Below are positions 1-64,000 of a stretch of DNA of 64,000 bases, one piece after another. Under the pieces are notes generated by a model. That model saw only the letters and a program-made list of their open reading frames with translations, had not been told where the DNA came from and did no database searches. The position numbers and the translations under genes are program-made. Positions within the stretch are counted from its first letter, which is position 1; every line of letters begins with the position of its first letter. This stretch comes from Ignisphaera sp. (GTDB lineage: Archaea > Thermoproteota > Thermoprotei_A > Sulfolobales > Ignisphaeraceae), in the NCBI GenBank assembly GCA_038889075.1, contig JAWAHS010000001.1:215764-279763 (forward strand), given 5' to 3'.

Positions 1-28
1 AGGTAGACAAGCGAGTATATACAATCTT

Positions 29-1285
29 TTGGCAAAGCTTGCAGAGGCTCTTATCAACGGCGTTGTAGAGCTCTACAATGTTGAGATCGAAGCGGATGAA
101 TTAACTCTTATATTACCTGAAACAGTAGCCGCACCCTCACAGATACCCATCCCAGTTGTGGTACCACCACCAAAGCAGATTGTTGAAGCTAAGCCTGAGG
201 TTGCAACAGCTACAGCCATAGCTAAAACCGTTGAGGTGGTGGCTAAGAAGGTTATTGAATTATCTAAAGTAGCTTTTGAAGAGCCTAGACCAAAGTACAG
301 CGGTAGAGTTGTTGAGGTAAGGCTCGGGGCTACAAAGGGTGAGGGTGGAACAAGGGAGAAGGCAATAGTCATCGGTGGCCATTCAATGCCTCCATACTTC
401 TACCTATCGGGTTATGGAGTTGGACATCCTCCAGCATTTGGTGGAGACACCTTTGATATGAAGATAGGACTACCTAGAGCGGTAAGACAGGTTTTTGGAG
501 ACGCTCTGGATAACCCTATCGAATGGGCAAAGTTGTGGATAGATAAATTTGGTGCTGAGGCGATAGATATACATCTGATCAGTACGGATCCAACAATAAA
601 AGATGCTTCGGCCAAAGAAGCTGTGAAGACTGTTGATATGCTTCTACAAGGTGTTAAGGTTCCTATAGTTGTTGGTGGAAGTGGCAATCCAGAGAAGGAT
701 GTTGAAGTGTTTAGAAGCATTGTTGAGGTCTTTCCAAGCGAAGGTCTGGTGATAAATAGTCTTAACCTAGATATGAAGCTCGAGGCAGTGTGTCCACACA
801 TAGCAAAGTCGAATGCTGTTGTAATAGACTTCTCTCCCATGGATCTCGATAAGGCTGAGCAAATCAATAGAAAGGTATACGAGTGGATTCCTAGAGATAG
901 AATAATCCTAGATCTAAATATTGGTGGCATAGGCTACGGAACAGAATATGGCTTTACGGTAATGGAAAGGGCTAGGCTAGCAGCATTGATAGGGAATGAG
1001 CTACTGGCTCATCCATTCAATGTAGGTGCAGCGAATGCCTGGGGTGCTAGAGAGGCGTGGATAACAATGGATCCTTACTGGGGACCTAAAGAGATTAGGG
1101 GACCCCTCTGGGAGACGCTTACATGTATACTATGTCTGTTGGCCGGAGCAGACTACTTCATGATCCTACACCCCTTAACAATGAAGGTACTGAGAGAGAT
1201 GAGGGAACAGCTATTTTCAGAACCCAGAATCAGTGACCCTGAAAAGGCACTACAGTGGCTTTCCTCAAAGCTACCCATTGTATAA
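29..1285 (+). CDS. cdhD: ACDS/CODH-ACS complex delta subunit (corrinoid Fe-S protein small subunit); may be 5'-truncated by the window edge
   Basis: Motifs EVRLGATKGEGGTR, IHLISTDP, GGSGNPEKD, GYGTEY...MERARLAAL, NAWGAREAW, GPLWE; frame is open to the window start; adjacent to cdhE. Confidence 0.93.
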   Translation: MAKLAEALINGVVELYNVEIEADELTLILPETVAAPSQIPIPVVVPPPKQIVEAKPEVATATAIAKTVEVVAKKVIELSKVAFEEPRPKYSGRVVEVRLGATKGEGGTREKAIVIGGHSMPPYFYLSGYGVGHPPAFGGDTFDMKIGLPRAVRQVFGDALDNPIEWAKLWIDKFGAEAIDIHLISTDPTIKDASAKEAVKTVDMLLQGVKVPIVVGGSGNPEKDVEVFRSIVEVFPSEGLVINSLNLDMKLEAVCPHIAKSNAVVIDFSPMDLDKAEQINRKVYEWIPRDRIILDLNIGGIGYGTEYGFTVMERARLAALIGNELLAHPFNVGAANAWGAREAWITMDPYWGPKEIRGPLWETLTCILCLLAGADYFMILHPLTMKVLREMREQLFSEPRISDPEKALQWLSSKLPIV

Positions 1286-1297
1286 GGTGATCACCAT

Positions 1298-2740
1298 ATG
1301 CCATGGCAGCCTCCAAGCCCTATACAGGTATTTCAATTGTTACCTAAAACAAACTGTGGCAAGTGTGGAGAACCAAACTGCATGGCCTTTGCAGTAAGGC
1401 TAGTAAACTTTGAAGTGGCTTTAGAAACATGTACACCACTTATCGAGGATTCAAATCTGAAGCCAGCGTACGAGAAGCTGAAATCTCTTCTAGCACCACC
1501 TGTAAGAGAAATTGAACTTAGAGGTTCTAAGAAGAGTCTGAGGATTGGAGGCAAGTATGTACTGCATAGGCATGAGCTACGCTACATGAATCCCACAGCC
1601 ATAGCTATAGATATCGACGATTCTATGGATAGGGAAACGATTTTGAAGAGGGTGGAGATGGTCGAGAAGTTTGAGTATGAATACGTTGGACAAAAACTTA
1701 AGCTGGATGCGATCGCCATAAGATCTACCTCTAATGATCCTAAGCAGTTTGCTAGAGCAGTTCAGCTCGTAGCTGAAAATAGTAGCTTACCCATAATACT
1801 ATGCTCTCTAAATCCCTCAATTATCGAAGCTGGTTTAAATGTTCTTACACCACCCTATAGACCTCTACTATATGCTGCTACAAGAGATAACTGGAGGGAG
1901 ATGGTAGAGCTTGCAAAAAGATTCGAAGCTCCTCTGTCAATTGCAAGCCCTGGTGATCTAGATATGCTGGTATCGCTATCCAAGACAATTACGGAGGATA
2001 TAGGTTTCCAGGATATTACTCTAGATCCGGGTTGCTTTATAGGGTTGGGAGGACTATCATATACATTGAAAGCCTACAGCTGGATAAGGTATAAGGCTGT
2101 ATACGATTTATGGAGATACGCAGGTTTTCCACTAATAGCAACACCGATAGCTGTATGGAGCTACCTTAAAGGTGACATTACAGAGATTATGTGGTGGGAG
2201 GCTACACTCGCTCTAACACTCATGACCAGATACGCTGATTTAATAATAATGCATACCCTAGAAGGATGGACGCTACTTCCACTAGTTATGTGGCGCTTCC
2301 AACTCTATACGGATCCAAGGAAGCCCGTGGCAGTACCTTCAGGAGTGAGGGAGATTGGCAAACCCAATGAAAATTCGCCAGTTATAGTGACCACCAATTA
2401 TGCACTCACATACAGTATTGTTTCAAGCGATGCTGAAAGGTCAAAGGTTAATGCATGGCTCTTAGTTGTAGATACAGAGGGGCTAGCCGTAGACGTTTCC
2501 GTTGCTGGAAGAAAGCTTACAGGTGAAAAGGTGCGGGAATTAATTAAGAGTAGCAATCTAGAGCAGAAAGTAAAACATAGAATACTGATTATACCAGGTA
2601 AAGCTGCGAGAGTACAAGGCGATATTGAAGATGCTACAGGTTGGAAAGTTATTGTAGGTCCTATGGATTCTAGCGAGATAGGAAAGTTCCTGGAGAAGAC
2701 GTGGACCCCAGAAAAGTTAAAAGAGTTGGGCGAGGGTTAA
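1298..2740 (+). CDS. cdhE: ACDS complex gamma subunit (corrinoid Fe-S protein large subunit, AcsC)
   Basis: N-terminal LPKTNCGKCGEPNCMAFA [4Fe-4S] motif; YTDPRKPVAV, TTNYALTY, VDTEGLAV and IIPG motifs. Confidence 0.95.
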   Translation: MPWQPPSPIQVFQLLPKTNCGKCGEPNCMAFAVRLVNFEVALETCTPLIEDSNLKPAYEKLKSLLAPPVREIELRGSKKSLRIGGKYVLHRHELRYMNPTAIAIDIDDSMDRETILKRVEMVEKFEYEYVGQKLKLDAIAIRSTSNDPKQFARAVQLVAENSSLPIILCSLNPSIIEAGLNVLTPPYRPLLYAATRDNWREMVELAKRFEAPLSIASPGDLDMLVSLSKTITEDIGFQDITLDPGCFIGLGGLSYTLKAYSWIRYKAVYDLWRYAGFPLIATPIAVWSYLKGDITEIMWWEATLALTLMTRYADLIIMHTLEGWTLLPLVMWRFQLYTDPRKPVAVPSGVREIGKPNENSPVIVTTNYALTYSIVSSDAERSKVNAWLLVVDTEGLAVDVSVAGRKLTGEKVRELIKSSNLEQKVKHRILIIPGKAARVQGDIEDATGWKVIVGPMDSSEIGKFLEKTWTPEKLKELGEG

Positions 2741-2894
2741 CAATAGAATACAATAGAATATTTTTAACCAGCGAATACTATTTAGTTAGGCTTTTCATGT
2801 CTGACAAAGGCTAATCAAAAATACGGTCTTAAAAGGTAAAAACTTTCTAAAAGCATGTACTAAAATAGTAAAGGCATATTGAAGGAGGATAGCT

Positions 2895-4745
2895 ATGAAC
2901 AGTACAGTTAGGGTAAGGTTTCCTCAGTATGGAATAGAAGTTGAGGTATCGAAAGGTACAACGATTCTGGAAGCGGCTAAGAAAGCTGGTATAGGTATTA
3001 GGAGTGTATGTGGTGGAAAGGGGCTTTGCGGTAAATGTAAGGTACTAGTTGCTAGTGGAGGAGTCGATCACAAGCTTGGGGATAGAACACTACTTGCGGA
3101 AGACGAGATTAGGAAGGGATACGTACTCGCATGTATAGCTAAGGTTATGAGTGATCTTGAAGTAGTAGTACCACCAGAGAGCTTTATTGGAAGAGCAAAG
3201 CTTCTCTCTACTGTTGCACTACCACAAGTCTCTCCACAGCCATCTATTATTCTCCAGCGTATAGACGGTGCTTCAAAGATTAGGGAATACATTCTGAGCT
3301 TCCGTACCAGTAGCGATATTATTAAAAAAATTGAGGTCTCCCCCAATGGATCTCTGGTTATGGACTTGTATGCCAATAAGATAGTGGATTTCCTACCCGA
3401 ATCTAGAAGTATTGAAGGAATCTATGGTATCGCAGTCGACATCGGTACTACAAAAATTGTTGTTGCCCTAGTTGATATTACATCAGGCAGGATCCTGGGT
3501 GTAGAATCGGAATTCAATAGGCAGCTCATATACGGTGAGGATATAGTTTCTAGGATTTCTAGAGCAATTGATGGAATTGAAGGTTTGAGAGAAGTTCAGA
3601 GAGCGGCTATCACCACGGTTAATGAGCTTATTCAGAGGCTTTGCAAAAGGTTTAATGTAGATCCTCGGAATGTATATGAGATTGTAGCAGCAGGAAATAC
3701 TGCTATGACTTTCCTCTTTGTTGGTGAGAATCCCTATCCACTTATAAAATCCTTTAAAGAACCTGTACGGGTAACTCCAAAGCCATATATACTAGATGCT
3801 AGGGATCTGGGTATAGATGTAAATAGCAATGCCAGTATATACATTCTTCCATGTGCAGGGAGATTTCTCGGTGGAGATGTTGTAGGGGATGTAATAACAG
3901 CTGGTATGAACTTCTCTGAGGAACCGTCGCTACTCATAGACATTGGAACTAATGCCGAGGTTGTCATGGGGTGCAGGCACTGGTTTATAGGTACAACAGC
4001 ACCTGCTGGTCCAGCTTTCGAGGGCTGGGGGCTGAGGCATGGTGTTAGAGCTGTTGCAGGTGCTATTGAAAGCGTTGCTGTGGATCCAGCTACACTAAAA
4101 GCTGAGTATACTACTATAGGAAATGCTAAGCCTATTGGAATATGCGGTTCAGGTTATATAGATCTTGTGGCGCAGCTCTTTGTAAACGGTGTTATAGATG
4201 TATTTGGAAAGTTTTACAGAGGTGTGAAGTCGCAGTATGTTAGGGAGGGTACAGAGGGATACGAGTATGTTGTTGTTCCTTCTAGTGAAGCTGCTATAGG
4301 TAGGGATATTGTTGTTACAGAGAAGGATATATACAACATAATCGATTCAAAATCATCCGTTTGTGCTGCAATATCGATACTGCTGAAGAAGATGTATCTA
4401 AGCGTATTTGATGTTAAGAGCGTATACATCTGTGGAGCATTCGGTAGGTATCTAAATATAAACAGTGCTATAGCTATCGGTATGATACCGGAGTTTCCAA
4501 ATGCCAAAATAACCTATATTGGTAATGGTTCGCTAGGTGGAGCCTATCTAGCACTTATATCGAAGACCTATAAACTTGAGGCTGAGAGAGTTGCGAAGCT
4601 CATGGCATCTATAGAGCTTATGCTTGATCCAAACTTTATGGAGGAGTACGAGGCCGGCTTCAAACTCCCCGGAAGGAGGGAGCTGTTTCCAACATGGTGG
4701 GAGAGGGCAAGATCCGTAAAACAGTGGAGGATTCCCGGTGGTTAG
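2895..4745 (+). CDS. Reductive activator of corrinoid proteins (RACo/AcsV, ASKHA ATPase with N-terminal [2Fe-2S] domain)
   Basis: CGGKGLCGKC...LAC ferredoxin domain; DIGTT, DIGTNAE, GPAFEG, GICGSG and GNGSL ASKHA motifs. Confidence 0.92.
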   Translation: MNSTVRVRFPQYGIEVEVSKGTTILEAAKKAGIGIRSVCGGKGLCGKCKVLVASGGVDHKLGDRTLLAEDEIRKGYVLACIAKVMSDLEVVVPPESFIGRAKLLSTVALPQVSPQPSIILQRIDGASKIREYILSFRTSSDIIKKIEVSPNGSLVMDLYANKIVDFLPESRSIEGIYGIAVDIGTTKIVVALVDITSGRILGVESEFNRQLIYGEDIVSRISRAIDGIEGLREVQRAAITTVNELIQRLCKRFNVDPRNVYEIVAAGNTAMTFLFVGENPYPLIKSFKEPVRVTPKPYILDARDLGIDVNSNASIYILPCAGRFLGGDVVGDVITAGMNFSEEPSLLIDIGTNAEVVMGCRHWFIGTTAPAGPAFEGWGLRHGVRAVAGAIESVAVDPATLKAEYTTIGNAKPIGICGSGYIDLVAQLFVNGVIDVFGKFYRGVKSQYVREGTEGYEYVVVPSSEAAIGRDIVVTEKDIYNIIDSKSSVCAAISILLKKMYLSVFDVKSVYICGAFGRYLNINSAIAIGMIPEFPNAKITYIGNGSLGGAYLALISKTYKLEAERVAKLMASIELMLDPNFMEEYEAGFKLPGRRELFPTWWERARSVKQWRIPGG

Positions 4746-5526
4746 GATGAGGAGACCATTTGTAACCTCCATTTCTGGTAAGGGTGGTAGTGGTAAGACT
4801 ATGCTAACAGCACTACTAACAAAGATTTTAATTGAACATGAAACTGGTGATGAAATTCTAATTGTGGATGGCGATCCAGCTACAAACCTGCCTGAAGCAC
4901 TAGGCATTGAGATTAGAAAGACCATTGGGGAGGTTGTTGAGGAATTTAAAAAGAGCTCCCAGGAACAGAGTTTTTCAGCCTCTTTTAGAAAGGATGCCCT
5001 GCTGGAGTACCTTATTATGAGGGATTGCTTAGTTGAGCTAGAACACTTCGACTTCATAGCCATGGGTCGTGGTGAGGGTGAGGGATGCTATTGTTTTATT
5101 AACGCTCTTCTCGTAGGGATTCTAAGTAAACTCATACACAACTATACAGTAGTTTTAATGGATATGGAGGCAGGGCTGGAGCACCTCAATAGAAGAACGG
5201 ATAGATACGTCAATACAATGGTAGTCGTTGTAGATCCCTCGAAAATGAGCTTCAAAACCGCAGAGAGAATTAGAGAGGTAATCGTAGAGGTGGGGCTAAA
5301 GGTGAATAACATGTACATTGTTGGAAACAAGATCCCTCAGGCAGATATGGAGAGGCTATACAATTGGGCTAAGAACATAGGCTACGAGGTCGCAGGTGTA
5401 GTACCGTACGACCCACTAATAGAAGAATTTAATACAAATGGAATTCCTCTCATAAAGCTACCCAGTAGTAGCATAGCAGTAAGAGCGGTAAAGGATGTAG
5501 CCAAGAGGATATCGCTAATAGACTAG
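4738..5526 (+). CDS. cooC: CooC/AcsF nickel-insertion ATPase for CODH/ACS
   Basis: GKGGSGKT P-loop, DGDPATNL, GEGCYC metal motif, DMEAGLEHL. Confidence 0.9.
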   Translation: MVRMRRPFVTSISGKGGSGKTMLTALLTKILIEHETGDEILIVDGDPATNLPEALGIEIRKTIGEVVEEFKKSSQEQSFSASFRKDALLEYLIMRDCLVELEHFDFIAMGRGEGEGCYCFINALLVGILSKLIHNYTVVLMDMEAGLEHLNRRTDRYVNTMVVVVDPSKMSFKTAERIREVIVEVGLKVNNMYIVGNKIPQADMERLYNWAKNIGYEVAGVVPYDPLIEEFNTNGIPLIKLPSSSIAVRAVKDVAKRISLID

Positions 5527-5869
5527 CACCAAATTCCTTCTGCTACCAGCACTGCAACTCTAACCAGATCTCACCTTCATAGATCGTATCTTCAAACAAT
5601 TCACAGTGTATCCTTAATAGGTAGAGACTGCATCGAGATCCACAATAAATTTGGACCTCCCTACCATGTTGCTGATTTTGCCAGAGTCTTGTCATAAAAT
5701 AATTTAAAGAAATAGAAAGATATAGATATTCGATCAAGGTCTCTACATTTTCTAATTCCTTTTTGGCAATTCTGCATCCGTCATTTCCATTTTTAGTGAT
5801 ATACAGGTCTTCCGCATCTGCGGATTTTGTCCTCTGAAACAGGTAAGAGATCATACTTACGATAGCTGT

Positions 5870-6109
5870 TTATATGTGTAAGAAACCATCTAGTGTCCTA
5901 GCTGATCCTACAAGCAATCGTAGTTGTATTCTCAATAGTGATGCCTCAATTTCTCTAATTTTCGGTCTCGGAAGAGATGTTTGAGGGAATTTCCTGAGCA
6001 TAGTCATTGCCCTCTGTAATCTCTTTCTAAATTCCTCTGAGATTATCAGAGTCGGTGATTCCAATACCACGCTTTCTGTAATTATGTAGCTGGTATATAT
6101 TACATACAT
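5870..6109 (-). CDS. Small hypothetical protein
   Basis: 79-aa ORF with basic C-terminal half ending ARTLDGFLHI; no family recognised. Confidence 0.35.
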   Translation of the reverse strand: MYVIYTSYIITESVVLESPTLIISEEFRKRLQRAMTMLRKFPQTSLPRPKIREIEASLLRIQLRLLVGSARTLDGFLHI

Positions 6110-6155
6110 ATAGTGCTAGGTTTTTGTGTTTAGAAGGTGTAGATGTTTAACTGTT

Positions 6156-6261
6156 TGGTGCCGCGGCCGGGATTTGAACCCGGGTGTCCCGCACCATTAT
6201 TTGGATTTGGTGTCACGGGCTCGAGAGGCCCGCATACTTGACCGGGCTATACTACCGCGGC
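6156..6261 (-). tRNA. tRNA-Glu(CTC) with 28-nt intron at non-canonical position 45/46 (intron 6186-6213), CCA encoded
   Basis: Reverse complement gives GCCGCGG acceptor, CGGGC-CTCTCGA-GCCCG anticodon arm, CCGGG-TTCAAAT-CCCGG T arm and ACCA; the insert forms a bulge-helix-bulge-like motif. Confidence 0.93.
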
Positions 6262-6350
6262 TCTAATAGGGTTTTGGTGTAGATAGAACTTTAAAAGCTT
6301 TATTTTTCAATATACGCTGTGATAACTTTTTAGATGGGTTTGGATCTCCA

Positions 6351-6674
6351 TTGAGTAGGCTATTAAGAGATGTCGCAATCCAAAGGATGTATATATTGTT
6401 TCGCCTAGGCGTTCTAGCTGTAGAAAGTGGTAGGATTGAATATGCGAGGAGGTATGGTGAATTGGTTAGGAGAATTTCAATGAGATGTAGAGTAGGTATT
6501 CCTAGGTCTATAAAGAGGTGGATCTGTAAGAACTGCGGTGTTATTATGGTACCAGGTTTCAATGCTCGTGTCAGGAGTCGTAGAGAGGGAAAAACTTTAA
6601 GGGTTGTAACAACATGTCTGGTCTGCGGGTGGATACATAGATACGAGTTTATTAGGTGGAGAAAGGGTGGCTAG
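6351..6674 (+). CDS. rnp4: RNase P protein component 4 (Rpp21)
   Basis: IAxQR-like start, KRWICKNC...PG...CLVCG zinc ribbon. Confidence 0.92.
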
Positions 6675-6954
6675 ATTAAGTGGGTATGCTGAGAGACTTA
6701 GAAAGGAGAAGGTATCAAGCCATAGGGCTGATGTAAATATTGGTAGGAAGGGTCTCCATCCAGGTATTATTAAGGAAATTAAGCAGATATTGGATGATAG
6801 GAGGTGTGTAAAAATAAGGTTGCTTAAGAATGCGAGGTCTATCGTTTCCGATGAGGATATAGCGAGAATTGCTGAACAGTTGAATGCTGTAGTTGTCGAT
6901 TCTAGAGGCTATACATATGTCCTAATAAATAGGAAAGCTCTTAAGAGTGTGTAA
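6667..6954 (+). CDS. YhbY/CRM-domain RNA-binding protein
   Basis: VNIGRKGL...IKEIK...VKIRLLK, VDSRG; conserved position between rnp4 and rps19e. Confidence 0.85.
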
Positions 6955-7004
6955 AGAGATAGGTAGATAACTCACACCTAGGTAACGCTATGATGTGAGG
7001 TAGA

Positions 7005-7496
7005 ATGGTCACTGTAAGGGATGTACCAGCAAACATATTTATAGAAAAGCTAGCTATCTATCTCAAGACAAATGTAGCGCCAGTGAAACCTCCATCGTGG
7101 GTAAGCTTTACAAAAACTGGTCCACATAAGGAGAGGGTTCCGGACAATCCGGAGTGGTGGTACTATAGAGCAGCAGCAATCTTGAGAAAAATATATCTTG
7201 CAGAAAATCCGGTAGGTCTGGAAACCCTTAGAACGGTGTTTGGAGGTCTCAAGAGGAGAGGATCAGCACCGCCACACTATAGAAAATGCGGTGGAAGCCA
7301 CATAAGGAGAATACTCCATCAGCTCGAGGCTGCAGAACTTATTGAAAAAACCCCCAGGGGTAGAAGGATTACACCTAAAGGACGTGCTATACTAGATGGA
7401 TTAGCTCTAGAAATATTTAAAGAGCTTGTAAAGAACAATCCTCAGCTACTGAAATACGCATCACCATCGATAGCTAGAGAGGTTCCATCTAGATAG
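7005..7496 (+). CDS. rps19e: 30S ribosomal protein S19e
   Basis: TVRDVP, KTGPHKERVP, WWYYRAAAILRK, GRRITPKG. Confidence 0.97.
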   Translation: MVTVRDVPANIFIEKLAIYLKTNVAPVKPPSWVSFTKTGPHKERVPDNPEWWYYRAAAILRKIYLAENPVGLETLRTVFGGLKRRGSAPPHYRKCGGSHIRRILHQLEAAELIEKTPRGRRITPKGRAILDGLALEIFKELVKNNPQLLKYASPSIAREVPSR

Positions 7497-7578
7497 ATAG
7501 GCTGGTAAAGCGATTAAGCTCATAAGCTGTGAGTATAAGATATATAAACAGATCTAGCTGTTATGGATAATCTATGAG

Positions 7579-7947
7579 GTGATGTCTGTGGGCGAAGAAA
7601 TGTATGCTGGGGATGAGGAGCTATCTGCACTACTAGAGAGGCAGTATAGGGAAATGCTTATTAGAAGAAGACAGGAAATGGAGAGGCAGAGGCTACAAAG
7701 GGAAGCTGAGGAGGCTAGGAGGCAGGAGATACTCAGATCGATTCTAACACCAAGTGCTCGTGAAAGGCTAGCGAATATCAAGCTTGTTAGACCGGAGATA
7801 GCAAGAGTTGTAGAAGATAGGCTTATAGCCCTTGCTCTACAGGGTAGAATTTCCCAACCCTTAACAGATGAAGAGTTAAAGGCGATACTTGCAGAAATAT
7901 ATGAGAGAACGAGAAAGGATTTTAGGATTAGCATACGTGAGAAGTAG
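7579..7947 (+). CDS. PDCD5-like DNA-binding protein
   Basis: [23 protein letters not shown]; conserved position downstream of rps19e. Confidence 0.92.
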
Positions 7948-7958
7948 GGTGGATCTAC

Positions 7959-8117
7959 ATGGCTCACAATAAACCTTTGGCAAAGAAGTTAAGGCTTATA
8001 AATAGGGAGAAGAGCAACAATCCAATACCTGTATGGGTTACCGCAAAAACACTTATGAAGATAAGGAGGCACTTTAGATTAAGGCACTGGCGAAGATCTA
8101 AGCTAGGAGATGTGTAA
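7959..8117 (+). CDS. rpl39e: 50S ribosomal protein L39e (not in ORF track)
   Basis: Manual translation MAHNKPLAKKLRL...PIPVWVTAKT...RHWRRSKL, 52 aa. Confidence 0.95.
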   Translation: MAHNKPLAKKLRLINREKSNNPIPVWVTAKTLMKIRRHFRLRHWRRSKLGDV

Positions 8118-8135
8118 CTGAGTGGGTGTTGATAC

Positions 8136-8408
8136 ATGCCTCAGGATAAAGCTGATGGAATATACATAGTACCGCTTAGATGCATATACAGAGCTGGTAG
8201 CAGGACTGATAGGGGAAGGAGGGCTATAGGATATGTGAGGAGATTTCTGGAGAGACATCTAGGTGGAAAGGTGCTACTCGATCCATCGATAAGTATGTAT
8301 ATATATAGTAGGAAGATCGAGAGGCCTCCCCATAGAATAGCTGTTAGATTTACCAAACTTGATAACGGAATCTATAAGGCAATGCTTGCCCTTATAGCAA
8401 AGAGGTAA
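8136..8408 (+). CDS. rpl31e: 50S ribosomal protein L31e
   Basis: IYIVPLR, RAIGYVRRFLERH, PPHRIAVR; between L39e and eIF6. Confidence 0.88.
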   Translation: MPQDKADGIYIVPLRCIYRAGSRTDRGRRAIGYVRRFLERHLGGKVLLDPSISMYIYSRKIERPPHRIAVRFTKLDNGIYKAMLALIAKR

Positions 8409-8413
8409 ATTTA

Positions 8414-9085
8414 ATGATTATTGAGAGGATAAGCTATAAGGGAAACCCGAATATAGGTGTATACATTTTTGTAAATGATAAGATATCCCTAGTTCCTAGG
8501 GATGCAGATCCGAAATTCATCCAAACCATTCAGGATATTCTTCACGTACCGGTGGTAAAGACCTCTATAGGTGATATGGAGGTTATAGGCATTCTTATTG
8601 CTGGAAATAATAAGGGCATGATACTTCCTCATATAGTTAAGGAATACGAGTATAGAGCTATTAAGAATGCGTTTGATGGAAACATCTCTATTGTTAAAAC
8701 GAGGTTCACAGCGCTAGGCAATGTTTGTCTCGTTAATGATTTTGCTGCATATATAAGTAGCCTAGCTTATGAGGAGATTAAAAATGCTGTTAGGGATGCC
8801 CTCGAGGTTGAGGTAATCGAAAAGGGCTTTATAGCAGATATTCCAACAGTTGGATCGGCCGCTTACGTAAATAACGTTGGTGGTGTTGTACATCCAGATG
8901 CTGTAGAGGAGGAGGTATTGTTTCTTTCAAATCTATTTAAGATTAGGGTAGATGTTGGAACAGTTAATTTCGGGGTAGGGTTTATAAAGTCCGGGCTTAC
9001 TGGTAATTCACATGGCCTACTAGTTGGGGCTAGAACAACAGGTCCTGAAATAATGAGGTTGAGTAAGGTATTTGGAGGGGTGTAG
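8414..9085 (+). CDS. eif6: Translation initiation factor 6 (aIF6)
   Basis: GNPNIGVY, ALGN, TVGS, VHP, GTVNFG, TTGPE. Confidence 0.95.
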   Translation: MIIERISYKGNPNIGVYIFVNDKISLVPRDADPKFIQTIQDILHVPVVKTSIGDMEVIGILIAGNNKGMILPHIVKEYEYRAIKNAFDGNISIVKTRFTALGNVCLVNDFAAYISSLAYEEIKNAVRDALEVEVIEKGFIADIPTVGSAAYVNNVGGVVHPDAVEEEVLFLSNLFKIRVDVGTVNFGVGFIKSGLTGNSHGLLVGARTTGPEIMRLSKVFGGV

Positions 9086-9089
9086 GTAT

Positions 9090-9353
9090 ATGGGTGAAAT
9101 CAAGATATATAGGATAGAAGGCTTTATGCTAATATCACAGGATAAGCTACCTAGATGGGCAAAGTTTGTAAAAGAGATAAGAGCGTTGAAGCTCGAGCAT
9201 GCACTTGAGAAACTCTATTCAGAAATGGGTAGTAGGCACGGGGTTAGAAGACCAAATATAAGGATAGTTGATATAAGGGAAATAGGTGTTGAGGAGGCTA
9301 GGAGTAAGTATATTAAAGAACTGGCTGGACTAACATATATGGTGATTGAATGA
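9090..9353 (+). CDS. rpl18a: 50S ribosomal protein L18a/LX
   Basis: KIYRIEG, FVKEIRALKLEHALEKLYSEMGSRH. Confidence 0.92.
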   Translation: MGEIKIYRIEGFMLISQDKLPRWAKFVKEIRALKLEHALEKLYSEMGSRHGVRRPNIRIVDIREIGVEEARSKYIKELAGLTYMVIE

Positions 9354-9823
9354 GTATACAGGATAAGACTAGAATAGAGGAAGCTGCACAGCAACTACTT
9401 GCACAACTAGAAGAGCTTAGAAATGCCATAAGGGTTGTGCAATCACGGTCCATCTCCCTATCTAATGAGATTCAGGAGATTAGGCTAGCCTACGAGACTC
9501 TATCCTCCATCCAAAGATATGGTCAGAGAGACACTCTAGCTTCGCTAGATAGAGAGGGATATGTATTCGTTAAGATAAAGCTCGATGATGTGGATAGGGC
9601 TGTAATTAGAATTACGAAGGATCTATACGCGGTACTTCCAATAGATAATGCAAAGAATGTGCTGTCACTATATGAAAAGGATTTGATGAGCGAACTTCAA
9701 GAAACCGAAGGTGAGCTAAAGAGACTTACCGATCTATATAACCAGCTTCAAAAAAAGCTACAAGAGTATTTAGCAGTGTTATCGAGATCGGAAAGAGAGA
9801 CCTCTGCTCCTAAAGGTTCATAA
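9350..9823 (+). CDS. pfdA: Prefoldin subunit alpha
   Basis: Coiled coil-beta hairpin-coiled coil pattern; canonical LX-pfdA-ftsY order. Confidence 0.8.
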   Translation: MSIQDKTRIEEAAQQLLAQLEELRNAIRVVQSRSISLSNEIQEIRLAYETLSSIQRYGQRDTLASLDREGYVFVKIKLDDVDRAVIRITKDLYAVLPIDNAKNVLSLYEKDLMSELQETEGELKRLTDLYNQLQKKLQEYLAVLSRSERETSAPKGS

Positions 9824-9842
9824 ATACTAGGGTAAATTTCTA

Positions 9843-10760
9843 TTGTTTTCAAAAATTAAGAACATATTTAAGAGTTTTACAAAACAGATATCTGATACGA
9901 TAATGTATAAGACTATTAGTGAAAAGGATGTGGAGGAGTTCTGCAATAAAATTCTTACTGAGTTAATTGAAGCTGATGTAGCTTATGATGTAGCAGAGAG
10001 AATTGTAGAAACAATTAAGAATAACCTAGCGGGTCAGAAGATACATCGTGGAAGCAATGTAGAGGAGTATATGGATGGAATCCTATATAAATCGCTGTAC
10101 AATATCCTTAGTAGTGGTGTAACCCGTAACTTTCTAGAGGCTGTTAAAGATATTGTTACAAGAGACGGCGTTGCCAAGATAATGTTTATGGGTATAAATG
10201 GTGTTGGTAAAACCACAACTATAGCAAAGGTAGCATACACGCTTAAACAGAGTGGTTTAAAGTCCGTTATTGTTGGTGCTGATACATTTAGGGCTGGTGC
10301 CCAGGAGCAGCTTAAAAAACACTGTGAGAAGTTAGGGCTACCATTTATTGGCGGTAAATATGGAGCGGATCCCGCAGCTGTAGCTTTCGATGGAGTAGTC
10401 TATGCTCAGAAGAACAGATACCATGTAGTTCTAATAGATACTGCTGGTAGGATGCACATAGATGTGGATTTGATGAATGAGCTTAGAAAGATAGTAAATG
10501 TTATAAAACCGCATATGAAGATTCTAATCGTCGATGCTTTAACAGGTAATGATGCCATTGAACAGGCTAGGAAGTTTGATGAGGCTGTGGGTGTAGATGC
10601 TGCTATTCTAACTAAGGTTGATGCGGATGCTAGTGGTGGTGCCGCACTTAGTGTTATTATGGGGATAGGTAAGCCGATACTGTATCTAGGAGTTGGCCAA
10701 GGCTACGATGATCTGCTTGGGTATGATCCAGACGCAATACTTAAAATGCTACTCAGATAG
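9843..10760 (+). CDS. ftsY: Signal recognition particle receptor FtsY
   Basis: GINGVGKTTTIAK, DTFRAGA, DTAGR, TKVD, GVGQ. Confidence 0.96.
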   Translation: MFSKIKNIFKSFTKQISDTIMYKTISEKDVEEFCNKILTELIEADVAYDVAERIVETIKNNLAGQKIHRGSNVEEYMDGILYKSLYNILSSGVTRNFLEAVKDIVTRDGVAKIMFMGINGVGKTTTIAKVAYTLKQSGLKSVIVGADTFRAGAQEQLKKHCEKLGLPFIGGKYGADPAAVAFDGVVYAQKNRYHVVLIDTAGRMHIDVDLMNELRKIVNVIKPHMKILIVDALTGNDAIEQARKFDEAVGVDAAILTKVDADASGGAALSVIMGIGKPILYLGVGQGYDDLLGYDPDAILKMLLR

Positions 10761-10819
10761 TAGAGCTATTCAGAAGAATCAAGGCTGTAGCAATGGGTAT
10801 CAGAAGAAGGTGTTGAGAA

Positions 10820-11020
10820 ATGGCATCTACTAAAACGCTGAAGGAAGCTTTCGAAGGTATGAGAAAGATTATAGATTTGGCTGAGAAGCCCGATGCTGAT
10901 GATTTTAAGCAGATCCTTAAGATTACCCTCCTCGGCTTTACACTGGTTGGTGTAGCTGCCTTTGCTCTGTCATGGTTAATAAACTTTATTCTACAGATTA
11001 GCGGTGCTGGTATAACATAG
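10820..11020 (+). CDS. secE: Protein translocase SecE/Sec61-gamma
   Basis: KPD...F motif followed by a single TM helix; located between ftsY and spt5. Confidence 0.85.
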   Translation: MASTKTLKEAFEGMRKIIDLAEKPDADDFKQILKITLLGFTLVGVAAFALSWLINFILQISGAGIT

Positions 11021-11046
11021 CTGTATCGTATTATATGGTGTAGGCT

Positions 11047-11532
11047 ATGGCTGATCAGAGTCCTCAGGAAGCTAAGAGTGGTAGGCAACAGATGTTCTTT
11101 GCCGTAAGAACTACGGCAGGACAGGAGGCAAATGTTGCCCTAATGATAGAGGTTAGGACAAGGACTCTCAATCTACCAATATACTCGATTCTATCGCTAC
11201 CTAGCCTACGGGGATACATAGTACTTGAAACAACAGGGCTCCATATAGTTTATGAGGCAGTTAAGGGACTTAAACATGTAAAAGGTAGAGCATCAGGAAC
11301 GCTTAAATGGGAGGATTTAGAAACTCTAATAAGGCCTAAGTCGCTAATAGAGCTTCTTCAAGGTGGAGAGGAGGTGGAGATAATAGCAGGGCCATTCAGG
11401 GGTATGAAGGCAAGAGTTGTAGCTATTGATAAAGTTAAAAACGAGGTCTCTCTCAGTATATTAGAAGCCAGCTATCCCCTTACAATAACTGTACCTATAG
11501 ACTACATTAGGGTGCCTAGAAAGGAGGTGTAG
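11047..11532 (+). CDS. spt5: Transcription elongation factor Spt5 (NusG)
   Basis: FAVRTTAGQE NGN domain; VEIIAGPFRG KOW motif. Confidence 0.95.
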   Translation: MADQSPQEAKSGRQQMFFAVRTTAGQEANVALMIEVRTRTLNLPIYSILSLPSLRGYIVLETTGLHIVYEAVKGLKHVKGRASGTLKWEDLETLIRPKSLIELLQGGEEVEIIAGPFRGMKARVVAIDKVKNEVSLSILEASYPLTITVPIDYIRVPRKEV

Positions 11533-11537
11533 GTATA

Positions 11538-12056
11538 ATGGCTAGGATAAAGGTGGTAAAGGTTCAGGTAGAGGGAGGTAAAGCTTCATCGGCACCTCCC
11601 CTAGGTCCAGCTCTATCAGATGCTGGATTAAATGTTGATGAAGTTATCAATAGAATAAATAAGATGACGGAGGAGTACAAGGGTCATACACTTACTGTGA
11701 AGATCGTTGTTGACTTAGATACAAAGGACTATAACATAGAGCTGGAGCTACCAACAGTAACAAGTCTACTACTTTCAGCAGCAAAAGCTTCTGAACCCTC
11801 GGGCGATCCTATGCACAAAAAGATTGGGAATATAGGCATAGAGGATGTAGCTAGAATAGCAATTCTAAAGAAGCCAGAGCTCAACACGAAGAGCTTAAAA
11901 GCTGCAATTAAGACAATTCTGAGCTCTGCTAGAACTATCGGGCTTACAGTAGAGGGTAGGGATCCAAAGGATGTCATTAAGGATGTTGATAGAGGTGCGT
12001 ATGATGAGGTTATTAAAAAATATGAAGAGGCTTGGAACCGAGGTGGTAGGGTATGA
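11538..12056 (+). CDS. rpl11: 50S ribosomal protein L11
   Basis: VEGGKASSAPPLGPAL, TVEGRDPK. Confidence 0.95.
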   Translation: MARIKVVKVQVEGGKASSAPPLGPALSDAGLNVDEVINRINKMTEEYKGHTLTVKIVVDLDTKDYNIELELPTVTSLLLSAAKASEPSGDPMHKKIGNIGIEDVARIAILKKPELNTKSLKAAIKTILSSARTIGLTVEGRDPKDVIKDVDRGAYDEVIKKYEEAWNRGGRV

Positions 12057-12715
12057 GCATATCATCTAGTAAGGAATTTACGGAGGCTTTAAAGAATGCT
12101 ATCCAGCTTGCTATAGAGGCTAAGAAACCTTGGAAGTTTGTGCAGAGTATAGAGCTTATAGTGACGTTTAAGGATGTTGATGTTAAGAAGCAGCAGGAGT
12201 TTAGATTTAGGGATACTATTGTACTTCCAAAGGGTCTGGATAAGGAGAGTAGCATATGTGTTGTTGTTGATGATGCATCGGTTCAGAAGGCTATTGAAGC
12301 AGGCGCATATAGAGCTATAGGTAGGAGTGATCTATCTAAAATTGATAAAAAGAATGCTAAGAAAATTGCCCAGGAATGTGACTGGGTTCTAGTAAGAGCA
12401 GATCTCATGGGACAGGCTGGAAGAATCCTAGGTCCAGCTTTAGGGCCTAGGGGTAAGTCTCCTATCGCAGTACCTGTAAATGCTGATGTTGCTACCTACA
12501 TTAGACAGTACAAGAATTCTGTTAGGCTATACTCAAAGGAGCAGCCATGGGTTGGGTGTAGGATTGGTAGTGAGAAGATGCCGATAGAGTCGCTAGTTGA
12601 AAATGCTATAGCGGTTCTCCAATACATTGAGGAAAAGGTTAAAAGGCCACTTCTACAATCATCACGTATATATGTTAAAACAACTAGCAGTCCGGCTATA
12701 GAGGTAGTTCCATAG
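12053..12715 (+). CDS. rpl1: 50S ribosomal protein L1
   Basis: FVQSIEL, GRILGPALGPRGK, IYVKTT. Confidence 0.95.
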   Translation: MSISSSKEFTEALKNAIQLAIEAKKPWKFVQSIELIVTFKDVDVKKQQEFRFRDTIVLPKGLDKESSICVVVDDASVQKAIEAGAYRAIGRSDLSKIDKKNAKKIAQECDWVLVRADLMGQAGRILGPALGPRGKSPIAVPVNADVATYIRQYKNSVRLYSKEQPWVGCRIGSEKMPIESLVENAIAVLQYIEEKVKRPLLQSSRIYVKTTSSPAIEVVP

Positions 12716-12722
12716 TTGGTGA

Positions 12723-13808
12723 ATGGGTGTGAAGGCTGGTATTGAAAAGAAATTTGAGAAGCTTTTAAAGGCATACAAATTGGTTTCGCAATCCTCAGAG
12801 AGCACATATAGTAAAGCTAGGTTGGAGAAGCGGAAGCTTGTGGAGGAAGCTAAGAAGTATCTGTCAAACTATAGAACACTGGTATTGCTGGATATGCAGG
12901 GGGTACCTGCAAGATTTGGAGCATATATTAGGAAGAGACTCGATGGCATAGGGATTGTTAAAATGTTTAAGGGAAGACTTCTACACATTGCTATGAGGGA
13001 GATGGGCTTAAAGAATGTTGATGAATTTTCAAAGTATTTAACAGGGCAGAATCTTGCGATCTTCACAAATTTGAATTCCTTTGAAGTATTTCTTTTACTG
13101 AGTAGAATATCGATGCCCGTTAAGGCTAGGATTGGTGAGAAGATTGATAGTGAGATTAGAGTACCTCCAATGAAGACGGATTTGAAGCCGGGGCCTATAA
13201 TGAGTCTCTTCGGTAAGCTTAAGGTACCTATACAGGTTAGAGATGGCGTTATCTGGATAGCTAAGGAAGCTGTTATAGCTAGACCGGGCGATGTTGTTAC
13301 TCCTGAACTAGCTTCAGTGTTTGCTAGGCTTGGTATTGAACCAAGGTTTATTAAACCCAATGTTAAGGTAGTGTATGAGGATGGTCTAGTGCTTACTCCA
13401 GATAAGCTAGTAATTGATATAGATGGTATAAAGCAGGAGATAGGTAGATGTATACTAGATGCATTTAACCTAGCTTCAGAAATTGTAGTACCGCATCCAG
13501 ATGTGGCTAAGCTATCTATTGCCAAAGCCTATAGTAGAGCCCTTAGGATAGCTGCTGAAGCAGGCTTTGTATCTAGAGAAACAGCACAGATAGTATTCAC
13601 TCTAGCAGTTTCACGGGCTTTAGCAATGGCTACAGCACTATCGCAGAAAGTTCCAGATCTTATACAACAGCTACCGGTAACAACACCACAGCAACAGCCT
13701 ACGGTTCAGCAACCACAGCAGGAGGTTGCTGAATCCGAGAAAGAGGAGAAGAAGGAAGAAGCTTTAGAGGAACAGCTAGCGGAGGGTTTATCAGCCCTCT
13801 TTGGATAG
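12723..13808 (+). CDS. rpl10: 50S ribosomal protein L10 (P0)
   Basis: TDLKPGP, LGIEP, acidic C-terminus ending GLSALFG. Confidence 0.95.
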   Translation: MGVKAGIEKKFEKLLKAYKLVSQSSESTYSKARLEKRKLVEEAKKYLSNYRTLVLLDMQGVPARFGAYIRKRLDGIGIVKMFKGRLLHIAMREMGLKNVDEFSKYLTGQNLAIFTNLNSFEVFLLLSRISMPVKARIGEKIDSEIRVPPMKTDLKPGPIMSLFGKLKVPIQVRDGVIWIAKEAVIARPGDVVTPELASVFARLGIEPRFIKPNVKVVYEDGLVLTPDKLVIDIDGIKQEIGRCILDAFNLASEIVVPHPDVAKLSIAKAYSRALRIAAEAGFVSRETAQIVFTLAVSRALAMATALSQKVPDLIQQLPVTTPQQQPTVQQPQQEVAESEKEEKKEEALEEQLAEGLSALFG

Positions 13809-13864
13809 GATTAACATACTGTAAAAACCTTAATTTATTTACTGTATGTATATCCTATTAGATT

Positions 13865-14494
13865 TTAGACCTCTATATTTGCATGCTCTTGCCTAAGATC
13901 CTCCTCAGTTTTCCTTAACCTATACATAAGTTCTGCTATTACAGAATCTAGGAAAATCATTGTACAGTCTTCAAAAAGCGTTCCAAGTGGTGCTAGAGGC
14001 TCATGTATACCTAGGACCTGTCTAGCAAAGTAGTCCTCTACTCTACTCACCTTAGTCCTTCCAGGAACCTCTACCACAATATCAGCTATTTTCGCAAGTG
14101 GAGAATCTATATACGTTGTTATGGCAATTACTATTGCACCAGCAGACTTAGCCGCATCGGCAGCAGTAACAATTAGTGCAGTTCTACCTGAACCCGAAAT
14201 AGCTATAACAACATCACCCTTTCTAATTGGAGATACTATCGTATCCCCGAGGACATAGACATCAAAACCTAGATGCTTAAGTCTCATAGCAAACGCTCTT
14301 CCAACCAAACCACTCCTACCGGCACCCATAACAAGAATCTTCCTATCACTAGAATAGGCATCCTCGAGAATTTTAATAAAATTAACAAGCTGCGGAGTCT
14401 TAAGTACAGATAGTGAACTGGATACAAAATTAGCAATCTGAAGATATGCTCTATAAAACATAGGTAACGTTTGGGCAAGCTCAACGTTACTCAA
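13865..14494 (-). CDS. hxlB: 6-phospho-3-hexuloisomerase (RuMP pathway)
   Basis: [35 protein letters not shown]. Confidence 0.93.
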
Positions 14495-14610
14495 ATCATA
14501 GCCACCTATACGGTATATGCATTATAGAAAATAAAAACTTTAAACCCCAAACCACAATACAATACTTATAGTAAGTACCGAAAACCGTGACATATAGACA
14601 GTAAAATAGA

Positions 14611-14687
14611 GCCGCCGTAGCTCAGCCCGGTGGAGCGCCGGCCTTGTAAGCCGGTGGTCGCGGGTTCGAATCCCGCCGGCGGCTCCA
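14611..14687 (+). tRNA. tRNA-Thr(TGT), intronless, CCA encoded
   Basis: GCCGCCG acceptor, CCGGC-CTTGTAA-GCCGG anticodon arm, GCGGG-TTCGAAT-CCCGC T arm, TCCA end. Confidence 0.96.
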
Positions 14688-14813
14688 ACAATAGAATTGT
14701 AGTCAACTCTTTCCCACAGATACGGGACCGTTGTTTCAGACCCGCACATACACCATGAAACGATTAACTAATATTACTGTATGATAATACTATCTATCTA
14801 GGAGACAGTGGGT

Positions 14814-14903
14814 GTGGCTGTGAAGACCTGGTACAACGGTCTGAATCTAAAGGCTTTGAGCGAAGAGAATAGAGCTAGGATACTTCAGTACGCTGTGGAG
14901 TAG
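14814..14903 (+). pseudogene. Possible N-terminal remnant of a crenarchaeal tRNA-associated integrase
   Basis: 29-codon frame VAVKTWYNGLNLKALSEENRARILQYAVE* about 130 bp after tRNA-Thr; resembles, from memory, the HTH-type N-termini of Desulfurococcales integrases. Confidence 0.4.
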
Positions 14904-15203
14904 ATAAGCACAGTAAGGTATGCTGGCATCAAATTTAGCTGCTTTATAGGCGCATGCAATGGCGACGGATATCGCCAACAATTAAACTTTCTTGATGAAA
15001 GCAGCCAGCATTGTAACTAAAATGAAGTGAAGTATCTTGAAAAGTTTAAAATCCTGGATTTAGTAAACGCTTTTCAACTATCAAACGAAGCTAAATTTTT
15101 CCTCTTTCCTTCTTATACCTTTTAGGTCGGAAGTCTCATAAAAGCTTCCCTATTATTAAACAACGCCACGACGTCTCCTACGATGTTTTCGACGTCATGG
15201 ATG

Positions 15204-15737
15204 CTATTTAGAGTCATTTTCCAACTCGTAAACGTTCATGATTTTCCCAGTTAATTTGTCTTTGACTATTACATTCCTCAACACGGGCTTGAACTTCGGG
15301 TTGATCATGACAACCGAGCCATCGGGATTCACGTCGGCGCCGAGAGCTCTACTGCGCCGGAGCTTCAGGAGCCACCAGTAGTCCACGTTTTCTAGGTTAT
15401 AGGGAGTGTAAACACCGCTCTTAACTTTTAGCAATATGTCAGCGTATATGTACTCCCATCTAACCAGTTGACCGCTAACCCGACCTCGGGGCTGAACTTG
15501 AGCATTGGGCCATAGTGACGGAAAACGTAGAGCCCATTTTCTTGTGTGTACTCAACGACGGCCGAAGAATCCTCGGTAAAGGCGAGTACGTCAACGCTGT
15601 ATTGCTTGTGTAGAATCTCCCAGCCTGTTTGGCTTTATCTGGATTATACTAGGAGCATATTTCTATGACATAAACCCTTATGTCTTTACCTAGTTGTTTG
15701 CCCACCTCTCTAGCGCCTATGGCAAACGCGTTTATGT
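15204..15737 (-). pseudogene. BMP-family ABC substrate-binding protein pseudogene (5' truncated, premature stop, frameshifts)
   Basis: Pieces HINAFAIGAREV...VYVIEICS*YNPDKAKQA / VDVLAFTEDSSAVVEY / SGQLVRWEYIYADILLKV...NLENVDYWWLL lie in shifting frames. Confidence 0.8.
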
Positions 15738-15923
15738 GCCGAGGAGTTTAGCAGCAAGATTAAGGTAGTCAAGCTCTCAGCTCTTTCAGAGGAAGCTAGC
15801 AGATACGGAGTCTTCATTACGCCGTCCATCGTTGTGAACGACAAACTCGTCTTTTCGGGAAGGGTTCCGAGCATGAACGAATTCAAGAAAGCAATAGAAA
15901 AAGCGATGGCCTCGCAACCTTAA
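15738..15923 (+). pseudogene. Small thioredoxin-like (MTH895-type) protein, C-terminal fragment lacking start and CxxC
   Basis: AEEFSSKIKVVKL...YGVFITPSIVVNDKLVFSGRVPSMNEFKKAIE*; in-frame TAG upstream at 15711 and no start codon. Confidence 0.72.
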
Positions 15924-16103
15924 ATCCTCACACGGCAATTAGTCTCTCAGTGGAGAGTCCGCTAGTGCGACTGTTTCGGATTTCATATTGGTTTGTACCA
16001 CTTAATAGATTATTTAATAGATTATCGTATAGACCCCTTTCCGTGGAGTTTCTTGACTTTCTTCTTACTGTCTCTTCCTATTTAACAATCTTAACTCTAG
16101 CAA

Positions 16104-16284
16104 GAGGCCGTTGTAGTCTTAGAGAACTTGAAGCACTTGCAGAGCAGAGTCGATGGCAGTAGTTCCTTCAACAAGAAGCTATCGTTGCGGTTCTACAGGG
16201 GGATACAGTTTGCCATAGGGTACGAAGCAAGAAATTAGATTTGTTAATCCAAGGAAAACATCATTAACATGTCCTAGGTGTAGA
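16104..16284 (+). mobile_element. tnpB: IS200/IS605-family TnpB remnant (RuvC-II to zinc finger), frameshifted
   Basis: AVVVLENLKHL...FNKKLSLRFYRGIQFAIGYEA, then a shifted frame EIRFVNPRKTSLTCPRC, the typical VNPxxTSxxCxxC motif. Confidence 0.8.
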
Positions 16285-16374
16285 CCCCTTCGCTTGGGGG
16301 TGACATGGCTATAAGTGGGGCTCAAAATGTGTATTGCAATCGAGGGGACGAAGATGGTAAAGGAAAGAGGTTCC

Positions 16375-17154
16375 ATGATGAGAAGCCTTTCACTTGCCTC
16401 ATTCTTTGGCTTGATGATCGGGGGCGTTGCTGGGCTAATAGGTGTTAGTGGGGGCGAATTTAGGATCCCAGTTTTGCTTCACATACTCAAACAACCAGCT
16501 ACCACTGCCGTAGCGGCTAACCTATTTGTAGGCTTGCTAGTAGTTGTCGCTTCCCTTATTAGGTGTCTTCAACTAGGTTTGCTGAGCAACCACTACGCCA
16601 ACATAGCCTTCGCTATGTCGATGCCATCGATTGTCGGTGCCTATTTAGGAGCTCGGTTAATAGGTAAGTTCCCTGAAAAGATGTTAAGAAAAATTTTAGT
16701 ATCGTTCCTAATAATAGTCAGCTTAAAAGTTGGGATTGAGCCCCTCATTAAAGTACCAATGCCCTCCGCCCTCAAGCTGGGCTTTGTGGAAGAGACCTTG
16801 CTATCTGCGCTGATAGGTTTAGCGATAGGCATAGTCGCGGGGTACTTTGGAGTTGCTGGTGGCGAGTTTTGTATTCCAGCGTTGATCTACATCTTTGGCC
16901 TCGACATCATTGATGCCAGTACTCTTAGCCTCCTCATCTCTGTTCCAACCGTTGCTTCAGGCCTTCTTGAACACCATAAGATGAAGCACTTAAATTACGA
17001 GGCGCGCATCATTGCTATAGCCATGGGAGTGAGCTCGGTTACGGGTTCCCTAATCGGGGCCTCTTACGTTAGCAATGTAGATAAAGACTTGCTTAAAGTA
17101 ATGCTTGGAGCGATTCTCATCTCGTCAGCCCTACGAATCGCTACTAAACTCTAG
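16375..17154 (+). CDS. Sulfite exporter TauE/SafE family membrane protein
   Basis: Duplicated GLIGVSGGEFRIP / GYFGVAGGEFCIP motifs, about 8 TM helices. Confidence 0.88.
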   Translation: MMRSLSLASFFGLMIGGVAGLIGVSGGEFRIPVLLHILKQPATTAVAANLFVGLLVVVASLIRCLQLGLLSNHYANIAFAMSMPSIVGAYLGARLIGKFPEKMLRKILVSFLIIVSLKVGIEPLIKVPMPSALKLGFVEETLLSALIGLAIGIVAGYFGVAGGEFCIPALIYIFGLDIIDASTLSLLISVPTVASGLLEHHKMKHLNYEARIIAIAMGVSSVTGSLIGASYVSNVDKDLLKVMLGAILISSALRIATKL

Positions 17155-17233
17155 AATTCGCTGTTCCACCTCTCATCTCCTTTAAGATCAGCGAGGTTTG
17201 CAAGCTCTATTCCTGCAGCACCGTAGAATCACG

Positions 17234-17914
17234 TTATTTAGGTACCAGGAGATAGATTTTGATCGTATCCAGACCCGTGTTCCTTCGATAAATCTCAACA
17301 CCTTTGACTAGCTTAGTTATGAACTTGCTACACCTTGTTAAACTTGATGAAGAAACTATAGCAAGCTTTTTAGAGATTCTGATAAGCTGTACAACTACAT
17401 CTATATAGATGCGTTCATCAGAATCGGTACAGAGGGCTTCAGACCATTCTTTTGGGCAGGGTAGGTATGGTGGATTAGATATGGCGATGTCGAGAGATCT
17501 ACTCCTTAGACACTGGCCGGAAATGCACTGTACAACATCAATTCTATCAAAAACATTAAATCTCCTAGCATTAATTTTAGTTGCTAGTGCAGATTCCTTA
17601 GACACATCTACAGCTATACCATATAGATTTCCATACTGCTTAAGAAGTTCTATAGCTATGTACCCAGAACCTGAACCAATATCACCGAAGCTATCTGCAT
17701 AAACACTGCCCATAATTGCTCTAGCTATGGTTAGCATTGTTTTAGATGATATAAAGTAGAATGGTATAAACGTTCTGTATACTATGTATCTATTAAGTGT
17801 TCCATACCTCCAGAGAACTTTATGGAGAAACTTGACTACAGAGACTACAGTTATTACTATCACTCTATCTGCTAAATTCACGGACATCCACCCCGTAATT
17901 ATCATCCACATCAA
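17234..17914 (-). CDS. HemK-like SAM-dependent methyltransferase
   Basis: DIGSGSGYIA motif I and SNPPY motif IV; true start probably near 17880. Confidence 0.8.
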   Translation of the reverse strand: MMWMIITGWMSVNLADRVIVITVVSVVKFLHKVLWRYGTLNRYIVYRTFIPFYFISSKTMLTIARAIMGSVYADSFGDIGSGSGYIAIELLKQYGNLYGIAVDVSKESALATKINARRFNVFDRIDVVQCISGQCLRSRSLDIAISNPPYLPCPKEWSEALCTDSDERIYIDVVVQLIRISKKLAIVSSSSLTRCSKFITKLVKGVEIYRRNTGLDTIKIYLLVPK

Positions 17915-18006
17915 ATCTCAGCACAGTACTAGTGACTAATGATATAGCTATGAATTCTATTTCTATAAAAACCTACATATACTACGAGGAGTGAAAACTG
18001 TAATTA

Positions 18007-18570
18007 CTATTTAGATGAAGTATATTGTAGCGCAATATCTATGTAAAAAGGTGCTGCACAGAATATCGATATGAGCTCGGGTATGGCTGCACCCCTAGGT
18101 AATCCGTAAACCAGGTGTAGAATCCATGATATTATAGCTATTGCTAGAGCTATAGTAGCTGAAATCTTCCTAGCGATGTTCTTCATTATAACTACGTAGT
18201 CTATAAGTAGAGCGCCAAGGCTTAGGAAGAAGGCTACCGATACCCAATAGTGAAGTGATCTATAGATTTCATCGAATACCGCTATGAGGATGAGTGTGTA
18301 GCTACATAGGGTACCTAGATAGGCTAGAGATCTATGAATCTTGCTGAAGATAGTTATAGCGGTAAGTGCTATAAGAAATCCTCCTAAGCTTAACCCAAAG
18401 TTAAATATAGGTGCTACGGAACTTCTTGTAGCGTGACCTAGATCGCTTAGTGCATTATCAAATAGGTTAAACCATGGCGATAGATAGATAGAAATAGATA
18501 TACATAGAAGTGGAATTGCGATACTAAGGAGAGGTATCGTAATATATCTCCATCCCTTCAACCACTCCAC
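18007..18570 (-). CDS. DUF998-family membrane protein
   Basis: SPWFNLFDNALSDLG, FN.GL, H..VS..FF, AIPE. Confidence 0.8.
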   Translation of the reverse strand: MEWLKGWRYITIPLLSIAIPLLCISISIYLSPWFNLFDNALSDLGHATRSSVAPIFNFGLSLGGFLIALTAITIFSKIHRSLAYLGTLCSYTLILIAVFDEIYRSLHYWVSVAFFLSLGALLIDYVVIMKNIARKISATIALAIAIISWILHLVYGLPRGAAIPELISIFCAAPFYIDIALQYTSSK

Positions 18571-18619
18571 CCAATCACTATAAGTTAAGCACAGCTTTTT
18601 ATGTTTTCAAGACCTGCAT

Positions 18620-20050
18620 TCAGCATCTACTGAACGTTCTATCTATAATTTCTCTAGGTGGTGGCTCTGTAAATAGACTTACAATAGGTGGTAGCACTAG
18701 GGATAGTGCTAGTGTTGGTGCAAAGGCATAGTAGGTCCATGGAAATCCAAAGTTTCCGTAGGCACTAACAGCTATAGCTGATATAAAGCTCGCCACCATA
18801 GCTATTGTTACAGCTGGTGCTGTTACCCTTTTCCAGAATAATCCATAGATAATAGGGCCTACAAGCACGCCTGATAGAATAGCTGTTGTAATACCAAAGA
18901 GGACCATCACCATCTGTGGAGGCTGTAGAGCTACAGCGGTAGCTATAGAAGCTATAGCTACTGTTGCAACTCTATAGAATACAAACTCACCTCTCCTAGA
19001 AAATCTAGTTTTCGAACCAACAATATCTCTTAGTAGATGTGTCATAGTCCCCATGATAGCTGCTAGTGTTGACATGGAGGCTGATAGTACAGATACGAGA
19101 AATAGAGCATCGAATCCTTGTGGAAATAGTTTCTGAACAAGGTATGTAAATGCGTAATCAGGTTTAGAGACATCTGGTAGTATAACCCTAGATGCTGCCG
19201 ATGCCAGGTTTAGAGACAGAGTTAATGCAACAGTCGTAGCTGTTGCTACGACTGTTGCACTTCTAAATGAAATTCTATTCCTTATACTTATGAATCTCAT
19301 GATCAGTGCAGGGTTGCCCCATCCTAATAGGCCTAGACTTACATATAGTAGGAATAGAGGTACAAAGTCTCTATAGGGCCACTCTGAAAGTGATGGATCT
19401 ATTGATTTAAGGGCTTGGTATAGTCCAGGTAGACCATCTGTATGGATAAGACTGACAACGCATATAGCTATAGCCATTAATATCATAATTATCGCTTGGA
19501 CTGCCTGGGTCCAAACTTGACCTAGGTAGCCACCGAAAGCTGTATAAATGAGTGTGACGACAGTTGTTGCTACAAGTGCAATAACATAATCGACCTTCAT
19601 TACAACCTCAATCGCTCTGGCTACACCAACCATAATCGACAGGCAGTAGATGAAAAGACCAGCAAGCATTACTGTGGCAGCTGTTAAACCCGCTAATCTT
19701 GAGCTATACCGCTTTTCTATAAACTCTATAACCGATTTGAAGCCCAATCTTCTGGATAGAATCATAAACCTCGGTCCTAAGACTATGAACGCTGCCAGAG
19801 TGCCAACTAGTACTACAAAAACATCCTTCCATAGTATAGGTAGGCCATACTTCCAGCCAAGGGCGGTTGCACCAATGAATACAACAGAACTAAAGTATGT
19901 TGTAAAGAACGATAGTGCTGTAACTATACCTCCTATTCTCATACCGCCTACGTAGAGATCCTCAACAGTCTTTATTCTAGACATTGCAGCAATGCCTATG
20001 GAGATCATGATCGCTAGATATATAGCAATAACTGCCAAGGTGAAAAGCAT
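18620..20050 (-). CDS. Sodium:solute symporter (PutP/PanF-like SSS family)
   Basis: About 13 TM helices; YTAFGG..., SASMST, GLFWKR. Confidence 0.9.
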   Translation of the reverse strand: MLFTLAVIAIYLAIMISIGIAAMSRIKTVEDLYVGGMRIGGIVTALSFFTTYFSSVVFIGATALGWKYGLPILWKDVFVVLVGTLAAFIVLGPRFMILSRRLGFKSVIEFIEKRYSSRLAGLTAATVMLAGLFIYCLSIMVGVARAIEVVMKVDYVIALVATTVVTLIYTAFGGYLGQVWTQAVQAIIMILMAIAICVVSLIHTDGLPGLYQALKSIDPSLSEWPYRDFVPLFLLYVSLGLLGWGNPALIMRFISIRNRISFRSATVVATATTVALTLSLNLASAASRVILPDVSKPDYAFTYLVQKLFPQGFDALFLVSVLSASMSTLAAIMGTMTHLLRDIVGSKTRFSRRGEFVFYRVATVAIASIATAVALQPPQMVMVLFGITTAILSGVLVGPIIYGLFWKRVTAPAVTIAMVASFISAIAVSAYGNFGFPWTYYAFAPTLALSLVLPPIVSLFTEPPPREIIDRTFSRC

Positions 20051-20175
20051 TATCCATCACCACAGTCGCTGGTTTCAGAGTATCTCTTGCTACTGAGGTA
20101 GTACAGAATGGATATAGCTAAAGCTATGAAGTATAAGCCTATAGCTAAAGCTATATCCCATGATACAATAAACAC
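20050..20175 (-). CDS. Small single-TM symporter accessory protein (41 aa, not in ORF track)
   Basis: VFIVSWDIALAIGLYFIALAISILYYLSSKRYSETSDCGDG*; its stop overlaps the symporter ATG (TAATG). Confidence 0.6.
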   Translation of the reverse strand: MFIVSWDIALAIGLYFIALAISILYYLSSKRYSETSDCGDG

Positions 20176-20250
20176 CACCCTACTGCCTGGGCTTTAGCAT
20201 TGGCTAGGGTATAAAAGCTTTATTATGTAGGGGTCATCTTTGTATACTAT

Positions 20251-21939
20251 TTAGATATGGCTTCTGTGGCTTATTCTGAAATAGTACTTAATCAGTTCGT
20301 AAACCATTATGGTTAACAGAGTTGCTCCAGCAACTAAGGTTATGTATGCATACGTTGGTTCAATAATAAGTATTTTCGGCAAAACCTCATAGAATATGTG
20401 GATCTGTAGAACTATAGCTAGGCCCCCTACTAGAAGATCTAGCATTTTTCCAAAAATCTCACCCATTTTTCCAATTGGTATTGCTATGTATTTTAAGAAT
20501 ACGCTAAATATGTTTCTAAAGGTTGTAATTAAGATGAGGAGTATTGCTAGGGATGTGGCTATTGATAGGACTATAGACAGTATTATAGGTAGCTGAAATC
20601 TCTCGATAATGTTTATAGCTAGGGAGTGTATATATGTAAGGAATAGAGATGCTGATGTAAATCTGATTATCGGTGTAAGCGCTGATTTAGCTACATCTAT
20701 CCTTTTCATGTATAGATCTGATAGGTATCGGAAGAGGTTAGCGATTCTTAAAGGTATTAATTTCTCTATACGGTCGACCTTGTTTATGGATCTAGGTATA
20801 ACTATTCCAAAGAGGAGAACCGTTGTGGTTACAGCTACCGTAACTTCGGTGACGAAGATTGTGGATACGATTCCTCTCTGTTTAAGTATATCAATGAAGA
20901 CTATACCCATCTCGCTAAGTGGTGTAAGGAATAGAGCTAGAGACATACTATCGCTAATGCTATTTCCCGTAAGGAGCATTGCTAGGAAAACTCCTACCAT
21001 CCTCGAGAGAAAGGCTATCAATCCAAGAACTACACCTATAAACACAAGATCCAGTCCACGATAGAGATTTAAAATACCTAGATAGAGTTGGGCTCCAAGT
21101 GATGCAAAGTACAGAAGGAGTCCAAGGTTTTTCACACCATTAATCATATCGGATATATCGTCTAGGGATAGAAATATTGAGAAGGAGATGCCGGCTATAA
21201 AGGCTCCAAAGAGCGGTGGTAAGCCAATAGCTGAGGCTACTGATGCGAATAGTATTGCCATTCCAACTGCTACTACAAACTTATTCTCTCTGTTGGCTAT
21301 AAACTTTGTCCTACTCAGAAACTTAAGCAGATACCTCGCTACCGTTAAAAGAAGTGTAGAGAGTCCAACAACTATGAATACATGGACTAGAGCCTTAAAG
21401 AGATCTAGTGTTACTGAAATACCTACCGCAAACACTAGTGTAAACAATATGAATTGTAGTAGATCCTCCATACTCGTTTGGATAAAAGCACTATCCCTTG
21501 CATACTCGGATACTGCAGACCAGCCTCTGACTAAGGCTACGGTGGCTACAGTAGAACTATCAATCAATACAATGAATAGAACGGTCCTCTCTACATAACC
21601 TACACCAGCCATCCAAGCTATAAAGCCGCTGGCCATCCACAGAACTATATACAGTATAAGTTCCGCTGCTACAACTCTATGCATATTCTCAACAATTTTA
21701 CGAAAACCTATCGATACACCAATTGTAAAAGAGAGTAATGTTAACCCAAGCCATCTCAAGGGCTCACCATAGATAAGACCCGTTTCCACATCGATACCAG
21801 CATGAATTAGTATTGCCGATGCCGCTACCCCGCCCAGAATATATCCTACAACATCTGATACACCAAGTTTACGAAATACCCAGGAAAATACAGCACTTGA
21901 TGTAAGCATGCACAGCATTACAGTTGTATCCATGGCCAC
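20251..21939 (-). CDS. Cation:proton antiporter (CPA2/Kef-like)
   Basis: VVGYILGG, DSST, EDL, LFGAFIAG, YFASLG, PLSEMG; more than 12 TM helices. Confidence 0.85.
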   Translation of the reverse strand: MAMDTTVMLCMLTSSAVFSWVFRKLGVSDVVGYILGGVAASAILIHAGIDVETGLIYGEPLRWLGLTLLSFTIGVSIGFRKIVENMHRVVAAELILYIVLWMASGFIAWMAGVGYVERTVLFIVLIDSSTVATVALVRGWSAVSEYARDSAFIQTSMEDLLQFILFTLVFAVGISVTLDLFKALVHVFIVVGLSTLLLTVARYLLKFLSRTKFIANRENKFVVAVGMAILFASVASAIGLPPLFGAFIAGISFSIFLSLDDISDMINGVKNLGLLLYFASLGAQLYLGILNLYRGLDLVFIGVVLGLIAFLSRMVGVFLAMLLTGNSISDSMSLALFLTPLSEMGIVFIDILKQRGIVSTIFVTEVTVAVTTTVLLFGIVIPRSINKVDRIEKLIPLRIANLFRYLSDLYMKRIDVAKSALTPIIRFTSASLFLTYIHSLAINIIERFQLPIILSIVLSIATSLAILLILITTFRNIFSVFLKYIAIPIGKMGEIFGKMLDLLVGGLAIVLQIHIFYEVLPKILIIEPTYAYITLVAGATLLTIMVYELIKYYFRISHRSHI

Positions 21940-22239
21940 TACCTGTAGCTATCAGACTACTCTAAAAAGATAAAAGATTTAGTACGGTCTTCACCTTGCT
22001 TGGGGATCCTCCCAAAGTTAATGGTATTCTCCATCTCTGCATATCTGTATAATAGTATAGATGTTCTTAAATGCAAATCGGTATTAATCCGCATCCTAAG
22101 ATGGTCTAAAAGGGGTTAAGCGGACTTGAGCAATGCATTCTCAAACAATTGTTAGAGTAGCTGATGATGTTTATTAGGATTATATGGATATATTTAAAAT
22201 TTGTGCCAAATTTTAAGTTCATGTCAAGGGATGTTGCAT

Positions 22240-22953
22240 ATGTACGAAGATGTTTTTGAGGCTAGGAGGAGGGCTGTTGAGGAGGCTATGAAGATTTTGC
22301 TAAACTTTAGAAGGGAGGTCGTTGGTGTTGGAACGGGATCAACGGTCGACCTCTTTATAGATTTTATAGCATCCTCGAGTCACCTCTTCATCGGATCCTA
22401 CTTTGTCTGTGCTTCTATGTATACTGCTAGGAGATTGTCGGAGAACGGTTTTAAGGTTCTAAGCTTGGCCGATGTAGATTCTGTGGATATATATATTGAT
22501 GGAGCTGATGAAGTGGATCCCGATCTGAATATGGTTAAAGGTGGTGGAGGAGCGTCTACACTTGAGAAGATAATAGCATCTACTGCAAATATCAGAATAT
22601 ATGTGGTTGATTACATGAAGCTTGTTAAGAATCTTGGTGAAAGACACCCAATACCTGTGGAGGTCCTTCCCCCAGCTCTATCGATAGTCTACCGAAAGCT
22701 GAGGGAGCTAGGTCTGAACCCCTCCATAAGGAGATCTAGGGAAGGTAAATACGGATTTGTTGTAGCAGATACAGGTGGGATAATAATTGATGTACATCTG
22801 AAAACGAAATTCAATCCAAAGGAACTCAACCTACAACTCAAGAGCATACCTGGAGTTATAGAAACAGGTATATTTACAAACGATCTCGTGGATTTCGTCA
22901 TTGTTGGGCATCGGGACACGTTTACAATAATGAAAAACCAGACTAGGCAGTAG
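22240..22953 (+). CDS. rpiA: Ribose-5-phosphate isomerase A
   Basis: GVGTGST, DGADEVD, KGGGG, PIPVEV, IPGVIETG. Confidence 0.95.
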   Translation: MYEDVFEARRRAVEEAMKILLNFRREVVGVGTGSTVDLFIDFIASSSHLFIGSYFVCASMYTARRLSENGFKVLSLADVDSVDIYIDGADEVDPDLNMVKGGGGASTLEKIIASTANIRIYVVDYMKLVKNLGERHPIPVEVLPPALSIVYRKLRELGLNPSIRRSREGKYGFVVADTGGIIIDVHLKTKFNPKELNLQLKSIPGVIETGIFTNDLVDFVIVGHRDTFTIMKNQTRQ

Positions 22954-23186
22954 AAGATAGACCTAATTCAAACGTAGATAGCTGAACATAGAATCATCAC
23001 AATTTTACATGGTTGGTGCCTAGAATACCGTAGTAGATTACCAAGGTCTGAATTCCGTATCTGAGGCGGATATATTAAGCATAGGCTAGAAGTTTTTGTA
23101 GCTTTTACGGATAGGTATTGATGAAGGTGCAAGTGTTAGTAAAGCTTATAAGGTTTTAATTTCCCGTTCCATTTCTTGAGTCTACA

Positions 23187-24485
23187 ATGTATGCGATTTT
23201 AGTGTTGTTATCTCTAGCCCTACTAATAGCTTTCCTTATCTGGGGGAAAGTAGAGAGACATTGGGTGGGTCTAGGTTTAGCTTTGCTGCTCATTGTTTCT
23301 GGAGCTATTTCTCCGTTAGAAGCAGTAGGTTATATTGATTGGGATGTGCTTGGGCTTATACTGGGTGTAAGCATATATACTGTATATCTAGAGAGAAGCG
23401 GATTCGCTTACGTGGTTGCACGCTCTATACTTAAACGTACAGGGCATTCACTATATGTAACCCTATTCACTCTATCTTTTTCAGCAGGACTGGTGAGCAT
23501 TTTTGTCGAGAATGTATCCGTCGTCCTTCTATTCTATCCAATAACATTTGCACTCTCAAATGCTCTTGGAATAGAACCTACAATTCCTATGATTTTTGTA
23601 GCTCTATCCTCAAACATAGCCGGATCTGCTACAATGGTTGGCGATCCCCCAGCAATACTTACCGCTGGAGCCTTTAAGTTGTCGTTTATGGACTTCATAA
23701 TATATGACGGGAAGCCATCTATGTTCTTCTTCACATTGATTTCAATGATTCTAGCCATAACTGTCGCTGGCTATATATCGCTGAAGAACGTCAAAATCAT
23801 CGGAGTAGGCAATGTAGGTGGAACGTCGAACGCATTAGAGGAGGTAGCTGTGGATAGAACCTTCCTCATGGAAGCCATTGCATTCCTAATAGCTAAGATT
23901 TCAATACTCAGCCTAAGGAACGTTCTTGCAGTACCTCTAAGTTTCTCTGCTGCTATTGCCGTTGGAGGATTGACTCTTACCAGGCTTCTACATAGAGATA
24001 CTGATAGCGTTAAGCAGGCATTCAAGCAAGGTTTTGAGTGGAAATTGATCGTCTTTCTAACCTCGATCTTCATACTCTCTGGAGCTTTTGAGAAACACGG
24101 TATAGCTAAAGCGTTTGGTGAATACATTGTCTATAGACTTGGGGGGGATGTATTTAAAATTACATCTGTACTGATATGGCTTTGTGCAACCTTCTCAGCA
24201 GTCATAGACAACGTTCCCATGACACTGACAATGATACCTGTAATCAAGACAGCCTCGAACCTACTCACCTATAATCCAGTCGTACTCATGTGGTCGGTGC
24301 TAATAGGTATTACACTAGGAGGAAACTTAACATACATAGGTGCATCGGCAAATGTGGCAGCAGTAAGGATTCTAGAAAAAAACGATCATAGCGTCACTTT
24401 CGTAAAATTTATGAGGATAAGCCTAATATACAACACAATATCACTTCTAGCGGCATGGCTCCTTTACACACTAATATATGTATAA
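23187..24485 (+). CDS. ArsB/NhaD/SLC13 (IT superfamily) permease
   Basis: IDWDVLGL, ENVS, SNIAGSATMVGDPP, DNVP, LGGNLTYIGASAN. Confidence 0.88.
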   Translation: MYAILVLLSLALLIAFLIWGKVERHWVGLGLALLLIVSGAISPLEAVGYIDWDVLGLILGVSIYTVYLERSGFAYVVARSILKRTGHSLYVTLFTLSFSAGLVSIFVENVSVVLLFYPITFALSNALGIEPTIPMIFVALSSNIAGSATMVGDPPAILTAGAFKLSFMDFIIYDGKPSMFFFTLISMILAITVAGYISLKNVKIIGVGNVGGTSNALEEVAVDRTFLMEAIAFLIAKISILSLRNVLAVPLSFSAAIAVGGLTLTRLLHRDTDSVKQAFKQGFEWKLIVFLTSIFILSGAFEKHGIAKAFGEYIVYRLGGDVFKITSVLIWLCATFSAVIDNVPMTLTMIPVIKTASNLLTYNPVVLMWSVLIGITLGGNLTYIGASANVAAVRILEKNDHSVTFVKFMRISLIYNTISLLAAWLLYTLIYV

Positions 24486-24540
24486 CTACATAAAACGGAG
24501 CCTATTCAAAAACTACTAAATCTTATACATTAGTTTGATC

Positions 24541-24993
24541 TTACATCTGCTTCATTTTTCTAGCTATCTCCTCTCCATATCTGGACGCTTTTTCCATGGC
24601 TTCTCTATCCGGTTCCTCTATGCACCACACACCTTCACCTATAAATATCATCCCGTGCTCCTCCATAGCATCTTTCAAAGACTGTATACACTTGAGTGCA
24701 CCTATTTCAGAGCCTGCTGTACACAATGCTCCTCCAAGCTTTCCATCAAGTCTCCCATATACAGCTATGGATTCATCTATAAACTTCTTTAGCGGCCACG
24801 CAGGTAGTCTGAAATACGAAGGGCTTGCAAAGATAATAGCATCAGCTTTTAAAAGCTCCTCAACATTAGCCTCATCAACACTTCTAACAACTATATTGAT
24901 ATCGCTAATCTTTTTAGCACCATTAACAAACCCCTCGACAAGCCTCTTAGTATTACCACTCCTCGAATAATACACGACAAGGATGGTGGACAT
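24541..24993 (-). CDS. Flavodoxin/WrbA-like FMN-binding protein
   Basis: YYSRSGNT, ADAIIFASPSY, KKFID, GKLGG. Confidence 0.88.
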   Translation of the reverse strand: MSTILVVYYSRSGNTKRLVEGFVNGAKKISDINIVVRSVDEANVEELLKADAIIFASPSYFRLPAWPLKKFIDESIAVYGRLDGKLGGALCTAGSEIGALKCIQSLKDAMEEHGMIFIGEGVWCIEEPDREAMEKASRYGEEIARKMKQM

Positions 24994-25368
24994 AGATTCG
25001 CCACCTATAGATTGTATACATGGGTTGCCGATCTATAAGCCTTATTTAAAGTACTATGATATTATGATGTTATTATGGAGCTCTGTACCGGTATGCAGAC
25101 TCTATAGAATTGAATATCTAATTTAGTGGTTGTCTGTATCCATTAACTGGGCTATTCTATGTGTTTTTCAGCTACCATGAGTGGTATAGATACTCCTTCC
25201 CATATTCCTTTTCGGGTTTTTCATATTTTCAGAACTAGTTGGAGAGTTGCGAAACCCAGCTTCTACACCTCGGATTAGAACGCTTAATACTCTGACGTTA
25301 TGATATGGCTAAAATTACTTGGTAGCAATTAGCACCAAAGTTCAGTCTAGGGATACACCATTGCAATT

Positions 25369-26559
25369 TCATGCTATGAGCTCTATTTCCTTAGCGCTCT
25401 CCACAGCTTTGTCAAGTTCCTGTTCACCTATACCTATCTTCTCCTCAATAACTCGAACCTTATCCAGACTTGCTCTTGTCGTTGTTCTTCTTGCACCTAA
25501 TGGACAGAGCTCTTCAACCTTTATAGAGTATTCGTATGTTCCTATCTTCCTTGCTAATGCTGTTATCTCTTCCTTATCAAGACCTATAAGAGGTCTTAGA
25601 ATGGGCATGCTTATAGCTTCCTCAATTGCATGTATGTTTGCTAAGGTCTGTGAAGCTACTTGACCGAGACTCTCACCAGTAACTAGGGCGTGTGCAGATA
25701 TTCTATACGCAAGCCTCTCAGCAAGCCTACCCATTAACCTTCTCAATACTATAACTATGTATTCTTCCGGCGACTGCTGCAGTATTTTAACTACGAAGGG
25801 CTTTACATCAACCACATACAATCTCGGTTTGTAGCCGTAAGCCCATCTACTAGCTAGAATCCTCGCTACTTCTACTACGCTCTCCACATGCTTTTCACTA
25901 CCAATGTTAAAGAATACCATATAGGCTTCGCACCCCCTCTTCATAGTAAACCATGTTGCAACAGGTGAATCTATACCACCAGAGAAAAGTGCTAGCACCC
26001 TACCTTCTACACCTATGGGAAGTCCTCCAAATCCCTTGATAATCTTATCATAGAGGTAGGCATTCCAACCCCTTATCTCTATATGCGCTTCATACTGGGG
26101 GTTCTCAAGGTCCACTCCAGTAGCACCAGCTTTTAGAAGTAGTGCTCCAATACTTTTTTCAACATCCTTACTAGTAAAGTTGTGTACTCCAACCCTTCTA
26201 GCCCTTACTGCAAACACCTTACCCATAGCACGTTCCTTAAAAAATTGAAGGGATTTTTCTGCTAGCTCATCCAGATTTGAGAAGGATATTCCATAAGCAG
26301 GTGAAGAACTAACAATACCCATAACATAGGAAAGTATATCCGAGATCTTTAAAGCATCCTCTTCCGAATCAAAGCAGCAGATCCATATCCTACCACCAGA
26401 AGTTCTAACCCTAGCATATATACCATGTCTTTGAAGAGCGTCTCGAATATTATAAACGAGTCGCTGTTCCATTCTAGCCCTACTCTTTCTACTCTTTAGC
26501 GAAATTTCACCATATCTGACCAGCACGAGCCACAGTCCGTGAGATCCGTGGACAGACAT
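25369..26559 (-). CDS. thiI: tRNA 4-thiouridine synthase ThiI
   Basis: VRYGEI, THUMP domain, SGGIDSPVA, TGESLGQVASQT, RPLIG. Confidence 0.95.
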   Translation of the reverse strand: MSVHGSHGLWLVLVRYGEISLKSRKSRARMEQRLVYNIRDALQRHGIYARVRTSGGRIWICCFDSEEDALKISDILSYVMGIVSSSPAYGISFSNLDELAEKSLQFFKERAMGKVFAVRARRVGVHNFTSKDVEKSIGALLLKAGATGVDLENPQYEAHIEIRGWNAYLYDKIIKGFGGLPIGVEGRVLALFSGGIDSPVATWFTMKRGCEAYMVFFNIGSEKHVESVVEVARILASRWAYGYKPRLYVVDVKPFVVKILQQSPEEYIVIVLRRLMGRLAERLAYRISAHALVTGESLGQVASQTLANIHAIEEAISMPILRPLIGLDKEEITALARKIGTYEYSIKVEELCPLGARRTTTRASLDKVRVIEEKIGIGEQELDKAVESAKEIELIA

Positions 26560-26828
26560 TGTCTAACCACATACTCGATTATGCAATACGACCTTAAAAA
26601 CTATCTTACAACAGTTATACCGAATTTTTCTCTGCTCTAATGGACGAGGCGTTCAGCTGTAAATACATTTAATTGAATATAGATGATATACCTATATATT
26701 GCCAAAATTGATGTAATTATCTACCTGTATACCAGTAATTCTAGCAATCTTTCTAATAGGTAAGCTGTAACAAGGATAAATATTAGGGTTTAAAAAGCGA
26801 TTGCATGGATATCGATGATGGTGTTTTT

Positions 26829-27596
26829 CTATGTATACTTCCTCCTTACATTTTCTAGCATTTTGGCAAACGATGTATGCAGTATTCTATAGTCGGATGC
26901 AAGTGCTAAGAATCTGAAGCCCATATCTATGTATTTTATGGCCTGCTCAGCATTAAATGTATGTATGCCCGGCGTTATGTCGTACTTCTTTGTCACCCTA
27001 AGTACTGTTTCTACAGCTTCGATAAACTTTGGATGATCATACTGTAGTGGTATTCCAAGATTTACTGAAAGATCCATTGGACCTATGTAGAATATATCAA
27101 TTCCTTTAACATTAGCAATGTCCTCGATATTCTTTAAAGCCTTTTCCGTCTCAATTTGGATCGCTACAACAAGCTCCTCTTCTTCAAATCTCTTATAGTA
27201 TTCTAGAAAGTCCGTGGCACCATACATGACTGCCCTTCTCGGTCCAACACCTCTAATACCTTTTGGTGGATAGGATACGTATCTAACTACATTCTCAGCC
27301 TCTTCTCCACTATTAACCCACGGAATTACAAGACCCTTAGCACCTATATCTAGTACCCGTTTAATTACGACCATATCGTTCCACGGTACTCTTACCATAG
27401 GTACTACATCAGTTCCCCGAGTACCTGCTATGAGTATCTGCAGATTTGATACATCTAATGGTGCATGCTCCATATCGAATACAAACCAGTCAAACGGTAG
27501 GGTAGATAGAGTTTCGACGACATCCAGACAATTGATGGTTATCCATGTGCCAAGCAGAACATCCCCTTTTTTCAGTCTGTTCTTGAATGGTTTCAC
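26829..27596 (-). CDS. HpcH/HpaI (GarL-like) aldolase
   Basis: FDWFVFDMEHAP, IKRVLDIGA, YPPKGIRG, QIET, IGPMDLS. Confidence 0.92.
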   Translation of the reverse strand: MKPFKNRLKKGDVLLGTWITINCLDVVETLSTLPFDWFVFDMEHAPLDVSNLQILIAGTRGTDVVPMVRVPWNDMVVIKRVLDIGAKGLVIPWVNSGEEAENVVRYVSYPPKGIRGVGPRRAVMYGATDFLEYYKRFEEEELVVAIQIETEKALKNIEDIANVKGIDIFYIGPMDLSVNLGIPLQYDHPKFIEAVETVLRVTKKYDITPGIHTFNAEQAIKYIDMGFRFLALASDYRILHTSFAKMLENVRRKYT

Positions 27597-27716
27597 GATA
27601 TACACCTCAAAAACCTAGGTTATATGGGATAAGTATTTAAAGATTTTAGCTGTGCTTAACTGTGATTACTTGACCAAAAATTAGCTATGGATGTACCGCA
27701 AACAAATGGTGCATAG

Positions 27717-28250
27717 GTGGAAATTTTGTACTATGTTAGTATAGCAGCTTACTCAGGACATGTTGGAGAAAATCATAGGGAGGCTGTGACAAGATTGCTA
27801 GACCGTCTAAGATTCCTATGTAACGATATCGCCATAGTTGTAGGAGGTTACGAGGGGCTAATGAAGCACGTTGTTGATGTAGCTCTTTCTATGGGTCTTA
27901 AGGTTATAATAATACCTCCTATTGAATGGGAGGATAGGGAGTTTCCAAAACAGGCTATTGTAGTCAAAACAGGCACCACTTTTACCGTAAGAAGCATTTT
28001 CATAGTTCATACATCCGATGCTTTAATAGCTGTTGGTGGTGGTTCAGGGAGCCTACACGAAATCCTTGCAGCATATAGCGAAGGAAAACCTGTTTATGTA
28101 CTTGTTGGTACTGGACTGCCTACTGATATGCTCGAAAAGCTTCCAGATAGAATAGACTATAGGATCGTAAGCAGTATTAAGAAATACTATGATCCTGAGG
28201 AGCTTGTACGAGATCTTTGTGTAGGATTGCTGAAATCTAAAAAGAACTAG
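27717..28250 (+). CDS. LOG/SLOG-family Rossmann-fold nucleotide-binding protein
   Basis: GGYEGLM, SDALIAVGGGSGSLHE...KPV. Confidence 0.82.
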   Translation: MEILYYVSIAAYSGHVGENHREAVTRLLDRLRFLCNDIAIVVGGYEGLMKHVVDVALSMGLKVIIIPPIEWEDREFPKQAIVVKTGTTFTVRSIFIVHTSDALIAVGGGSGSLHEILAAYSEGKPVYVLVGTGLPTDMLEKLPDRIDYRIVSSIKKYYDPEELVRDLCVGLLKSKKN

Positions 28251-28369
28251 AATTGAAATGCTTAAAAATCTCAAACGGATAATAAACCTATTTCTATGTC
28301 CTAATATGTATTGTTCAATTGCTTTACATAGAGATTGTCGATGTTATTTCAGACGAATGCAGACACCAT

Positions 28370-29413
28370 CTACTGAACTACAGTAGGAGGTGCTATTCCT
28401 AACTCCCTAGCTATCTCTATTAGCGATTTCCACGTCTCTATGTCTATAGGTATACCATCTCTAATTCTAGTCTCATAGTTTCTATCCTCTGGTTCTCCTG
28501 GGATTAATACCTCGCTAAACCCTTGAGCTGGCGGACATGATTTTATAATATTTATCAGATTTCTTACATCCCCTAGGTATTCATCGTATTCTCTAAACAT
28601 TGTTGGATTTATAGCAAGTGTAAAGAATCCACCCTGTGTTGATGGATGTAGAAGTACATGCTTGCTTAGAGTTCCACCAGGTAATACAGCTGAAAGCATT
28701 TCAACAATTAAAGATACCGCATAACCCTTGTAGCCCCCAAAGGGGAGTAGAATTCCCTCATATGCTTCTCTGGGATCTGTTGTAGGCTTTCCATCTCTAG
28801 TTAAAGCTATACCCTCAGGAATCTTCTCACCCTTTAATGCCGCTAATCTAAGCTTGAACGATGCCGTAGAACTGGTAGCCATGTCGATGACAATGGGTTT
28901 TCCGTTGAATGGAAATGCCATGCTGATAGGATTTGTGCCAAATACTCTCTGAGCCCCTCCCCAAGGAGCTACAAATGGTGGTCCATTAGCGGTAGCTAGT
29001 CCTATTAAATTGTTTCTAGCCATTCTTAGTGTATAGTATGCTAGCATACCTACATGTCCTAAATTCTTAACAGCAACAGCAGCAATACCTACAGTTCTAG
29101 CCTTATCAACAGCCATATCCGCGGCCCTTGCTGCAATGGGTATTCCAAGCCCATTATCGCCATCAATTAAAGCTGTAGCTACACCCTCTCTGATAATTTT
29201 AATCTCTACTTTCGCTTTAACATAACCCTTTCTAATACCCTCGATATAGTATGGTATTCTAATAACACCGTGCGAATCGACACCTCTTAAATTAGCTAGA
29301 ATTAAATGATCTGCAATAATCTCAGCATCGTGTACAGGAACACCAACTCTAATAAAACACTCAGCAGTAAATTTGTAGAGATCCTGCCACGATACCTTTA
29401 CGTATTTAGTCAT
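28370..29413 (-). CDS. Type-2 malate/L-lactate/sulfolactate dehydrogenase family (AllD/ComC-like)
   Basis: LRGVDSHG, GHVG, GTNPI, DMATS, GGYKG, IPGEPE. Confidence 0.92.
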   Translation of the reverse strand: MTKYVKVSWQDLYKFTAECFIRVGVPVHDAEIIADHLILANLRGVDSHGVIRIPYYIEGIRKGYVKAKVEIKIIREGVATALIDGDNGLGIPIAARAADMAVDKARTVGIAAVAVKNLGHVGMLAYYTLRMARNNLIGLATANGPPFVAPWGGAQRVFGTNPISMAFPFNGKPIVIDMATSSTASFKLRLAALKGEKIPEGIALTRDGKPTTDPREAYEGILLPFGGYKGYAVSLIVEMLSAVLPGGTLSKHVLLHPSTQGGFFTLAINPTMFREYDEYLGDVRNLINIIKSCPPAQGFSEVLIPGEPEDRNYETRIRDGIPIDIETWKSLIEIARELGIAPPTVVQ

Positions 29414-29494
29414 AGTTTTCACCAATGCTATAGCTTTCTACTCTGGTAGTTTTAATTTCTCCTCACACCATTAAAAATAGTTGGTGGTGGAGCT

Positions 29495-30103
29495 CTGTCC
29501 AGAGGTAGCGGACTCTTTGTAGTTATAGAGGGTATAGATGGATCAGGAAAGACGACTGTTTCAAAAAGGGTTGTTGAGAGGCTTAATGCTATGGGTTATA
29601 GAGCTATCTATACATTTGAACCTTACACATCCCTGTTTACCGAAGCTTTAAAGAAGTATATAGAGATGTATGGAGAAGCTGAGGTAGAGGTGGAGGTACT
29701 TTCAATGGCGTTAGACAGAGTTTTCCATGTAAAAAGAATTATAGAACCTCTCCTAGTCCAGGGCTACATAGTTGTATGCGATCGCTATGTGTACTCCTCT
29801 ATAGCCTATCAAGGGGCAAGGAATGCCGATATAGAATGGATAAATATTGTAAATAGATATGCTATAAAACCTGATATAGCCATATACCTGCGGGTTCCAC
29901 TAGAGATTGCTCTAGAAAGGCTAAAGCATAAGCAGAGTGATTGGAGCTACTTTGAGAAGATAGATAGAATAAAAAAAGCTCTAGAAATCTATGAAAGACT
30001 TGCATTACTTGGAGAACTGATGGCTATCGATGCAACAAGAGATATTGATAGCGTCGTAATGCAGTGCATCAAACTGATTACCAGATATTCTCTAGCTAGG
30101 TAA
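29495..30103 (+). CDS. tmk: Thymidylate kinase (probable CTG start)
   Basis: The P-loop IEGIDGSGKTT lies upstream of the track ATG; CDRYVYSSIAYQG, KPD; SD GGTGGTGG before CTG at 29495. Confidence 0.92.
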   Translation: MSRGSGLFVVIEGIDGSGKTTVSKRVVERLNAMGYRAIYTFEPYTSLFTEALKKYIEMYGEAEVEVEVLSMALDRVFHVKRIIEPLLVQGYIVVCDRYVYSSIAYQGARNADIEWINIVNRYAIKPDIAIYLRVPLEIALERLKHKQSDWSYFEKIDRIKKALEIYERLALLGELMAIDATRDIDSVVMQCIKLITRYSLAR

Positions 30104-30118
30104 GTGTGCCTTGTATTA

Positions 30119-31702
30119 CTAGCAGTTTAGTATTGTGTCTATAGCCTCTCTATCTACTTCGTGTGGCATAGGTATACCCGTTACCTTAGATGCTATTTCT
30201 GTTAATGCTACAATATCGTTTCTATCTATGATATGTAGGTTGAATTTTCTCATTCCTGCCAAAAGTTGCTGCATGCCAACTCTTAGTCTCTCCATATAAT
30301 TATATACACCTACAGTACCTGGTGATGGATTTCTTCCAATCACGTTTCTGATGTGTATGTAATTTACCAGGAATACATCGGGTGTTAGACCATATTCGTC
30401 TGCTATGATCTTTGGTAGTCTTCCCTCCTGTGCAAGTTTGGAGAAGTATTCAGCCTTCATAGCAGCTGTTATAGGTGCTCTACCCATAACCACAGCCTTT
30501 ACGTATGGACCACTGCCAAAGTTGCTTAAAGCAATAGCTTTAAGTATCTGTGTTTCTTCTATGAAGCCGCCTGCAATAACTATATCTGGCACATGCTTAC
30601 CTTTTCTACTCAATATTTGAATGCATTTAAGAACTATAGCCTCCATGTAAACCGTTGGTATACCCATTTCATCCATCATGGGAACGGGGCTCATACCTGT
30701 TCCACCCCCTGCGCCATCGAATGTAACATAGTCTACCTTAGCCTCAGAAGCGATTTTGAGTGTGTAAGCTATGTCAGCAGGTCTATAGTTGCCAGTTTTA
30801 ATGGAGACTACCTTAGCTCCCTGTTCCCTAAGTCTAGCGACATCCTCTACGAAATCTGTGAGCTTTGGGGATCCGACCCTACTATGTCTTTCAAAACTCT
30901 TTATAGCACCGAGTCTATATGCCTCCTGTATAGCGGGATCCTCCGGATCTGGAAGGATTAGATAACCTCTTTTCTTAAGCTCCATAGCTTTATTAATGTC
31001 TGTAACTCTAATTTCACCACCTATAGCTTTCGCACCTTGACCCCATTTGCGTTCAATGCAGTTCACTTCAAGCTTTGATAGAACATACATATCAACACCC
31101 AGCTTCTGGTCCTCAACATTTGTTTGTACAATAATATCACCGTATTTTCCATCCCAGTACTCTCTATAGATTTTAACCCTCCTCTCCATCTCTCTAGAAT
31201 GCACAATTCTACCATTTGATATAATTGCCTCTAGATCAACACCACATACATTCTCTCCAACAATTATAGCCACACCGGATAGAGCTGCACCAACAGCTAG
31301 GGGCTCCCAAAAAATTCTAGCTACATCAGTAGAACCATAAGCACCCATCATAATGGGAATTCTAAGCTTTATATTGCCTACGCTAGTTTCGGTAGATACA
31401 TTTGGAAACAACATTCTATCGGGATCCTCATCAATACCATAGGCACCTCTAACTGTTGAGAGGAGATTGAAGTGAGACCAATCAATTCCAAAATCCTTTA
31501 CAGCTGCCGCAGTGCTAAATCCAAAATACTTAGGTATTGGATAGAGAGCTTCCCTACCTCTTAAAGCAGCTAAACCTATCTGGCATATTGATGCACATTC
31601 ATAGATACATATAGGGCACATACCACTTGAGGCACTAGCGTCTCTAACTCTTAGTGTAGTACCCGTAGTAGACTTTGCATTCAAATAGCTTGAGTTAAGC
31701 AT
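30119..31702 (-). CDS. Stand-alone FMN-binding glutamate-synthase-family protein with N-terminal Cys cluster
   Basis: SGMCPIC..C...C, GENV, KWGQGAKAIGGE, DGAGGGTGMSP, IAGG, MGRA. Confidence 0.85.
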   Translation of the reverse strand: MLNSSYLNAKSTTGTTLRVRDASASSGMCPICIYECASICQIGLAALRGREALYPIPKYFGFSTAAAVKDFGIDWSHFNLLSTVRGAYGIDEDPDRMLFPNVSTETSVGNIKLRIPIMMGAYGSTDVARIFWEPLAVGAALSGVAIIVGENVCGVDLEAIISNGRIVHSREMERRVKIYREYWDGKYGDIIVQTNVEDQKLGVDMYVLSKLEVNCIERKWGQGAKAIGGEIRVTDINKAMELKKRGYLILPDPEDPAIQEAYRLGAIKSFERHSRVGSPKLTDFVEDVARLREQGAKVVSIKTGNYRPADIAYTLKIASEAKVDYVTFDGAGGGTGMSPVPMMDEMGIPTVYMEAIVLKCIQILSRKGKHVPDIVIAGGFIEETQILKAIALSNFGSGPYVKAVVMGRAPITAAMKAEYFSKLAQEGRLPKIIADEYGLTPDVFLVNYIHIRNVIGRNPSPGTVGVYNYMERLRVGMQQLLAGMRKFNLHIIDRNDIVALTEIASKVTGIPMPHEVDREAIDTILNC

Positions 31703-31816
31703 TGATGTATCGCCTACACGGACAGTGTCTCATAAGACCAGAGGTTTAAATATTTTTAGTTGTATAAAATTGTATAAATATCTATGATTAGTACAAACAT
31801 TTTATAGTTAGGAGGT

Positions 31817-32356
31817 CTACGTGGTAGCTGGGAGATGCAGATGTATGTATAGCAGTACTGCTGCTAAACTTTTCAGATCAATATAATCGCCTCTCAGTGC
31901 CATAGCAATATACTCGCTGGGCTTCATAAAAATTGTTGAAAGAATCTCTCCTTTCTCTGGCTTTTTTCCTACAAATTCTAAATTTCTTGCCAAAAATATC
32001 CACTGTTTCTCATCACTATATCCAGGCGATACGTATACTCTAGCCAGAGGTTTTAGATCTCTAGCTCTATAACCAGTCTCTTCCTCAAGCTCTCTAAGTG
32101 CAGCATCCTGTGGACTTTCCCCATTATCTATCTTTCCAGCAGGTAGCTCTAAAACCCAGCTATCTATAGCTGCCCTCCACTGTCTAACAAAGATAATATC
32201 GTCATTATCTAGTATAGGGAGTATAACAACGGCGTCACCAAAGACTACAAGATCCTTTTCAAAACGATCTTCACCGTACTCTATAATTCTCTTATATAGA
32301 GAGACCCGTTTACCTCTACATAAAAATTCGTCGCCCAAGATCTTAACCTCAGGCAA
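31817..32356 (-). CDS. NUDIX hydrolase (ADP-ribose pyrophosphatase-like)
   Basis: ELPAGKIDNGESPQDAALRELEEETGY Nudix box, SPG. Confidence 0.92.
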   Translation of the reverse strand: MPEVKILGDEFLCRGKRVSLYKRIIEYGEDRFEKDLVVFGDAVVILPILDNDDIIFVRQWRAAIDSWVLELPAGKIDNGESPQDAALRELEEETGYRARDLKPLARVYVSPGYSDEKQWIFLARNLEFVGKKPEKGEILSTIFMKPSEYIAMALRGDYIDLKSLAAVLLYIHLHLPATT

Positions 32357-32509
32357 ATAGCTTCACCACAGTAAACTAGAGAGTAGATGTTTAAAGGTAT
32401 AGTAGTTCAAATATTATCTCCAGAGCAGTTAAGGTTACCCTAGTAACTAGCTTTGCATGTGGTGAAAAAGTTTTTTACTAGTCCTCTAGTCTCAAGCTAT
32501 AGTACAGAT

Positions 32510-32558
32510 ATGATGATGGTTAGATAAACTGAAAAATGATGAGCGGTTTCTGGTCTGA
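32510..32558 (+). ncRNA. Box C/D methylation guide sRNA
   Basis: ATGATGA (C) - 12 nt - CTGA (D') - AAA - ATGATGA (C') - 12 nt - CTGA (D); intergenic, consensus boxes and spacing. Confidence 0.88.
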
Positions 32559-32571
32559 TAAGATAGTATCG

Positions 32572-33975
32572 CTAGCTACTGGTTTCTCCAGACCTTACGA
32601 CAGACTCTACGGTTTTGCATACCTCTCTTAGACACTCCTGGAACTCATCATATGTAATTGCATGTGGATTTGACCCCCGTCTCCAAACGTATATTCTATA
32701 TCTATATCCACCATTTATAGGCTTGGTTAATCTAAACCTTAGCACCACATCTGAAATTGTCGAGAATATGTTGTGCAACTCTTCATTTATATATGATGCT
32801 ATTCGAATAACTAATAAACTCTGTTTTCGGAAGGCATTTAACTGGTTATATAGTATTGGTATAAATGTGCTCTTAGGTTCTACTAATGCTGGTAGTTCAG
32901 CACCGTGGAAGATGATAGCATCTATAGTTGGCGTTCTTCTAATTAGGGCTAGCTCTTCTGAGAATAGTCTATAGATACCATATGCAAATGGGTTATAGCT
33001 TTTCACAATGATATTTTCTCTTATAAATTTCTCTATAGCATCTCTATTTGGTGCTGTACTAAACGTTGTATATGTTCTTCCAAGTATATCGATGACTGTT
33101 TCTGGAGAATATCTATAGCTTACTGCAACGGCCCTTAGATTGTTCACAGCTAATATACCGAGTAGTAGAAGGGTGTAATCGGCAATCCTTGCATGTGCTG
33201 GATGTTCGATATACACTATGTGGCCTTTATGTAGATGTCCCCAGAGTTTTTCTAGAAGCCTACAAGGCAGTCTAAGCTCGATTTCTTGAGGTAGTATCTC
33301 CTCTAATAGTGGAGGCATCCATACCTCCAATCCAACATTCTGAGATATCGAGAATGGTATCTCAGCCAGTGTTATTAGAGCTCCTCTAGCCTTCCTAATT
33401 TCAATAATTCTATTCAATATTCCTCTTACTACCTGGTGCTTGAGAATAAATATCGCATCACTTACAAATTCTACTGAACCAAGCTCAATCTTCTCTTCAC
33501 CATATGGAACTTCAGCTATCAAAATCGTGATGCCATCAATACTTTTAGACATCTCATAGAAATAGTTCTGCAACCACGCCCTCTTAGCATCGTCCTTTAC
33601 AGATTGAAGAAGGGCATTTATAGAATCAATGATCACTATACTAGGTTTATATTCTAATAGAACTCCCGAAATGCTCTCAATACCATTTATATCTAGTACA
33701 ATAGGCAGTTTAATAAATCTCAATAATCCTCTTAATTCAACATCCTCGAGATCTATTCTAAGCCTCTTCATTACTCTGAATAGTTTTTCTTTTGTTTCTT
33801 GGAGGGATATGTAGAGGCATCTATATCCCCTTACAGCATTTGCATAGCATATAGTTGAAGCAAGGGTAGTCTTACCTGAGCCGGGATGGCCAGCAATAAC
33901 AATCATCGAACCGGGATGGAGAACATCACCATAGAATTTATCAAGATCATCGATACCAAATACATATTGGTTCAT
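32572..33975 (-). CDS. KaiC/RadA-like RecA-superfamily ATPase (second domain degenerate)
   Basis: FGIDDLD, GHPGSGKTT, IIDSI, EFVSD, IEIRKARG. Confidence 0.85.
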   Translation of the reverse strand: MNQYVFGIDDLDKFYGDVLHPGSMIVIAGHPGSGKTTLASTICYANAVRGYRCLYISLQETKEKLFRVMKRLRIDLEDVELRGLLRFIKLPIVLDINGIESISGVLLEYKPSIVIIDSINALLQSVKDDAKRAWLQNYFYEMSKSIDGITILIAEVPYGEEKIELGSVEFVSDAIFILKHQVVRGILNRIIEIRKARGALITLAEIPFSISQNVGLEVWMPPLLEEILPQEIELRLPCRLLEKLWGHLHKGHIVYIEHPAHARIADYTLLLLGILAVNNLRAVAVSYRYSPETVIDILGRTYTTFSTAPNRDAIEKFIRENIIVKSYNPFAYGIYRLFSEELALIRRTPTIDAIIFHGAELPALVEPKSTFIPILYNQLNAFRKQSLLVIRIASYINEELHNIFSTISDVVLRFRLTKPINGGYRYRIYVWRRGSNPHAITYDEFQECLREVCKTVESVVRSGETSS

Positions 33976-34128
33976 GGTATAACGTCCTCAGCGTCCTATC
34001 CTACTCATTATGTTATAGAAACTAGAATTTATATATTTAATCTTTTTAAGGGATAGAAGGCTGGATCCTCACCAGATAGACGACCATTGTAAGAAATTAA
34101 AATATGCCACTAACTAGCCCTAATAGTA

Positions 34129-35487
34129 TCAAGTTTCTATTTTTATTCCGTGGTCTTCTACTTCCTTTACAGCTTTTTTATAGAGTTCTAACCACCATTT
34201 CTGTGGTTCTATGGTCTTCATGTTATAGAGTTCTGGAAATGGTTTACCGATATCCGGTTTCTCCATAGAGTGTGGATAGTACTTCTTTAGAAACACCTTG
34301 ACAATCTCATTAGCATCTCCCCTACTAAATCTTGTAGCAGCATATGCAATCTGAGCCATAAACCTAGCCTCCAAACCACTAGCATTAGGATACTTACCAT
34401 TAGTTGCACAAACTCCCAGAGGGTGGGATCCTGTAACCACATTTACTATAGTATTGGCCACTATTTCATGGAATATTGTGTATGATCCTGCACCATTGCT
34501 AGTCCATACATCGCCCATTAGGATGAAGGTATCCCCTATTGCTTGCCCAGCAATATTGAGGAGCCACATCGTCTCCGGTGTTGTTGTACTTACATATTTT
34601 GGGTGTATCGGATGTATTATATGGTAATCTGAAAAGTAAGCCGCTCTTCCAAGTATGAAGGATGCTATGAATCCTATAGCTACTCCTTCGGGACTTCCTA
34701 GAAAGCCCCCTATTACTGGGTCTACAAGCGTTACATTGAATCCTCCATAAGCTTTAAATGTATAGGCCTTAATTAAACGGTCATAATCGGTCTTCAAATC
34801 ATTCAATATTGGTACTAGATGGGCGTCGCTTCTCCTGAGTAACTCTGGTTTTTGAATAGCTAAATCACCAATACATGAAACACTGCTTTCTCCAGCAAGC
34901 AAATGAATTCCAGGTCTTCCTGCAGATAATGCGGCACTCCTTAAATACATCAATTCATGAATAGCTGCAAGTGCTTCAGCTGGTGATCTAGTCCTTACAT
35001 CTATTCCTTTCACTTGGGCTAATCCACCATGATTTATAGTATCAATTAGTAGCTCCTTCATATAGGATAGCGCCATCTCGTAGTAGAACTCTTCTGGGAT
35101 TGGAGCTCCTGCTTGCCCTCCCATTATTATTGGTTTTCTCTGATCCTCTATCTTTCTAGCATATAGTATTCTGGAATCCCTACCTTCACCAACTATAATC
35201 TCCTTAGGACTAGACTTTATAGCATATTTGAGCTCCTCTTCAGAAAACTTTACAACTCTTCTAGCATCAACAACATACATACCAACATCTAAAGCTAGCT
35301 GAAAACCTGCTTCAAATACAGATTTGGCTAGTGAACTATCTACAGAAACTATATAGTCTCTATCAAAAACAATATCAAACTCCTTCACCAACCTCTTCAC
35401 AGTACTATATATCCTCATATCAAACTCTCTCTCCTCCATAAACACTCCTTCCTCAATACGCTGCAAAACACTATACATCGACAGCAT
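34129..35487 (-). CDS. mtmB: Monomethylamine:corrinoid methyltransferase (MtmB) homologue 1, pyrrolysine-free (Leu at the Pyl-equivalent site)
   Basis: AGRPG...E.S.S, LNDLKTD, P.IGGF.G.PEG, P.HPKY.ST, GLEARFM, GKPFPELY match the MtmB pattern; no in-frame TAG; ATG at 35487 preceded by GAGGTGA. Confidence 0.88.
   Translation of the reverse strand: MLSMYSVLQRIEEGVFMEEREFDMRIYSTVKRLVKEFDIVFDRDYIVSVDSSLAKSVFEAGFQLALDVGMYVVDARRVVKFSEEELKYAIKSSPKEIIVGEGRDSRILYARKIEDQRKPIIMGGQAGAPIPEEFYYEMALSYMKELLIDTINHGGLAQVKGIDVRTRSPAEALAAIHELMYLRSAALSAGRPGIHLLAGESSVSCIGDLAIQKPELLRRSDAHLVPILNDLKTDYDRLIKAYTFKAYGGFNVTLVDPVIGGFLGSPEGVAIGFIASFILGRAAYFSDYHIIHPIHPKYVSTTTPETMWLLNIAGQAIGDTFILMGDVWTSNGAGSYTIFHEIVANTIVNVVTGSHPLGVCATNGKYPNASGLEARFMAQIAYAATRFSRGDANEIVKVFLKKYYPHSMEKPDIGKPFPELYNMKTIEPQKWWLELYKKAVKEVEDHGIKIET
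34136..34408. repeat. 273-bp inverted repeat, copy A (3' end of mtmB-1); partner 38645-38917
   Basis: Read-through comparison shows identical sequence in reverse complement. Confidence 0.9.
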
Positions 35488-35494
35488 CGCTATC
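35117..35494. repeat. 378-bp inverted repeat, copy A (5' end of mtmB-1); partner 37559-37936
   Basis: Identical in reverse complement from GATAGCGATGCTG to ATAATGGGAGG. Confidence 0.9.
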
Positions 35495-35518
35495 TTCACC
35501 TCTAATAATTTGATACCA

Positions 35519-36196
35519 CTACTTACTAGCTTTTTTCCTTTCCTCAATTAATTTCTTGGCAACGTTAACCGCCTCCTCAAAATGTTCACCATATCCATCA
35601 GCACCTATCTCCTGGGCCCATTCTCTAGTAACAGCTCCTCCACCAACCATAACAATAAATCTTTCACGAAGTCCTCTTTCTTTTAACATTTTAATTACAT
35701 CCTTGACATAGGGAAGGGAGGTGCTCATCAATGCGGAGATAGCTATTATATCAGCACCCGTTTCAATAGCTTTCTTAACAAAGAGATCTACAGGTACATC
35801 CCTTCCCAGATCGATTACATCAAAACCATGGGCTTTTAGCATCATTGCAACGATGTTTTTTCCAAGGTCATGGATGTCGCCTTGTATGGTTCCAATAACC
35901 ACTTTTCCAATTGTTATTTTCTCCTTCTGTGTTGCTGAAATTAGGGGTTCTATATGTTTTAGTGAAGCTTCAAATGCTTCTGCAGCCATCATGACCTCTG
36001 GGAGAAAGATTTCCAGTTTGGCAAATCTATCTCCAACGTTATTCATAGCTGTTATGAGACAATTATTGATAATATCTAAAGGTGGGTAACCAAGGTCTAT
36101 AAGCTTGGTTGTCAATTTACTAGCATTGTCAGCATTTCCGTTCTCGATGGACTCCATCAATTCTAAACATATTTTATCTGCACTTACACTGTTCAT
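35519..36196 (-). CDS. Cognate corrinoid protein (MtmC/MtbC family)
   Basis: B12-binding cap (FLPEVMMAAEA) plus GDIHDLG (DxHxxG), DLGRDVP, SALM, MVGG, IGADGY. Confidence 0.93.
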   Translation of the reverse strand: MNSVSADKICLELMESIENGNADNASKLTTKLIDLGYPPLDIINNCLITAMNNVGDRFAKLEIFLPEVMMAAEAFEASLKHIEPLISATQKEKITIGKVVIGTIQGDIHDLGKNIVAMMLKAHGFDVIDLGRDVPVDLFVKKAIETGADIIAISALMSTSLPYVKDVIKMLKERGLRERFIVMVGGGAVTREWAQEIGADGYGEHFEEAVNVAKKLIEERKKASK

Positions 36197-36403
36197 CGAA
36201 TGCACCACATATAGCTATTTGCTATAATAGTTCTTTTTAAATTTTACCTTAAATAATATACCCATTTAAGATGCGGTGCCAACGAAGTTGCGATAGATCG
36301 CCTATCTTACAATATTTATGTAAAAAATACCATGTGTGTGTAAACGAGAGTTTATATATACCTATTATATGTATGTAAAATCCAAAATAGATCTACCTTA
36401 GAG
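36197..36403. promoter_or_regulatory. Divergent promoter region for the corrinoid/mtmB-1 and BMP/mtmB-2/ABC units
   Basis: AT-rich intergenic segment between head-to-head genes with TATA-like tracts (TTTAAA near 36237, TTTATATATA near 36351). Confidence 0.5.
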
Positions 36404-37552
36404 GTGATTTATGTGGTTAATATTACTCTCAAACTCGCCTTAACTGCAGTAGTCTTACTAATAGTAGGACTGTTAGCTGGATATGGAATTGGAATGCAAT
36501 CCACTAAGAGCACACAGTTACCCGTAACATACACTACAACACTAACCAATACTATTACTATAACATACACTACAACATCTACAGTGACCATTGCTACCCC
36601 AACAATACCATCTGTAAAAGGACTTAAGGTTGCTGCTATATATGTTACACCCCTTGAAGAGCCGTGGAATACGGTGTTGCATACTGCATTAAGTTGGGCT
36701 AGGGAAAAATATGGTATTGATTATAGATACGTTGAAAAAGTTTCTGAGGCAGATGTTGAAAGTGTTATGAGGAGTTTAATTAATGCAGGTTATAGGGTGA
36801 TATTTGCCCATAGCTGGGGTTATAATGAGGTTACGAGAAAGATAGCTCGTGAATATCCTGATGTATTCTTCTTACAAGGCTCAGGCCCTGTTGATGTTGA
36901 CTGGCCATCCAATGTACTAGTCTACGACTACTATATCCAGGATGCAGCTTTTGTAGCAGGTGCTCTTGCAGGGTTATTAACAAAGAGTAATGTAATAGGA
37001 GTTGTAGCAGCATTTCCTGTTGAAGATGTTAATATACTAGTGAACGCTTTTATAGCAGGTGCCAGATATGTCAATCCAAATGTTAAACCTATTGTAACAT
37101 ATATTGAGAGCTGGTTCGATCCTGTGAAAGGACGTGAAGCAGCTGCAGCTCAAATAGCAGCAGGAGCGGACTTCATATATGCCGAAAGATATGGTGTTTT
37201 TGAAGCATGTTTAGATGCTATGAAATCAGGAAGAACTGTATATGCATTTGGAAATGTAGTTGATCAAAATGAGCTAGCACCAGATGTGGTGCTTGGAAGT
37301 GTTGCATGGGATCTCAAATCCTTTGTCGAATATGTTATAACAAACTATGTTGATGGTAGATTAGAGGGTGGGAAGATAATTATGTGGGGTATGAAAGAGG
37401 AGTGGGCAAAGTTTATATGGAATGAAAAGCTAAAGATTCAAATCCCAGAAGACGTTTTACAGAGAGTTTACGGAATAGAGTACATGATAATCAAGGGCGA
37501 GCTAGAAGTTCCAGTATATAGAGATTGGAATCCAAAGAGATGGGGTATCTAA
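36404..37552 (+). CDS. BMP-family ABC transporter substrate-binding protein (nucleoside/purine-type clade)
   Basis: N-terminal TM anchor and Thr-rich linker; NAFIAGARYVNP, ESWFDP, GADFI, GNVVDQ. Confidence 0.9.
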   Translation: MIYVVNITLKLALTAVVLLIVGLLAGYGIGMQSTKSTQLPVTYTTTLTNTITITYTTTSTVTIATPTIPSVKGLKVAAIYVTPLEEPWNTVLHTALSWAREKYGIDYRYVEKVSEADVESVMRSLINAGYRVIFAHSWGYNEVTRKIAREYPDVFFLQGSGPVDVDWPSNVLVYDYYIQDAAFVAGALAGLLTKSNVIGVVAAFPVEDVNILVNAFIAGARYVNPNVKPIVTYIESWFDPVKGREAAAAQIAAGADFIYAERYGVFEACLDAMKSGRTVYAFGNVVDQNELAPDVVLGSVAWDLKSFVEYVITNYVDGRLEGGKIIMWGMKEEWAKFIWNEKLKIQIPEDVLQRVYGIEYMIIKGELEVPVYRDWNPKRWGI

Positions 37553-37558
37553 GGGCTG

Positions 37559-37936
37559 GATAGCGATGCTGTCGATGTATAGTGTTTTGCAGCGTATTGA
37601 GGAAGGAGTGTTTATGGAGGAGAGAGAGTTTGATATGAGGATATATAGTACTGTGAAGAGGTTGGTGAAGGAGTTTGATATTGTTTTTGATAGAGACTAT
37701 ATAGTTTCTGTAGATAGTTCACTAGCCAAATCTGTATTTGAAGCAGGTTTTCAGCTAGCTTTAGATGTTGGTATGTATGTTGTTGATGCTAGAAGAGTTG
37801 TAAAGTTTTCTGAAGAGGAGCTCAAATATGCTATAAAGTCTAGTCCTAAGGAGATTATAGTTGGTGAAGGTAGGGATTCCAGAATACTATATGCTAGAAA
37901 GATAGAGGATCAGAGAAAACCAATAATAATGGGAGG
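37559..37936. repeat. 378-bp inverted repeat, copy B (5' end of mtmB-2)
   Basis: Identical to the reverse complement of 35117-35494. Confidence 0.9.
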
Positions 37937-38930
37937 ACAGTCTGGTGCACCTATACCCGAGGAATTTTACTACGAGATGGCACTATCCTATGCAATAGAA
38001 TCCTATGTAGATATACTATCCGTCGGAGGGCTTGCAAAGATAAGGGGAATAGATGTAAGGACTAGATCACCAGCCGAGGTTCTAGCAACTTTTCTAGAGC
38101 TATCATATCTTAGAATGGCTATACAAGCAGCAGGAAGACCCGGTATGCCAATTAAGGCCGGGGAAAGCAGTGTTTCAGCGCTAGGGGATCTAGCAATATT
38201 GGGAATGCTTAGAAAGACCGATGCACATCTAGTGGCACTGCTCAATGATTTGAAGACCGATTATGATAGACTAGCAAAAGCATTTGCATTCAAACAGTAT
38301 GGAGGTATAAACATAGCCTTAATAGATCCTGTTATCGGCGGCTTCCTAGGGGGTCCTGAGGGCGTAGTCGTAGGTTTAGTAGCTTCCAACATACTCTCCA
38401 AGATAATCTACATGGCTGATTTCATAATAAATCATCCGATACACCCAAAATATGTAAGTACAACAACACCAGAGACGATGTGGGTTTTGAGTACAATAGG
38501 ACAGACAATGGCCCACAATACCGACTTTATAGTAGTAGGCGATGTATGGACTAGCAATGGTGCAGGATCATACACAATATTCCATGAGATGGTCCCTGTC
38601 ACCATTTCCAATACTGTGTCAGGCCTTCATCTATGCGGCGTCGTTGCAACTAATGGTAAGTATCCTAATGCTAGTGGTTTGGAGGCTAGGTTTATGGCTC
38701 AGATTGCATATGCTGCTACAAGATTTAGTAGGGGAGATGCTAATGAGATTGTCAAGGTGTTTCTAAAGAAGTACTATCCACACTCTATGGAGAAACCGGA
38801 TATCGGTAAACCATTTCCAGAACTCTATAACATGAAGACCATAGAACCACAGAAATGGTGGTTAGAACTCTATAAAAAAGCTGTAAAGGAAGTAGAAGAC
38901 CACGGAATAAAAATAGAGACGTTCGAATAA
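37566..38930 (+). CDS. mtmB: MtmB homologue 2, pyrrolysine-free (Lys/AAG at the Pyl-equivalent site)
   Basis: AGRPGMPIKAGESSVS aligns to methanogen AGRPGMGV-O-GPETSLS; termini identical to paralogue 1. Confidence 0.88.
   Translation: MLSMYSVLQRIEEGVFMEEREFDMRIYSTVKRLVKEFDIVFDRDYIVSVDSSLAKSVFEAGFQLALDVGMYVVDARRVVKFSEEELKYAIKSSPKEIIVGEGRDSRILYARKIEDQRKPIIMGGQSGAPIPEEFYYEMALSYAIESYVDILSVGGLAKIRGIDVRTRSPAEVLATFLELSYLRMAIQAAGRPGMPIKAGESSVSALGDLAILGMLRKTDAHLVALLNDLKTDYDRLAKAFAFKQYGGINIALIDPVIGGFLGGPEGVVVGLVASNILSKIIYMADFIINHPIHPKYVSTTTPETMWVLSTIGQTMAHNTDFIVVGDVWTSNGAGSYTIFHEMVPVTISNTVSGLHLCGVVATNGKYPNASGLEARFMAQIAYAATRFSRGDANEIVKVFLKKYYPHSMEKPDIGKPFPELYNMKTIEPQKWWLELYKKAVKEVEDHGIKIETFE
38645..38917. 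repeat. 273-bp inverted repeat, copy B (3' end of mtmB-2)
   Basis: Identical to the reverse complement of 34136-34408. Confidence 0.9.
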
Positions 38931-38945
38931 GGGTTTTGATTAAAA

Positions 38946-40538
38946 ATGAATGCAATTTTTTCCCTTATGAAATCATCTTTACATACTCCTTTATTTATCG
39001 AGATGAGGGGTATAACTAAGATATATCTAAATAGAATACCAGCGCTAATAGATGTGGATTTCGATGTGAAGCCTTGTGAGGTGCATTGTGTAGTAGGGGA
39101 GAATGGTGCAGGTAAATCAACACTTATGAAGATTTTAGCAGGCGTCCTGAAGCCTACTAAAGGGGAGGTTCTGGTAAATGGTAAACACGTAGCATTTAGT
39201 TCACCTACCGATGCTCAGAGGTATGGTATCGGCATGGTTCACCAGCTATTTAATCTGGTTGAAAATCTTACGGTAGTGGATAATGTATTGCTACTTCTCC
39301 CACTATCTCTAAGGGAAAAGCTGTGGATTAATAGGAGGAGATTTGCTATAGATTTTAAGCAATTTTCTGAAAGGATCGGTCTGCCGATGGATCCCTTTGC
39401 TAAAGTTGGATCCCTTTCTGCTGGTTTAAAGCAAAGGCTTGAGATACTAAGGCTTCTCTATCTAGGATTCAGAGTTTTGATATTTGATGAACCCACATCT
39501 ATGCTGACTCCCATAGAGGCTGAAGAACTGTATAGATTTGTTAGAAATGCAAAGAGTAGTGGGATATCTATTATATGGGTGACACATAGATTAAATGAAG
39601 TGAATAGTATATGCGATAGGGTTACTGTTTTAAGAAAAGGTAAGGTAGTGAAACACCTTGCTGAAGAGGATATGCAACGGGGTATAGAATTAGCTGAGCT
39701 TGCATACTATATGGTTGGAGAAAATGGTTTAGAACATCTCCATAAAGTTGGGCACCGCGATTCTAAACTGCAATCCAACAAACCAATCCTTAGGATAGAA
39801 AATGCTGTGATTAAGGATGAACACAATGGTATTAAAATTAAGAACATAAATTTAGAGCTATATAGAGGAGAAATTCTAGGTATAGCAGGAGTCAGTGGTA
39901 ATGGACAGAAAGAGCTTGTAGAAGGATTGTTAGGGTATAGACCACTTGAAAAGGGTAAAATCACATTTGATGGCGTAGACGTAACTTTTATGGGTGTTAG
40001 CGAACGGCTGAAAATGGGTATAGCATACATTCCTGCGGAGAGATTAGAAAGAGGCGTTGCAGAAGATCTTAGTATTGTAGAGAACATGTATACGTACTGG
40101 ATTAACGCTATAGATAGTTTTAGAAAGCAACATCTCTTGAAGAAGAAGCTTCTCTACAATACAGCAGTAAATTTAATTAAAGAATATGATATCAGGACAG
40201 CTGATCCTAACTTTCCTGTAAAAACACTATCGGGAGGCAATATACAGAAACTTATTTTAGCACGAATATTTCAGAACCCCTATATAAAGGTTGTAATTGC
40301 TGAAGAACCTACTGCTGGTCTAGATGTAAAGACAACTAGATTTGTTCACAGAAAGATTATTGAGGCAAGTAGACAAGGAGTATCGTTCATAGTATTTTCC
40401 TCGGAATTAGATGAGTTGCTTAATTTGTCGGATAGGCTGGCTGTAATGTATGATGGGAGAATAACGAGGATATACGACTGTGTGGATACAATCAATATTA
40501 ATGAATTGAGTAGATATATGATGGGGTTGGATGGTTGA
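38946..40538 (+). CDS. ABC transporter ATP-binding protein (fused double-domain, CUT2/nucleoside type)
   Basis: GENGAGKST, MVHQ, FDEPT, GVSGNGQ, LSGGNIQK, SSELDE. Confidence 0.93.
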   Translation: MNAIFSLMKSSLHTPLFIEMRGITKIYLNRIPALIDVDFDVKPCEVHCVVGENGAGKSTLMKILAGVLKPTKGEVLVNGKHVAFSSPTDAQRYGIGMVHQLFNLVENLTVVDNVLLLLPLSLREKLWINRRRFAIDFKQFSERIGLPMDPFAKVGSLSAGLKQRLEILRLLYLGFRVLIFDEPTSMLTPIEAEELYRFVRNAKSSGISIIWVTHRLNEVNSICDRVTVLRKGKVVKHLAEEDMQRGIELAELAYYMVGENGLEHLHKVGHRDSKLQSNKPILRIENAVIKDEHNGIKIKNINLELYRGEILGIAGVSGNGQKELVEGLLGYRPLEKGKITFDGVDVTFMGVSERLKMGIAYIPAERLERGVAEDLSIVENMYTYWINAIDSFRKQHLLKKKLLYNTAVNLIKEYDIRTADPNFPVKTLSGGNIQKLILARIFQNPYIKVVIAEEPTAGLDVKTTRFVHRKIIEASRQGVSFIVFSSELDELLNLSDRLAVMYDGRITRIYDCVDTININELSRYMMGLDG

Positions 40539-41599
40539 TTAAACAGATGGTTACTATCAAGATTGTTAATGTTGTATCCTTTTTCTTAGGATTCTCCATA
40601 CTCTTACTATTCACCGTGTTACTTTTTCTAGTCGCAGGTCTGGATCCCCTTACTTCGATACATCTTCTATTCTATTACGGATTTGGTTCTCCTAATTATC
40701 TCGTTGAGGCTCTATTGAGGAGTGTTCCCCTATTACTCATAAGTCTAGGACTAATGTTCACCTTCATAGCCGGTGTATGGAATATAGGTGCTGAAGGTCA
40801 ATTCTGTATAGGTGCAATAGTTGCTGCCTCCATTGCACTATATACAGCTTGGATGCCCTTTCCCATACCTCTAATCCTAGCTACCATTGGAGGAGGTCTG
40901 GGTGGAGCCCTCTATGCTCTAGTACCAGCTTATCTACGTGCAGTTAGAAACATAAATGAAGTTCTTACATCGCTAATGTTGAACTATATCGCAATCTATT
41001 TTGTGAGCTATCTAATACTTGGTCCACTAAGAAATCCTACAACAAATTTTGCTGAAACACCACCAATACCTGAAACAGCAATAGCACCTCGAATCCTATC
41101 GGGTTACAGATTGAATTATCTTTCAATTTTAGCATTTACATTAATTCCAATTACATTGATAGTACTTAGCAAAACTGGTTTTGGAATGTCCATCAGATTC
41201 ATGGGCCAGAATCCCATAGCTGCAGACTTTATAGCCATTGATAGGAAAAGGCTTATTTTAAGAACAATGTTTATTAGTGGTTTTCTAGCTGGTTTAGCAG
41301 CTGCCCATGAAGTTTTAGGTGTTGTCCATGCCGTTAGGCAAGGGATATCCTCTAGCTATGGCTACATCTCAATTGGTATAGCTTATTTCGGTGGACTACA
41401 TCCTATAGGGATATTTCTTGTATCACTCCTTGCAGCAGGTATAATTAATGGCACTAGATTGATTTGCTTCTTTTTGGGAATCCCCATAGGACTATCCGAT
41501 ATTCTATTTGGTGCTCTACCTATATTTGTGTTCATATCAAATAGAGTTGTAGAGAGACTGATAGTTAACAGATTAATATATGGTAGGGGGGTGCAGTAA
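40535..41599 (+). CDS. ABC transporter permease (nucleoside type)
   Basis: WNIGAEGQ, NEVLTSLMLNY, SGFLAGLA. Confidence 0.9.
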   Translation: MIKQMVTIKIVNVVSFFLGFSILLLFTVLLFLVAGLDPLTSIHLLFYYGFGSPNYLVEALLRSVPLLLISLGLMFTFIAGVWNIGAEGQFCIGAIVAASIALYTAWMPFPIPLILATIGGGLGGALYALVPAYLRAVRNINEVLTSLMLNYIAIYFVSYLILGPLRNPTTNFAETPPIPETAIAPRILSGYRLNYLSILAFTLIPITLIVLSKTGFGMSIRFMGQNPIAADFIAIDRKRLILRTMFISGFLAGLAAAHEVLGVVHAVRQGISSSYGYISIGIAYFGGLHPIGIFLVSLLAAGIINGTRLICFFLGIPIGLSDILFGALPIFVFISNRVVERLIVNRLIYGRGVQ

Positions 41600-42546
41600 T
41601 GAGTACCGTAATTGTATATGATTTCCTTCGTGCTGTTGTTAGGGTTTCAGCACCGCTGTGCTATGCTGGTCTCGGCGAACTTCTTGTAGAGAAGACCGGT
41701 ATGTTAAATATATCAATTGAGGGAACCCTATGGCTTAGTTCGCTAGCAGCATTTATTATCAACTATTACTATGGAAATCCATACTATGGAGTTTTTGTTG
41801 GAATGTTTGTAGGTATGCTGTACTATCTCCTCTTCGGTCTTTTCTCTATATACATTGGGTTGAATCAGGTACTGATTGGTGTAGCACTAAATCTCTTTGC
41901 CTACGGATCCACATTCTATATATACAGATTTGTTTTTGAATGGAGGGAGAGAACAACAATACCATCTGTAAAGACCCTTATGGACGATCTTAGAATACCC
42001 TTCTTATCCGATGCACCTTTCCTTGGTGGTGTACTTTTCAATCAACCTATCACGGTATATGGACTCTATATCCTCATACCACTAGCATACTATCTTCTAA
42101 ATAAAACTATGTACGGACTCTATATTACATCCATAGGCGAGAATCCGGAGGCTTCTGATCGATTAGGTATATCGGTTTTCAAATACAGACTGCTATGTCT
42201 CTGTCTAGGAGGACTACTTGTCGGATTAGGTGGTTCCATCTTCACCACATACCTATCAAATATCTATTTGGATCAGATGATTGCGGGAAGAGGATTCATT
42301 GTCATAGCCCTCTTGATCCTAGGATCGTGGACGCCTTTAAAAACAATAGGTGCCATTCTACTATATTCATTTATTGAAGCTTTTCAATATAGATTTCAAG
42401 CACTCTTTGCGTCGCTAATGACATTCATACCATATCAGTTTGTATTAATGCTACCATACCTTACTACAATTATAGCATTGACAGTAATTGGAAGGAAAAT
42501 CAAACCTCCTGCGTGGCTTGGTAAACACTATACACGCATTAAATAG
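41599..42546 (+). CDS. ABC transporter permease (nucleoside type)
   Basis: GELLVEKTGMLNISIEG, GENPEA, AGRGFI, LPYL, PPAWLG. Confidence 0.9.
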   Translation: MSTVIVYDFLRAVVRVSAPLCYAGLGELLVEKTGMLNISIEGTLWLSSLAAFIINYYYGNPYYGVFVGMFVGMLYYLLFGLFSIYIGLNQVLIGVALNLFAYGSTFYIYRFVFEWRERTTIPSVKTLMDDLRIPFLSDAPFLGGVLFNQPITVYGLYILIPLAYYLLNKTMYGLYITSIGENPEASDRLGISVFKYRLLCLCLGGLLVGLGGSIFTTYLSNIYLDQMIAGRGFIVIALLILGSWTPLKTIGAILLYSFIEAFQYRFQALFASLMTFIPYQFVLMLPYLTTIIALTVIGRKIKPPAWLGKHYTRIK

Positions 42547-42635
42547 ATATATGGTGAAAGCATATAGGTAGGCATATTAGAGGGTGGTGCAGATGCTTAA
42601 GAAGTTGTTTAAAAATCTTGAAATCTTTTTAGTAG

Positions 42636-43649
42636 GTGGTTAATATGATTAAATCTAGCGAAAAGATTAATCTGCTATTAAGGAACGGATACTCAGAGGA
42701 GGTAGTAGTTTTCCCTATAGTAGGATACCACGCAGCATACGTTTATAATATACCGTTTTCCATATATGTTAGAGATGCTAAGAGGATGGCTGAAACTCAG
42801 TATAAGGTGCTTAAATACTATGGATCTGATTTCATAGCACCTGTCATGGATTTAACAGTAGAGGCTGAGGCACTAGGCGTTTCCGTATCGTGGAACTCCA
42901 TTCCACCATCAATACATAGCCACCTAACAGTTAATGATATGCACATCATTGATAGATTAGCCAGCAACTTTCTTAGTCTTGGAAGAATTCCAGTATTCCT
43001 TGAATCCATAAAGACGCTTAGAGAAATCGATAGAGACGATAAGATTATATGTGGTTATGTCACAGGCCCCCTTACACTGGCTGGGAATGTATTTGGCTAT
43101 GAAAATACTCTTAAATTAGTATTGAAGGATCCTCGTAAGCTTAGTGAAATCATCGATCTGCTCCAGAGGTTGTCAATTCCATATCTAAGGGCATTGGTAG
43201 AAAACGGAGCTGATTGCATCATTGTAGCGGATCCGTTATCGGCTTTAATATCTCCACAGCACTATACTACATTTTCACTTAAACCATTAAAGACAATTGT
43301 AGATGAGGTAGAGAGATTGAATAGAATTGCAATTCTACATACTTGTGGAAATGCTACCAGAATACTAAGGCTGATGGCTGAAACAGGTGCTCATATTCTA
43401 AGCATAGACAAATATGTAGATATAGGATTTGCGCTAACGAGCACCAATAGGGTAATAATGGGTAATGTGCCAACCACATTATTTCTAATGAGTGCTGAAA
43501 AAGTATCGGAATATACGCTATCTATTCTAAACATATCTATGGGAAGAAGACACATTATAGCATCAGGTTGCGAAATACCTCCATACTCAAACCCAGAGTG
43601 TATAAAAGCAATGGTATCTTCAGCAAAATCCTTTAGTATACGGAGCTAA
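42636..43649 (+). CDS. MtaA/MtbA-like methylcobamide methyltransferase (MT2, URO-D fold)
   Basis: DLTVEAEALG, GPLTLA, ADP, LHTCG (HxC) and SGCE zinc ligands, MGNV. Confidence 0.85.
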   Translation: MVNMIKSSEKINLLLRNGYSEEVVVFPIVGYHAAYVYNIPFSIYVRDAKRMAETQYKVLKYYGSDFIAPVMDLTVEAEALGVSVSWNSIPPSIHSHLTVNDMHIIDRLASNFLSLGRIPVFLESIKTLREIDRDDKIICGYVTGPLTLAGNVFGYENTLKLVLKDPRKLSEIIDLLQRLSIPYLRALVENGADCIIVADPLSALISPQHYTTFSLKPLKTIVDEVERLNRIAILHTCGNATRILRLMAETGAHILSIDKYVDIGFALTSTNRVIMGNVPTTLFLMSAEKVSEYTLSILNISMGRRHIIASGCEIPPYSNPECIKAMVSSAKSFSIRS

Positions 43650-44073
43650 CTACTTGCTACGTAATATCAATGTTAACTTGTTATCCACTGAGAAATACCA
43701 AAGAGTGATATCTACTAGGAATCCATTTGCGGCAGTAAATGTAGAGAAGTAGACTATCTAATGTACATATTATGCAGTTTTGAAATATCCGGCGAATGGC
43801 TATCCTTCGTCATTTCAAGCATACCCGTGGATAAAAATCTAACCTTTAATTATTCTCAAAAAAGCTCTATATGCTATGTACATTCCTCTAATAATGGTGC
43901 TCCCTAATCGATTTAAATCCACGTATTTCTACCAAATGGCAGGCAAACCAATTTTCAAATATTATAGATAGATTACAAGCTCAGTATTGCGTACCCTAGT
44001 GAGCTGCATCAAGCTGTTGTTTAAGAGTGTGTTTAAAATACTTACATAATTGATTTTCTAGATAGCTGGTTGG

Positions 44074-45624
44074 GTGTATACCGTGTTCAAAGGGTTCAAG
44101 ATCATTCTTACAGGTGACGAAGGTCTTGTAAGTAGTTACTATGGTACATATTTGGGCTTTGCATCAAGTTTGCCTATGGACATCTTTCCAGCTATCCTCG
44201 GAGAGTTTCTATTCCCCATTAGAAGTGGGAAACATGGAAGGATGCTCACTAGCCAGTACGGCTTATGTAAAATCGAGGCTACATTACTGAATAGTGGTTT
44301 TTCAAGAAATGAAGTTGCCATTGTAGATCCTAGGAGACTTGAGGAAGCTATAGGTCCTGAGACCCGAGCTATCGGTATAGGAGTTCTCGATCCCCTTGGC
44401 GTTAATTATGGCACAGCCCTTCTAAGGATAGTGCTTAGACTTATTGGAATGGAAACTAGGCTTCAGTCATACATGTCCTGGGCAACAATGAAAATCTTCA
44501 ACAACCCTGCTGTTAAGGGTTATAGAAATAGGCTCAAGATTATTGTAGGTGGACAGGGTGTATGGGAGATAATTGACGGAGGTTTGCAGAGGAAACTCGG
44601 TATAGATACTATAGTTGAAGGTGAGGGGGAATTAGTTGCCCCTACATTATTTAAGGCAGCTGTTAATGGTATGCCTTTGCCCAGCTATATAAGGGGTCCT
44701 CCGGTTCCAGTTGATAGAATCCCTGTAATAAGGACACCATCAAGGGGATTTGTAGAGATAACTAGAGGATGTGGAAGAGGCTGCATGTTCTGTAACCCTA
44801 CATTACTCATGTTTAGGTCCATACCCTACGAAAATATCTCTAGAGAGATCCTCACTAATTTGATAGGAAATGAAAAAAGAATAACACTACACTCGGAAGA
44901 TTTCCTTAGATACGGTTCAACAAGCCTCTATCCAAATGAAGAAAAAATTACCAAAATGCTTGGAAATATCTTAAAGATTCCAGGCCTAGAGGAGGTTACA
45001 GTAGACTTTGTGGCAGCTTCTACAGTCATGCTCAATCCTAGACTTGTCAAAGCAGCTAGCGATATCCTAGGTATTGGAGGTAGAAATCGATCGTTGATTC
45101 AGATGGGTATTGAGAGTGCAAGTCCGAGAATAATCAAGCTGATTGCTCCAGGAAAACCTAAGCCCTTTAGCTATGAAAAATGGCCTGAAGTAGTAGAATC
45201 AGCTATTATCGTATTGAATGATACTGGTTGGTGGGTTTGTGCAACGATAATAGTGGAGCTACCTTTCGAACAACATGAAGATATAGAAAGTAATATAAAA
45301 ATGGTAGAGAAGTTGGAACACTACGATGTACTCGTACTCCCCCTACCATTTATACCATCGGGAAGTCTTAGAAGAATAAAGAAGTTTACCTCTTCACACA
45401 TCCTAACGCATGCTAGAAATCTAGAGCTAATAGCCATAGCAGTATATGATGCAGTGAAAAAGATAAGGAAACTCTCAAAGTATCTAGTTGCACGAGCTCC
45501 TATCGGGGTAAAGCAACTATTAGGAGGTTTGCTCTATATGGCAGCAACTATAGGTGTTAGAAAACTCCAGAGAGGTATTCTAGAGTTCAAGATGCAATCG
45601 TACCTTAATCGGTATTCACTATAG
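44074..45624 (+). CDS. B12-binding-domain radical SAM protein
   Basis: YGLCKIEA, DPLG, VGGQG, EGEGE, EITRGCGRGCMFC (CxxxCxxC), GIES. Confidence 0.85.
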   Translation: MYTVFKGFKIILTGDEGLVSSYYGTYLGFASSLPMDIFPAILGEFLFPIRSGKHGRMLTSQYGLCKIEATLLNSGFSRNEVAIVDPRRLEEAIGPETRAIGIGVLDPLGVNYGTALLRIVLRLIGMETRLQSYMSWATMKIFNNPAVKGYRNRLKIIVGGQGVWEIIDGGLQRKLGIDTIVEGEGELVAPTLFKAAVNGMPLPSYIRGPPVPVDRIPVIRTPSRGFVEITRGCGRGCMFCNPTLLMFRSIPYENISREILTNLIGNEKRITLHSEDFLRYGSTSLYPNEEKITKMLGNILKIPGLEEVTVDFVAASTVMLNPRLVKAASDILGIGGRNRSLIQMGIESASPRIIKLIAPGKPKPFSYEKWPEVVESAIIVLNDTGWWVCATIIVELPFEQHEDIESNIKMVEKLEHYDVLVLPLPFIPSGSLRRIKKFTSSHILTHARNLELIAIAVYDAVKKIRKLSKYLVARAPIGVKQLLGGLLYMAATIGVRKLQRGILEFKMQSYLNRYSL

Positions 45625-45742
45625 AGAATTAACATTTAAATATCACATACGAAAATCCTTAGTCATATTAGTATTGAGGATTTTATACTCTGCTAAATCA
45701 AGGTAACTACAAATATTGTAGACGGCACATCTTGTATAGGTA

Positions 45743-47978
<2,236 letters not shown>

Positions 47979-48083
47979 AAAACAGTACACCTCGAATAAT
48001 CCCATGTACTATTTCATTCCATGGTACAGTAAGAGATGCCCTACCTATCTTAGGAGACGATGTTCCTAGGTTTAGATAGAGCT

Positions 48084-48779
48084 TCACTGTCTAGTCTTAT
48101 CTAAATATATCTTTATATCGTTAAAGGAAATTGATATGGCGCTTTTCGGTATACCAATCGGCATTATGTAGACCGGGGTTTCACCAGGCTTTACACCCAC
48201 TACCTCTGCAACTTCAGAATCTCTAAAAGCACCTATAGCAACAGTACCGTAGCCTAGTGCTACTGACATCAGATACACATTTTGACCAAGATGTCCAACA
48301 TCCATGGGCACATACCTATACCTTCCCCTCTCACCATAATATCTCGTGGTTCTCTCATACACAGCACATACAACTATACTAACCGGCGCCTCTTCAATCC
48401 ATTTCTGATTTAGTGCTGCTTTTGCTAGGCTTCTTCTAGCATCACCCTTCTTTACATTAGATAGACCATGTACGTGTGGAATGTATCTATATACACCAGC
48501 TTCTAGATATCCTCCATCAAACGTGTGAACAGAGTTCTCACCGATAGCAGTATATACCTCTAGAGGATATGTCGCACCTGCACTTGGTGATGATCTAAAC
48601 CCATTTATAGGATCGGTGATACCATAGGCAGCCCATAGAATCATGGACAGGTGGTCTAGCCTAATAGGTTCTTTCCTAAATTCTCTAATGCTTCTCCGCA
48701 AAAGAATTGCTTCCTCTACAGTTACTGACGATAGTTTCTGGGGTATTGGAAGATAGATTAGAGACATATTTTCGACCAT
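48084..48779 (-). CDS. SagB/ThcOx-family nitroreductase
   Basis: RRSIREF, LWAAYG, RSSPSAGATYPLE, YGERGRYRY, DVGHLGQN, IGAF. Confidence 0.88.
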   Translation of the reverse strand: MVENMSLIYLPIPQKLSSVTVEEAILLRRSIREFRKEPIRLDHLSMILWAAYGITDPINGFRSSPSAGATYPLEVYTAIGENSVHTFDGGYLEAGVYRYIPHVHGLSNVKKGDARRSLAKAALNQKWIEEAPVSIVVCAVYERTTRYYGERGRYRYVPMDVGHLGQNVYLMSVALGYGTVAIGAFRDSEVAEVVGVKPGETPVYIMPIGIPKSAISISFNDIKIYLDKTRQ

Positions 48780-48839
48780 AAACTACCTTTGCACTATCGA
48801 CTAGAAATACCTTATAGCTACCATCTACATCTATACTAT

Positions 48840-50126
48840 TTACAGTATTTTTAGAAGGGAACCCCTTAGATCATAGAAGGTCGCATCTCTAATTAAAGCA
48901 TATCCTTTTTTCCCCAGGACCTCAACGCCCTGTTCAAGGATTACCGGTCTATAGTTATATAGCCTACCTATAGCCTTATCTCTATCAACATCCATCTCGG
49001 TTATCCAAACCTTTGCAATCGATCCTATGTATTCCCTATTTAGATTCAGTGCCACTACCTCATATACTCTTTCTATATAGCTACTTCTCTGCTTTTTTAT
49101 TGGATCTGGTATTTGGGGCATTAATGCGGATTTTGTCTGCGGCCTTGGCGAAAATCTTGCTATATGAACTCTATCAATGTAGTTTTCAGATATGAGTTGA
49201 ACGCTATCTAAAAATGCTTGATTGTCTTCACCAGGATGACCTACAATTATATCAGTTGCTATATGTATACCCTCAATTTTACTGCGAACCTCCTTAACGA
49301 TGTCTAGAAACTGTTCAACACTATGGCCCCTATTCATAGCCTTTAAAACCATGTTATTACCACTTTGTATAGGTATGTGGAGGTGCTTATATACTCTAGG
49401 ATCTTTCAATATATCTATTAAACCATCGAGATAATTGGTAATATGCCTTGGATTAAGCTGTCCAAGCCTCAGTATAAAGTCCTCTGAATCGATTTCAAGT
49501 ATGCTTTGGAAAAGCCTTGGCAGTGCGTAGACCCCATATAGGTCAACTCCATATACACTCAAATCCTGTGCTGTTATTTCAATTTCTAAAGCTCCCATGG
49601 ATAGCACCTCTTTAACTGTTGCAACGACCTTCTCTATAGGAGCACTACGGAGAAACGGTCTAGATACCTTAACGATACAAAATGAACACTCATCTATACA
49701 GCCCTCTGCAACTGGAATGCTGGCTTTCACACCTTCTATTACCTTCGGCATTATATGGAAGGACTTAAAATCATCTACTATAATAGTCTGAGGCGGTGCT
49801 TCAACAGCTTCAACAATTCTGCAAACACTCTGGGGTACTAGCAATATAGAATGTGGATAGACCTTTCGGATATTGGCTGGCAGCGCCCTAGCCATACATC
49901 CAGCAACTATAATCTTCTTACCTAATTTAGATAGAGTCTCTAACCTCTTAACCATTCTAACCTCGGTATCGTATCTAACAATACACGTGTTTAAGATAAT
50001 TACATCGGCATCATTAGGCGCATCGACAATCTCATAGCCATTATCCAGCAGTACGGTCTTCATAATTGCAGCATCAGCTCTATTCAATGTACATCCATAT
50101 ACTTCTATGTAGACCTTTTTAGCCAT
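48840..50126 (-). CDS. tRNA t6A37 methylthiotransferase (archaeal MtaB/CDKAL1-type radical SAM)
   Basis: YGCTLN, NTCIV, VAGC, EGCIDECSFC, HIPIQSG, TDIIVGHPGE, TRAM domain. Confidence 0.92.
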   Translation of the reverse strand: MAKKVYIEVYGCTLNRADAAIMKTVLLDNGYEIVDAPNDADVIILNTCIVRYDTEVRMVKRLETLSKLGKKIIVAGCMARALPANIRKVYPHSILLVPQSVCRIVEAVEAPPQTIIVDDFKSFHIMPKVIEGVKASIPVAEGCIDECSFCIVKVSRPFLRSAPIEKVVATVKEVLSMGALEIEITAQDLSVYGVDLYGVYALPRLFQSILEIDSEDFILRLGQLNPRHITNYLDGLIDILKDPRVYKHLHIPIQSGNNMVLKAMNRGHSVEQFLDIVKEVRSKIEGIHIATDIIVGHPGEDNQAFLDSVQLISENYIDRVHIARFSPRPQTKSALMPQIPDPIKKQRSSYIERVYEVVALNLNREYIGSIAKVWITEMDVDRDKAIGRLYNYRPVILEQGVEVLGKKGYALIRDATFYDLRGSLLKIL

Positions 50127-50202
50127 ATTACTCTAGACCCTACTCAGATAAAAGTTACGAATCAAGTTTTAAGCTGTATCACAATACATAAATAGTAGAG
50201 AG

Positions 50203-50652
50203 GTGATAGTAGATTTGGCTGAAGATGATGTAGAATTAAAGATTATATACAATTACAATACTCTGCTCAGTAGAGCGTATTCAAAGTTGCCTGCAAGAAG
50301 AGGTAGTAAGGCATACGACATCCCATCGCTTGAAATAGACTATGCAGGAGACCATACAATGGTTAAGAACTTTGGATATGTATGTGATAGAATTAGAAGG
50401 GAACCTAGGATTGCAATGAGATTCTTTTTAAAAGAGCTTGCAATGCCTGGCTCATTAGATGATAAAAATAGTTTGATAATATACAGGAGAGTGACCTCAA
50501 AATCACTTCAAGAGCTGTATAGCCGCTTCCTTGAAACCTATGTTAGATGCGCTACTTGTGGAAGTTATGATACTGAGCTTGGTAGAGAGGGTAAGGTATG
50601 GTATATACAGTGTCTCGCATGTGGTGCTAAAACGTATGTAAAGCCTATATAG
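50203..50652 (+). CDS. eif2b: Translation initiation factor 2 beta subunit
   Basis: LLSRAY, NF, FFLKELA, YVRCATCGS.DT, CLACGA. Confidence 0.92.
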   Translation: MIVDLAEDDVELKIIYNYNTLLSRAYSKLPARRGSKAYDIPSLEIDYAGDHTMVKNFGYVCDRIRREPRIAMRFFLKELAMPGSLDDKNSLIIYRRVTSKSLQELYSRFLETYVRCATCGSYDTELGREGKVWYIQCLACGAKTYVKPI

Positions 50653-50663
50653 AGGTATGTTAT

Positions 50664-50975
50664 GTGGTGTCCCTATTCTATATGAAGGTATATAATGTTG
50701 AGGATAAGACCATGGTTGCTGTATGTGACGAGGAGATTTTGGGAAAAGTATTTAGAGAAGGTGACGTAGTGTTAGACATAGCACCAACATTCTATGGAGG
50801 TGAAAAAGTCGGTATTGAAGAAATTATAGAGATGATTAGCACAGCTGATGTTGTGGTCCTATCCGGAAGAAGAATAGTTGATGAATTAGCTAAAAGAGGA
50901 TTGGTGCTAAAGGAGTATGCTCTTGTAGTTGAAGGGCAACCCCATATCCAGATAATTAAAGGGGTTTACAAATAG
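50664..50975 (+). CDS. DUF424-family protein
   Basis: MVAVCDEEILGK.FREG, FYGG; conserved neighbour of aIF2b and NMD3. Confidence 0.85.
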   Translation: MVSLFYMKVYNVEDKTMVAVCDEEILGKVFREGDVVLDIAPTFYGGEKVGIEEIIEMISTADVVVLSGRRIVDELAKRGLVLKEYALVVEGQPHIQIIKGVYK

Positions 50976-51850
50976 TGAAGAGATTCTGCGTTAAATGTGG
51001 CGTTGAGGAGAGCACAGACATTCATATAATAAATGGGTTGTGCCCAAAATGCTTTATAGAAGTGCATGGAGTCTCTAAAACAGTAAAGATAATTAAAATA
51101 AAATACTGTAGTAGATGTGGTGCTATATTCTACGACAATAAGTGGATTAGCACAGTAGAGAAGAATCCTGAATATATCGTTAAGGAAATCGTATTGGATC
51201 ATCTGAAATTCGGGGAAGGAATTAAAATAGTAGACATATCTGTAGATTTAAACCCCTATACAAATTCGACTATCAAGGTAAATACCATATTTGAGTTTAT
51301 CAACAGGTTTAGATTTCAATACGAGTTACCTATTCAGATTCAGTGGAATAGATCGGTATGTCCAGCATGTCTAAAGAAAGCCGGAGGAGGATATAGTTCG
51401 GTTGTTCAGATAAGGTATATAAATTGGGATGAGGATATCGTTAGATTTATTGAAGAGATAGACAGCATGTTTAGAGAGTATATCAGTGATATTGAGGAGG
51501 TGAAAAATGGCTATGATATAAAACTTATCGATGTCCATATAGCTAAACGTATAGTAGAGTTAGCAAAGAGGAGATGGAAAAGCGCCAGAATCGTAGAATC
51601 ATATGGAGATAGTAGAAAGCTTAAAGATGGATCTAGGTATTCAAGGCTCTATATATCGATAAAAATTCTAAATCTTAAGGAGGGAGATTATGTTATACTG
51701 GATGGAAGACCATATAGAGTTACAGAGGTTAGTGAGAGGGAAATAGTTATGTTGGATCAAAATGGAACTCTGCATAGAGTTGGTATAAATGAATTGTCAG
51801 TCAAGTATATGAAGTCGCGTATAAAGACACGGAACCTAGAACCTCTATAA
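50975..51850 (+). CDS. nmd3: NMD3-family ribosome export/biogenesis protein
   Basis: FCVKCG, LCPKC, CSRCG, CPAC...GYSSVVQIR. Confidence 0.88.
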   Translation: MKRFCVKCGVEESTDIHIINGLCPKCFIEVHGVSKTVKIIKIKYCSRCGAIFYDNKWISTVEKNPEYIVKEIVLDHLKFGEGIKIVDISVDLNPYTNSTIKVNTIFEFINRFRFQYELPIQIQWNRSVCPACLKKAGGGYSSVVQIRYINWDEDIVRFIEEIDSMFREYISDIEEVKNGYDIKLIDVHIAKRIVELAKRRWKSARIVESYGDSRKLKDGSRYSRLYISIKILNLKEGDYVILDGRPYRVTEVSEREIVMLDQNGTLHRVGINELSVKYMKSRIKTRNLEPL

Positions 51851-51901
51851 CTTATATATTTGGATCGTTACTACTATACTATACGATGAGGTGAAGATTT
51901 C

Positions 51902-52234
51902 ATACCAGATAAAAAGAAGAAGGAAAAGGAGCAGATCGTAGAAGAAAAGGAGATTATGGTACCATCTGATGGACAGGTTATATGTGTAATAGATGAGATC
52001 ATAGGGGCCGATTTCGTGAAGGTTAGATGTAGCGATGGTGTTTTAAGATCATGCAGAATTCCAGGAAGATTTAGAAGAAGGACGTGGCTTTCTGAAGGTG
52101 ATGTGGTTCTCGTTCAGCCATGGGATTTCCAGCCAAATAAAGGTGACATTATACATAAATACTCAAGGGATGAAATTAAAAGATTGATAAACATGGGTAT
52201 GGTAGCGAGAGAATTTATCGAAGGTGGAACATAG
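51902..52234 (+). CDS. eif1a: Translation initiation factor aIF1A (probable ATA start; track ATG at 51956)
   Basis: CSDG..R.CRIPGRFRRR.W...GDVVLV.PWDFQ..KGDI; basic N-terminal tail PDKKKKEK in frame upstream, behind SD GAGGTGA. Confidence 0.92.
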   Translation: MPDKKKKEKEQIVEEKEIMVPSDGQVICVIDEIIGADFVKVRCSDGVLRSCRIPGRFRRRTWLSEGDVVLVQPWDFQPNKGDIIHKYSRDEIKRLINMGMVAREFIEGGT

Positions 52235-53074
52235 CTGTCGCCAAAGAGCGATTTTGATAAGAATATCGATCTTGATATACGTAGAAGGGTTTCCGAGCCT
52301 AAGATAAAGGATAAAGATCTTTTTGAAACCGTTGAGGAAGTATTTGATAAATCTACGGTTCTAGCTATTTTGGAGTTACAAAGGAGAAACTGTATAACTA
52401 AGTTGAAAGGGGTTATATCAGCGGGTAAAGAAGCTCGTGTATACTGGGGTAAAGGTAGTAATGGTGAAGATTTAGCGGTAAAGATATATCTAACGTCTTC
52501 AGCTGAGTTTAGGAAGAGTATATTGAAGTATATTCAGGGAGATCCTAGGTTTGAACACATTAAGAGTATGGCAATGCATAAGTTGATCAGTATATGGGCT
52601 AGAAAAGAGTATTCTAATCTGAAAAGGATGTACGATGCAGGTGTTAGTGTGCCAAAACCTATATGTGTGTATAGAAACGTCCTCATAATGGAATTCATTG
52701 GCGAGGAGGGTGTTAGAGCTCCCCTTCTAAGAGAGGTGTATAAGCTACAGTATCTAGATATAGAGAAGAGCAGATACTATTTTTCAACTATAATAAAAAA
52801 CATCTATAGAATGTACTGGTTTGCAGGACTTGTACACGGTGATTTAAGCGAATATAACGTTATGATATTTAGAGACACCCCCTATATAATTGATGTAAGT
52901 CAGTCTGTTAGAATTGAACATCCAAATGCACACCAATTTCTCTACCGAGATATTACGAATATAGTTCGTTTCTTTAGCGAGGAAGTAGGTCTCGATGCAC
53001 CTACAGCTGATGAAATCTACAATAGTATACTATCAAAAAGTAGTAGAATTTTTGAGGAATTGTTAGAGGAATAA
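52235..53074 (+). CDS. rio1: RIO1 serine protein kinase (probable CTG start; track start 52370)
   Basis: ISAGKEARVY, AVKIY, GDPRF, HGDLSEYN, IDVSQ; conserved KDKDLFETVEEVFD lies upstream of 52370. Confidence 0.93.
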   Translation: MSPKSDFDKNIDLDIRRRVSEPKIKDKDLFETVEEVFDKSTVLAILELQRRNCITKLKGVISAGKEARVYWGKGSNGEDLAVKIYLTSSAEFRKSILKYIQGDPRFEHIKSMAMHKLISIWARKEYSNLKRMYDAGVSVPKPICVYRNVLIMEFIGEEGVRAPLLREVYKLQYLDIEKSRYYFSTIIKNIYRMYWFAGLVHGDLSEYNVMIFRDTPYIIDVSQSVRIEHPNAHQFLYRDITNIVRFFSEEVGLDAPTADEIYNSILSKSSRIFEELLEE

Positions 53075-53176
53075 TGTAACAATAGATATCTTCAGCTTTT
53101 TAATCTGCTAAAATATTTAACAGGACTTACTGAATAGGCACATTTATCTAATTTATTAGATGAGGTATCACATGAG

Positions 53177-53839
53177 ATGAGTAGTGCAGATAAAATTTCC
53201 CACACTTCTAACTCAAATAACTCTTCTAATAAAGTAGATTTGTCATCCCCCAATACAATGGGCTACACAGTACAAGGAGTAACAAAACTATATGTAAAGG
53301 TACCAGTTGAACGCATAGGAGCAGTTATTGGTAAAGGTGGGGAAACTCTAAAGAAGCTTATGGAAGCCACAAAGACATTGATAACTATAAATGAAATTGA
53401 TGGAATTACAGTAATAGAACCTGCCTCACCATACACAAGACCTATAGATTTAATGAAGGCACAAGATGTGATTAAAGCGATTGGCTATGGCTTTGCACCC
53501 GATAGAGCATTTAGGCTACTGGACGAGGATCAAATTCTCATTGTAATAGACTTGAAGGATCACGTCAAGCCATCACTTAACCATCTTACTAGAGTTAAGG
53601 GAAGAGTCATAGGTGAAGAGGGGAGGGTAAGGAAGAATCTAGAAGATATGACTGATACGTATATATCTGTATACGATGATTATGTAGCAATAATAGGAGA
53701 GTATGATAATGCTAATATAGCTAGGGAGGCTATAATGATGATTATTGAGGGAAGACAGCATGCAACTGTATATCGATATGTAGATAAAGCTATGAGACAA
53801 ATTAGAAGAACCAAAATGCTATCACTATGGAGAACGTAG
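53177..53839 (+). CDS. KH-domain rRNA processing protein (Dim2/Pno1)
   Basis: RIGAVIGKGG, AIGYGF, RVKGRVIGEEG, G.QH.TVY. Confidence 0.92.
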   Translation: MSSADKISHTSNSNNSSNKVDLSSPNTMGYTVQGVTKLYVKVPVERIGAVIGKGGETLKKLMEATKTLITINEIDGITVIEPASPYTRPIDLMKAQDVIKAIGYGFAPDRAFRLLDEDQILIVIDLKDHVKPSLNHLTRVKGRVIGEEGRVRKNLEDMTDTYISVYDDYVAIIGEYDNANIAREAIMMIIEGRQHATVYRYVDKAMRQIRRTKMLSLWRT

Positions 53840-53898
53840 AGTAAGATAATAAGAATATATAAGGGTGTGTAACCTAAGAAATCTTGATGAAATCTGGT

Positions 53899-54053
53899 GG
53901 GCCCGTAGCTCAGCTAGGTAGAGCGGCGGACTATGAAAATGGGCCGAGGCTCCAGTTACTATGGGTCTGATGACCCTAGTGGGATGAAATGAAACTGGAG
54001 CGTTGATGGGAGAGACCCGTAGGTCGGGGGTTCAAATCCCCCCGGGCCCACCA
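53899..54053 (+). tRNA. tRNA-Trp(CCA) with two introns: 19 nt at 30/31 (53930-53948) and 59 nt at 37/38 (53956-54014)
   Basis: Removing both inserts gives a 77-nt cloverleaf with GCGGG-CTCCAGA-CCCGT anticodon arm and encoded CCA; both inserts form BHB-type motifs. Confidence 0.9.
53956..54014 (+). ncRNA. Intron-encoded box C/D-type guide for tRNA-Trp Cm34 and Cm39
   Basis: CTATGGGTCTG+ATGA pairs with tRNA 35-45 (D+5 gives C39); AACTGGAGC+G+TTGA pairs with 31-37+TT (D+5 gives C34); C'-like GGATGA lies between. Confidence 0.75.
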
Positions 54054-54748
54054 CACCTCACCATGTATCTACATAGCTTGCGCAAGCGTTCATTAACTGA
54101 AGGATGGCTACTGAACAGCTTTTCCCTAAGACCGATCCTCCCATCAGGATGTCTTAGAGCTATTTTTTGAAGAACTTGAAGATAGAGCCTGGGGTTCTCA
54201 AGATTCTTTACAACGATGAGATCTGCTTCCTCTTCGAATCTTCTAGTGAGATATCTTGTAAATACTAGCATAGCTATGTAGGTTAGGGTAAAGATAATTC
54301 CTGCTAGAATAAGAAGCATAACCTCAGAATCTACATAGAAAACTATAGATAAGTATGGAAGTACTCCGGTTAACGCTATTGATAGACCTGTTGCAAGGAG
54401 CTTTACATGATGCCTCTGCTGACAATGTGCATATTCATGGAGAACCACGGTCTTCAGTTCATCGAAGGTTAAAGTATTTAGTATCCCCTGTGAAAGAACT
54501 AGAGTTCTACAGAGGAATCCTATAGCTGCAGCGTTGATAATATCATCTCTATATGCAATTTTTACCTTTTTAAAGGGTTTAACACCTAAAGATGCTGCAA
54601 CCTCTCTAGATAATTCTAGTAGGATGCTATCACTAGTTTCATATGATTTAATCCACCAAAACCAGAGCTTCACGTATCTAATTATATTTTCTATTCTTAA
54701 TCTAATTCCGTCACAAATACCATTGGTTAAATCCATGCAATCACACAT
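54032..54748 (-). CDS. M48 (HtpX-like) zinc metalloprotease
   Basis: INAAA, LHEYAH, EEEAD, FSSHPS...R; two TM helices. Confidence 0.88.
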   Translation of the reverse strand: MCDCMDLTNGICDGIRLRIENIIRYVKLWFWWIKSYETSDSILLELSREVAASLGVKPFKKVKIAYRDDIINAAAIGFLCRTLVLSQGILNTLTFDELKTVVLHEYAHCQQRHHVKLLATGLSIALTGVLPYLSIVFYVDSEVMLLILAGIIFTLTYIAMLVFTRYLTRRFEEEADLIVVKNLENPRLYLQVLQKIALRHPDGRIGLREKLFSSHPSVNERLRKLCRYMVRCGGPGGI

Positions 54749-54823
54749 CGGTAACTACATTAAGTTGATTATACAGTACTCAGTATCAAACTTAAATTGT
54801 ACTAGTCAGATAATAAAAGTATT

Positions 54824-55456
54824 ATGGATTGCCCAACAATGAGGATAAAATACATTAGAAGGCATATAATGATTAAGAAAGAGTTTGGTGAGCATATACT
54901 TAGTGGTAAGAAGACGACCACCATAAGGCTTGGTAAGGTGGTGCCTAAGGCACGTGAAGTAATAATACATAGTGGTGGTAGACCCATAGCTAAGGCTGTA
55001 ATAACAGGTGTTACATATAAACATGTCTATGAATTAACTGATGAAGATGCCAGAAAGGATGGTTACGATTCTGCTGAGCAGCTCATCAAGGACTTGGAGA
55101 AACTCTATGGCAGATCTATAGATCTAGGTGAAATCGTTACGGTTATTGAATTTAGAATTGTAAAAAGGTTTACTGATTTAAACGAATACGATATATACAT
55201 GGGATTAACGCCTATTGATATAGCTATACTTTCAAATAGGTATCTAAAATACGAGTTATCAGATGAGGATCTTAAAATAATCAATACCATCCTTAGGTAT
55301 AAAAGTATTAGAATTGCATCACTAAAACTATTCGGTTCATTATCAAAAAGATGGATTATTAGGAGAACTCTTAGATTGTGCCTAGATAGACTGGTTGAGA
55401 AAGGTATTATATGGACGAAAAGCGTTGTGAATAGGGGTAGGGATGTGAATGGTTAA
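54824..55456 (+). CDS. ASCH-domain protein with C-terminal HTH-like region
   Basis: ILSGKKTTTIRLG, ELTDEDARKDG, VTVIEF. Confidence 0.85.
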   Translation: MDCPTMRIKYIRRHIMIKKEFGEHILSGKKTTTIRLGKVVPKAREVIIHSGGRPIAKAVITGVTYKHVYELTDEDARKDGYDSAEQLIKDLEKLYGRSIDLGEIVTVIEFRIVKRFTDLNEYDIYMGLTPIDIAILSNRYLKYELSDEDLKIINTILRYKSIRIASLKLFGSLSKRWIIRRTLRLCLDRLVEKGIIWTKSVVNRGRDVNG

Positions 55457-55521
55457 ATTTTATGAGAATAGCTATTATCCACTGCACTCAGAGCTTATTA
55501 CGGTAAACATTTGGTGTTTCT

Positions 55522-56589
55522 CTAGCCTTTATCTACAATTCCCTGGGCTACCAGATCTACAATTCCGTAGTGCTTACCCATAGCGATATCAAATGCTAAT
55601 TCAGATGCTGCTTGCAGGTTGTAGCATATTAAAAGGAGTCTCTCGAAGAATGTTTTAGCTTTTAGATATTCATCGAGTGACTTGTATCTTGGAATAACCT
55701 CCATTTCCATTCTACGTATGAACTTAATTGACTCTATGGCCAGATCAACTGCTCTACTAGCTATATACAGATCTCCCTTCGATAATGCCTGTAGAATGAT
55801 GTCCATAACGTAGACTATGTGGAGCTCGAGCTCATCTAACCTATCTCCAAGTGTATCCCTTACTACATGCATTAACTCAGGTGCTTCGCTAAATATTTGT
55901 GATGCCTGTGTTAATGCGTCACCCATATCCTCTAGAGATTTTATTAACGTTCGGTACTCTGTTACAAATGGTATCGATCTAAGTAGATTTAATGCATATA
56001 CGTATCTGATTGCCAATGCATGTATTCTATCCATTTCAAACTCCAGCTCCACTACCTCCTTGAGATGTTCATAGTCTAGATTCTTTATAGATATTACAAG
56101 GAAGTTCAGCATATTTTTTATCGCTGAAATCATTCTTGCTATAAGCCCATCAATATTATACCTCTCAGTATCTATAAAAATTTGTATAACGACCCTGTCA
56201 GACGTTTGTTCAACAATTTCAGATCCTATCAGCATTCTGATAAGAGACCTAATAGCATGCATATGATGCGGCGATATACTCTTCTCCTCAACGCTTTCTA
56301 TCACTATTCTATCATAACAAGCAATGTATGAAGCATATATTGCCCTCATTAAAATATCTTCCGAGGTATTCCTCGATATGCCAATCTTTACCTCTTTACC
56401 CTTGTATCTCTTTTCAAAAATTTTTTCTGGCAAAATTATTAGGGAACCATCCTCTTTAACCTCAAGCCTTACGAGATCCGATGGTTTTAGACCAACCATC
56501 TTTACGTACTCCGATGGAAGTGAAACCATTAGAGTGGACTTACCAAATTTCTGAACCTTTCTAGTTTCAACTATTTTTGATTCACTCAT
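55522..56589 (-). CDS. AbrB-PhoU phosphate uptake regulator
   Basis: RKVQKFGKSTLMVSLP AbrB domain; GSEIVE; E.EMDR PhoU helices. Confidence 0.88.
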   Translation of the reverse strand: MSESKIVETRKVQKFGKSTLMVSLPSEYVKMVGLKPSDLVRLEVKEDGSLIILPEKIFEKRYKGKEVKIGISRNTSEDILMRAIYASYIACYDRIVIESVEEKSISPHHMHAIRSLIRMLIGSEIVEQTSDRVVIQIFIDTERYNIDGLIARMISAIKNMLNFLVISIKNLDYEHLKEVVELEFEMDRIHALAIRYVYALNLLRSIPFVTEYRTLIKSLEDMGDALTQASQIFSEAPELMHVVRDTLGDRLDELELHIVYVMDIILQALSKGDLYIASRAVDLAIESIKFIRRMEMEVIPRYKSLDEYLKAKTFFERLLLICYNLQAASELAFDIAMGKHYGIVDLVAQGIVDKG

Positions 56590-56685
56590 ACATATCTATA
56601 CCTAATTATATTCTACTGCTAGGGAGATTAAAATGTTTTTACTTTATATACAAGTTTAACACTATATTATATCAAGTAAAATGCA

Positions 56686-56925
56686 TTAAGAACTTCTTAA
56701 TACATCTTGTATTGTTAAACTGATCACCCTTCCCTGGCTAAGTTTAACAACAATGTTGTTCTCTAAAAGTAGTATCTCATCAGCCTCCTCATCAGAGATC
56801 ACTATATGGAGTGAATTGGTTATATTATCATATATCACTGTAGCCTTTTCAAGCTCCATTAGGTCTAGTGTAACCCTCCTAGCTTCCCTATACCCCATCT
56901 TCGTATTTTCCATGGATTCCACCAT
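56686..56925 (-). CDS. Small hypothetical protein (DUF2283-like)
   Basis: IYDNITNSLHI...ENNIVV...GRVISLTI; ATG at 56925 preceded by GGTGA. Confidence 0.5.
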   Translation of the reverse strand: MVESMENTKMGYREARRVTLDLMELEKATVIYDNITNSLHIVISDEEADEILLLENNIVVKLSQGRVISLTIQDVLRSS

Positions 56926-57206
56926 ATTATCACCTAGATTTGATAAATCTAATATCTTTATATGTACTTGAAGACAGCATCCTATGCAGTAGAGTTTCCA
57001 GCCATATAAACACACCGCTATATCTATATTGATTCTATTAGAACGTTGTATTCTAATACATATATATCTAGGGCTACCAATTGGTGTGTATGCAACATAT
57101 GCTATAGATTGTTGAAAACTGTAGATATAGATATAGTAGAGATCATATGGATTTATAAGCCTACTAACGGCTAAAGTCTGCAACCACGAATTCGAGCTCG
57201 ATTTGA

Positions 57207-57641
57207 ATGTCCGAATCCGTAACTAAAGTAAAAGATCTCAAACCAGGAATGGAAAATATAAGTGCAGCAGTAAGAGTTTTAGAGAGCTATGGTGTTAGAA
57301 CAATAGATACAAAAGCTGGTACGAGAACACTTGGAGAGTATATGGTTGGAGATGATACAGGTAAGGTAAAGCTAGTTGTATGGGGTTCTAAGGCTCCATC
57401 TCTAGGCATAGGAGACGTTGTTGAGATAAAGAATGCATGGGTAACAGTATTCAAAGGAGAGGTGCAACTAAATGCAGGTAAGAATAGCAGTATAGAGAAG
57501 CTTCCAGATAGCGCTATTCCATCAGCAGATGAAATTCCAAATGAAGTTCCGAAGGCTGAGGGTGGTGAAAGAACGCCTCCCCGTAGACCAAGATCAGGTA
57601 GATTCGGTGGAAGAGGCAGAGGAAGAGGAGGATATAGGTAA
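57207..57641 (+). CDS. ssb: Crenarchaeal single-OB-fold single-stranded DNA-binding protein
   Basis: KVKDLKPG, VGDDTGKVKL.VWG, NAWVT.FKGEVQLNAGK, Arg/Gly-rich tail. Confidence 0.93.
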   Translation: MSESVTKVKDLKPGMENISAAVRVLESYGVRTIDTKAGTRTLGEYMVGDDTGKVKLVVWGSKAPSLGIGDVVEIKNAWVTVFKGEVQLNAGKNSSIEKLPDSAIPSADEIPNEVPKAEGGERTPPRRPRSGRFGGRGRGRGGYR

Positions 57642-57647
57642 TCCATC

Positions 57648-57944
57648 ATGAGCAACCAAACTGAAAAAGCTAGATGGAATGAAATCTATAGAAGAAAGGG
57701 TACAGAGATAGGCGTTGATAAAGGTGACTTTGTCGTTGCTGTAGACGAGGAAAAGGCATATGCACTTGCACCGGCTGTATACTATGTATGGTCTATGTGC
57801 GATGGAGAAACAAGTGTTGGAAAAATAATTGAAAATCTTGCGGAAAACATAGAGGAGGAGATAGATATGGGTACACTCTATAACGCTGTAGTTGATATAA
57901 TAGATAGATTAGTTGAAGTCAACCTCTTAGAGAAGATAGGATAG
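57648..57944 (+). CDS. PqqD-like small protein
   Basis: AYAL...YYVWSMCDGETSVGKII...IIDRLVEVNLL winged-helix pattern. Confidence 0.65.
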   Translation: MSNQTEKARWNEIYRRKGTEIGVDKGDFVVAVDEEKAYALAPAVYYVWSMCDGETSVGKIIENLAENIEEEIDMGTLYNAVVDIIDRLVEVNLLEKIG

Positions 57945-58017
57945 AGAATAAAATAATTCAATACATCCAATTCAATCAAATTAAAAGAATTTTTTGAATA
58001 AAAACGTATAATACTGT

Positions 58018-58803
58018 TTATATAGAGCCTAATCTACTTACATAGTATTTAGCCCTTGGCTCATTACTTGGTATGGTATGAGCGGCAATTAGAAGCAGTG
58101 GATATATACTATCTTCAACAGGCACAAGAGATTCAAATAATATTAGATAACTCTTTCCAATAGAAGCTATAGCAGTAGCACTATCTACAGCAGCAAGCTT
58201 CATAGTAAATACACCCAGTCTCTGGTACACATCTATCTGAACTATACTGTATTTTACATTATCATGTACAGTTCCTACTCCAAGACCTTTTACGATAAGG
58301 AAGAATTTATCCTTTATAGGAAATATCCTTAGAGTACCTACCCCACTATACATATCGTCTAGTAGCTCTAGCAAACCTCCCATGGTAGAGAGTCTACGTA
58401 GGGGCTCTGAATTGATATCTTCTGTACATAGATGTGGAATTCCTAAATTTTCATCTATTTCTAGAGATATTCTATATCTACGCAATTTATTACTGCATGG
58501 TTTGGTAGATGAATATGGGATCAGTACATCACTTTCAATCCAAGCTGTCTCCGCCAACATATATACTGTGGTAAGATTATAGAATTCTCTAGAATTACAG
58601 AGAATGGCATAGCCGGGTGCTATAGCAATTCGCCTTAATACCCCCTCCACCCTAGTTGCTATAACCGCCGGTTCTACTGCTATAAATACAGCTACGGTAT
58701 GTGAAATATCAAAGAGTCTACTTACATATTCGGCAATACTAGTGAAGTTCTTAAAGGGGTCTACAATCCAGCATCCTTCATAGAATCTCATTACAGTACC
58801 CAC
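58018..58803 (-). CDS. Hypothetical protein
   Basis: 261-aa ORF filling the gap between convergent and divergent genes. Confidence 0.6.
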   Translation of the reverse strand: MGTVMRFYEGCWIVDPFKNFTSIAEYVSRLFDISHTVAVFIAVEPAVIATRVEGVLRRIAIAPGYAILCNSREFYNLTTVYMLAETAWIESDVLIPYSSTKPCSNKLRRYRISLEIDENLGIPHLCTEDINSEPLRRLSTMGGLLELLDDMYSGVGTLRIFPIKDKFFLIVKGLGVGTVHDNVKYSIVQIDVYQRLGVFTMKLAAVDSATAIASIGKSYLILFESLVPVEDSIYPLLLIAAHTIPSNEPRAKYYVSRLGSI

Positions 58804-58895
58804 TATAGGTGATGGATAGACGAATCATAATTTGGATTCAAATAGTTAAAAACCTTTATTCTCTAATATCTACATAAAAGCAAGCTGGTGGAATT

Positions 58896-59111
58896 ATGAG
58901 TAGAGGTACCACTATAAAATCTTTTAAGGCATGTATAAGATGCAAAGCACTGCTTCAACCAGATGTACAGAAATGCCCTGTATGCGGATCGGCTGAATTT
59001 ACGAATGAGTGGAGCGGTATGGTTATAATAGTAGATCCAGAGAAATCTGATGTAGCTAAGCTCCTGGGTATAAAAACACCCGGAAGATATGCTTTAAAGG
59101 TTGGCGTATAG
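58896..59111 (+). CDS. spt4: Transcription elongation factor Spt4 (RpoE'')
   Basis: KACIRC, CPVCGS, WSG...DPEKS..AK.LGI..PGRYAL. Confidence 0.95.
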   Translation: MSRGTTIKSFKACIRCKALLQPDVQKCPVCGSAEFTNEWSGMVIIVDPEKSDVAKLLGIKTPGRYALKVGV

Positions 59112-59140
59112 AGTTTTTAAGTAAGTTGAGGTGGTGGTAG

Positions 59141-59479
59141 ATGAGTCTACAACAGAAACTCAACCAGAGAGATAAGGTGATTAAAATATCAGACGATGTA
59201 TCTATAACTGTGTTAGATGAGAAATACAATAAGTTGTTGAGGAGAGCTGAGATAAGCATATATATTGATCACATAAAGACTGGGACTCCCTCTAGAAAAG
59301 AACTTAGAAAGTTTATAGCATCCATATACAGAGTAGATGAAGCTAGCATTATCATTAAGAATGTTGAGAGTGAATATGGTAGAGGGAGCTCGCGGGCACT
59401 GGTATACATATATGAAGATCCCAGATATGCAAGACTTCTCGAACCTCAGTACATACTCAAAAGAAATGAGTTGCAGTAG
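59141..59479 (+). CDS. rps24e: 30S ribosomal protein S24e
   Basis: NKLLRRAE, TPSR, YGRG, EPQYIL.RN. Confidence 0.93.
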   Translation: MSLQQKLNQRDKVIKISDDVSITVLDEKYNKLLRRAEISIYIDHIKTGTPSRKELRKFIASIYRVDEASIIIKNVESEYGRGSSRALVYIYEDPRYARLLEPQYILKRNELQ

Positions 59480-59490
59480 GTGAATTTGAT

Positions 59491-59673
59491 ATGGCTAACA
59501 AAAAATTCAGATCACAACTCTATGAATACGACTATGCGAAGGGTATTATAAAGCTAAAGAATAGGACATGCCCCCGTTGTGGATCCATGATGGCTTTTCA
59601 CAGTGTTGGTAAGCCTAGATGGCACTGCGGAAAATGTGACTATACTATTTTTGTTGAGGAAAAGAAGAAGTGA
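59491..59673 (+). CDS. rps27ae: 30S ribosomal protein S27ae
   Basis: KNRTCPRCGSMMAFH...RWHCGKCDYT. Confidence 0.95.
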   Translation: MANKKFRSQLYEYDYAKGIIKLKNRTCPRCGSMMAFHSVGKPRWHCGKCDYTIFVEEKKK

Positions 59674-60671
59674 TTGTTTTAGGTATAGAGTCAACTGCAC
59701 ATACATTCGGTGTTGGGATAGTAGATAGCTCTAGTGAAAAATTTATTATAGCTGATGAGAGAGAGCAATATATACCAAAGCACGGTGGTATACATCCAAG
59801 AGAGGCGGCTAGATTCTTTGCAGAAAAGGGTCCAATAGTAGTTGGAAGAGCTCTTGCTAGTGCCAATATAGATATTGATAGGATTGACGGTATTGCAATT
59901 GCTCTCGGACCCGGTCTAGGTCCCTGTCTACGTATTGGAGCAACGATCGCAAGAGCTCTCTCAATATATTTCAGAAAACCTCTGATACCTGTTAATCATG
60001 CCGTTGCCCATATCGAGATAGGACTAAAGCTTACAAATCTTTCAGACCCTGTTATAATCTATCTCTCAGGCGGTAATACAGCTATTGTAGCATATATTGA
60101 TAAAAGGTATAGAATTTTTGGAGAAACACTCGACATAGCACTAGGAAACCTTTTGGACACCTTTGCCCGTGAAGTAGGTCTAGGCCCTCCCTACGTTATA
60201 AATGGTGTCCATGTTGTTGATAGATGTGCTGAAAGTGGGAGGAGGATTGTAAGAGATCTGCCATATGTAGTTAAGGGTCAGGATGTAGCATTTTCCGGAT
60301 TGCTAACCGCTGCACTAAGGATGTATAAAAGCGGCGTTGATTTAAATGACCTATGTCTAACACTTAGAGAGATAGCATACAACAGCATACTTGAAGTTGG
60401 AGCACGATGTCTCATGCATACCAGAAAGAGTGAGGTGATGGTTGTTGGTGGTGTTGCTGCAAGCCCTATCCTTAGGGAGAAGCTTGAAATTCTCGCAAAA
60501 ATCTACAGCGCTAAGCTAGGTATCGTACCACCTAGATACGCTGTAGACAATGGCGTTATGATAGCGTGGATGGGTGTGCTAGAGATGTACTCGGGTATTA
60601 CAATAGAGCCTGAGAGAGCTTTGGTTAACCAGAGATGGCGTTTAGACGAAGTTGATGTCATATGGAGATAG
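59670..60671 (+). CDS. kae1: KEOPS t6A synthase Kae1
   Basis: LGIESTAHT, GGIHPRE, GPGLGPCL, VNHAVAHIE, SGGNT, GETLD, DNGVMI, QRWR.D. Confidence 0.97.
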   Translation: MIVLGIESTAHTFGVGIVDSSSEKFIIADEREQYIPKHGGIHPREAARFFAEKGPIVVGRALASANIDIDRIDGIAIALGPGLGPCLRIGATIARALSIYFRKPLIPVNHAVAHIEIGLKLTNLSDPVIIYLSGGNTAIVAYIDKRYRIFGETLDIALGNLLDTFAREVGLGPPYVINGVHVVDRCAESGRRIVRDLPYVVKGQDVAFSGLLTAALRMYKSGVDLNDLCLTLREIAYNSILEVGARCLMHTRKSEVMVVGGVAASPILREKLEILAKIYSAKLGIVPPRYAVDNGVMIAWMGVLEMYSGITIEPERALVNQRWRLDEVDVIWR

Positions 60672-61423
60672 AGCTACCAGAATTGCTAAAGAATATGATT
60701 AGAGAAAAACTCTACATCTATGCAGATGACATCAAATCTATAGATATTCTCAGCGAACCTCTAATTCTCTCAATAGGTGCTGAAGCATACATACTGAGAA
60801 GTAGGTTCATGGGTATTGAATCCGTAATCAAGTGGAGGTTTCCGAAACCATACATGCCACCAGAGCTTGATAGAGAGTTTAGAAGTGTCAGGACGGAAAC
60901 CGAGGCTAAGATTATGTGGAAATCGCTTCTAATAGGTGTAAAAACTTCTGTACCACTCTATGTAGATATCGATAATGCAATTATTATAATGACATACATA
61001 GAGGGAAATACACTTAGGGAACTTGTAAAACAAACTGAAGATGAAGAGCTCTGTAAAGTGTGTCACGAGATAGGTGTTTACACGGCAAAAATGCATATGA
61101 ATGGTATATCGCATGGCGATCTAACGACAAGCAATGTTCTAATAGATTCCAGAGAGAGGCAGGTCTATCTTATAGATTTCGGTCTGGCCTCATTTGGTAG
61201 AAGGGCTGAGGATTACGCTATAGATATCCACATATTCTTTAGATCTATTGAAAGTGCTCATATAGCTCGTGAGAAGATTATGAAGGAATGCTTTTTAGAT
61301 GGCTACGAAGCTATCAGCGGTAGTGGTGAGGTCTCCAAAATGCTTAGAATAGTTAACGATATTAGGAAGAGAGGAAGATATGTTGCTGAAAGAAAGTTAA
61401 AGAGTGAATGGAGATCCCTATGA
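60662..61423 (+). CDS. bud32: KEOPS kinase Bud32
   Basis: GAEA, K.R.PK.Y, HGDLTTSN, IDFGL, RGRY. Confidence 0.95.
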   Translation: MEIELPELLKNMIREKLYIYADDIKSIDILSEPLILSIGAEAYILRSRFMGIESVIKWRFPKPYMPPELDREFRSVRTETEAKIMWKSLLIGVKTSVPLYVDIDNAIIIMTYIEGNTLRELVKQTEDEELCKVCHEIGVYTAKMHMNGISHGDLTTSNVLIDSRERQVYLIDFGLASFGRRAEDYAIDIHIFFRSIESAHIAREKIMKECFLDGYEAISGSGEVSKMLRIVNDIRKRGRYVAERKLKSEWRSL

Positions 61424-62013
61424 TGCTAGAACTGCTTTTTGCAACCAATAATATGAATAAGGTGAAGGAGGCCGAACTTGTGCTAAGTAGATTTGGTATA
61501 GCGCTAAAGGCTGTGGCTATTGATAAGATAGAGATTCAGAGTTCTTCACTGAGGGAAATAGCAATATACGCTGCAAAAAGTGCATTTAGAGTTGCCAAAA
61601 GACCAATAATAGTCGAAGATTCGGGTCTTTTTATCGATGCACTAAATGGCTTTCCAGGTCCGTACAGCAACTACGTATATAAAACTATAGGATTGAAAGG
61701 CATACTAAAGTTGTTGGATGGCGTTACGGATAGGAGGGCGAGATTTACAGCTGTTGTAGCACTCGCTGTAGGTGAAGGTGATGTGTATGTGTTTGAGGGT
61801 TCTATAGAGGGATACATCTCCTCTGAGATTAGGGGAGGCTCCGGCTTCGGCTTCGATCCAATATTTATACCCGTAGGATGCAGTAAAACATTTGGTGAAA
61901 TGGATATAGCTGAGAAGACTATCTACTCACATAGGGGTAAGGCATTTAGAGAATTGGGTATATGGATTCTTAATAATAGGGATAAAGCTTTAATACAGAG
62001 TAAAGCTTTATAG
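61420..62013 (+). CDS. rdgB: Non-canonical purine NTP pyrophosphatase (RdgB/Ham1)
   Basis: FATNN.NK, EDSGL, GFPGPYS, GFGFDPIF, SHRGKA. Confidence 0.95.
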   Translation: MMLELLFATNNMNKVKEAELVLSRFGIALKAVAIDKIEIQSSSLREIAIYAAKSAFRVAKRPIIVEDSGLFIDALNGFPGPYSNYVYKTIGLKGILKLLDGVTDRRARFTAVVALAVGEGDVYVFEGSIEGYISSEIRGGSGFGFDPIFIPVGCSKTFGEMDIAEKTIYSHRGKAFRELGIWILNNRDKALIQSKAL

Positions 62014-62060
62014 GAAACTCAGAAACTGTATAGGGTTAACTCTATATCTTGGTGCATCCT

Positions 62061-62612
62061 ATGGCTGGTAAAAAGCGTGACAAAGGAGAGTCGCACTCAA
62101 TAAGACCTGTAAGGATAGGACCTCCAAAGTGGGTCAGATACTCAGAGGAAGAGGTTGCTACGCTAGCTGCTGAGCTTGCAAGACTTGGCTACACGCCATC
62201 TATGATAGGAGTTATACTTAGAGATCAATACGGAATACCACTTGTTAAGAGTATTACGGGTATGAAGCTTACAAAAATCCTTACAAAACACGGAGTAGCG
62301 TTACCTGTTCCAGAGGATCTTCTAAGGCTGATGGCAAAAGCGGTCAATCTCCATAGACATCTAAGTGAACATCCAAAGGATACAACAAGCAAGAAGGGTC
62401 TAATTGAAACCGAATCTAAGATAAATGCTCTTATAAGATACTATAAACGTGTTGGTAAACTGCCACAGGACTTTGTATATGAACCTGAGAGGGCAAGGAT
62501 TATAGTCTCCCAATATCTTGGAATGGGCACCGCTATACAACAGCCCACTACCTCCGCGCAGGTAGGGCAGCAACAGGAAGCTGCATCGGAAGCTCCAAGT
62601 GGTGTACATTAG
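62061..62612 (+). CDS. rps15: 30S ribosomal protein S15 (S13e) with Gln/Ala-rich C-terminal extension
   Basis: [33 protein letters not shown]. Confidence 0.95.
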
Positions 62613-62639
62613 TAGATACAGCTCTAAGGATTTTATAAT

Positions 62640-63797
62640 ATGTCCAGAAATTTTAGCGAGATTTCCTCTATAGCAAGTACGTATAAATCTCTGCATGTGG
62701 TATACGCTCCAACTCTAGATTGTGTATACACTGCATCACTTCTACTTAGAACTCTGAAGGATGTTGAAGCCGATATCCAGCTAGCGCCATTCTACAGTGC
62801 TCAGAGACCAATCACTAGTACTACTGTGCTTGGTATAGGCGTAATGCAAAAGACTGGGTTGAGCGGTTCTCGATTCTTTCTTATAGACGATTTTATTGGT
62901 AGAGACCCCAAGAGCTTTCAAGCATACTCGCTATATCTATTAAAGGCTGTAAAAAATGTGTGGATCGTTTCAAAGTCTATAGAGGCCCTCGCATTATCGT
63001 CAATGCTATCATTAAGTAGGTGGAGTCTATACGATGAAAAGCTGTTCGAGGCACACAAGGCACTTCTAACAGAAGCTGTAAGTAGTAGCCTATGGGAATA
63101 CACAACTACCCTAAGACTCTTTGGCTATCCAAAGAGGGATCCCATGGTAGCGCTTGAGAGAACCGTAGATCCATATATACCGGGTATATCATTTGATAGT
63201 GAGGGATGCAAGAGAGTTATGCAGATAGCTGGCGATAGACTTGATGATGAAGGTAGGAAGAAACTTATAAATGAGCTGAATAGCATTTTCTCAGCATATC
63301 TTAAGAGTACACCTTCTATACTCGGTAGCAAGATTATTATGAAGGGTGTTGAGGATTTCGACGACCCTTACGAAGCTGTATATGCTCTGTATACATATAT
63401 GGATTTAAAGGGTGTTGAACCTCTTCTCTATCTATGCCTAGATAGCCCGATACTAAATATAGCAATCAGTAGGTATGTTAGCACTCTTAGAAGTTTTAAG
63501 AATCTTATAGATGATGTTGTTAAGAATCAGAATATAAGGAGGGTTATAGTTAAGGGCACTAGGCTAGGGGTTATCGATATTTCATCCGAGAACACAATAC
63601 CTCCTCTATATACTATTCATAGAATTCTGAAGGCTATTGGTATAGCTGATGAATTGAGCATATACGTACATGGAGGTGAATATCTCCTACCGCTACAGTT
63701 TGTAGAACCTAGATGGCCCTTTGATAGAGAGCTAAACATAGAGAGGAACTATGCTATATTCTCCTCTCTCCAGGATATTGGTGATGTAGTGCGTTGA
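62640..63797 (+). CDS. Hypothetical protein, probably a degenerate DHH/RecJ-like protein
   Basis: Occupies the DHH-protein position after rps15; LRLFGY..R, DPYIPGIS; no intact DxD/DHH motifs. Confidence 0.55.
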   Translation: MSRNFSEISSIASTYKSLHVVYAPTLDCVYTASLLLRTLKDVEADIQLAPFYSAQRPITSTTVLGIGVMQKTGLSGSRFFLIDDFIGRDPKSFQAYSLYLLKAVKNVWIVSKSIEALALSSMLSLSRWSLYDEKLFEAHKALLTEAVSSSLWEYTTTLRLFGYPKRDPMVALERTVDPYIPGISFDSEGCKRVMQIAGDRLDDEGRKKLINELNSIFSAYLKSTPSILGSKIIMKGVEDFDDPYEAVYALYTYMDLKGVEPLLYLCLDSPILNIAISRYVSTLRSFKNLIDDVVKNQNIRRVIVKGTRLGVIDISSENTIPPLYTIHRILKAIGIADELSIYVHGGEYLLPLQFVEPRWPFDRELNIERNYAIFSSLQDIGDVVR

Positions 63798-64000
63798 TCT
63801 ATGAGATAGCTATCGAAGTTCCATTTGACTATGAAAATCTTTGTCTAGGTGTTTTAAATGCTGTTAAGCCTGATAATATAACCGCTCCAAGCGGTATAGA
63901 GATAGAGATGGAGTGCCGCAATGCTGTACTTAGGATTACTGTAAGAGGGTTTGATGTCGGTATTCTAACCATTAGGAATACCGTTGACGATATATTTATG
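63794..64000 (+). CDS. pcc1: KEOPS subunit Pcc1 (3' truncated by the window edge)
   Basis: AVKPDN...P.G, I...RNTVDDI; same locus as kae1 and bud32. Confidence 0.75.
   Translation, partial: MIYEIAIEVPFDYENLCLGVLNAVKPDNITAPSGIEIEMECRNAVLRITVRGFDVGILTIRNTVDDIFM

Follow-up and report, generated by a model that had tools for sequence, protein, structure and literature searches.

The pyrrolysine (Pyl)-dependent MtmB of Methanosarcina barkeri (PDB 1NTH, 1L2Q and 1TV2-4) acts together with MtmC and MtbA. MtmBs lacking Pyl were recognised years ago; the first with an assigned function is MtqB of Methanococcoides methylutens Q3c, a methanogen enzyme that feeds CoM with its cognate corrinoid protein MtqC and uses tetramethylammonium and choline, which sets a precedent for substrates other than monomethylamine (MMA) in the MtmB family (PMC13044021). 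Strain DCMF does not grow on MMA, and on dichloromethane none of its proteins was induced more strongly than a non-Pyl MtmB (PMC9768040). The non-Pyl MttB proteins (COG5598; MtgB and others) share the theme of a Pyl-free relative of a Pyl enzyme that acts, together with an activase and a corrinoid protein, on N-methyl donors activated by their own positive charge; MttB, MtbB and MtmB have no significant sequence homology (PMC9842639), so non-Pyl MttB is an unrelated sequence family, and its systems are described with an MtrH- or pterin-type MT2 rather than a URO-D enzyme (PMC9723716, PMC8630106). The Mto cluster (MtoA-D) of Methermicoccus shengliensis combines paralogous URO-D/MtvB-like MT1s, one corrinoid protein, an MtrH-like MT2, a RACo-type activase of the 2Fe-2S kind and transporters close by, and passes methyl groups to the H4MPT branch and not directly to CoM (PMC8630106). 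Outside methanogens, Type 1 mlp clusters join a corrinoid protein and an activase to at least two MtaA-like zinc enzymes on one strand, and are described as having no MtmB-family gene (PMC10418091).

The locus described here lies at 34129-43649 of a 64,000-nt stretch of contig JAWAHS010000001.1, referred to as the window. A first-pass annotation had read it as a complete Pyl-independent demethylation system of a crenarchaeote, with two MtmB-family enzymes without amber codons, a DxHxxG corrinoid protein, an MtaA/MtbA-like zinc MT2 and a four-gene BMP-type ABC importer, and with a RACo activator and CoFeSP genes in the same window. Pfam profile searches and motif reading recovered every gene on that list at its coordinates (Table 1); the observation is thus confirmed, and the interpretation is partly supported. 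"Complete" is more than the window shows: its only activase is the one beside cdh, 30 kb from the MtmB cluster with ribosomal and other housekeeping genes between them, and no methyl-H4MPT-forming enzyme was found within the window. Similar to the M. barkeri system, the locus encodes an MT1, a corrinoid protein of the DxHxxG kind and a zinc MT2 of URO-D type; dissimilar from it, the MT1 genes have no UAG/Pyl (Lys or Leu at 202), a BMP-type ABC importer is linked to them, and the organism is not a methanogen, as judged by the lack of mcr within the window alone. Compared by description, MtqB/MtqC likewise pairs a non-Pyl MtmB with a corrinoid protein, whereas the window's clade is Thermoproteota-specific and has paired paralogues. 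The locus resembles the Mto cluster in being archaeal with paralogous MT1s and a single corrinoid protein, but its MT1s are MtmB-like and its only MT2 candidate is URO-D-like; unlike the mlp clusters, it has one MtaA-like and two MtmB genes.

Table 1. Features of the MtmB locus and of the cdh region in the window
Feature	Position	Strand	Support or remark
CdhD	2-1285	+	5' end cut by window; TIGR00381 325.7 bits (cutoff 252.9)
CdhE	1298-2740	+	NF003195 554.6 bits (cutoff 306); with CdhD, forms the corrinoid iron-sulfur component of ACDS
RACo-type corrinoid reductive activase	2895..4745	+	Fer2 + RACo_middle + RACo_C_ter; adjoins cdhDE
CooC-like ATPase	4738-5526		
MtmB family, copy B, "L-type", 452 aa	34129..35487	-	PF05369 E 1.6e-90
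3' arm of inverted duplication	34133..34408		partner 38645..38920; 276 nt, 100% complementary
5' arm of inverted duplication	35062..35494		partner 37559..37991; 433 nt, 97% complementary
Methyltransferase-cognate corrinoid protein	35519..36208	-	PF02607 (B12-binding_2) + PF02310 (B12-binding)
Divergent AT-rich intergenic region, corrinoid-protein operon versus importer operon	36209..36403		sequence read
BMP-family substrate-binding protein (Bmp/PnrA-like)	36404..37552	+	PF02608 E 3.3e-47
MtmB family, copy A, "K-type", 454 aa	37566..38930	+	PF05369 E 5.3e-97
ABC importer ATPase, two nucleotide-binding domains	38946..40538	+	PF00005, two stretches
ABC importer permease 1	40535..41599	+	PF02653 (BPD_transp_2) E 8.9e-38
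ABC importer permease 2	41599..42546	+	PF02653 (BPD_transp_2) E 1.6e-29
URO-D/MtaA-CmuA-family zinc methyltransferase, presumed MT2	42636..43649	+	PF01208 E 1e-61

Both MtmB genes match PF05369 at profile positions 2-450 of 450, and reading of the codons found no in-frame TAG, TGA or TAA in either. When copy A was aligned to 1TV2/1L2Q (E about 1e-65), the Pyl202-equivalent residue was Lys (K197, AAG at 38154-38156), which is rare at this position in the MtmB family; in copy B, aligned to 1L2Q/1NTH (E 6.7e-59), the Pyl "X" falls on Leu (CTT at 34897-34899). The motif GRPG...x...ES around the Pyl strand is conserved, and identity to the solved M. barkeri enzyme is 30-40%, as estimated by eye from the alignments. 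In the tree, the K clade has support of 100/100 and an internal topology that mirrors the L clade. Judged by profile, alignment and tree, both proteins belong to the MtmB family proper and lack pyrrolysine, and the family placement proposed at first pass holds. The start codon of copy B is most likely the ATG at 35487 (MLSMYSV...) and not the TTG at 35547, because the inverted repeat that it shares with copy A and protein P0003 of an NCBI "Ignisphaera sp." MAG, to which copy B is identical at 451/452 residues, both begin there.

The two genes are mosaics. The first 371 nt of both coding sequences are 100% identical, the 5' arms spanning 7 nt upstream and the first ~426 nt of each gene, and the differences between the K-type and L-type are confined to the central two thirds, which bears the active site. 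In this central region, dS between the copies is about 2.2 and dN is 0.27, and orthologue pairs from two Ignisphaera genomes gave dN/dS values of 0.039 (K-type) and 0.042 (L-type). These data reveal two old paralogues, each under purifying selection; both appear to be functional and distinct, and they would probably recognise two substrates, or two methyl positions on one. The residues at the Pyl202 position and the old paralogues with identical inverted-repeat ends are new.

The corrinoid protein bears the motif GDIHDLG, which fits DxHxxG, and scored 212.2 bits against TIGR02370 (cutoff 215.3). The URO-D protein matched MtaA (4AY7) at E 7.9e-29, fell below the cutoff of TIGR01463 (173.8 against 235.4 bits), and keeps the H-x-C...C zinc motif (H235, C237, C312). 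This motif was present in all five archaeal cluster-linked homologues compared (L001, L002, L004, L005 and L010; 6/6 with the window), and its His is replaced by Phe in 3/3 Anaerolineae homologues. By this motif, the enzyme would group with thiol methylases and not with a pterin methylase. The URO-D family is reported to include substrate-side methyltransferases as well (PMC8630106). Cluster-adjacent URO-D enzymes are heterogeneous, at 24-65% identity to the window's, and none occurs at the Methanomethylicota loci; both observations count against the reading preferred below. The RACo-type activase scored 340.6 bits (E 1.3e-103) against the RACo encoded within the cluster at locus L002, and is a possible activator of the MtmB-linked corrinoid protein.

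The N-terminal sequence of the binding protein reads as a membrane anchor with a Thr-rich linker. Its closest solved relatives are AtzT (6PI5; E 3.8e-33), which binds guanine with a KD of 110 nM and adenine with one of 2.5 uM (PMC6834077), and 3S99 from Brucella (4.2e-30), which was modelled with adenine; TmpC/PnrA (2FQW) matched at only 1.4e-8. The predicted pocket, mapped through a single pairwise HMMER alignment, consists of W88, N89, S137, W138, D208, W237, E261 and Y263. W237 keeps the stacking Trp, S137 the Ser and D208 an acidic residue, but the Asn pair that hydrogen-bonds guanine in AtzT is replaced (N218 by E261, N220 by Y263). Seven of the mapped columns of the pocket do not vary in 19/19 Thermoproteota MtmB-linked binding proteins (18 loci and the window). 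With four aromatic (W88, W138, W237, Y263) and two acidic (D208, E261) residues, the predicted pocket would fit a small cationic amine as well. The importer shares the PF02608 fold family and four-gene ABC architecture of the AtzT, 3S99 and PnrA/TmpC systems, and the best NCBIfam match of its ATPase, NF047930, reached 429 bits, under the cutoff of 670. Besides its anchor, linker and Glu and Tyr in place of the Asn pair, the protein differs from these relatives in being archaeal and in its genetic coupling to corrinoid methyltransferases, of which no description was found in the literature consulted for a BMP-type binding protein.

This coupling extends beyond the Ignisphaera window. Fifty-four related loci (30 Thermoproteota type-1, 13 bacterial and 11 Thermofilaceae-type) were compared, with genes counted within the fetched flanks. 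BMP-type ABC genes were present at 29/54 (24/30, 5/13 and 0/11, respectively) and a corrinoid protein at 39/54; the divergent arrangement of binding protein and corrinoid protein recurs in L002-L004. A corrinoid protein, a Pyl-free MtmB and a BMP importer occur together at 29 of the 54 loci, among them those of Desulfurococcales, nearly all Methanomethylicota (with the cultured strains LWZ-6 and LCB70) and some Chloroflexi; the orthologous module of M. petrocarbonis LWZ-6 (L028) reads corrinoid protein, MtmB type 1, type 2 and BMP-ABC. From gene neighbourhoods, this conservation is strong evidence of functional coupling. XDH-family molybdoenzyme genes adjoin MtmB genes at five of the 54 loci (L004, L041, L044, L048 and L049), in three MtmB subclades, and the clusters of L048 and L049 also contain a gene of the adenosine/adenine-deaminase family; neither kind of gene is present in the window or at the other 49 loci. 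Pyl-free MtmBs, and the Wood-Ljungdahl pathway and methyltransferases in Ignisphaera, are already published; the kinship with purine binders, the invariant Thermoproteota pocket columns and these neighbours are new.

Taken together, Pyl-free B12-dependent enzymes with an importer probably serve uptake and demethylation of a methylated nitrogen compound in a hot-spring archaeon. The surface-tethered binding protein and ABC transporter would import the compound; one of the two MtmB enzymes would pass an N-methyl group on to the Co(I) form of the corrinoid protein, whose gene lies between theirs; the methyl group would be unloaded by the MtaA-like zinc enzyme, or by an MtrH-type enzyme encoded elsewhere; and oxidised cobalt would be repaired by a RACo-type activase. 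What the sequences establish is the gene content, the family membership, the lack of Pyl, the conserved module, the mosaic structure and purifying selection on each copy; the substrate, the direction of methyl flow, the acceptor and the link to ACDS are what we infer. The import-and-demethylate pathway proposed at first pass gains from the conservation of the unit. MMA may still be its substrate. Our preferred reading, held with somewhat less than even confidence, is a conserved module for an N-methylated compound, likeliest an N-methylated purine-like heterocycle, because the closest solved binding proteins take purines, pocket residues are kept, and XDH and deaminase genes are neighbours elsewhere. 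Such a substrate would be a planar heterocycle, for example a methylated purine base, and if its methyl group sat on a positively charged ring nitrogen, pyrrolysine would not be needed for the chemistry. The earlier mention of methylated purines is thus favoured by the binding protein and neighbours, and weakened by the replaced Asn pair, by the lack of XDH and deaminase genes in the window and at 49 of the 54 loci, and by the only characterised non-Pyl MtmB, which acts on quaternary amines and not on heterocycles (PMC13044021).

The main rival is a Pyl-independent MMA system, in which the ABC genes would form a high-affinity methylammonium importer and type-1 MtmB would demethylate MMA. LWZ-6 carries the module and is reported to reduce MMA to methane; it also reduces methanol, whereas DMA, TMA, betaine and methanethiol are not reduced (PMC12244365). 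The true substrate may thus be MMA. Pyl was reported only in methyltransferases of Methanosarcinales and Methanomassiliicoccales (PMC6421429), MtqB has trace MMA activity (PMC13044021), and the predicted pocket is as expected of a cation box. However, pylSBCD is reported in some Methanomethylicia (PMC9723677; PMC5424206); LWZ-6 may therefore rely on a Pyl-MtmB beyond the reach of the scan patterns, and strain DCMF has non-Pyl MtmBs yet cannot use MMA (PMC9768040). The ligands solved for BMP-family proteins are purines or nucleosides, neighbouring XDH-family and deaminase genes would serve no purpose in MMA use, and a single one-carbon substrate hardly accounts for two to three diverged paralogues in one cluster. 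We consider MMA unlikely, with an appreciable chance. Quaternary amines (tetramethylammonium, choline or similar) are improbable. Known importers of such compounds belong to other families, and the window proteins are ~37-40% identical to most non-Thermoproteota relatives; an aromatic-rich pocket could hold a quaternary ammonium group and MtqB uses such substrates, but the MtqB paper describes no transporter (0 occurrences of the word; PMC13044021), and betaine is not used by LWZ-6 (PMC12244365).

A role mainly in salvage or detoxification, in which imported modified bases are demethylated for reuse and the zinc URO-D enzyme passes the methyl group to a thiol and not to ACDS, is rather unlikely. 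It draws on the thiol-methylase zinc triad of the MT2 candidate, on the profile search, which found no pterin methyltransferase in the cluster or window, on the distance of the cdh genes, and on reported links of non-methanogen MtaA-like proteins to methyl-sulfur or methyl-selenide metabolism (PMC10418091). Against it stand the MtrH and full Wood-Ljungdahl pathway reported in Ignisphaera MAGs (PMC6421429), the methyl-CoM that the same module would naturally feed in methanogens, and the upkeep of two to three MT1 paralogues and an ABC importer, which suggests substantial flux. The zinc motif and the 30-kb distance also leave the methyl feed into ACDS proposed at first pass as conjecture, and its surprise at such a pathway in this lineage was overstated, given the Ignisphaera pathway and the Pyl-free methyltransferase genes of Desulfurococcales in Berghuis 2019 (PMC6421429). 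That the locus or its identical gene ends are an assembly or binning artefact is very improbable. Mis-joins can yield identical inverted repeats in a metagenome-type assembly such as this; however, GC content is even along the window, ~11 kb of right flank is syntenic with another Ignisphaera MAG contig (L001) at 70-80% nucleotide identity, and copy B recurs in an NCBI Ignisphaera MAG, as given above. A sister genome also has the same mosaic with other end sequences: the final ~90 residues of L026 and L001 are 100% identical, and P0002 and P0004 are 90-100% identical at their ends and 57-80% in their centres.

The presence of the cluster in cultured methane-producing archaea means that its substrate can be tested there. 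The source of the window is an Ignisphaera-like hot-spring archaeon: until identity falls to about 49%, every named match of its uL10 protein belongs to Ignisphaera, the best of them reaching 72% and that of I. aggregans 51%, in agreement with the crenarchaeal origin proposed earlier.

The gene set that the first-pass annotation described at 34129-43649 is real, as every gene described there was recovered by Pfam searches and motif comparisons (see the table). The HMM check confirmed the MtmB-family membership of both copies, here called copy A (K-type) and copy B (L-type) after their residues at the position of pyrrolysine 202 in M. barkeri MtmB (the Pyl column): each gave a full-length match to PF05369 (profile positions 2-450 of 450) above the gathering cutoff of 25 bits. 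Both copies also matched solved MtmB at E values of 1e-59 to 1e-65, and these sequence matches to solved structures are decisive for the predicted fold. Neither copy was matched by any NCBIfam model at E <= 1e-5. The start of copy B is most likely the ATG at 35487; a TTG at 35547 is a less likely start, because the repeat shared with copy A and a near-identical Ignisphaera protein both begin at the ATG. The corrinoid protein combines a B12-binding_2 cap with a Rossmann B12-binding domain, carries the DxHxxG motif as GDIHDLG, and scored 212.2 bits against TIGR02370, slightly below the cutoff of 215.3. A BMP-family protein (PF02608), a double-NBD ATPase and two BPD_transp_2 permeases constitute a BMP/PnrA-type ABC importer, whose best NCBIfam models ('putative B6 ABC transporter') were every one below cutoff.

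Features of the window discussed in the text, with nucleotide positions in the window
Feature	Position	Strand	Basis or detail
CdhD, CdhE, RACo-type activase, CooC-like ATPase	2-5526		profile searches
RACo-type activase	2895-4745		Fer2, Raco_middle and RACo_C_ter
tRNA match	6159-6261	-	Rfam; 103 nt
tRNA-Thr	14611-14687		ARAGORN
KaiC/RecA-superfamily ATPase	32572-33975	-	467 aa
MtmB family (PF05369), copy B ORF	34129-35547	-	Pfam; E 1.6e-90, 304.6 bits
L197 codon of copy B	34897-34899	-	CTT
Corrinoid protein, B12-binding_2 and B12-binding (PF02607, PF02310)	35519-36208	-	Pfam
Bmp/PnrA-like binding protein	36404-37552	+	Pfam
Tandem direct repeat in the binding-protein gene	36525-36596		36-nt unit, 2 copies, 75% identical
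MtmB family (PF05369), copy A	37566-38930	+	Pfam; E 5.3e-97, 325.9 bits
K197 codon of copy A	38154-38156	+	AAG
ABC ATPase, double domain	38946-40538	+	Pfam
BPD_transp_2 permease 1	40535-41599	+	Pfam
BPD_transp_2 permease 2	41599-42546	+	Pfam
URO-D-family protein (PF01208)	42636-43649	+	Pfam; E 1e-61
Radical SAM protein	44074-45624	+	516 aa
NfnAB/sulfide-dehydrogenase-like pair	45743-47978	+	DHODB Fe-S domain; Fer4_20 and Pyr_redox_2
tRNA match	53899-54050	+	Rfam; 152 nt

A chimeric or misbinned contig, which had been named beforehand as fatal to the proposal, is very unlikely, because archaeal housekeeping genes fill the window, the GC content is even throughout, the uL10 protein has no named relative outside Ignisphaera above about 49% identity (best named match 72%, I. 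aggregans 51%), copy B matches a protein from an 'Ignisphaera sp.' MAG at NCBI in 451 of 452 residues, and the 11 kb to the right of the locus are syntenic, at 70-80% nucleotide identity, with a contig (L001) of another uncultured Ignisphaera MAG, hereafter the sister MAG.

Neither MtmB gene contains an in-frame stop, and the in-frame UAG that marks a Pyl-dependent MtmB is absent from both. When aligned with M. barkeri MtmB, Pyl202 (the 'X' of GRPGMGVXGPETS) corresponds to K197 of copy A (GRPGMPIKAGESS) and to L197 of copy B (GRPGIHLLAGESS). No pylTSBCD genes were seen among the ORFs of at least 100 aa in the 64 kb of the genome covered by the window. Pyrrolysine is itself a lysine derivative. 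Among 121 close relatives, the Pyl column holds Leu (60), Val (30), Ile (27), Lys (3) or Met (1), and Lys is confined to copy A and the two sequences nearest to it. A wider alignment comprised 152 sequences, namely 150 listed representatives of 50%-identity clusters and the two window copies; among the 129 of these with a length of 430 aa or more, the column varies widely (L24, I14, V13, G12, T8, C7, A7, F6, S6 and others), and copy A shares its Lys with a single other representative. This protein (P0152, 462 aa) reads GRPGTPIKGK, is about 35% identical to copy A, and is an independent case of a Lys in the Pyl column.

The MtmB family returned 224 matches in a word-indexed search; an exhaustive search gave 813 cluster representatives (50% identity) at E <= 1e-3 and 199 at E <= 1e-30. 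Both window copies fell within a Thermoproteota 'type-1' clade of a 95-row tree (SH-aLRT 99), and within this clade an Ignisphaera/Desulfurococcales branch stands apart from a Methanomethylicia branch that includes Methanosuratincola petrocarbonis LWZ-6 and M. verstraetei LCB70. In most of these genomes a deeply diverged paralogue ('type-2'), which has Asn at the Pyl column, comes after the type-1 gene; the window cluster is without type 2 and has the K-type gene instead. Type-2 proteins, in which the Asn is followed by D-V/I-A, form a separate clade of 24 sequences, and their genes lie beside type 1 in most Desulfurococcales and Methanomethylicota loci (L002-L025, L028 and L046; for example 11383-12759 of L028, the LWZ-6 locus).

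A scan of one genome per species yielded 54 loci (the L numbers), with patterns built from 23 closer sequences that favour type-1-like proteins and are unable to detect Pyl-type MtmBs. The window proteins were then searched against every ORF of these loci, and within the fetched flanks BMP-type ABC genes were present at 29 of the 54: 24 of 30 Thermoproteota type-1 loci, five of 13 bacterial loci (all Chloroflexi/Anaerolineae) and none of 11 Thermofilaceae-type loci. Five of the six type-1 loci that lack ABC genes are on contigs that stop before the ABC site of their relatives (L015, L019, L021, L030, L052), and the sixth is the second copy of the sister MAG (L026). The partial genes of L026, L030, L046 and L052 were called type-1 by identity and record names rather than by the 95-row tree, although the central-region tree described below later gave L026 its place. 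Adjacent genes across the 54 loci encode the corrinoid protein in 39, the URO-D protein in eight and a RACo-type activase in seven. The system is a three-component corrinoid methyltransferase system built on a Pyl-free MtmB.

The two MtmB genes of the window form an inverted duplication with a mosaic structure. Copies A and B are 100% identical over the first 371 nt of the coding sequence (plus 7 nt upstream) and over the last 276 nt, and about 65% identical over the central ~235 codons (dS 2.2, dN 0.27). The sister MAG presents the same pattern, as its K-type (L026) and L-type (L001) proteins match at 100% over the last ~90 residues and share 50-79% identity in the centre; its homogenised end sequences differ from those of the window, and an assembly artefact was rejected as the source of the identical ends on these grounds. 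The related proteins P0002 and P0004 are likewise 90-100% identical at the ends and 57-80% in the centres, and the ends of a more distant K/L pair (P0005/P0007, from the same sources and perhaps on one contig) are not homogenised. Between the two Ignisphaera genomes the central regions are strongly conserved (dN/dS 0.039 for the K-type, 0.042 for the L-type), and the gene ends evolve faster (dN/dS 0.10-0.15). In the central-region tree the K-type sequences form a clade (n=4, support 100/100) on a long branch (0.32) within the Desulfurococcales type-1 clade, and it branches internally in the same way as the L clade. In the window the K-type gene lies between the binding-protein and ATPase genes; the gene before the ATPase in L001 is L-type, with 82% nucleotide identity to copy B versus 72% to copy A. 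The K and L cassettes have thus swapped places between genomes. We read the mosaic as probable concerted evolution, by gene conversion or by inversion between the inverted arms, and the divergent centres as two distinct active-site cassettes that selection appears to keep. A K-type/L-type pair with homogenised ends amounts to a natural domain-swap experiment for mapping specificity in the MtmB fold.

The BMP-family binding protein (SBP) has a membrane anchor and a Thr-rich linker, the latter partly encoded by a tandem direct repeat. Its best solved relatives are AtzT (6PI5, E 3.8e-33) and a Brucella protein (3S99, E 4.2e-30). AtzT is reported to bind free guanine with a KD of 110 nM and adenine with a KD of 2.5 uM and not to bind GTP, 3S99 was modelled with adenine, and the AtzT-type pocket is described as an aromatic sandwich with a Ser/Glu/Asn/Asn hydrogen-bond set (PMC6834077). 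The AtzT pocket was mapped to the SBP through one pairwise alignment, in which the chain index is offset by five from the published numbering and the residue type was right for all six published residues checked. Trp194 and Ser97 of AtzT are kept as W237 and S137, and Glu165 is kept as the acidic D208; Phe98 corresponds to W138 and Tyr45 to N89 (with W88 adjacent), and Asn218 and Asn220 are changed to E261 and Y263. Seven mapped pocket columns are invariant in all 19 Thermoproteota MtmB-linked SBPs compared (18 loci, LWZ-6 and LCB70 included, and the window), and Y263 is Tyr in 16 of the 19. In all five Chloroflexi SBPs W237 is retained, position 88 is aromatic and position 261 acidic. Because the pocket columns are invariant in Thermoproteota and partly kept in Chloroflexi, the same kind of ligand is probably imported throughout.

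Annotation of eight loci, followed by a systematic search, placed xanthine-dehydrogenase (XDH)-family molybdoenzyme genes directly beside MtmB in five of the 54 loci: L004 (Desulfurococcaceae), L041 (Anaerolinea), L044 (Bacillota), and L048 and L049 (Chloroflexi). In L048 and L049 (130-17286), GntR regulators, TetR and RACo accompany the BMP ABC importer, a corrinoid protein and MtmB, together with an XDH-family large subunit, a Rieske/VanA-type oxygenase (after MtmB in L049) and a gene of the adenosine/adenine-deaminase family that lies between the ABC genes and that of the corrinoid protein; the whole resembles a complete island for the catabolism of an N-methylated heterocycle. No XDH-family, adenosine/adenine-deaminase-family or Rieske/VanA-type gene was found in the window.

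The SBP relatives, the pocket columns and the XDH/deaminase neighbours, taken together, point to a planar N-heterocycle of purine type as the substrate. PnrA-like nucleoside binding was set aside as the default for the SBP, as its nearest solved relatives are free-purine binders and the nucleoside binder TmpC/PnrA matched at just E 1.4e-8. A small cationic amine is a possible ligand, because the hydrogen-bonding residues are changed and the pocket has four aromatic and two acidic residues. LWZ-6 is reported to reduce methanol and monomethylamine (MMA), and not DMA, TMA, betaine or methanethiol (PMC12244365). Its growth on MMA was not taken to prove that MMA is used without Pyl: some Methanomethylicia reportedly have pyl genes (PMC9723677, PMC5424206), so MMA use by LWZ-6 is not yet assignable to its Pyl-free genes. 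Strain DCMF is described as unable to use MMA for growth, although of all its proteins a non-Pyl MtmB showed the strongest induction on dichloromethane (PMC9768040). Were the substrate MMA, MMA demethylation without pyrrolysine would be shown; were it a methylated nucleobase, the known range of compounds that supply methanogenesis and the Wood-Ljungdahl pathway would grow for hot anoxic habitats.

The URO-D protein aligned with the methyltransferase MtaA (4AY7) at E 7.9e-29, with LHTCGN...SGCEI opposite LHICGN...PGCGI. It keeps the His-x-Cys...Cys triad as H235-x-C237...C312, residues that we take to be the zinc ligands, and the triad is also present in the five archaeal cluster-linked homologues compared (L001, L002, L004, L005, L010). 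The protein fell under every curated MtaA/MtbA cutoff (TIGR01463, 173.8 vs 235.4; NF004889, 170.4 vs 244), with further sub-cutoff scores against NF040654 (146.9 vs 400) and NF041608 (120.7 vs 600). Cluster-linked URO-D proteins are 24-65% identical to that of the window, and none occurs in the Methanomethylicota loci. All three Anaerolineae homologues (L041, L051 and L053; 455-471 aa) are longer by ~120 residues and carry Phe where the zinc-ligand His would be (FFVCGD), and they may work differently from the archaeal ones. The MtaA/CmuA family is described as also including substrate-side enzymes, and MtoA, the archaeal enzyme shown to move corrinoid-bound methyl groups to pterin, is MtrH-like (PMC8630106); on that account, a role for the URO-D enzyme as an MtoA-like H4MPT methylase was rejected. 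No MtrH-family gene was seen among the window ORFs of at least 100 aa. The sole activase of the window is a neighbour of cdhDE at a distance of 30 kb from the cluster, and related Desulfurococcales clusters carry their own. Methyl flow to ACDS is plausible for the lineage but goes beyond what the window shows, because the URO-D protein misses the MtaA cutoffs, the window has no MtrH and the activase is 30 kb away.

The first-pass annotation had proposed import and demethylation of an unspecified N-methyl compound and had presented this as unexpected in the Ignisphaera lineage. The conserved module bears out the proposal; the surprise was overstated, as Berghuis 2019 reported that Ignisphaera MAGs have the full set of Wood-Ljungdahl genes along with MtrH and Fae, and that Desulfurococcales have methyltransferases for methyl compounds, with Pyl in Methanosarcinales and Methanomassiliicoccales only (PMC6421429). 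Non-Pyl MtmBs have been known for years. MtqB is described as the first with a function, acting on tetramethylammonium and choline with trace MMA activity; conserved Met/Cys and aromatic residues near the ligand are given as logo positions, and most of the 1,061 MtmBs in the accompanying tree are of unknown function (PMC13044021). The words 'transporter', 'purine', 'nucleoside' and 'Thermoproteota' are absent from the text of that paper. Literature searches on non-Pyl MtmBs, Ignisphaera corrinoid methyltransferases and pyrrolysine in Methanomethylicia returned no account of a link between Pyl-free MtmBs and BMP-type importers or purine-catabolic genes, of the Lys variant or of mosaic MtmB paralogues.

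It is possible, although on balance doubtful, that Thermoproteota, including the cultured methanogens M. petrocarbonis and M. verstraetei, and some Chloroflexi share a common unrecognised pathway in which a purine-type BMP ABC importer would take up N-methylated purine bases or related N-methyl heterocycles and Pyl-free MtmB paralogues would harvest the methyl groups. The Ignisphaera variant would then have Lys at the exact Pyl site and two specificity cassettes between identical inverted repeats that keep the enzyme ends uniform and have exchanged the cassette positions between genomes. If true, this would represent a new class of methylotrophic, potentially methanogenic, substrates. Most non-Pyl MtmB homologues are without a known function, and a single enzyme was characterised, in 2026. 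One well-defined archaeal MtmB clade is now tied to an importer type and a conserved ligand pocket and, in some genomes, to purine/N-heterocycle catabolic genes, which turns an 'unknown N-methyl compound' into a short testable list. The additions made here are the conserved module common to cultured methanogens, the invariant pocket derived from purine binders, the purine/N-heterocycle catabolic neighbours, the Lys-for-Pyl paralogue and the concerted evolution of gene ends. Because the isolate LWZ-6 carries the orthologous module, the substrate question is addressable in a cultured organism.

Several other features of the window were recorded. A KaiC/RecA-superfamily ATPase gene lies directly downstream of copy B; the K-type copy in the sister MAG (L026) has no such neighbour, and adenylate kinase and alanyl-tRNA synthetase are among the genes downstream of it. 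The radical SAM gene between the URO-D gene and the Nfn-like genes gave weak B12-binding radical SAM matches (TIGR04013, 52 bits); in L001 the Nfn-like genes come immediately after the URO-D gene, which makes the radical SAM gene an indel difference rather than a conserved part of the module. The NfnAB-like pair is kept downstream of the cluster in both Ignisphaera genomes (6194-8438 in L001). ARAGORN reported tRNA-Thr as the sole tRNA in the window, and Rfam gave three generic tRNA matches; the two found by Rfam only are probably intron-containing tRNAs.

Follow-up and report, generated by a model that had tools for sequence, protein, structure and literature searches.

Two inverted genes of the MtmB methyltransferase family in the archaeon Ignisphaera sp. 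(assembly GCA_038889075.1, contig JAWAHS010000001.1) combine identical ends with cores that are saturated at synonymous sites. Judged by comparison of the gene sequences, the genes were duplicated long ago and gene conversion has since homogenised their ends again and again. The pair exemplifies partial concerted evolution clearly but is not without precedent, since concerted evolution of mtmB has already been published. The reading that we favour, with a probability of roughly 0.78, joins an old inverted duplication to recurrent conversion of the ends, divergence of the barrels and an occasional inversion through the 3' repeat. The converted parts would be the elements outside the barrel and the protected part the whole catalytic barrel, making the locus a clean natural example of conversion and divergence coexisting in one gene pair.

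Organisation of the locus

The window, the whole 64-kb stretch that was analysed, covers positions 215,764-279,763 of the forward strand of the contig. Copy B (34129..35487, minus strand, 452 aa, translated without a stop) and copy A (P0001; 37566..38930, plus strand, 454 aa) are divergent, their 5' ends facing each other across genes for a corrinoid protein and a BMP-family protein, which bears out the head-to-head arrangement first noticed. The two proteins are identical at 371 of 454 positions (82%). The most likely start codon of copy B is the ATG at 35487, preferred because homologues begin there; the predicted protein is identical to the database protein P0004 at 451 of 452 residues. A TTG at 35547 opens the reading frame, but homologues align from the ATG.

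Directly upstream of copy B lies the gene for a corrinoid protein of the MtmC/MtbC/MtgC type (35519..36208, minus strand; PF02310 and PF02607), which scores 212.2 bits against the TIGR02370 cut-off of 215.3, and directly upstream of copy A is a gene for an ABC substrate-binding protein of the BMP/PnrA family (36404..37552, plus strand; PF02608, E 3.3e-47). The AT-rich divergent intergenic region at 36209..36403, as read from the sequence, presumably holds both promoters; a sigma-70 promoter scan of it has no validity here, the host being an archaeon. Copy A is followed on the plus strand by a run of genes (38946..43649) assigned through Pfam and NCBIfam: an ABC ATPase (38946-40538), two permeases (40535-41599 and 41599-42546) and an MT2 of the MtaA/CmuA family (42636-43649; PF01208; TIGR01463 at 173.8 bits, below its cut-off of 235.4). 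By these profile matches a three-component methyltransferase set is present, consisting of the MT1 copies, the adjacent corrinoid protein and an MtaA/MtbA-type MT2. The organism also has CdhD/CdhE and a corrinoid activase.

Family identity and predicted structure

Both copies match PF05369 across profile positions 2-450 of 450, with scores of 325.9 and 304.6 bits against a cut-off of 25 (E 5.3e-97 for copy A and 1.6e-90 for copy B). Neither contains an in-frame TAG, both frames being open under translation table 11. A phmmer alignment of copy A to Methanosarcina barkeri MtmB (E 1.2e-65) sets K197 opposite chain residue 202, and Pyl202 is named as the pyrrolysine site in the available text of PMC9842639. 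The equivalent residue is Lys197 (AAG) in copy A and Leu (CTT) in copy B. Because they are members of PF05369 without an in-frame TAG, the copies are non-pyrrolysine homologues, and the name mtmB, given to them by the sequence-only reading, does not hold in the sense of a pyrrolysine-type monomethylamine methyltransferase. Among 121 family proteins examined, the site is occupied by L in 60, V in 30, I in 27, Lys in 3 and M in 1. Copy B, with its Leu, has a barrel of the ancestral type and copy A one of a derived type; the three Lys-bearing homologues mark a small clade whose genes adjoin an ancestral-type copy, a single corrinoid protein, a BMP-type ABC importer and an MT2.

An AlphaFold2 model of copy A (pLDDT 95.8) has the TIM-barrel fold of M. 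barkeri MtmB and superimposes in Foldseek on the MtmB structures 1tv2, 1l2q and 1nth with a TM score of 0.95 and an rmsd of 1.6 Å over 452 columns. DSSP assigns strands in the model to residues 121-123, 196-198, 220-226, 248-253, 286-289, 323-328 and 355-360. The unconverted core begins immediately past strand 1 and runs through strand 8 of the predicted (beta/alpha)8 barrel, whose strands span residues 121-360; in this the model agrees with the initial proposal, which placed the variation in the catalytic barrel. Most of the barrel strands differ between A and B or have flanking differences. Over residues 125-360 the copies are identical at 155 of 234 aligned positions, so that the divergence of the core stands, at 66% rather than the "roughly 60%" estimated by eye.

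Identical ends and short identical patches

A repeat search of the window returned four inverted pairs (I1 to I4), the two longest being I1 (35062-35494/37559-37991; 433 nt, 97%) and I2 (34133-34408/38645-38920; 276 nt, printed as 100%). Exact string matching defined the maximal identical blocks within them: 37559-37936 is the reverse complement of 35117-35494 (378 nt), and 38645-38917 that of 34136-34408 (273 nt). One more base at either end of either block and the match is lost. The limits of the blocks coincide with the limits of homology, 7 nt upstream of the ATG and on the last codon that the copies share.

The 5' tract comprises those 7 nt and codons 1-124, on the minus strand in copy B (35117..35494; pS 0.013, pN 0) and on the plus strand in copy A (37559..37936), where its inner edge falls after ATG GGA GG (codons 122-124) in both genomes compared. 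The 3' tract comprises codons about 361-451 (34136..34408, minus strand, in copy B; pS 0.037-0.038, pN 0; and 38645..38917, plus strand, in copy A), with the same edge in the pair of genes from a second genome described below. Between them lies the unconverted core, at 37937..38644 on the plus strand in copy A and 34409-35116 on the minus strand in copy B.

Three shorter exact patches interrupt the core. One of 50 nt, encoding the GDVWTSNGAGS motif (38538..38587, plus strand; B side 34466-34515), is the same in A and B inside each genome, and between genomes it carries 4 synonymous and 1 non-synonymous differences. One of 38 nt, HPIHPKYVSTTT (38433..38470, plus strand; B side 34577-34614), is specific to the lineage of the window, with 7 differences at the same place in the second pair. 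A further patch of 29 nt, encoding GIDVRTRSPA (38046..38074, plus strand; B side 34979-35007), is likewise not identical in the second pair. The repeat search and exact matching together recovered all four repeat pairs reported at the outset, namely the two end blocks and the 38- and 50-nt patches.

The coding alignment of A and B is 81% identical overall and 65% in the core, and its identical runs at the ends measure 371 and 271 nt. In 10,000 shuffles of the columns the longest run averaged 28.5 nt and never exceeded 74 nt. Shuffling the columns of the core never gave a run above 31 nt; when codons of the core were shuffled, runs of at least 38 nt appeared in 0.02% and 50 nt was never reached.

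Conversion of the ends and divergence of the cores

Synonymous and non-synonymous differences (pS and pN, NG86) were calculated for the window pair by codon segment. Codons 1-124 gave a pS of 0.013 and a pN of 0; codons 125-142, 0.94 and 0.024; codons 143-362, 0.68 (dS 1.8) and 0.24; and codons 363 to the end, 0.038 and 0. Over the core of A and B, pS is 0.68-0.70 and pN 0.23-0.24, a ratio that is uninformative because dS is saturated. Sharp tract edges adjoin these saturated regions.

The same mosaic was found in a second Ignisphaera genome, which carries a B-type gene at locus L001 and an A-type gene at L006. Tract boundaries match those of the window to within one codon, and just inside them the choice of synonymous codons tracks the paralogue type, not the genome. 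Within the second genome the ends have a pS of 0 (0-0.04 over all within-genome comparisons); between the window and L001/L006 they have a pS of 0.43-0.50 and a pN of 0.06-0.11, about 17% of nucleotides differing. The pN of orthologous cores is 0.053-0.060, the end segments changing between genomes as fast or faster. Identity of the ends at all sites, synonymous ones included, could in principle come from strong purifying selection on the nucleotides themselves, exerted for instance through RNA structure, extreme codon bias or an overlapping gene, in place of recombination. This explanation, whose probability we put close to nil, is contradicted by the divergence of the ends between genomes, and also by codons 125-142, where the two copies encode near-identical protein and yet have a pS of 0.94.

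Trees built with IQ-TREE for the N-terminal, core and C-terminal segments (21-22 rows) separate the histories of the parts. In the core tree all 4 A-type rows fall into a single clade (100/100), and all 6 B-type rows into another (81/77). In each of the N and C trees the type label needs 3-4 changes, and the sequences group instead as window A and B with P0004; L001 and L006 with P0003 and P0005; and P0006 with P0008 and P0010. Ends are therefore more alike within a genome than between orthologues of different genomes, in more than one lineage, as concerted evolution requires, and cores group by paralogue type. The synonymous pattern, the mosaic of the second genome and the segment trees uphold the earlier proposal that the ends are converted and the cores kept apart.

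A long branch (0.44 changes per column) leads to the A-type core, which alone has Lys at the Pyl site, as might be expected if the copies were recent duplicates, one of which had acquired a foreign barrel by a horizontal domain swap. The branch nevertheless emerges from within Desulfurococcales sequences rather than next to a remote donor, and A and B cores co-occur in three lineages with lineage-specific ends, which would call for three replacements at the same boundaries or for one old event followed by conversion. Replacement of a core is therefore very improbable.

An artefact of assembly, in which repeat collapse or polishing makes the ends identical and misjoins at the repeats swap their linkages, has only a slim chance, a little above that of core replacement. 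All the genomes involved are MAG-type assemblies, the repeats exceed usual k-mers, and L001 and L006 both lie at contig ends, as is typical of short-read breakage at repeats. Against this, two independent assemblies share the mosaic and its boundaries, and yet each species has end sequences of its own; ends also group by lineage among other database proteins (P0003/P0005 and P0006/P0008/P0010); the blocks end exactly at the limits of homology; and collapse would not yield lineage-specific patches of 29-50 nt. The artefact is weak as an account of the mosaic; as an account of the difference in orientation discussed below it is a plausible one.

Under the favoured reading of recurrent conversion, an old duplication in an Ignisphaera-like ancestor would have produced two inverted copies of a non-pyrrolysine MtmB-family MT1, B placed behind the corrinoid-protein gene and A behind the BMP gene, ahead of the ABC-transporter and MT2 genes. 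By homologous recombination the copies would repeatedly convert one another over the first 124 and the last ~92 codons, keeping these identical inside a genome while they drift between genomes. The barrel (residues ~125-360) would escape, except for the micro-tracts of 29-50 nt at conserved motifs, and the unconverted barrels may have diverged in function. Tract edges fall at the same codons in two species despite the ~17% nucleotide difference in their ends; the boundary may be held by selection against barrel chimeras or by the inability of the diverged core to support heteroduplex extension, and probably by both. We infer the recombination mechanism from this pattern; divergence alone suggests selection on the cores and a difference in substrates.

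Linkage of the cores to their flanks

In the window the A core precedes the ABC-transporter and MT2 genes. At L001 the ABC, permease, permease and MT2 genes come after a B-type gene (86% identical to B, 72% to A), and the 10 kb downstream of it are syntenic with 38946-49514 of the window. P0004, identical to B at all but one residue, yet ends in ...IETFE as does A, and this end lies beyond the repeat, where the flanks of A and B are unrelated. Core and 3' flank are thus paired one way in the window and the other way in both L001 and P0004. Nothing in the 64-kb window corresponds to the downstream flank of the A-type gene at L006, so that a plain inversion does not relate the second genome to the window.

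The repeats being inverted, crossover between them would invert the segment that they enclose. The sequence-only reading placed this crossover in the 5' repeats, flipping the corrinoid/BMP segment; the geometry is sound, but no sign of such an event was found: the corrinoid gene adjoins a B-type gene in the window, as it does in 26 of 30 related loci, and a contig end cuts off the remaining 4. Inversion as such fares better, since the swapped linkage fits crossover in the 3' repeat, not the 5' repeat. The block at 38645..38917 is the likely site of a crossover that swaps which core adjoins the ABC genes. Such an event would occasionally invert a segment of ~4.2 kb containing both cores, carrying the intergenic region at 36209..36403 along and exchanging the unit (corrinoid protein and B, or BMP and A) that reads into the ABC, permease and MT2 genes. 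That the linkage swap is a real inversion is indirectly supported, MAG misassembly being the alternative. Should inversion prove real and frequent, recombination would provide a simple means of rewiring operon membership.

A programmed switch, a phase-variation cassette flipping often within a population to choose the barrel co-transcribed with the transporter and MT2, with end identity kept for that purpose, would explain why both linkages occur among close relatives, P0004 included; by its geometry a flip would break no gene and would exchange operon membership. Pfam detected no integrase, invertase or transposase family in the 58 ORFs scanned in the window (those of 110 aa or more throughout, shorter ones at 30-43 kb), the repeats consist of long stretches of coding sequence and not of short sites, and every gene would stay behind a promoter in either isomer, so that nothing is turned off. 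We regard such a switch as distinctly unlikely. Unlikely too, if slightly less so, is a toggle formed by the nested inverted repeats, with frequent flip-flop at the 3' repeat and both isomers present in a population. It would set whether the Lys or the Leu barrel is co-transcribed with the importer and MT2; the ends would be identical because both barrels dock the single corrinoid protein and can form mixed hexamers, and the toggle would serve as bet-hedging for methylated substrates in a non-methanogenic archaeon.

Relation to known systems

Near-identical 5' and 3' parts around divergent middles, exchanged by conversion, are familiar from the babA/babB-type loci of Helicobacter pylori, and in the "flip-flop" of plastid inverted repeats copy correction keeps the repeats identical while recombination gives both orientations. 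Unlike the window pair, babA and babB encode outer-membrane adhesins and the plastid repeats belong to organelle genomes.

The closest family precedent is the published concerted evolution of the mtmB, mtmC, mtbB and mtbC paralogues of Methanosarcinales (Commun Biol 2018, PMC6053082). There too, by the available text, members of the MtmB family and proteins of the MT1-corrinoid complex are kept alike over the long term by recurrent conversion. Those are pyrrolysine-type methanogen genes treated whole, and the words "inverted" and "partial" do not occur in that text; the window genes are non-pyrrolysine genes of a Desulfurococcales-type archaeon, converted only at their ends, with barrel-edge boundaries conserved in two species and with inverted copies 2 kb apart. 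The inversely oriented tufA and tufB genes of Salmonella enterica (Mol Microbiol 2017, PMC5485169) resemble the window pair as inverted paralogues co-evolving by conversion, which in the portion available is described as RecA-dependent, with tracts that break off where homology ends and are restricted by mismatches; a title cited there links conversion with inversions. The tuf genes lie 762 kb from each other, show 12 nucleotide differences and convert over their full length, whereas the window genes are 2 kb apart and exclude a diverged core of 708 nt.

MtqB of Methanococcoides methylutens Q3c (Front Microbiol 2026, PMC13044021) is described as the first non-pyrrolysine MtmB with a demonstrated function, on tetramethylammonium and choline, the others being of unknown function according to the same excerpt. 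By that description it resembles the window genes as a non-pyrrolysine homologue acting with a cognate corrinoid protein and MT2, and is set apart from them by their neighbouring BMP-type ABC transporter; the MtqB clade is marked by conserved Met/Cys and aromatic residues in its pocket. Because only this one non-pyrrolysine MtmB has a known substrate (PMC13044021), the A/B pair with its identical ends offers a ready-made comparison for the determinants of substrate choice in the family. M. petrocarbonis LWZ-6, which grows on monomethylamine according to the accessible part of PMC12244365, carries at locus L013 a TAG-free homologue 57% identical to B, a lead only as to the substrate of the window genes.

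Organization of the Gene Pair

Copy A (37566-38930, + strand, 454 aa) and copy B (34129-35487, - strand, 452 aa) are inverted paralogues, each matching the Pfam MtmB family (PF05369) over its full length (E 5e-97 and 2e-90, respectively). Both reading frames are open under table 11 and contain no TAG, identifying the products as non-pyrrolysine MtmB homologues. The two proteins are 82% identical overall (371/454) and 66% identical (155/234) at residues 125-360. The interval between the genes holds one for a corrinoid protein (35519-36208, - strand), immediately 5' of B, and one for a BMP/PnrA-family binding protein (36404-37552, + strand), immediately 5' of A. Downstream of copy A, across a gap of 15 nt, genes for an ABC ATPase, two permeases and an MtaA/CmuA-family MT2 methyltransferase occupy 38946-43649. 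Within the 5' part of the BMP gene, 36525-36596 consists of two tandem 36-nt units, 75% alike, which encode a Thr-rich stretch, probably a linker, following the predicted membrane anchor. A scan for σ70 promoters and terminators returned 7 promoter-like sites against 17.9 expected and was discarded, the model not being applicable to an archaeon.

A repeat search of 33000-40000 revealed four inverted repeat pairs. Exact matching defined a maximal identical 5' block of 378 nt (37559-37936 versus 35117-35494) and a maximal identical 3' block of 273 nt (38645-38917 versus 34136-34408), both of which break upon extension by one base in either direction; the repeat coordinates proposed from the sequence alone were thus correct to the base. 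Inside the core, patches of 50 and 38 nt are identical at every base between A and B, and a third exact patch spans 29 nt (38046-38074 versus 34979-35007). The observed runs in the coding alignment measure 371 and 271 nt; shuffling its columns 10,000 times gave longest identical runs of 28.5 nt on average and 74 at most. When the core was treated separately, column-shuffled runs never exceeded 31 nt, and runs of at least 38 nt appeared in 0.02% of codon shuffles.

A Mosaic of Identical Ends and a Diverged Core

Nei-Gojobori estimates of synonymous (pS) and non-synonymous (pN) differences per site change abruptly along the pair. Codons 1-124 give pS 0.013 and pN 0 and codons 363 to the end give pS 0.038 and pN 0, while codons 143-362 give pS 0.68 (dS 1.8) and pN 0.24, bearing out the synonymous divergence that the sequence-only reading had noted between identical ends. 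At codons 125-142, pS is 0.94 and pN 0.024: nearly the same protein is encoded with saturated synonymous sites, which argues that protein-level constraint is not the source of the identical ends. These codons (37938-37991 in copy A) lie directly past the 5' tract edge, and nearly every synonymous site in them differs. As a synonymous excess the value was rejected, since it represents about 11 of 11.7 sites and is not significant by a rough binomial estimate; whether synonymous divergence at the tract edge hinders the tract from extending further is a question that so small a sample can only raise.

A scan of genome contigs yielded 30 related loci, none of which belongs to a genome with copies identical to those studied here. 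One MAG from an uncultured Ignisphaera sp. carries one gene of each type, both located at contig ends: a complete B-type gene (L001) and an A-type gene that begins at residue 107 (L006). These two are identical to each other over their shared 5' part and their final ~270 nt, and the same ends differ from ours at ~17% of positions (pS 0.43-0.50, pN 0.06-0.11). Selection at the nucleotide level could hold the ends identical within a genome, but is contradicted by this divergence between genomes; ends that are identical within and different between genomes exclude such constraint and indicate that homogenization has proceeded separately in each lineage. Both genomes have their tract edges at the same codons, the 5' tract ending after ATG GGA GG (codons 122-124) and the 3' tract beginning before GCx ACT AAT GGT (codon 361). 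Just inside these edges, synonymous codon choice tracks paralogue type rather than genome. The 50-nt patch is likewise identical within each genome, with 4 synonymous and 1 non-synonymous differences between genomes; identity at the 38-nt and 29-nt patches is limited to our pair. In the MAG, identity between the copies continues ~14 nt beyond the stop codon (L001 1340-1400, L006 1000-1060), reaching the ABC ATPase start codon in L001; the duplicated unit in that genome apparently extends over the spacer ahead of the ABC gene.

Segment trees were built with IQ-TREE (LG+C20). The core and C segments had 22 rows each and the N segment 21, L006 being too short there and dropped. In the core tree, the four A-type rows (copy A, L006 and the database proteins P0003 and P0006) form one clade (100/100) and the six B-type rows another (81/77). 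The N and C segment trees require 3-4 changes per type label and group copies A and B with P0004, L001 and L006 with P0003 and P0005, and P0006 with P0008 and P0010. Cores that sort by type and ends that sort by lineage imply that the duplication is older than at least three lineages and that conversion of the ends has recurred since then, as expected under the earlier proposal that gene conversion homogenizes them. Replacement of a single core by foreign DNA would also leave diverged cores between identical ends, but would need repeating in three lineages. Assembly collapse, by which the identical blocks would be artifacts, explains the mosaic poorly, given that independent assemblies show species-specific ends, common edges and lineage-specific micro-tracts.

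Homologous recombination between the inverted paralogues is the best reading of the mosaic. Conversion would hold the ends identical; the diverged barrel would block tract extension, or selection would protect it, or both; and occasional crossovers between the inverted copies would produce inversions. The process itself is already known, including in the MtmB family. PMC6053082 describes long-lasting concerted evolution in Methanosarcinales for mtmB, mtmC, mtbB and mtbC, a parallel within the same family. The Salmonella tufA/tufB genes, which like the Ignisphaera pair are inversely oriented paralogues undergoing conversion, are the classic conversion model (PMC5485169), and a title cited there ties tuf genes to inversions. 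New here are conversion that is partial and bounded by a domain at conserved edges, the inverted placement of the two genes close together, and a paralogue with Lys in place of pyrrolysine. A literature search found no publication joining Ignisphaera with monomethylamine.

Core-Flank Linkage and Possible Inversion

In our stretch the A core adjoins the ABC side. The L001 gene is B type (86% identity to B, 72% to A), and is followed by ABC-permease-permease-MT2 genes and then by 10 kb syntenic with 38946-49514. P0004, an NCBI protein from an Ignisphaera sp. MAG, matches copy B at 451/452 residues, yet terminates in IETFE, as copy A does, where copy B has IET as its end. The extra codons lie past the repeat end, where the A and B flanks are unrelated, so that they can come from crossing over within the 3' repeat but not from conversion. 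Such a crossover would invert 34409-38644, a segment made up of the two cores, the genes for the corrinoid and BMP proteins, and the divergent intergenic stretch, and would leave corrinoid, B and ABC genes in order on one strand and BMP and A on the other.

The sequence-only reading had envisaged a flip across the 5' repeats. The swapped linkage fits inversion through the 3' repeat instead; no flip across the 5' repeats was seen, the order corrinoid to B type being kept here and in 26 of 30 loci, with the other 4 ending at a contig edge. All assemblies compared for linkage are MAGs, and both L001 and L006 lie at contig ends; assembly collapse may explain the orientation difference. A tblastx search with L006 found nothing matching in our stretch beyond the mtmB gene, leaving the L006 downstream flank with no match here. 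A programmed inversion switch would account for alternative orientations but is unlikely: the 58 ORFs scanned in our stretch include no member of a recombinase family. L001 has, at the corresponding position, no counterpart of the gene at 44074-45624, just 3' of the MT2 gene, which encodes a B12-binding-domain/radical SAM protein with a weak TIGR04013 match; synteny jumps from 43669 to 45733.

The Barrel Core and the Pyrrolysine Site

Copy A matches M. barkeri MtmB at E 1.2e-65 (phmmer). Its AlphaFold2 model, from 57 aligned sequences (pLDDT 95.8), superposes on 1tv2, 1l2q and 1nth with TM 0.95 at 1.6 Å. The first barrel strand is modeled at 121-123 and the last at 355-360, so the unconverted core (125-360) would be essentially the whole (β/α)8 barrel, the converted parts being the N-terminal extension and C-terminal helices of the model. 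A/B differences fall in or beside most barrel strands, with a 2-residue indel after strand 3 (DSSP string mapping). Pyl202 of MtmB is described as anchored to a barrel strand (PMC9842639). Opposite it, copy A has Lys197 (AAG, 38154-38156) on strand 196-198, and copy B has Leu. Lys197 lies within a GRPGM..K motif similar to that of M. barkeri MtmB. Among 121 family proteins, the equivalent site is Lys in 3, all A type, Leu in 60, Val in 30, Ile in 27 and Met in 1. These sequence differences suggest that A and B may differ in substrate or chemistry.

An A/B heteromer prediction scored 0.50 (runs 0.52, 0.02 and 0.50; best of 3 controls 0.00), graded as weak support under a pass mark reached by 51/78 solved complexes and 2/108 mismatched pairs; scores of 0.60 or below include only 5/78 solved complexes and all 4 passing mismatches (of 180). 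Contact agreement across runs was at least 0% and partner pLDDT at least 89; the prediction gave no interface. The pass is uninformative because MtmB is a solved homohexamer (PMC9842639), which the predictor may recall.

Wider Context

The 30 loci include Desulfurococcales, Methanomethylicia, both Methanosuratincola chromosomes and two Chloroflexi. A corrinoid gene lies directly upstream of the B-like gene in 26, ABC or permease genes occur in 25, and a BMP gene in 19 (cut-off 150 aligned residues). Another, distantly related member of the MtmB family (26-36% identity), present at 26 loci, is absent among the ORFs scanned here. The module, in which the corrinoid gene is followed by the non-Pyl MtmB gene and then the distant paralogue, with the importer alongside, is old and widespread; the inverted A/B pair is a feature specific to the Ignisphaera group. 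The BMP-type ABC importer suggests a substrate bigger than monomethylamine.

The stretch is archaeal, with tRNA genes that presumably bear introns and with archaeal ribosomal and translation genes, its closest named relatives being Ignisphaera and Desulfurococcales MAGs. The region 2-5526, some 30 kb away from the methyltransferase genes, encodes parts of the methyl branch of the acetyl-CoA pathway: CdhD (delta, truncated by the window start), CdhE (gamma, the corrinoid Fe-S protein), an AcsV/RACo-type corrinoid activase and a CooC-like ATPase. These genes hint at non-methanogenic methylotrophy feeding acetyl-CoA synthesis. ARAGORN found only a tRNA-Thr (14611-14687), and Rfam detected two further tRNA genes, at 53899-54050 (152 nt) and 6159-6261 (103 nt), presumably missed by ARAGORN owing to introns.

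Follow-up and report, generated by a model that had tools for sequence, protein, structure and literature searches.

The 64,000-nucleotide stretch of Ignisphaera DNA analyzed here (the window) carries two genes of the MtmB family of MT1 methyltransferases. These genes, mtmB-1 and mtmB-2, are inverted around a corrinoid protein gene and a binding-protein gene. Further transporter genes and a second methyltransferase gene follow mtmB-2, and a candidate activator gene lies at a distance:

34129..35487, minus strand: mtmB-1, the L-type paralogue, 452 amino acids from its ATG (PF05369)
35519..36208, minus strand: corrinoid protein of the cognate type, with B12-binding_2 and B12-binding domains (Pfam)
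36404..37552, plus strand: BMP/PnrA-family ABC substrate-binding protein (PF02608), directly upstream of mtmB-2
37566..38930, plus strand: mtmB-2, a K-type, pyrrolysine-free MtmB-family methyltransferase of 454 amino acids (PF05369, PDB 1L2Q, structural model)
38946..40538, plus strand: ABC transporter ATPase with two ATP-binding domains (domain matches)
40535..42546, plus strand: two ABC permease genes, 40535-41599 and 41599-42546 (domain matches)
42636..43649, plus strand: methylcobamide methyltransferase (MT2) of the MtaA/CmuA family, with the URO-D fold (PF01208; PDB 4AY7, MtaA, E 7.9e-29)
2895..4745, plus strand: RACo/AcsV-type corrinoid reductive activator adjoining cdhD/E, about 30 kb from the cluster, with a putative role here

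The cluster therefore holds both a corrinoid protein and an MT2, the genomic association that marks the MtmB family. The corrinoid protein is the only one in the cluster, lies directly upstream of mtmB-1 and between the two MT1 genes, and scores 212.2 bits against TIGR02370, which has a cut-off of 215.3. The MT2 gene scores 173.8 bits against TIGR01463, under its cut-off of 235.4. The nearest solved relatives of the BMP/PnrA-family protein are 6PI5 and 3S99. An alternative TTG start for mtmB-1, at 35547, would cause that gene to overlap the corrinoid gene. A radical-SAM gene at 44074-45624 was considered as a neighbour for Pyl-like biosynthesis or for the modification of lysine, and was rejected; its matches to B12-rSAM proteins are weak, and it is missing from the syntenic locus L001 in a second Ignisphaera genome. 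The window and L001 also differ in how the K and L cores are placed relative to the ABC genes. Because of this, the K type cannot be firmly linked to the transporter in one operon.

Both proteins belong to the MtmB family: the cut-off of PF05369 is 25 bits, which the K type exceeds with 325.9 bits and the L type with 304.8, and the match spans profile positions 2-450 of 450. The AlphaFold2 model of the K type (pLDDT 91.4) is predicted to adopt the MtmB TIM-barrel fold. It superimposes on 1L2Q, 1NTH and 1TV2 with a TM score of 0.94-0.95 and an rmsd of 1.7 Å over 452 columns, at 29-30% sequence identity. The K type further retains residues that are invariant in the subfamily, including E200, D219, D254, H290, H293, W328 and H355.

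What distinguishes the two copies most directly is the residue that each encodes at position 197:

38154..38156, plus strand: codon AAG for Lys197 of mtmB-2, in the pyrrolysine-equivalent column
34897..34899, minus strand: codon CTT for Leu197 of mtmB-1, in the pyrrolysine-equivalent column

The local readings are GRPGMPIK197AGES in mtmB-2 and, on the minus strand with CTT running from 34899 to 34897, GRPGIHLL197AGES in mtmB-1. By comparison with Methanosarcina MtmB, the initial annotation had placed both residues at the site that holds pyrrolysine (Pyl) in the archetypal enzyme. Two independent alignments bear this out. In phmmer, the K-type protein matches the PDB entries for M. barkeri MtmB (1L2Q/1NTH, E 7.6e-65) without gaps in this region, and pairs K197 with X202 (Pyl), E200 with E205, L222 with E229 and L252 with E259; these residue numbers were counted by hand on the alignment. 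In hmmalign, applied to 124 MtmB-family ORFs from 78 loci and the window, the K197 column is exactly that of the in-frame TAG in 11 Pyl-type ORFs. Thus, where a pyrrolysine-dependent MtmB has its in-frame UAG, the two Ignisphaera genes have AAG and CTT.

The phmmer alignment also agrees with the initial annotation in the surrounding active site. The equivalents of Glu229 and Glu259 are leucine in both copies, neither of which has an acidic residue at these places, and the equivalent of Glu205 is kept. In MtmB, Glu229 and Glu259 are said, from the work of Hao and colleagues in 2002 and 2004, to have a role beside the Pyl ring. Within the hmmalign set, all three glutamates (205, 229 and 259) occur in 10 of the 10 full-length TAG-type ORFs, and not one Pyl-free ORF has glutamate at the 229 or the 259 equivalent. 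The view that the active site here is unlike that of the Pyl enzyme is accordingly well founded.

Lysine at this position might, of course, have been commonplace and irrelevant to function. The survey dismisses this possibility, as only 4 of 268 homologues have lysine in the pyrrolysine column. It appears in 3 of 121 close homologues and in 2 of 124 ORFs from loci. Among 147 distant representatives, the MAFFT column has no lysine, in an alignment that is gappy; HMM and spacing counts recover a single independent case, P0152. The orthologue in the second Ignisphaera genome encodes the same lysine synonymously, by AAA rather than AAG. The clade of lysine-bearing proteins contains four sequences (three protein clusters and one locus) from a narrow taxon, and the conservation of the residue is, for this reason, shallow.

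An attractive idea, raised at the outset, was that this lysine marks an evolutionary intermediate, with AAG either descending directly from the UAG codon for Pyl or leading to it. In its favour, AAG is one substitution away from TAG, at a position homologous to that of Pyl. The proximity to amber is, however, coincidental, because the Ignisphaera orthologue uses AAA. The phylogeny points the same way. When a tree is built from the central region (58 rows, 236 columns, the Pyl column left out) and rooted with the TAG types, the lysine-bearing proteins form one monophyletic clade (SH-aLRT 100) that sits inside a 21-row Leu-type clade (99), which itself sits inside a 32-row Leu/Ile clade (95). 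Three well-supported nodes thus separate the lysine types from the TAG types, and the lysine state arises by a single change, on a tree where the stem branch of the K clade is long (0.34 per site). Forcing Lys and TAG types into one group is rejected by the AU test (delta lnL 32.9, p-AU 0.0022). The two glutamates found alongside Pyl are missing, and within the 64-kb window neither a tRNA-Pyl nor genes resembling those for Pyl biosynthesis (PylB/C/D-like) were detected. Taken together, phylogeny, AU test and AAA codon leave the intermediate hardly credible. Lys197 appears, from these comparisons, to be neither a relic nor a precursor of pyrrolysine, but a derivative of leucine.

The two genes are also mosaics, in which nearly identical ends enclose divergent cores:

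37941..38645, plus strand: central cassette of mtmB-2, codons 126-360, 63-69% identical in nucleotides to mtmB-1, with 14 K-clade-specific substitutions
35062..35494: inverted-repeat arm in the 5' part of mtmB-1, partner of 37559-37991 (433 nt, 97% complementary)
37559..37991: inverted-repeat arm in the 5' part of mtmB-2, partner of 35062-35494
34133..34408: inverted-repeat arm in the 3' part of mtmB-1, partner of 38645-38920 (276 nt, 100% complementary)
38645..38920: inverted-repeat arm in the 3' part of mtmB-2, partner of 34133-34408

Codons 1-120 of mtmB-1 and mtmB-2 are 100% identical, and the repeats end within about 10 nt of the ends of the coding sequences. The same architecture is found in two genomes. 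In each, the DNA of the K and L copies is 100% identical at both ends and 60-70% identical across codons 121-360. Between the two genomes, in contrast, the termini are 73-89% identical, against 100% within each genome, while the cores of orthologues are 70-89% identical, against 60-70% for the two cores within a genome. The pattern is best read as gene conversion that homogenises the first ~125 and the last ~90 codons, with selection apparently keeping the catalytic cores apart. It may be through the identical ends that the two proteins contact partners they have in common. With homogenised ends and protected cores, the pair would illustrate cleanly how selection can limit gene conversion.

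Those who work with metagenome bins will ask whether the assembler created this mosaic, and brought K and L cores together, by merging two strains or collapsing repeats, in which case the two genes would not share one genome. Short-read assemblers have difficulty with exact repeats as long as these (276 nt and about 375 nt), both genes lie at contig ends in the second genome, and the core that adjoins the ABC genes is not the same in the two assemblies. However, DNA divergence between the K and L cores amounts to 31-37%, and each core is orthologous across the two assemblies. The contig of the window crosses all four repeat arms, each with distinct unique flanks, and the repeats run to within about 10 nt of where the coding sequences end. 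A third lineage, moreover, has both types with diverged ends. Repeat assembly in metagenome bins could account for part of the identity of the termini, though these are species-specific in the two assemblies; as an explanation of the mosaic and the pairing together, an artefact is very improbable. In that third lineage, it is the termini of the K protein (P0006) and the L protein (P0008) that have diverged, and identical contig statistics suggest that the two are encoded on one contig.

Selection within the cassette can be examined separately for each copy. A comparison of K orthologues gives it a dN/dS of 0.037, and one of L orthologues a dN/dS of 0.043; the first of these values rules out mtmB-2 as a pseudogene or a relaxed copy. 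This purifying selection on each core, together with the substitutions specific to the K clade, favours the earlier proposal that mtmB-1 and mtmB-2 have become functionally differentiated, as far as sequence can indicate it. L197K is one of the 14 substitutions. Predicted barrel strands hold five of them (K197, I253, N289, C357 and V360); at just 5 of 14, this is a weak enrichment. The best reading of mtmB-2, as judged from its sequence, is that it encodes a functional, pyrrolysine-free MT1 with the TIM barrel of the MtmB family.

What, then, might Lys197 do? The account that we consider somewhat favoured is that mtmB-2 is a neofunctionalised enzyme free of pyrrolysine, in which Lys197 lines the substrate pocket of a copy retuned to another substrate. 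Here, a Leu-type gene would have been duplicated within the Desulfurococcales or Ignisphaera, and the catalytic core of one copy would then have diverged fast, acquiring L197K along the way. A methylated substrate, imported probably by the adjacent BMP-type ABC transporter, would bind within the barrel. Lys197, on a strand at the floor of the pocket, would offer a positive charge or a hydrogen-bond donor, and might either anchor the substrate through an anionic or polar group or protonate the leaving group. The methyl group would thereby be presented to Co(I) in the cluster's one corrinoid protein, and the MtaA-like MT2 would transfer it to an acceptor. The L-type copy, apolar at this site, would handle a different substrate or a different moiety of the substrate.

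An alternative makes the K and L proteins parts of one hetero-oligomer acting on the same substrate, in which one subunit would do the catalysis and the other would have a structural or regulatory part. The solved MtmB is a hexamer. On this hypothesis, the K type of Ignisphaera takes the place of a distant N-type paralogue, which other Thermoproteota have as the tandem neighbour of the Leu/Ile type. Such a tandem pair occurs in 26 of 36 archaeal loci (other Desulfurococcales and Methanomethylicia), and the N type was not seen in either source of the K type, that is, in the 64-kb window and in two contig ends of the genome that holds loci L001 and L006. The two MT1 genes come with a single corrinoid protein, and sequence identity in the N- and C-terminal thirds might maintain interfaces common to both proteins. 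Both copies, however, keep the residues that are invariant in the subfamily and have cores under equally strong purifying selection, the termini are not kept identical in P0006 and P0008 of the third lineage, and the absence of the N type concerns just that window and those two contig ends. We regard hetero-oligomerization as rather unlikely.

A different class of explanation attributes to Lys197 a chemistry of its own. The lysine might form a Schiff base with a carbonyl substrate, or be carbamylated or acylated, to mimic the electrophilic chemistry of pyrrolysine. The residue is rare and conserved, and lies at the exact Pyl position on a strand of the TIM barrel. Foldseek also finds similarity between the K type and TIM barrels having Schiff-base lysines or carbamyl-lysines, but this is weak (TM 0.3-0.4) and generic to the fold; at 11-15% identity, it does not make the K type a member of the Schiff-base families (class I aldolase, type I dehydroquinase). 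The window lacks PylB/C/D-like genes, its radical-SAM gene being a weak candidate that L001 does without, and the Glu229 and Glu259 equivalents, which go with Pyl in every complete TAG-type ORF, are leucine here. Modification is, of course, not readable from sequence. We regard a reactive or modified lysine as improbable.

Comparison with known systems places the pocket-lysine proposal in context. Like M. barkeri MtmB, the Ignisphaera proteins have the full-length PF05369 TIM barrel, the GRPG motif and the Glu205 equivalent, with an adjacent corrinoid protein and an MT2 of the MtaA/MtbA type. Unlike it, they have Lys and Leu in place of UAG-encoded Pyl, leucines at the Glu229 and Glu259 equivalents, only 29-30% identity to the solved enzyme, a host that is a non-methanogenic crenarchaeon and an ABC importer embedded in the cluster. 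Closer at hand are the Leu/Ile-type homologues of the Desulfurococcales and of Methanomethylicia/Methanosuratincola, at 50-84% identity, among which mtmB-1 is an ordinary member. The K type departs from these by Lys for Leu/Ile and by 13 more clade-specific changes. All five non-Ignisphaera Leu/Ile loci examined with Pfam likewise combine a BMP-type ABC transporter, a corrinoid protein and an MT1, and some of them also have MT2 and RACo genes; the N-type tandem partner found at Leu/Ile-type loci is what the Ignisphaera sequence examined does not show. Ignisphaera also differs in the inverted arrangement of its two MT1 genes, with the corrinoid and binding-protein genes between them.

Pyrrolysine-free MtmB homologues are numerous, and the literature searched demonstrates a function for one of them. 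This is MtqB of Methanococcoides methylutens Q3c, a tetramethylammonium/choline:corrinoid methyltransferase of the non-Pyl MtmB family, for which the available text of a 2026 report describes a proven substrate other than MMA, a cognate corrinoid protein, a branching near the Pyl-encoding MtmBs, and conserved Met/Cys and aromatic residues in the pocket (PMC13044021). The substrates of MtqB are cationic, and a lysine in the pocket would not be expected to suit them. A working analogy for Lys197 is MtgB, which acts on glycine betaine and is likewise a pyrrolysine-free relative of a Pyl enzyme; its R312 and H348, at the base of the pocket, bind the carboxylate of the substrate, according to the available text of its report (PMC13080624). 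MtgB belongs, however, to the MttB superfamily (Foldseek TM about 0.5, 12-13% identity to the K type), and in that same text its two basic residues are apparently off the Pyl-equivalent position.

A more ambitious proposal would make the Lys clade a new functional class, where a canonical lysine does part of the job of pyrrolysine and where the K type has displaced the N-type partner in Ignisphaera. We judge this unlikely. Were it true, the lysine would bind the methyl donor or set its orientation so that Co(I) could attack, whether by ionic contact or by way of an adduct, covalent or with a modified lysine; it would be an independent solution, built from a canonical amino acid, in a crenarchaeon that is hyperthermophilic and not a methanogen; and the K type would stay compatible with the same corrinoid protein thanks to gene conversion at the ends that both copies share.

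Methanosuratincola petrocarbonis LWZ-6 brings in a wider question. It has the same type of cluster, and the available text of its description reports growth on monomethylamine (PMC12244365). This raises the question of whether Pyl-free enzymes can use monomethylamine. The link is no more than a lead, because the literature conflicts on Pyl systems in the Methanomethylicia, and a literature search linking Methanosuratincola to mtmB or pyrrolysine returned no match.

For such questions, mtmB-1 and mtmB-2 constitute a natural experiment. They are nearly isogenic, differing just in a core of 235 codons, with Lys in one and Leu in the other at the pyrrolysine position. Comparing the pair could show what the residue at this position does without pyrrolysine, and what the methyltransferase/ABC-transporter clusters of the Thermoproteota consume.

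The initial annotation of the two MtmB-family genes in the window placed a lysine exactly at the position that is pyrrolysine (Pyl) in M. barkeri MtmB, and a leucine there in the paralogue. Both assignments stand.

37566..38930, plus strand: K-type gene (mtmB-2), 454 amino acids, motif GRPGMPIK197AGES, Lys codon AAG at 38154-38156
34129..35487 (from ATG), minus strand: L-type paralogue (mtmB-1), motif GRPGIHLL197AGES, Leu codon CTT at 34899..34897

If the L-type gene began at a TTG 60 nt ahead of the ATG, it would run into the corrinoid gene; the inverted repeat between both genes begins only 7 nt before each ATG, which makes the ATG the likely start. Both products match the whole Pfam MtmB profile (325.9 bits for the K-type, 304.8 for the L-type; cut-off 25). 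When M. barkeri MtmB in the PDB is aligned by phmmer (1TV2, E 1.2e-65; 1L2Q/1NTH, E 7.6e-65), the site region is free of gaps. Counting along the alignment pairs K197 of the K-type with X202, the pyrrolysine, and E200 with E205, while L222 and L252 stand opposite E229 and E259; thus the further claim, that the 229 and 259 equivalents are lost and 205 is kept, is also borne out. An AlphaFold2 model of the K-type, made from a 31-sequence alignment (pLDDT 91.4, pTM 0.92), puts K197 in a short strand (196-198) and superimposes on 1L2Q, 1NTH and 1TV2 with a TM-score of 0.94-0.95 and an rmsd of 1.7 A over 452 columns.

Amber codons mark the same column. Here, species-representative genomes were scanned with an alignment of close homologues, giving 78 loci, and their 124 MtmB-family ORFs, with TAG translated as X, were aligned to the subfamily profile. 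An in-frame TAG falls exactly in the K197 column in 11 ORFs (loci L067-L072 and L074-L077), from Veillonellaceae, Selenomonas and Actinomycetota records. Glu occupies the 205, 229 and 259 equivalents in all ten complete TAG-type ORFs; the Pyl-free ORFs of this alignment all lack Glu at both the 229 and the 259 equivalents. The Glu229/Glu259 pair therefore travels with pyrrolysine, and its loss is, as judged from these sequences, a general trait of the Pyl-free branch, not peculiar to the window. Catalytic roles for the MtmB residues at the 205, 229 and 259 equivalents were reportedly described by Hao et al. in 2002 and 2004. One Thermoleophilia record (L076, 426-2218) holds a second TAG-type copy divided between two reading frames (ORFs 426-1346 and 1256-2218); it probably carries a frameshift or is a pseudogene.

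Lysine at this site is not common. Among 121 full-length homologues from a search of 5.8 billion clusters, both window proteins counted, the Pyl column holds Leu in 60, Val in 30, Ile in 27, Lys in three and Met in one. The three are the window K-type and the cluster proteins P0003 (84% identical) and P0006 (68%). An HMMER scan of 1.84 billion cluster representatives added 147 new ones from the best 150 of 813 matches (E <= 0.001); in the resulting 268 proteins, Lys occurs four times, by profile alignment and by spacing from the GRPG motif alike. The fourth case, P0152, is distant (35% identical) and has its lysine at equal spacing after GRPG (GRPGTPIKGKDG). Only two of the 124 locus ORFs have it, those of the window and of L006, from an Ignisphaera MAG. 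On these surveys Lys at the Pyl position is rare, with at least two origins, that in P0152 being apparently independent.

The lysine had also been proposed as an evolutionary intermediate to or from pyrrolysine. The phylogeny contradicts this. The tree (IQ-TREE quick search, LG+C20+F+G4, 58 rows by 236 columns, rooted on five TAG types) omitted the Pyl column and was limited to codons 126-360 in order to avoid the converted gene ends. In it the four Lys sequences fall into a single clade (SH-aLRT 100), whose stem is long, at 0.34 substitutions per site. This clade is nested in a 21-row Leu-type Desulfurococcales clade (support 99), which is nested, in turn, in a 32-row clade with Methanomethylicia Leu/Ile types (support 95); one change is enough to account for Lys versus other residues. 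Uniting Lys with TAG types costs 32.9 log-likelihood units even in the best such tree (p-AU 0.0022), and the codon, AAG in the window, is AAA in the Ignisphaera MAG orthologue. Nesting, AU test and AAA codon together mean that Lys was derived from Leu. That AAG lies one base from amber is, given the orthologue's codon, a coincidence. The change from Leu to Lys needs two nucleotide replacements, for example via Met, which a few homologues have at the site.

The two genes are mosaics.

34133-35494 and 37559-38920, window: mosaic paralogues
23-1378, L001: L-type mosaic gene of the Ignisphaera MAG
1-1038, L006: K-type mosaic gene of the same MAG, partial, from residue 107

In the window, the DNA of the two genes matches at 100% over codons 1-120 and about 365-452 and at only 63-69% over codons 121-360; the gene ends form inverted-repeat arms of 433 nt (97%) and 276 nt (100%). 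Both ends are likewise identical in the MAG pair, with a core at 60-81% identity per 30-codon block, most blocks at 60-70%. Between the two Ignisphaera genomes, ends are 73-92% identical, K cores 77-86% and L cores 70-89%; each species thus has ends of its own. At synonymous sites the window copies have diverged by about 2 in the core, against 0-0.04 at the ends. These values indicate that gene conversion has made the ends evolve in concert and that selection has shielded the cores. The MAG genes are both situated at contig ends, as repeats would be. Assembly may contribute to the pattern. Gene conversion, on this evidence, came after the duplication, since a third lineage (P0006 K, P0008 L) lacks such homogenised ends. 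At the syntenic place upstream of the ABC ATPase, permease and second methyltransferase (MT2) genes, the window (37566-43649) has a K core and L001 (23-6026) an L core, which fits either inversion across the 276-nt inverted repeats or ambiguity in the assembly path; the stretch of 22 nt before the L001 ATG looks closer to the window L-type leader.

Nei-Gojobori estimates for the central cassette give a dN/dS of 0.037 for K orthologues of the two Ignisphaera genomes (dS 1.66) and 0.043 for L orthologues, that is, purifying selection on both, and 0.14-0.25 for K against L. At fourteen positions, all four K-type sequences share a residue that none of 31 Leu/Ile-type relatives has.

K-specific positions, first seven: S126, A143, V153 (from His/Asn), I186, M194, P195 (from His), K197
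K-specific positions, other seven: I253, L271, N289, V345, L354, C357, V360

Five (197, 253, 289, 357, 360) fall on barrel strands as predicted by the model, a modest enrichment. Subfamily-invariant residues, such as E200, D219, D254, H290, H293, W328 and H355, are kept in the K-type. By sequence, both appear to be functional enzymes whose pockets differ.

The pair lies in two divergent operons, in a window of 40% G+C that also has archaeal ribosomal genes and whose closest named relatives belong to Ignisphaera.

Minus-strand operon: corrinoid protein, then L-type mtmB
Plus-strand operon: BMP/PnrA-type binding protein, K-type, ABC ATPase, two permeases, MtaA/CmuA-family MT2
29-5526: Wood-Ljungdahl genes, two CdhD-family (cdhD/E), RACo/AcsV-type corrinoid reductive activator with 2Fe-2S domain, CooC-like ATPase

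Among solved structures, the binding protein (36404-37552) is closest to 6PI5 (E 3.8e-33), an atrazine/purine-type periplasmic binding protein, and to 3S99, a Brucella basic membrane lipoprotein; as a lead, this hints at an N-heterocycle-type ligand. CdhD-family products are corrinoid subunits of acetyl-CoA decarbonylase/synthase; the genome with these components is crenarchaeal. Ignisphaera bins with the Wood-Ljungdahl pathway and MtrH are described by Berghuis et al. 2019 (PMC6421429), so the pathway would be a plausible methyl-group sink.

Between the MT2 gene and an NfnAB-like pair lies a 516-aa radical-SAM protein (44074-45624) with weak B12-binding rSAM matches, missing from the syntenic stretch of L001. 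The pair (45743-47978), a DHODB-type Fe-S protein and a GltD-like flavoprotein akin to NfnAB/SudAB-type oxidoreductases, is also downstream of the cluster in L001. Two Rfam tRNA matches missed by ARAGORN (6159-6261, minus, 103 nt; 53899-54050, plus, 152 nt) are probably intron-containing archaeal tRNAs.

A like cluster occurs in all five non-Ignisphaera loci given Pfam analysis, L002-L005 (Desulfurococcales) and L024 (9330-17389, for example), the last from the cultured methanogen Methanosuratincola petrocarbonis LWZ-6. It comprises a BMP binding protein, ATPase, two permeases, corrinoid protein, Leu/Ile-type first methyltransferase and, in tandem, the distant paralogue with motif GMHINDVA (N-type), in some cases with MT2 or RACo genes. 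The set of corrinoid, Leu/Ile-type, N-type and BMP-type ABC genes was seen in Thermoproteota loci L002-L005, L007-L027 and L029. According to PMC12244365, methanol and monomethylamine are reduced by LWZ-6, whereas dimethylamine, trimethylamine, betaine and methanethiol are not. On Pyl systems in Methanomethylicia, published accounts disagree: Berghuis 2019 (PMC6421429) saw Pyl in methyltransferases of Methanosarcinales and Methanomassiliicoccales only, whereas Mukai 2017 mentions that a PylS had been reported for one Methanomethylicus bin.

How, then, might the lysine act? Lys197 would line the pocket floor and thereby give the K-type a substrate preference different from that of the L-type, either binding an acidic or polar substrate group or donating a proton. 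An analogy is MtgB, in which the carboxylate of betaine is held by basic residues at the base of the pocket (PMC13080624). A single corrinoid protein and MT2 would serve both copies, and the ABC system would import the substrate or substrates. The chief alternative is a hetero-oligomer, with the K-type in place of the N-type partner. The Leu/Ile and N-type tandem is found in 26 of 36 archaeal loci, and the window and MAG contigs of the K-type genomes hold no N-type gene; against this alternative, both copies keep the subfamily-invariant residues.

Non-Pyl MtmB homologues as such are already known. For one of them, MtqB, a function was assigned in 2026, and the functions of the remainder "have remained elusive", in the words of its authors (PMC13044021). 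A subgroup with Lys at the Pyl site was not described in the literature searched. The methyltransferase and transporter cluster is conserved beyond the window, and the K/L pair offers two near-isogenic enzymes, a tidy and testable system.
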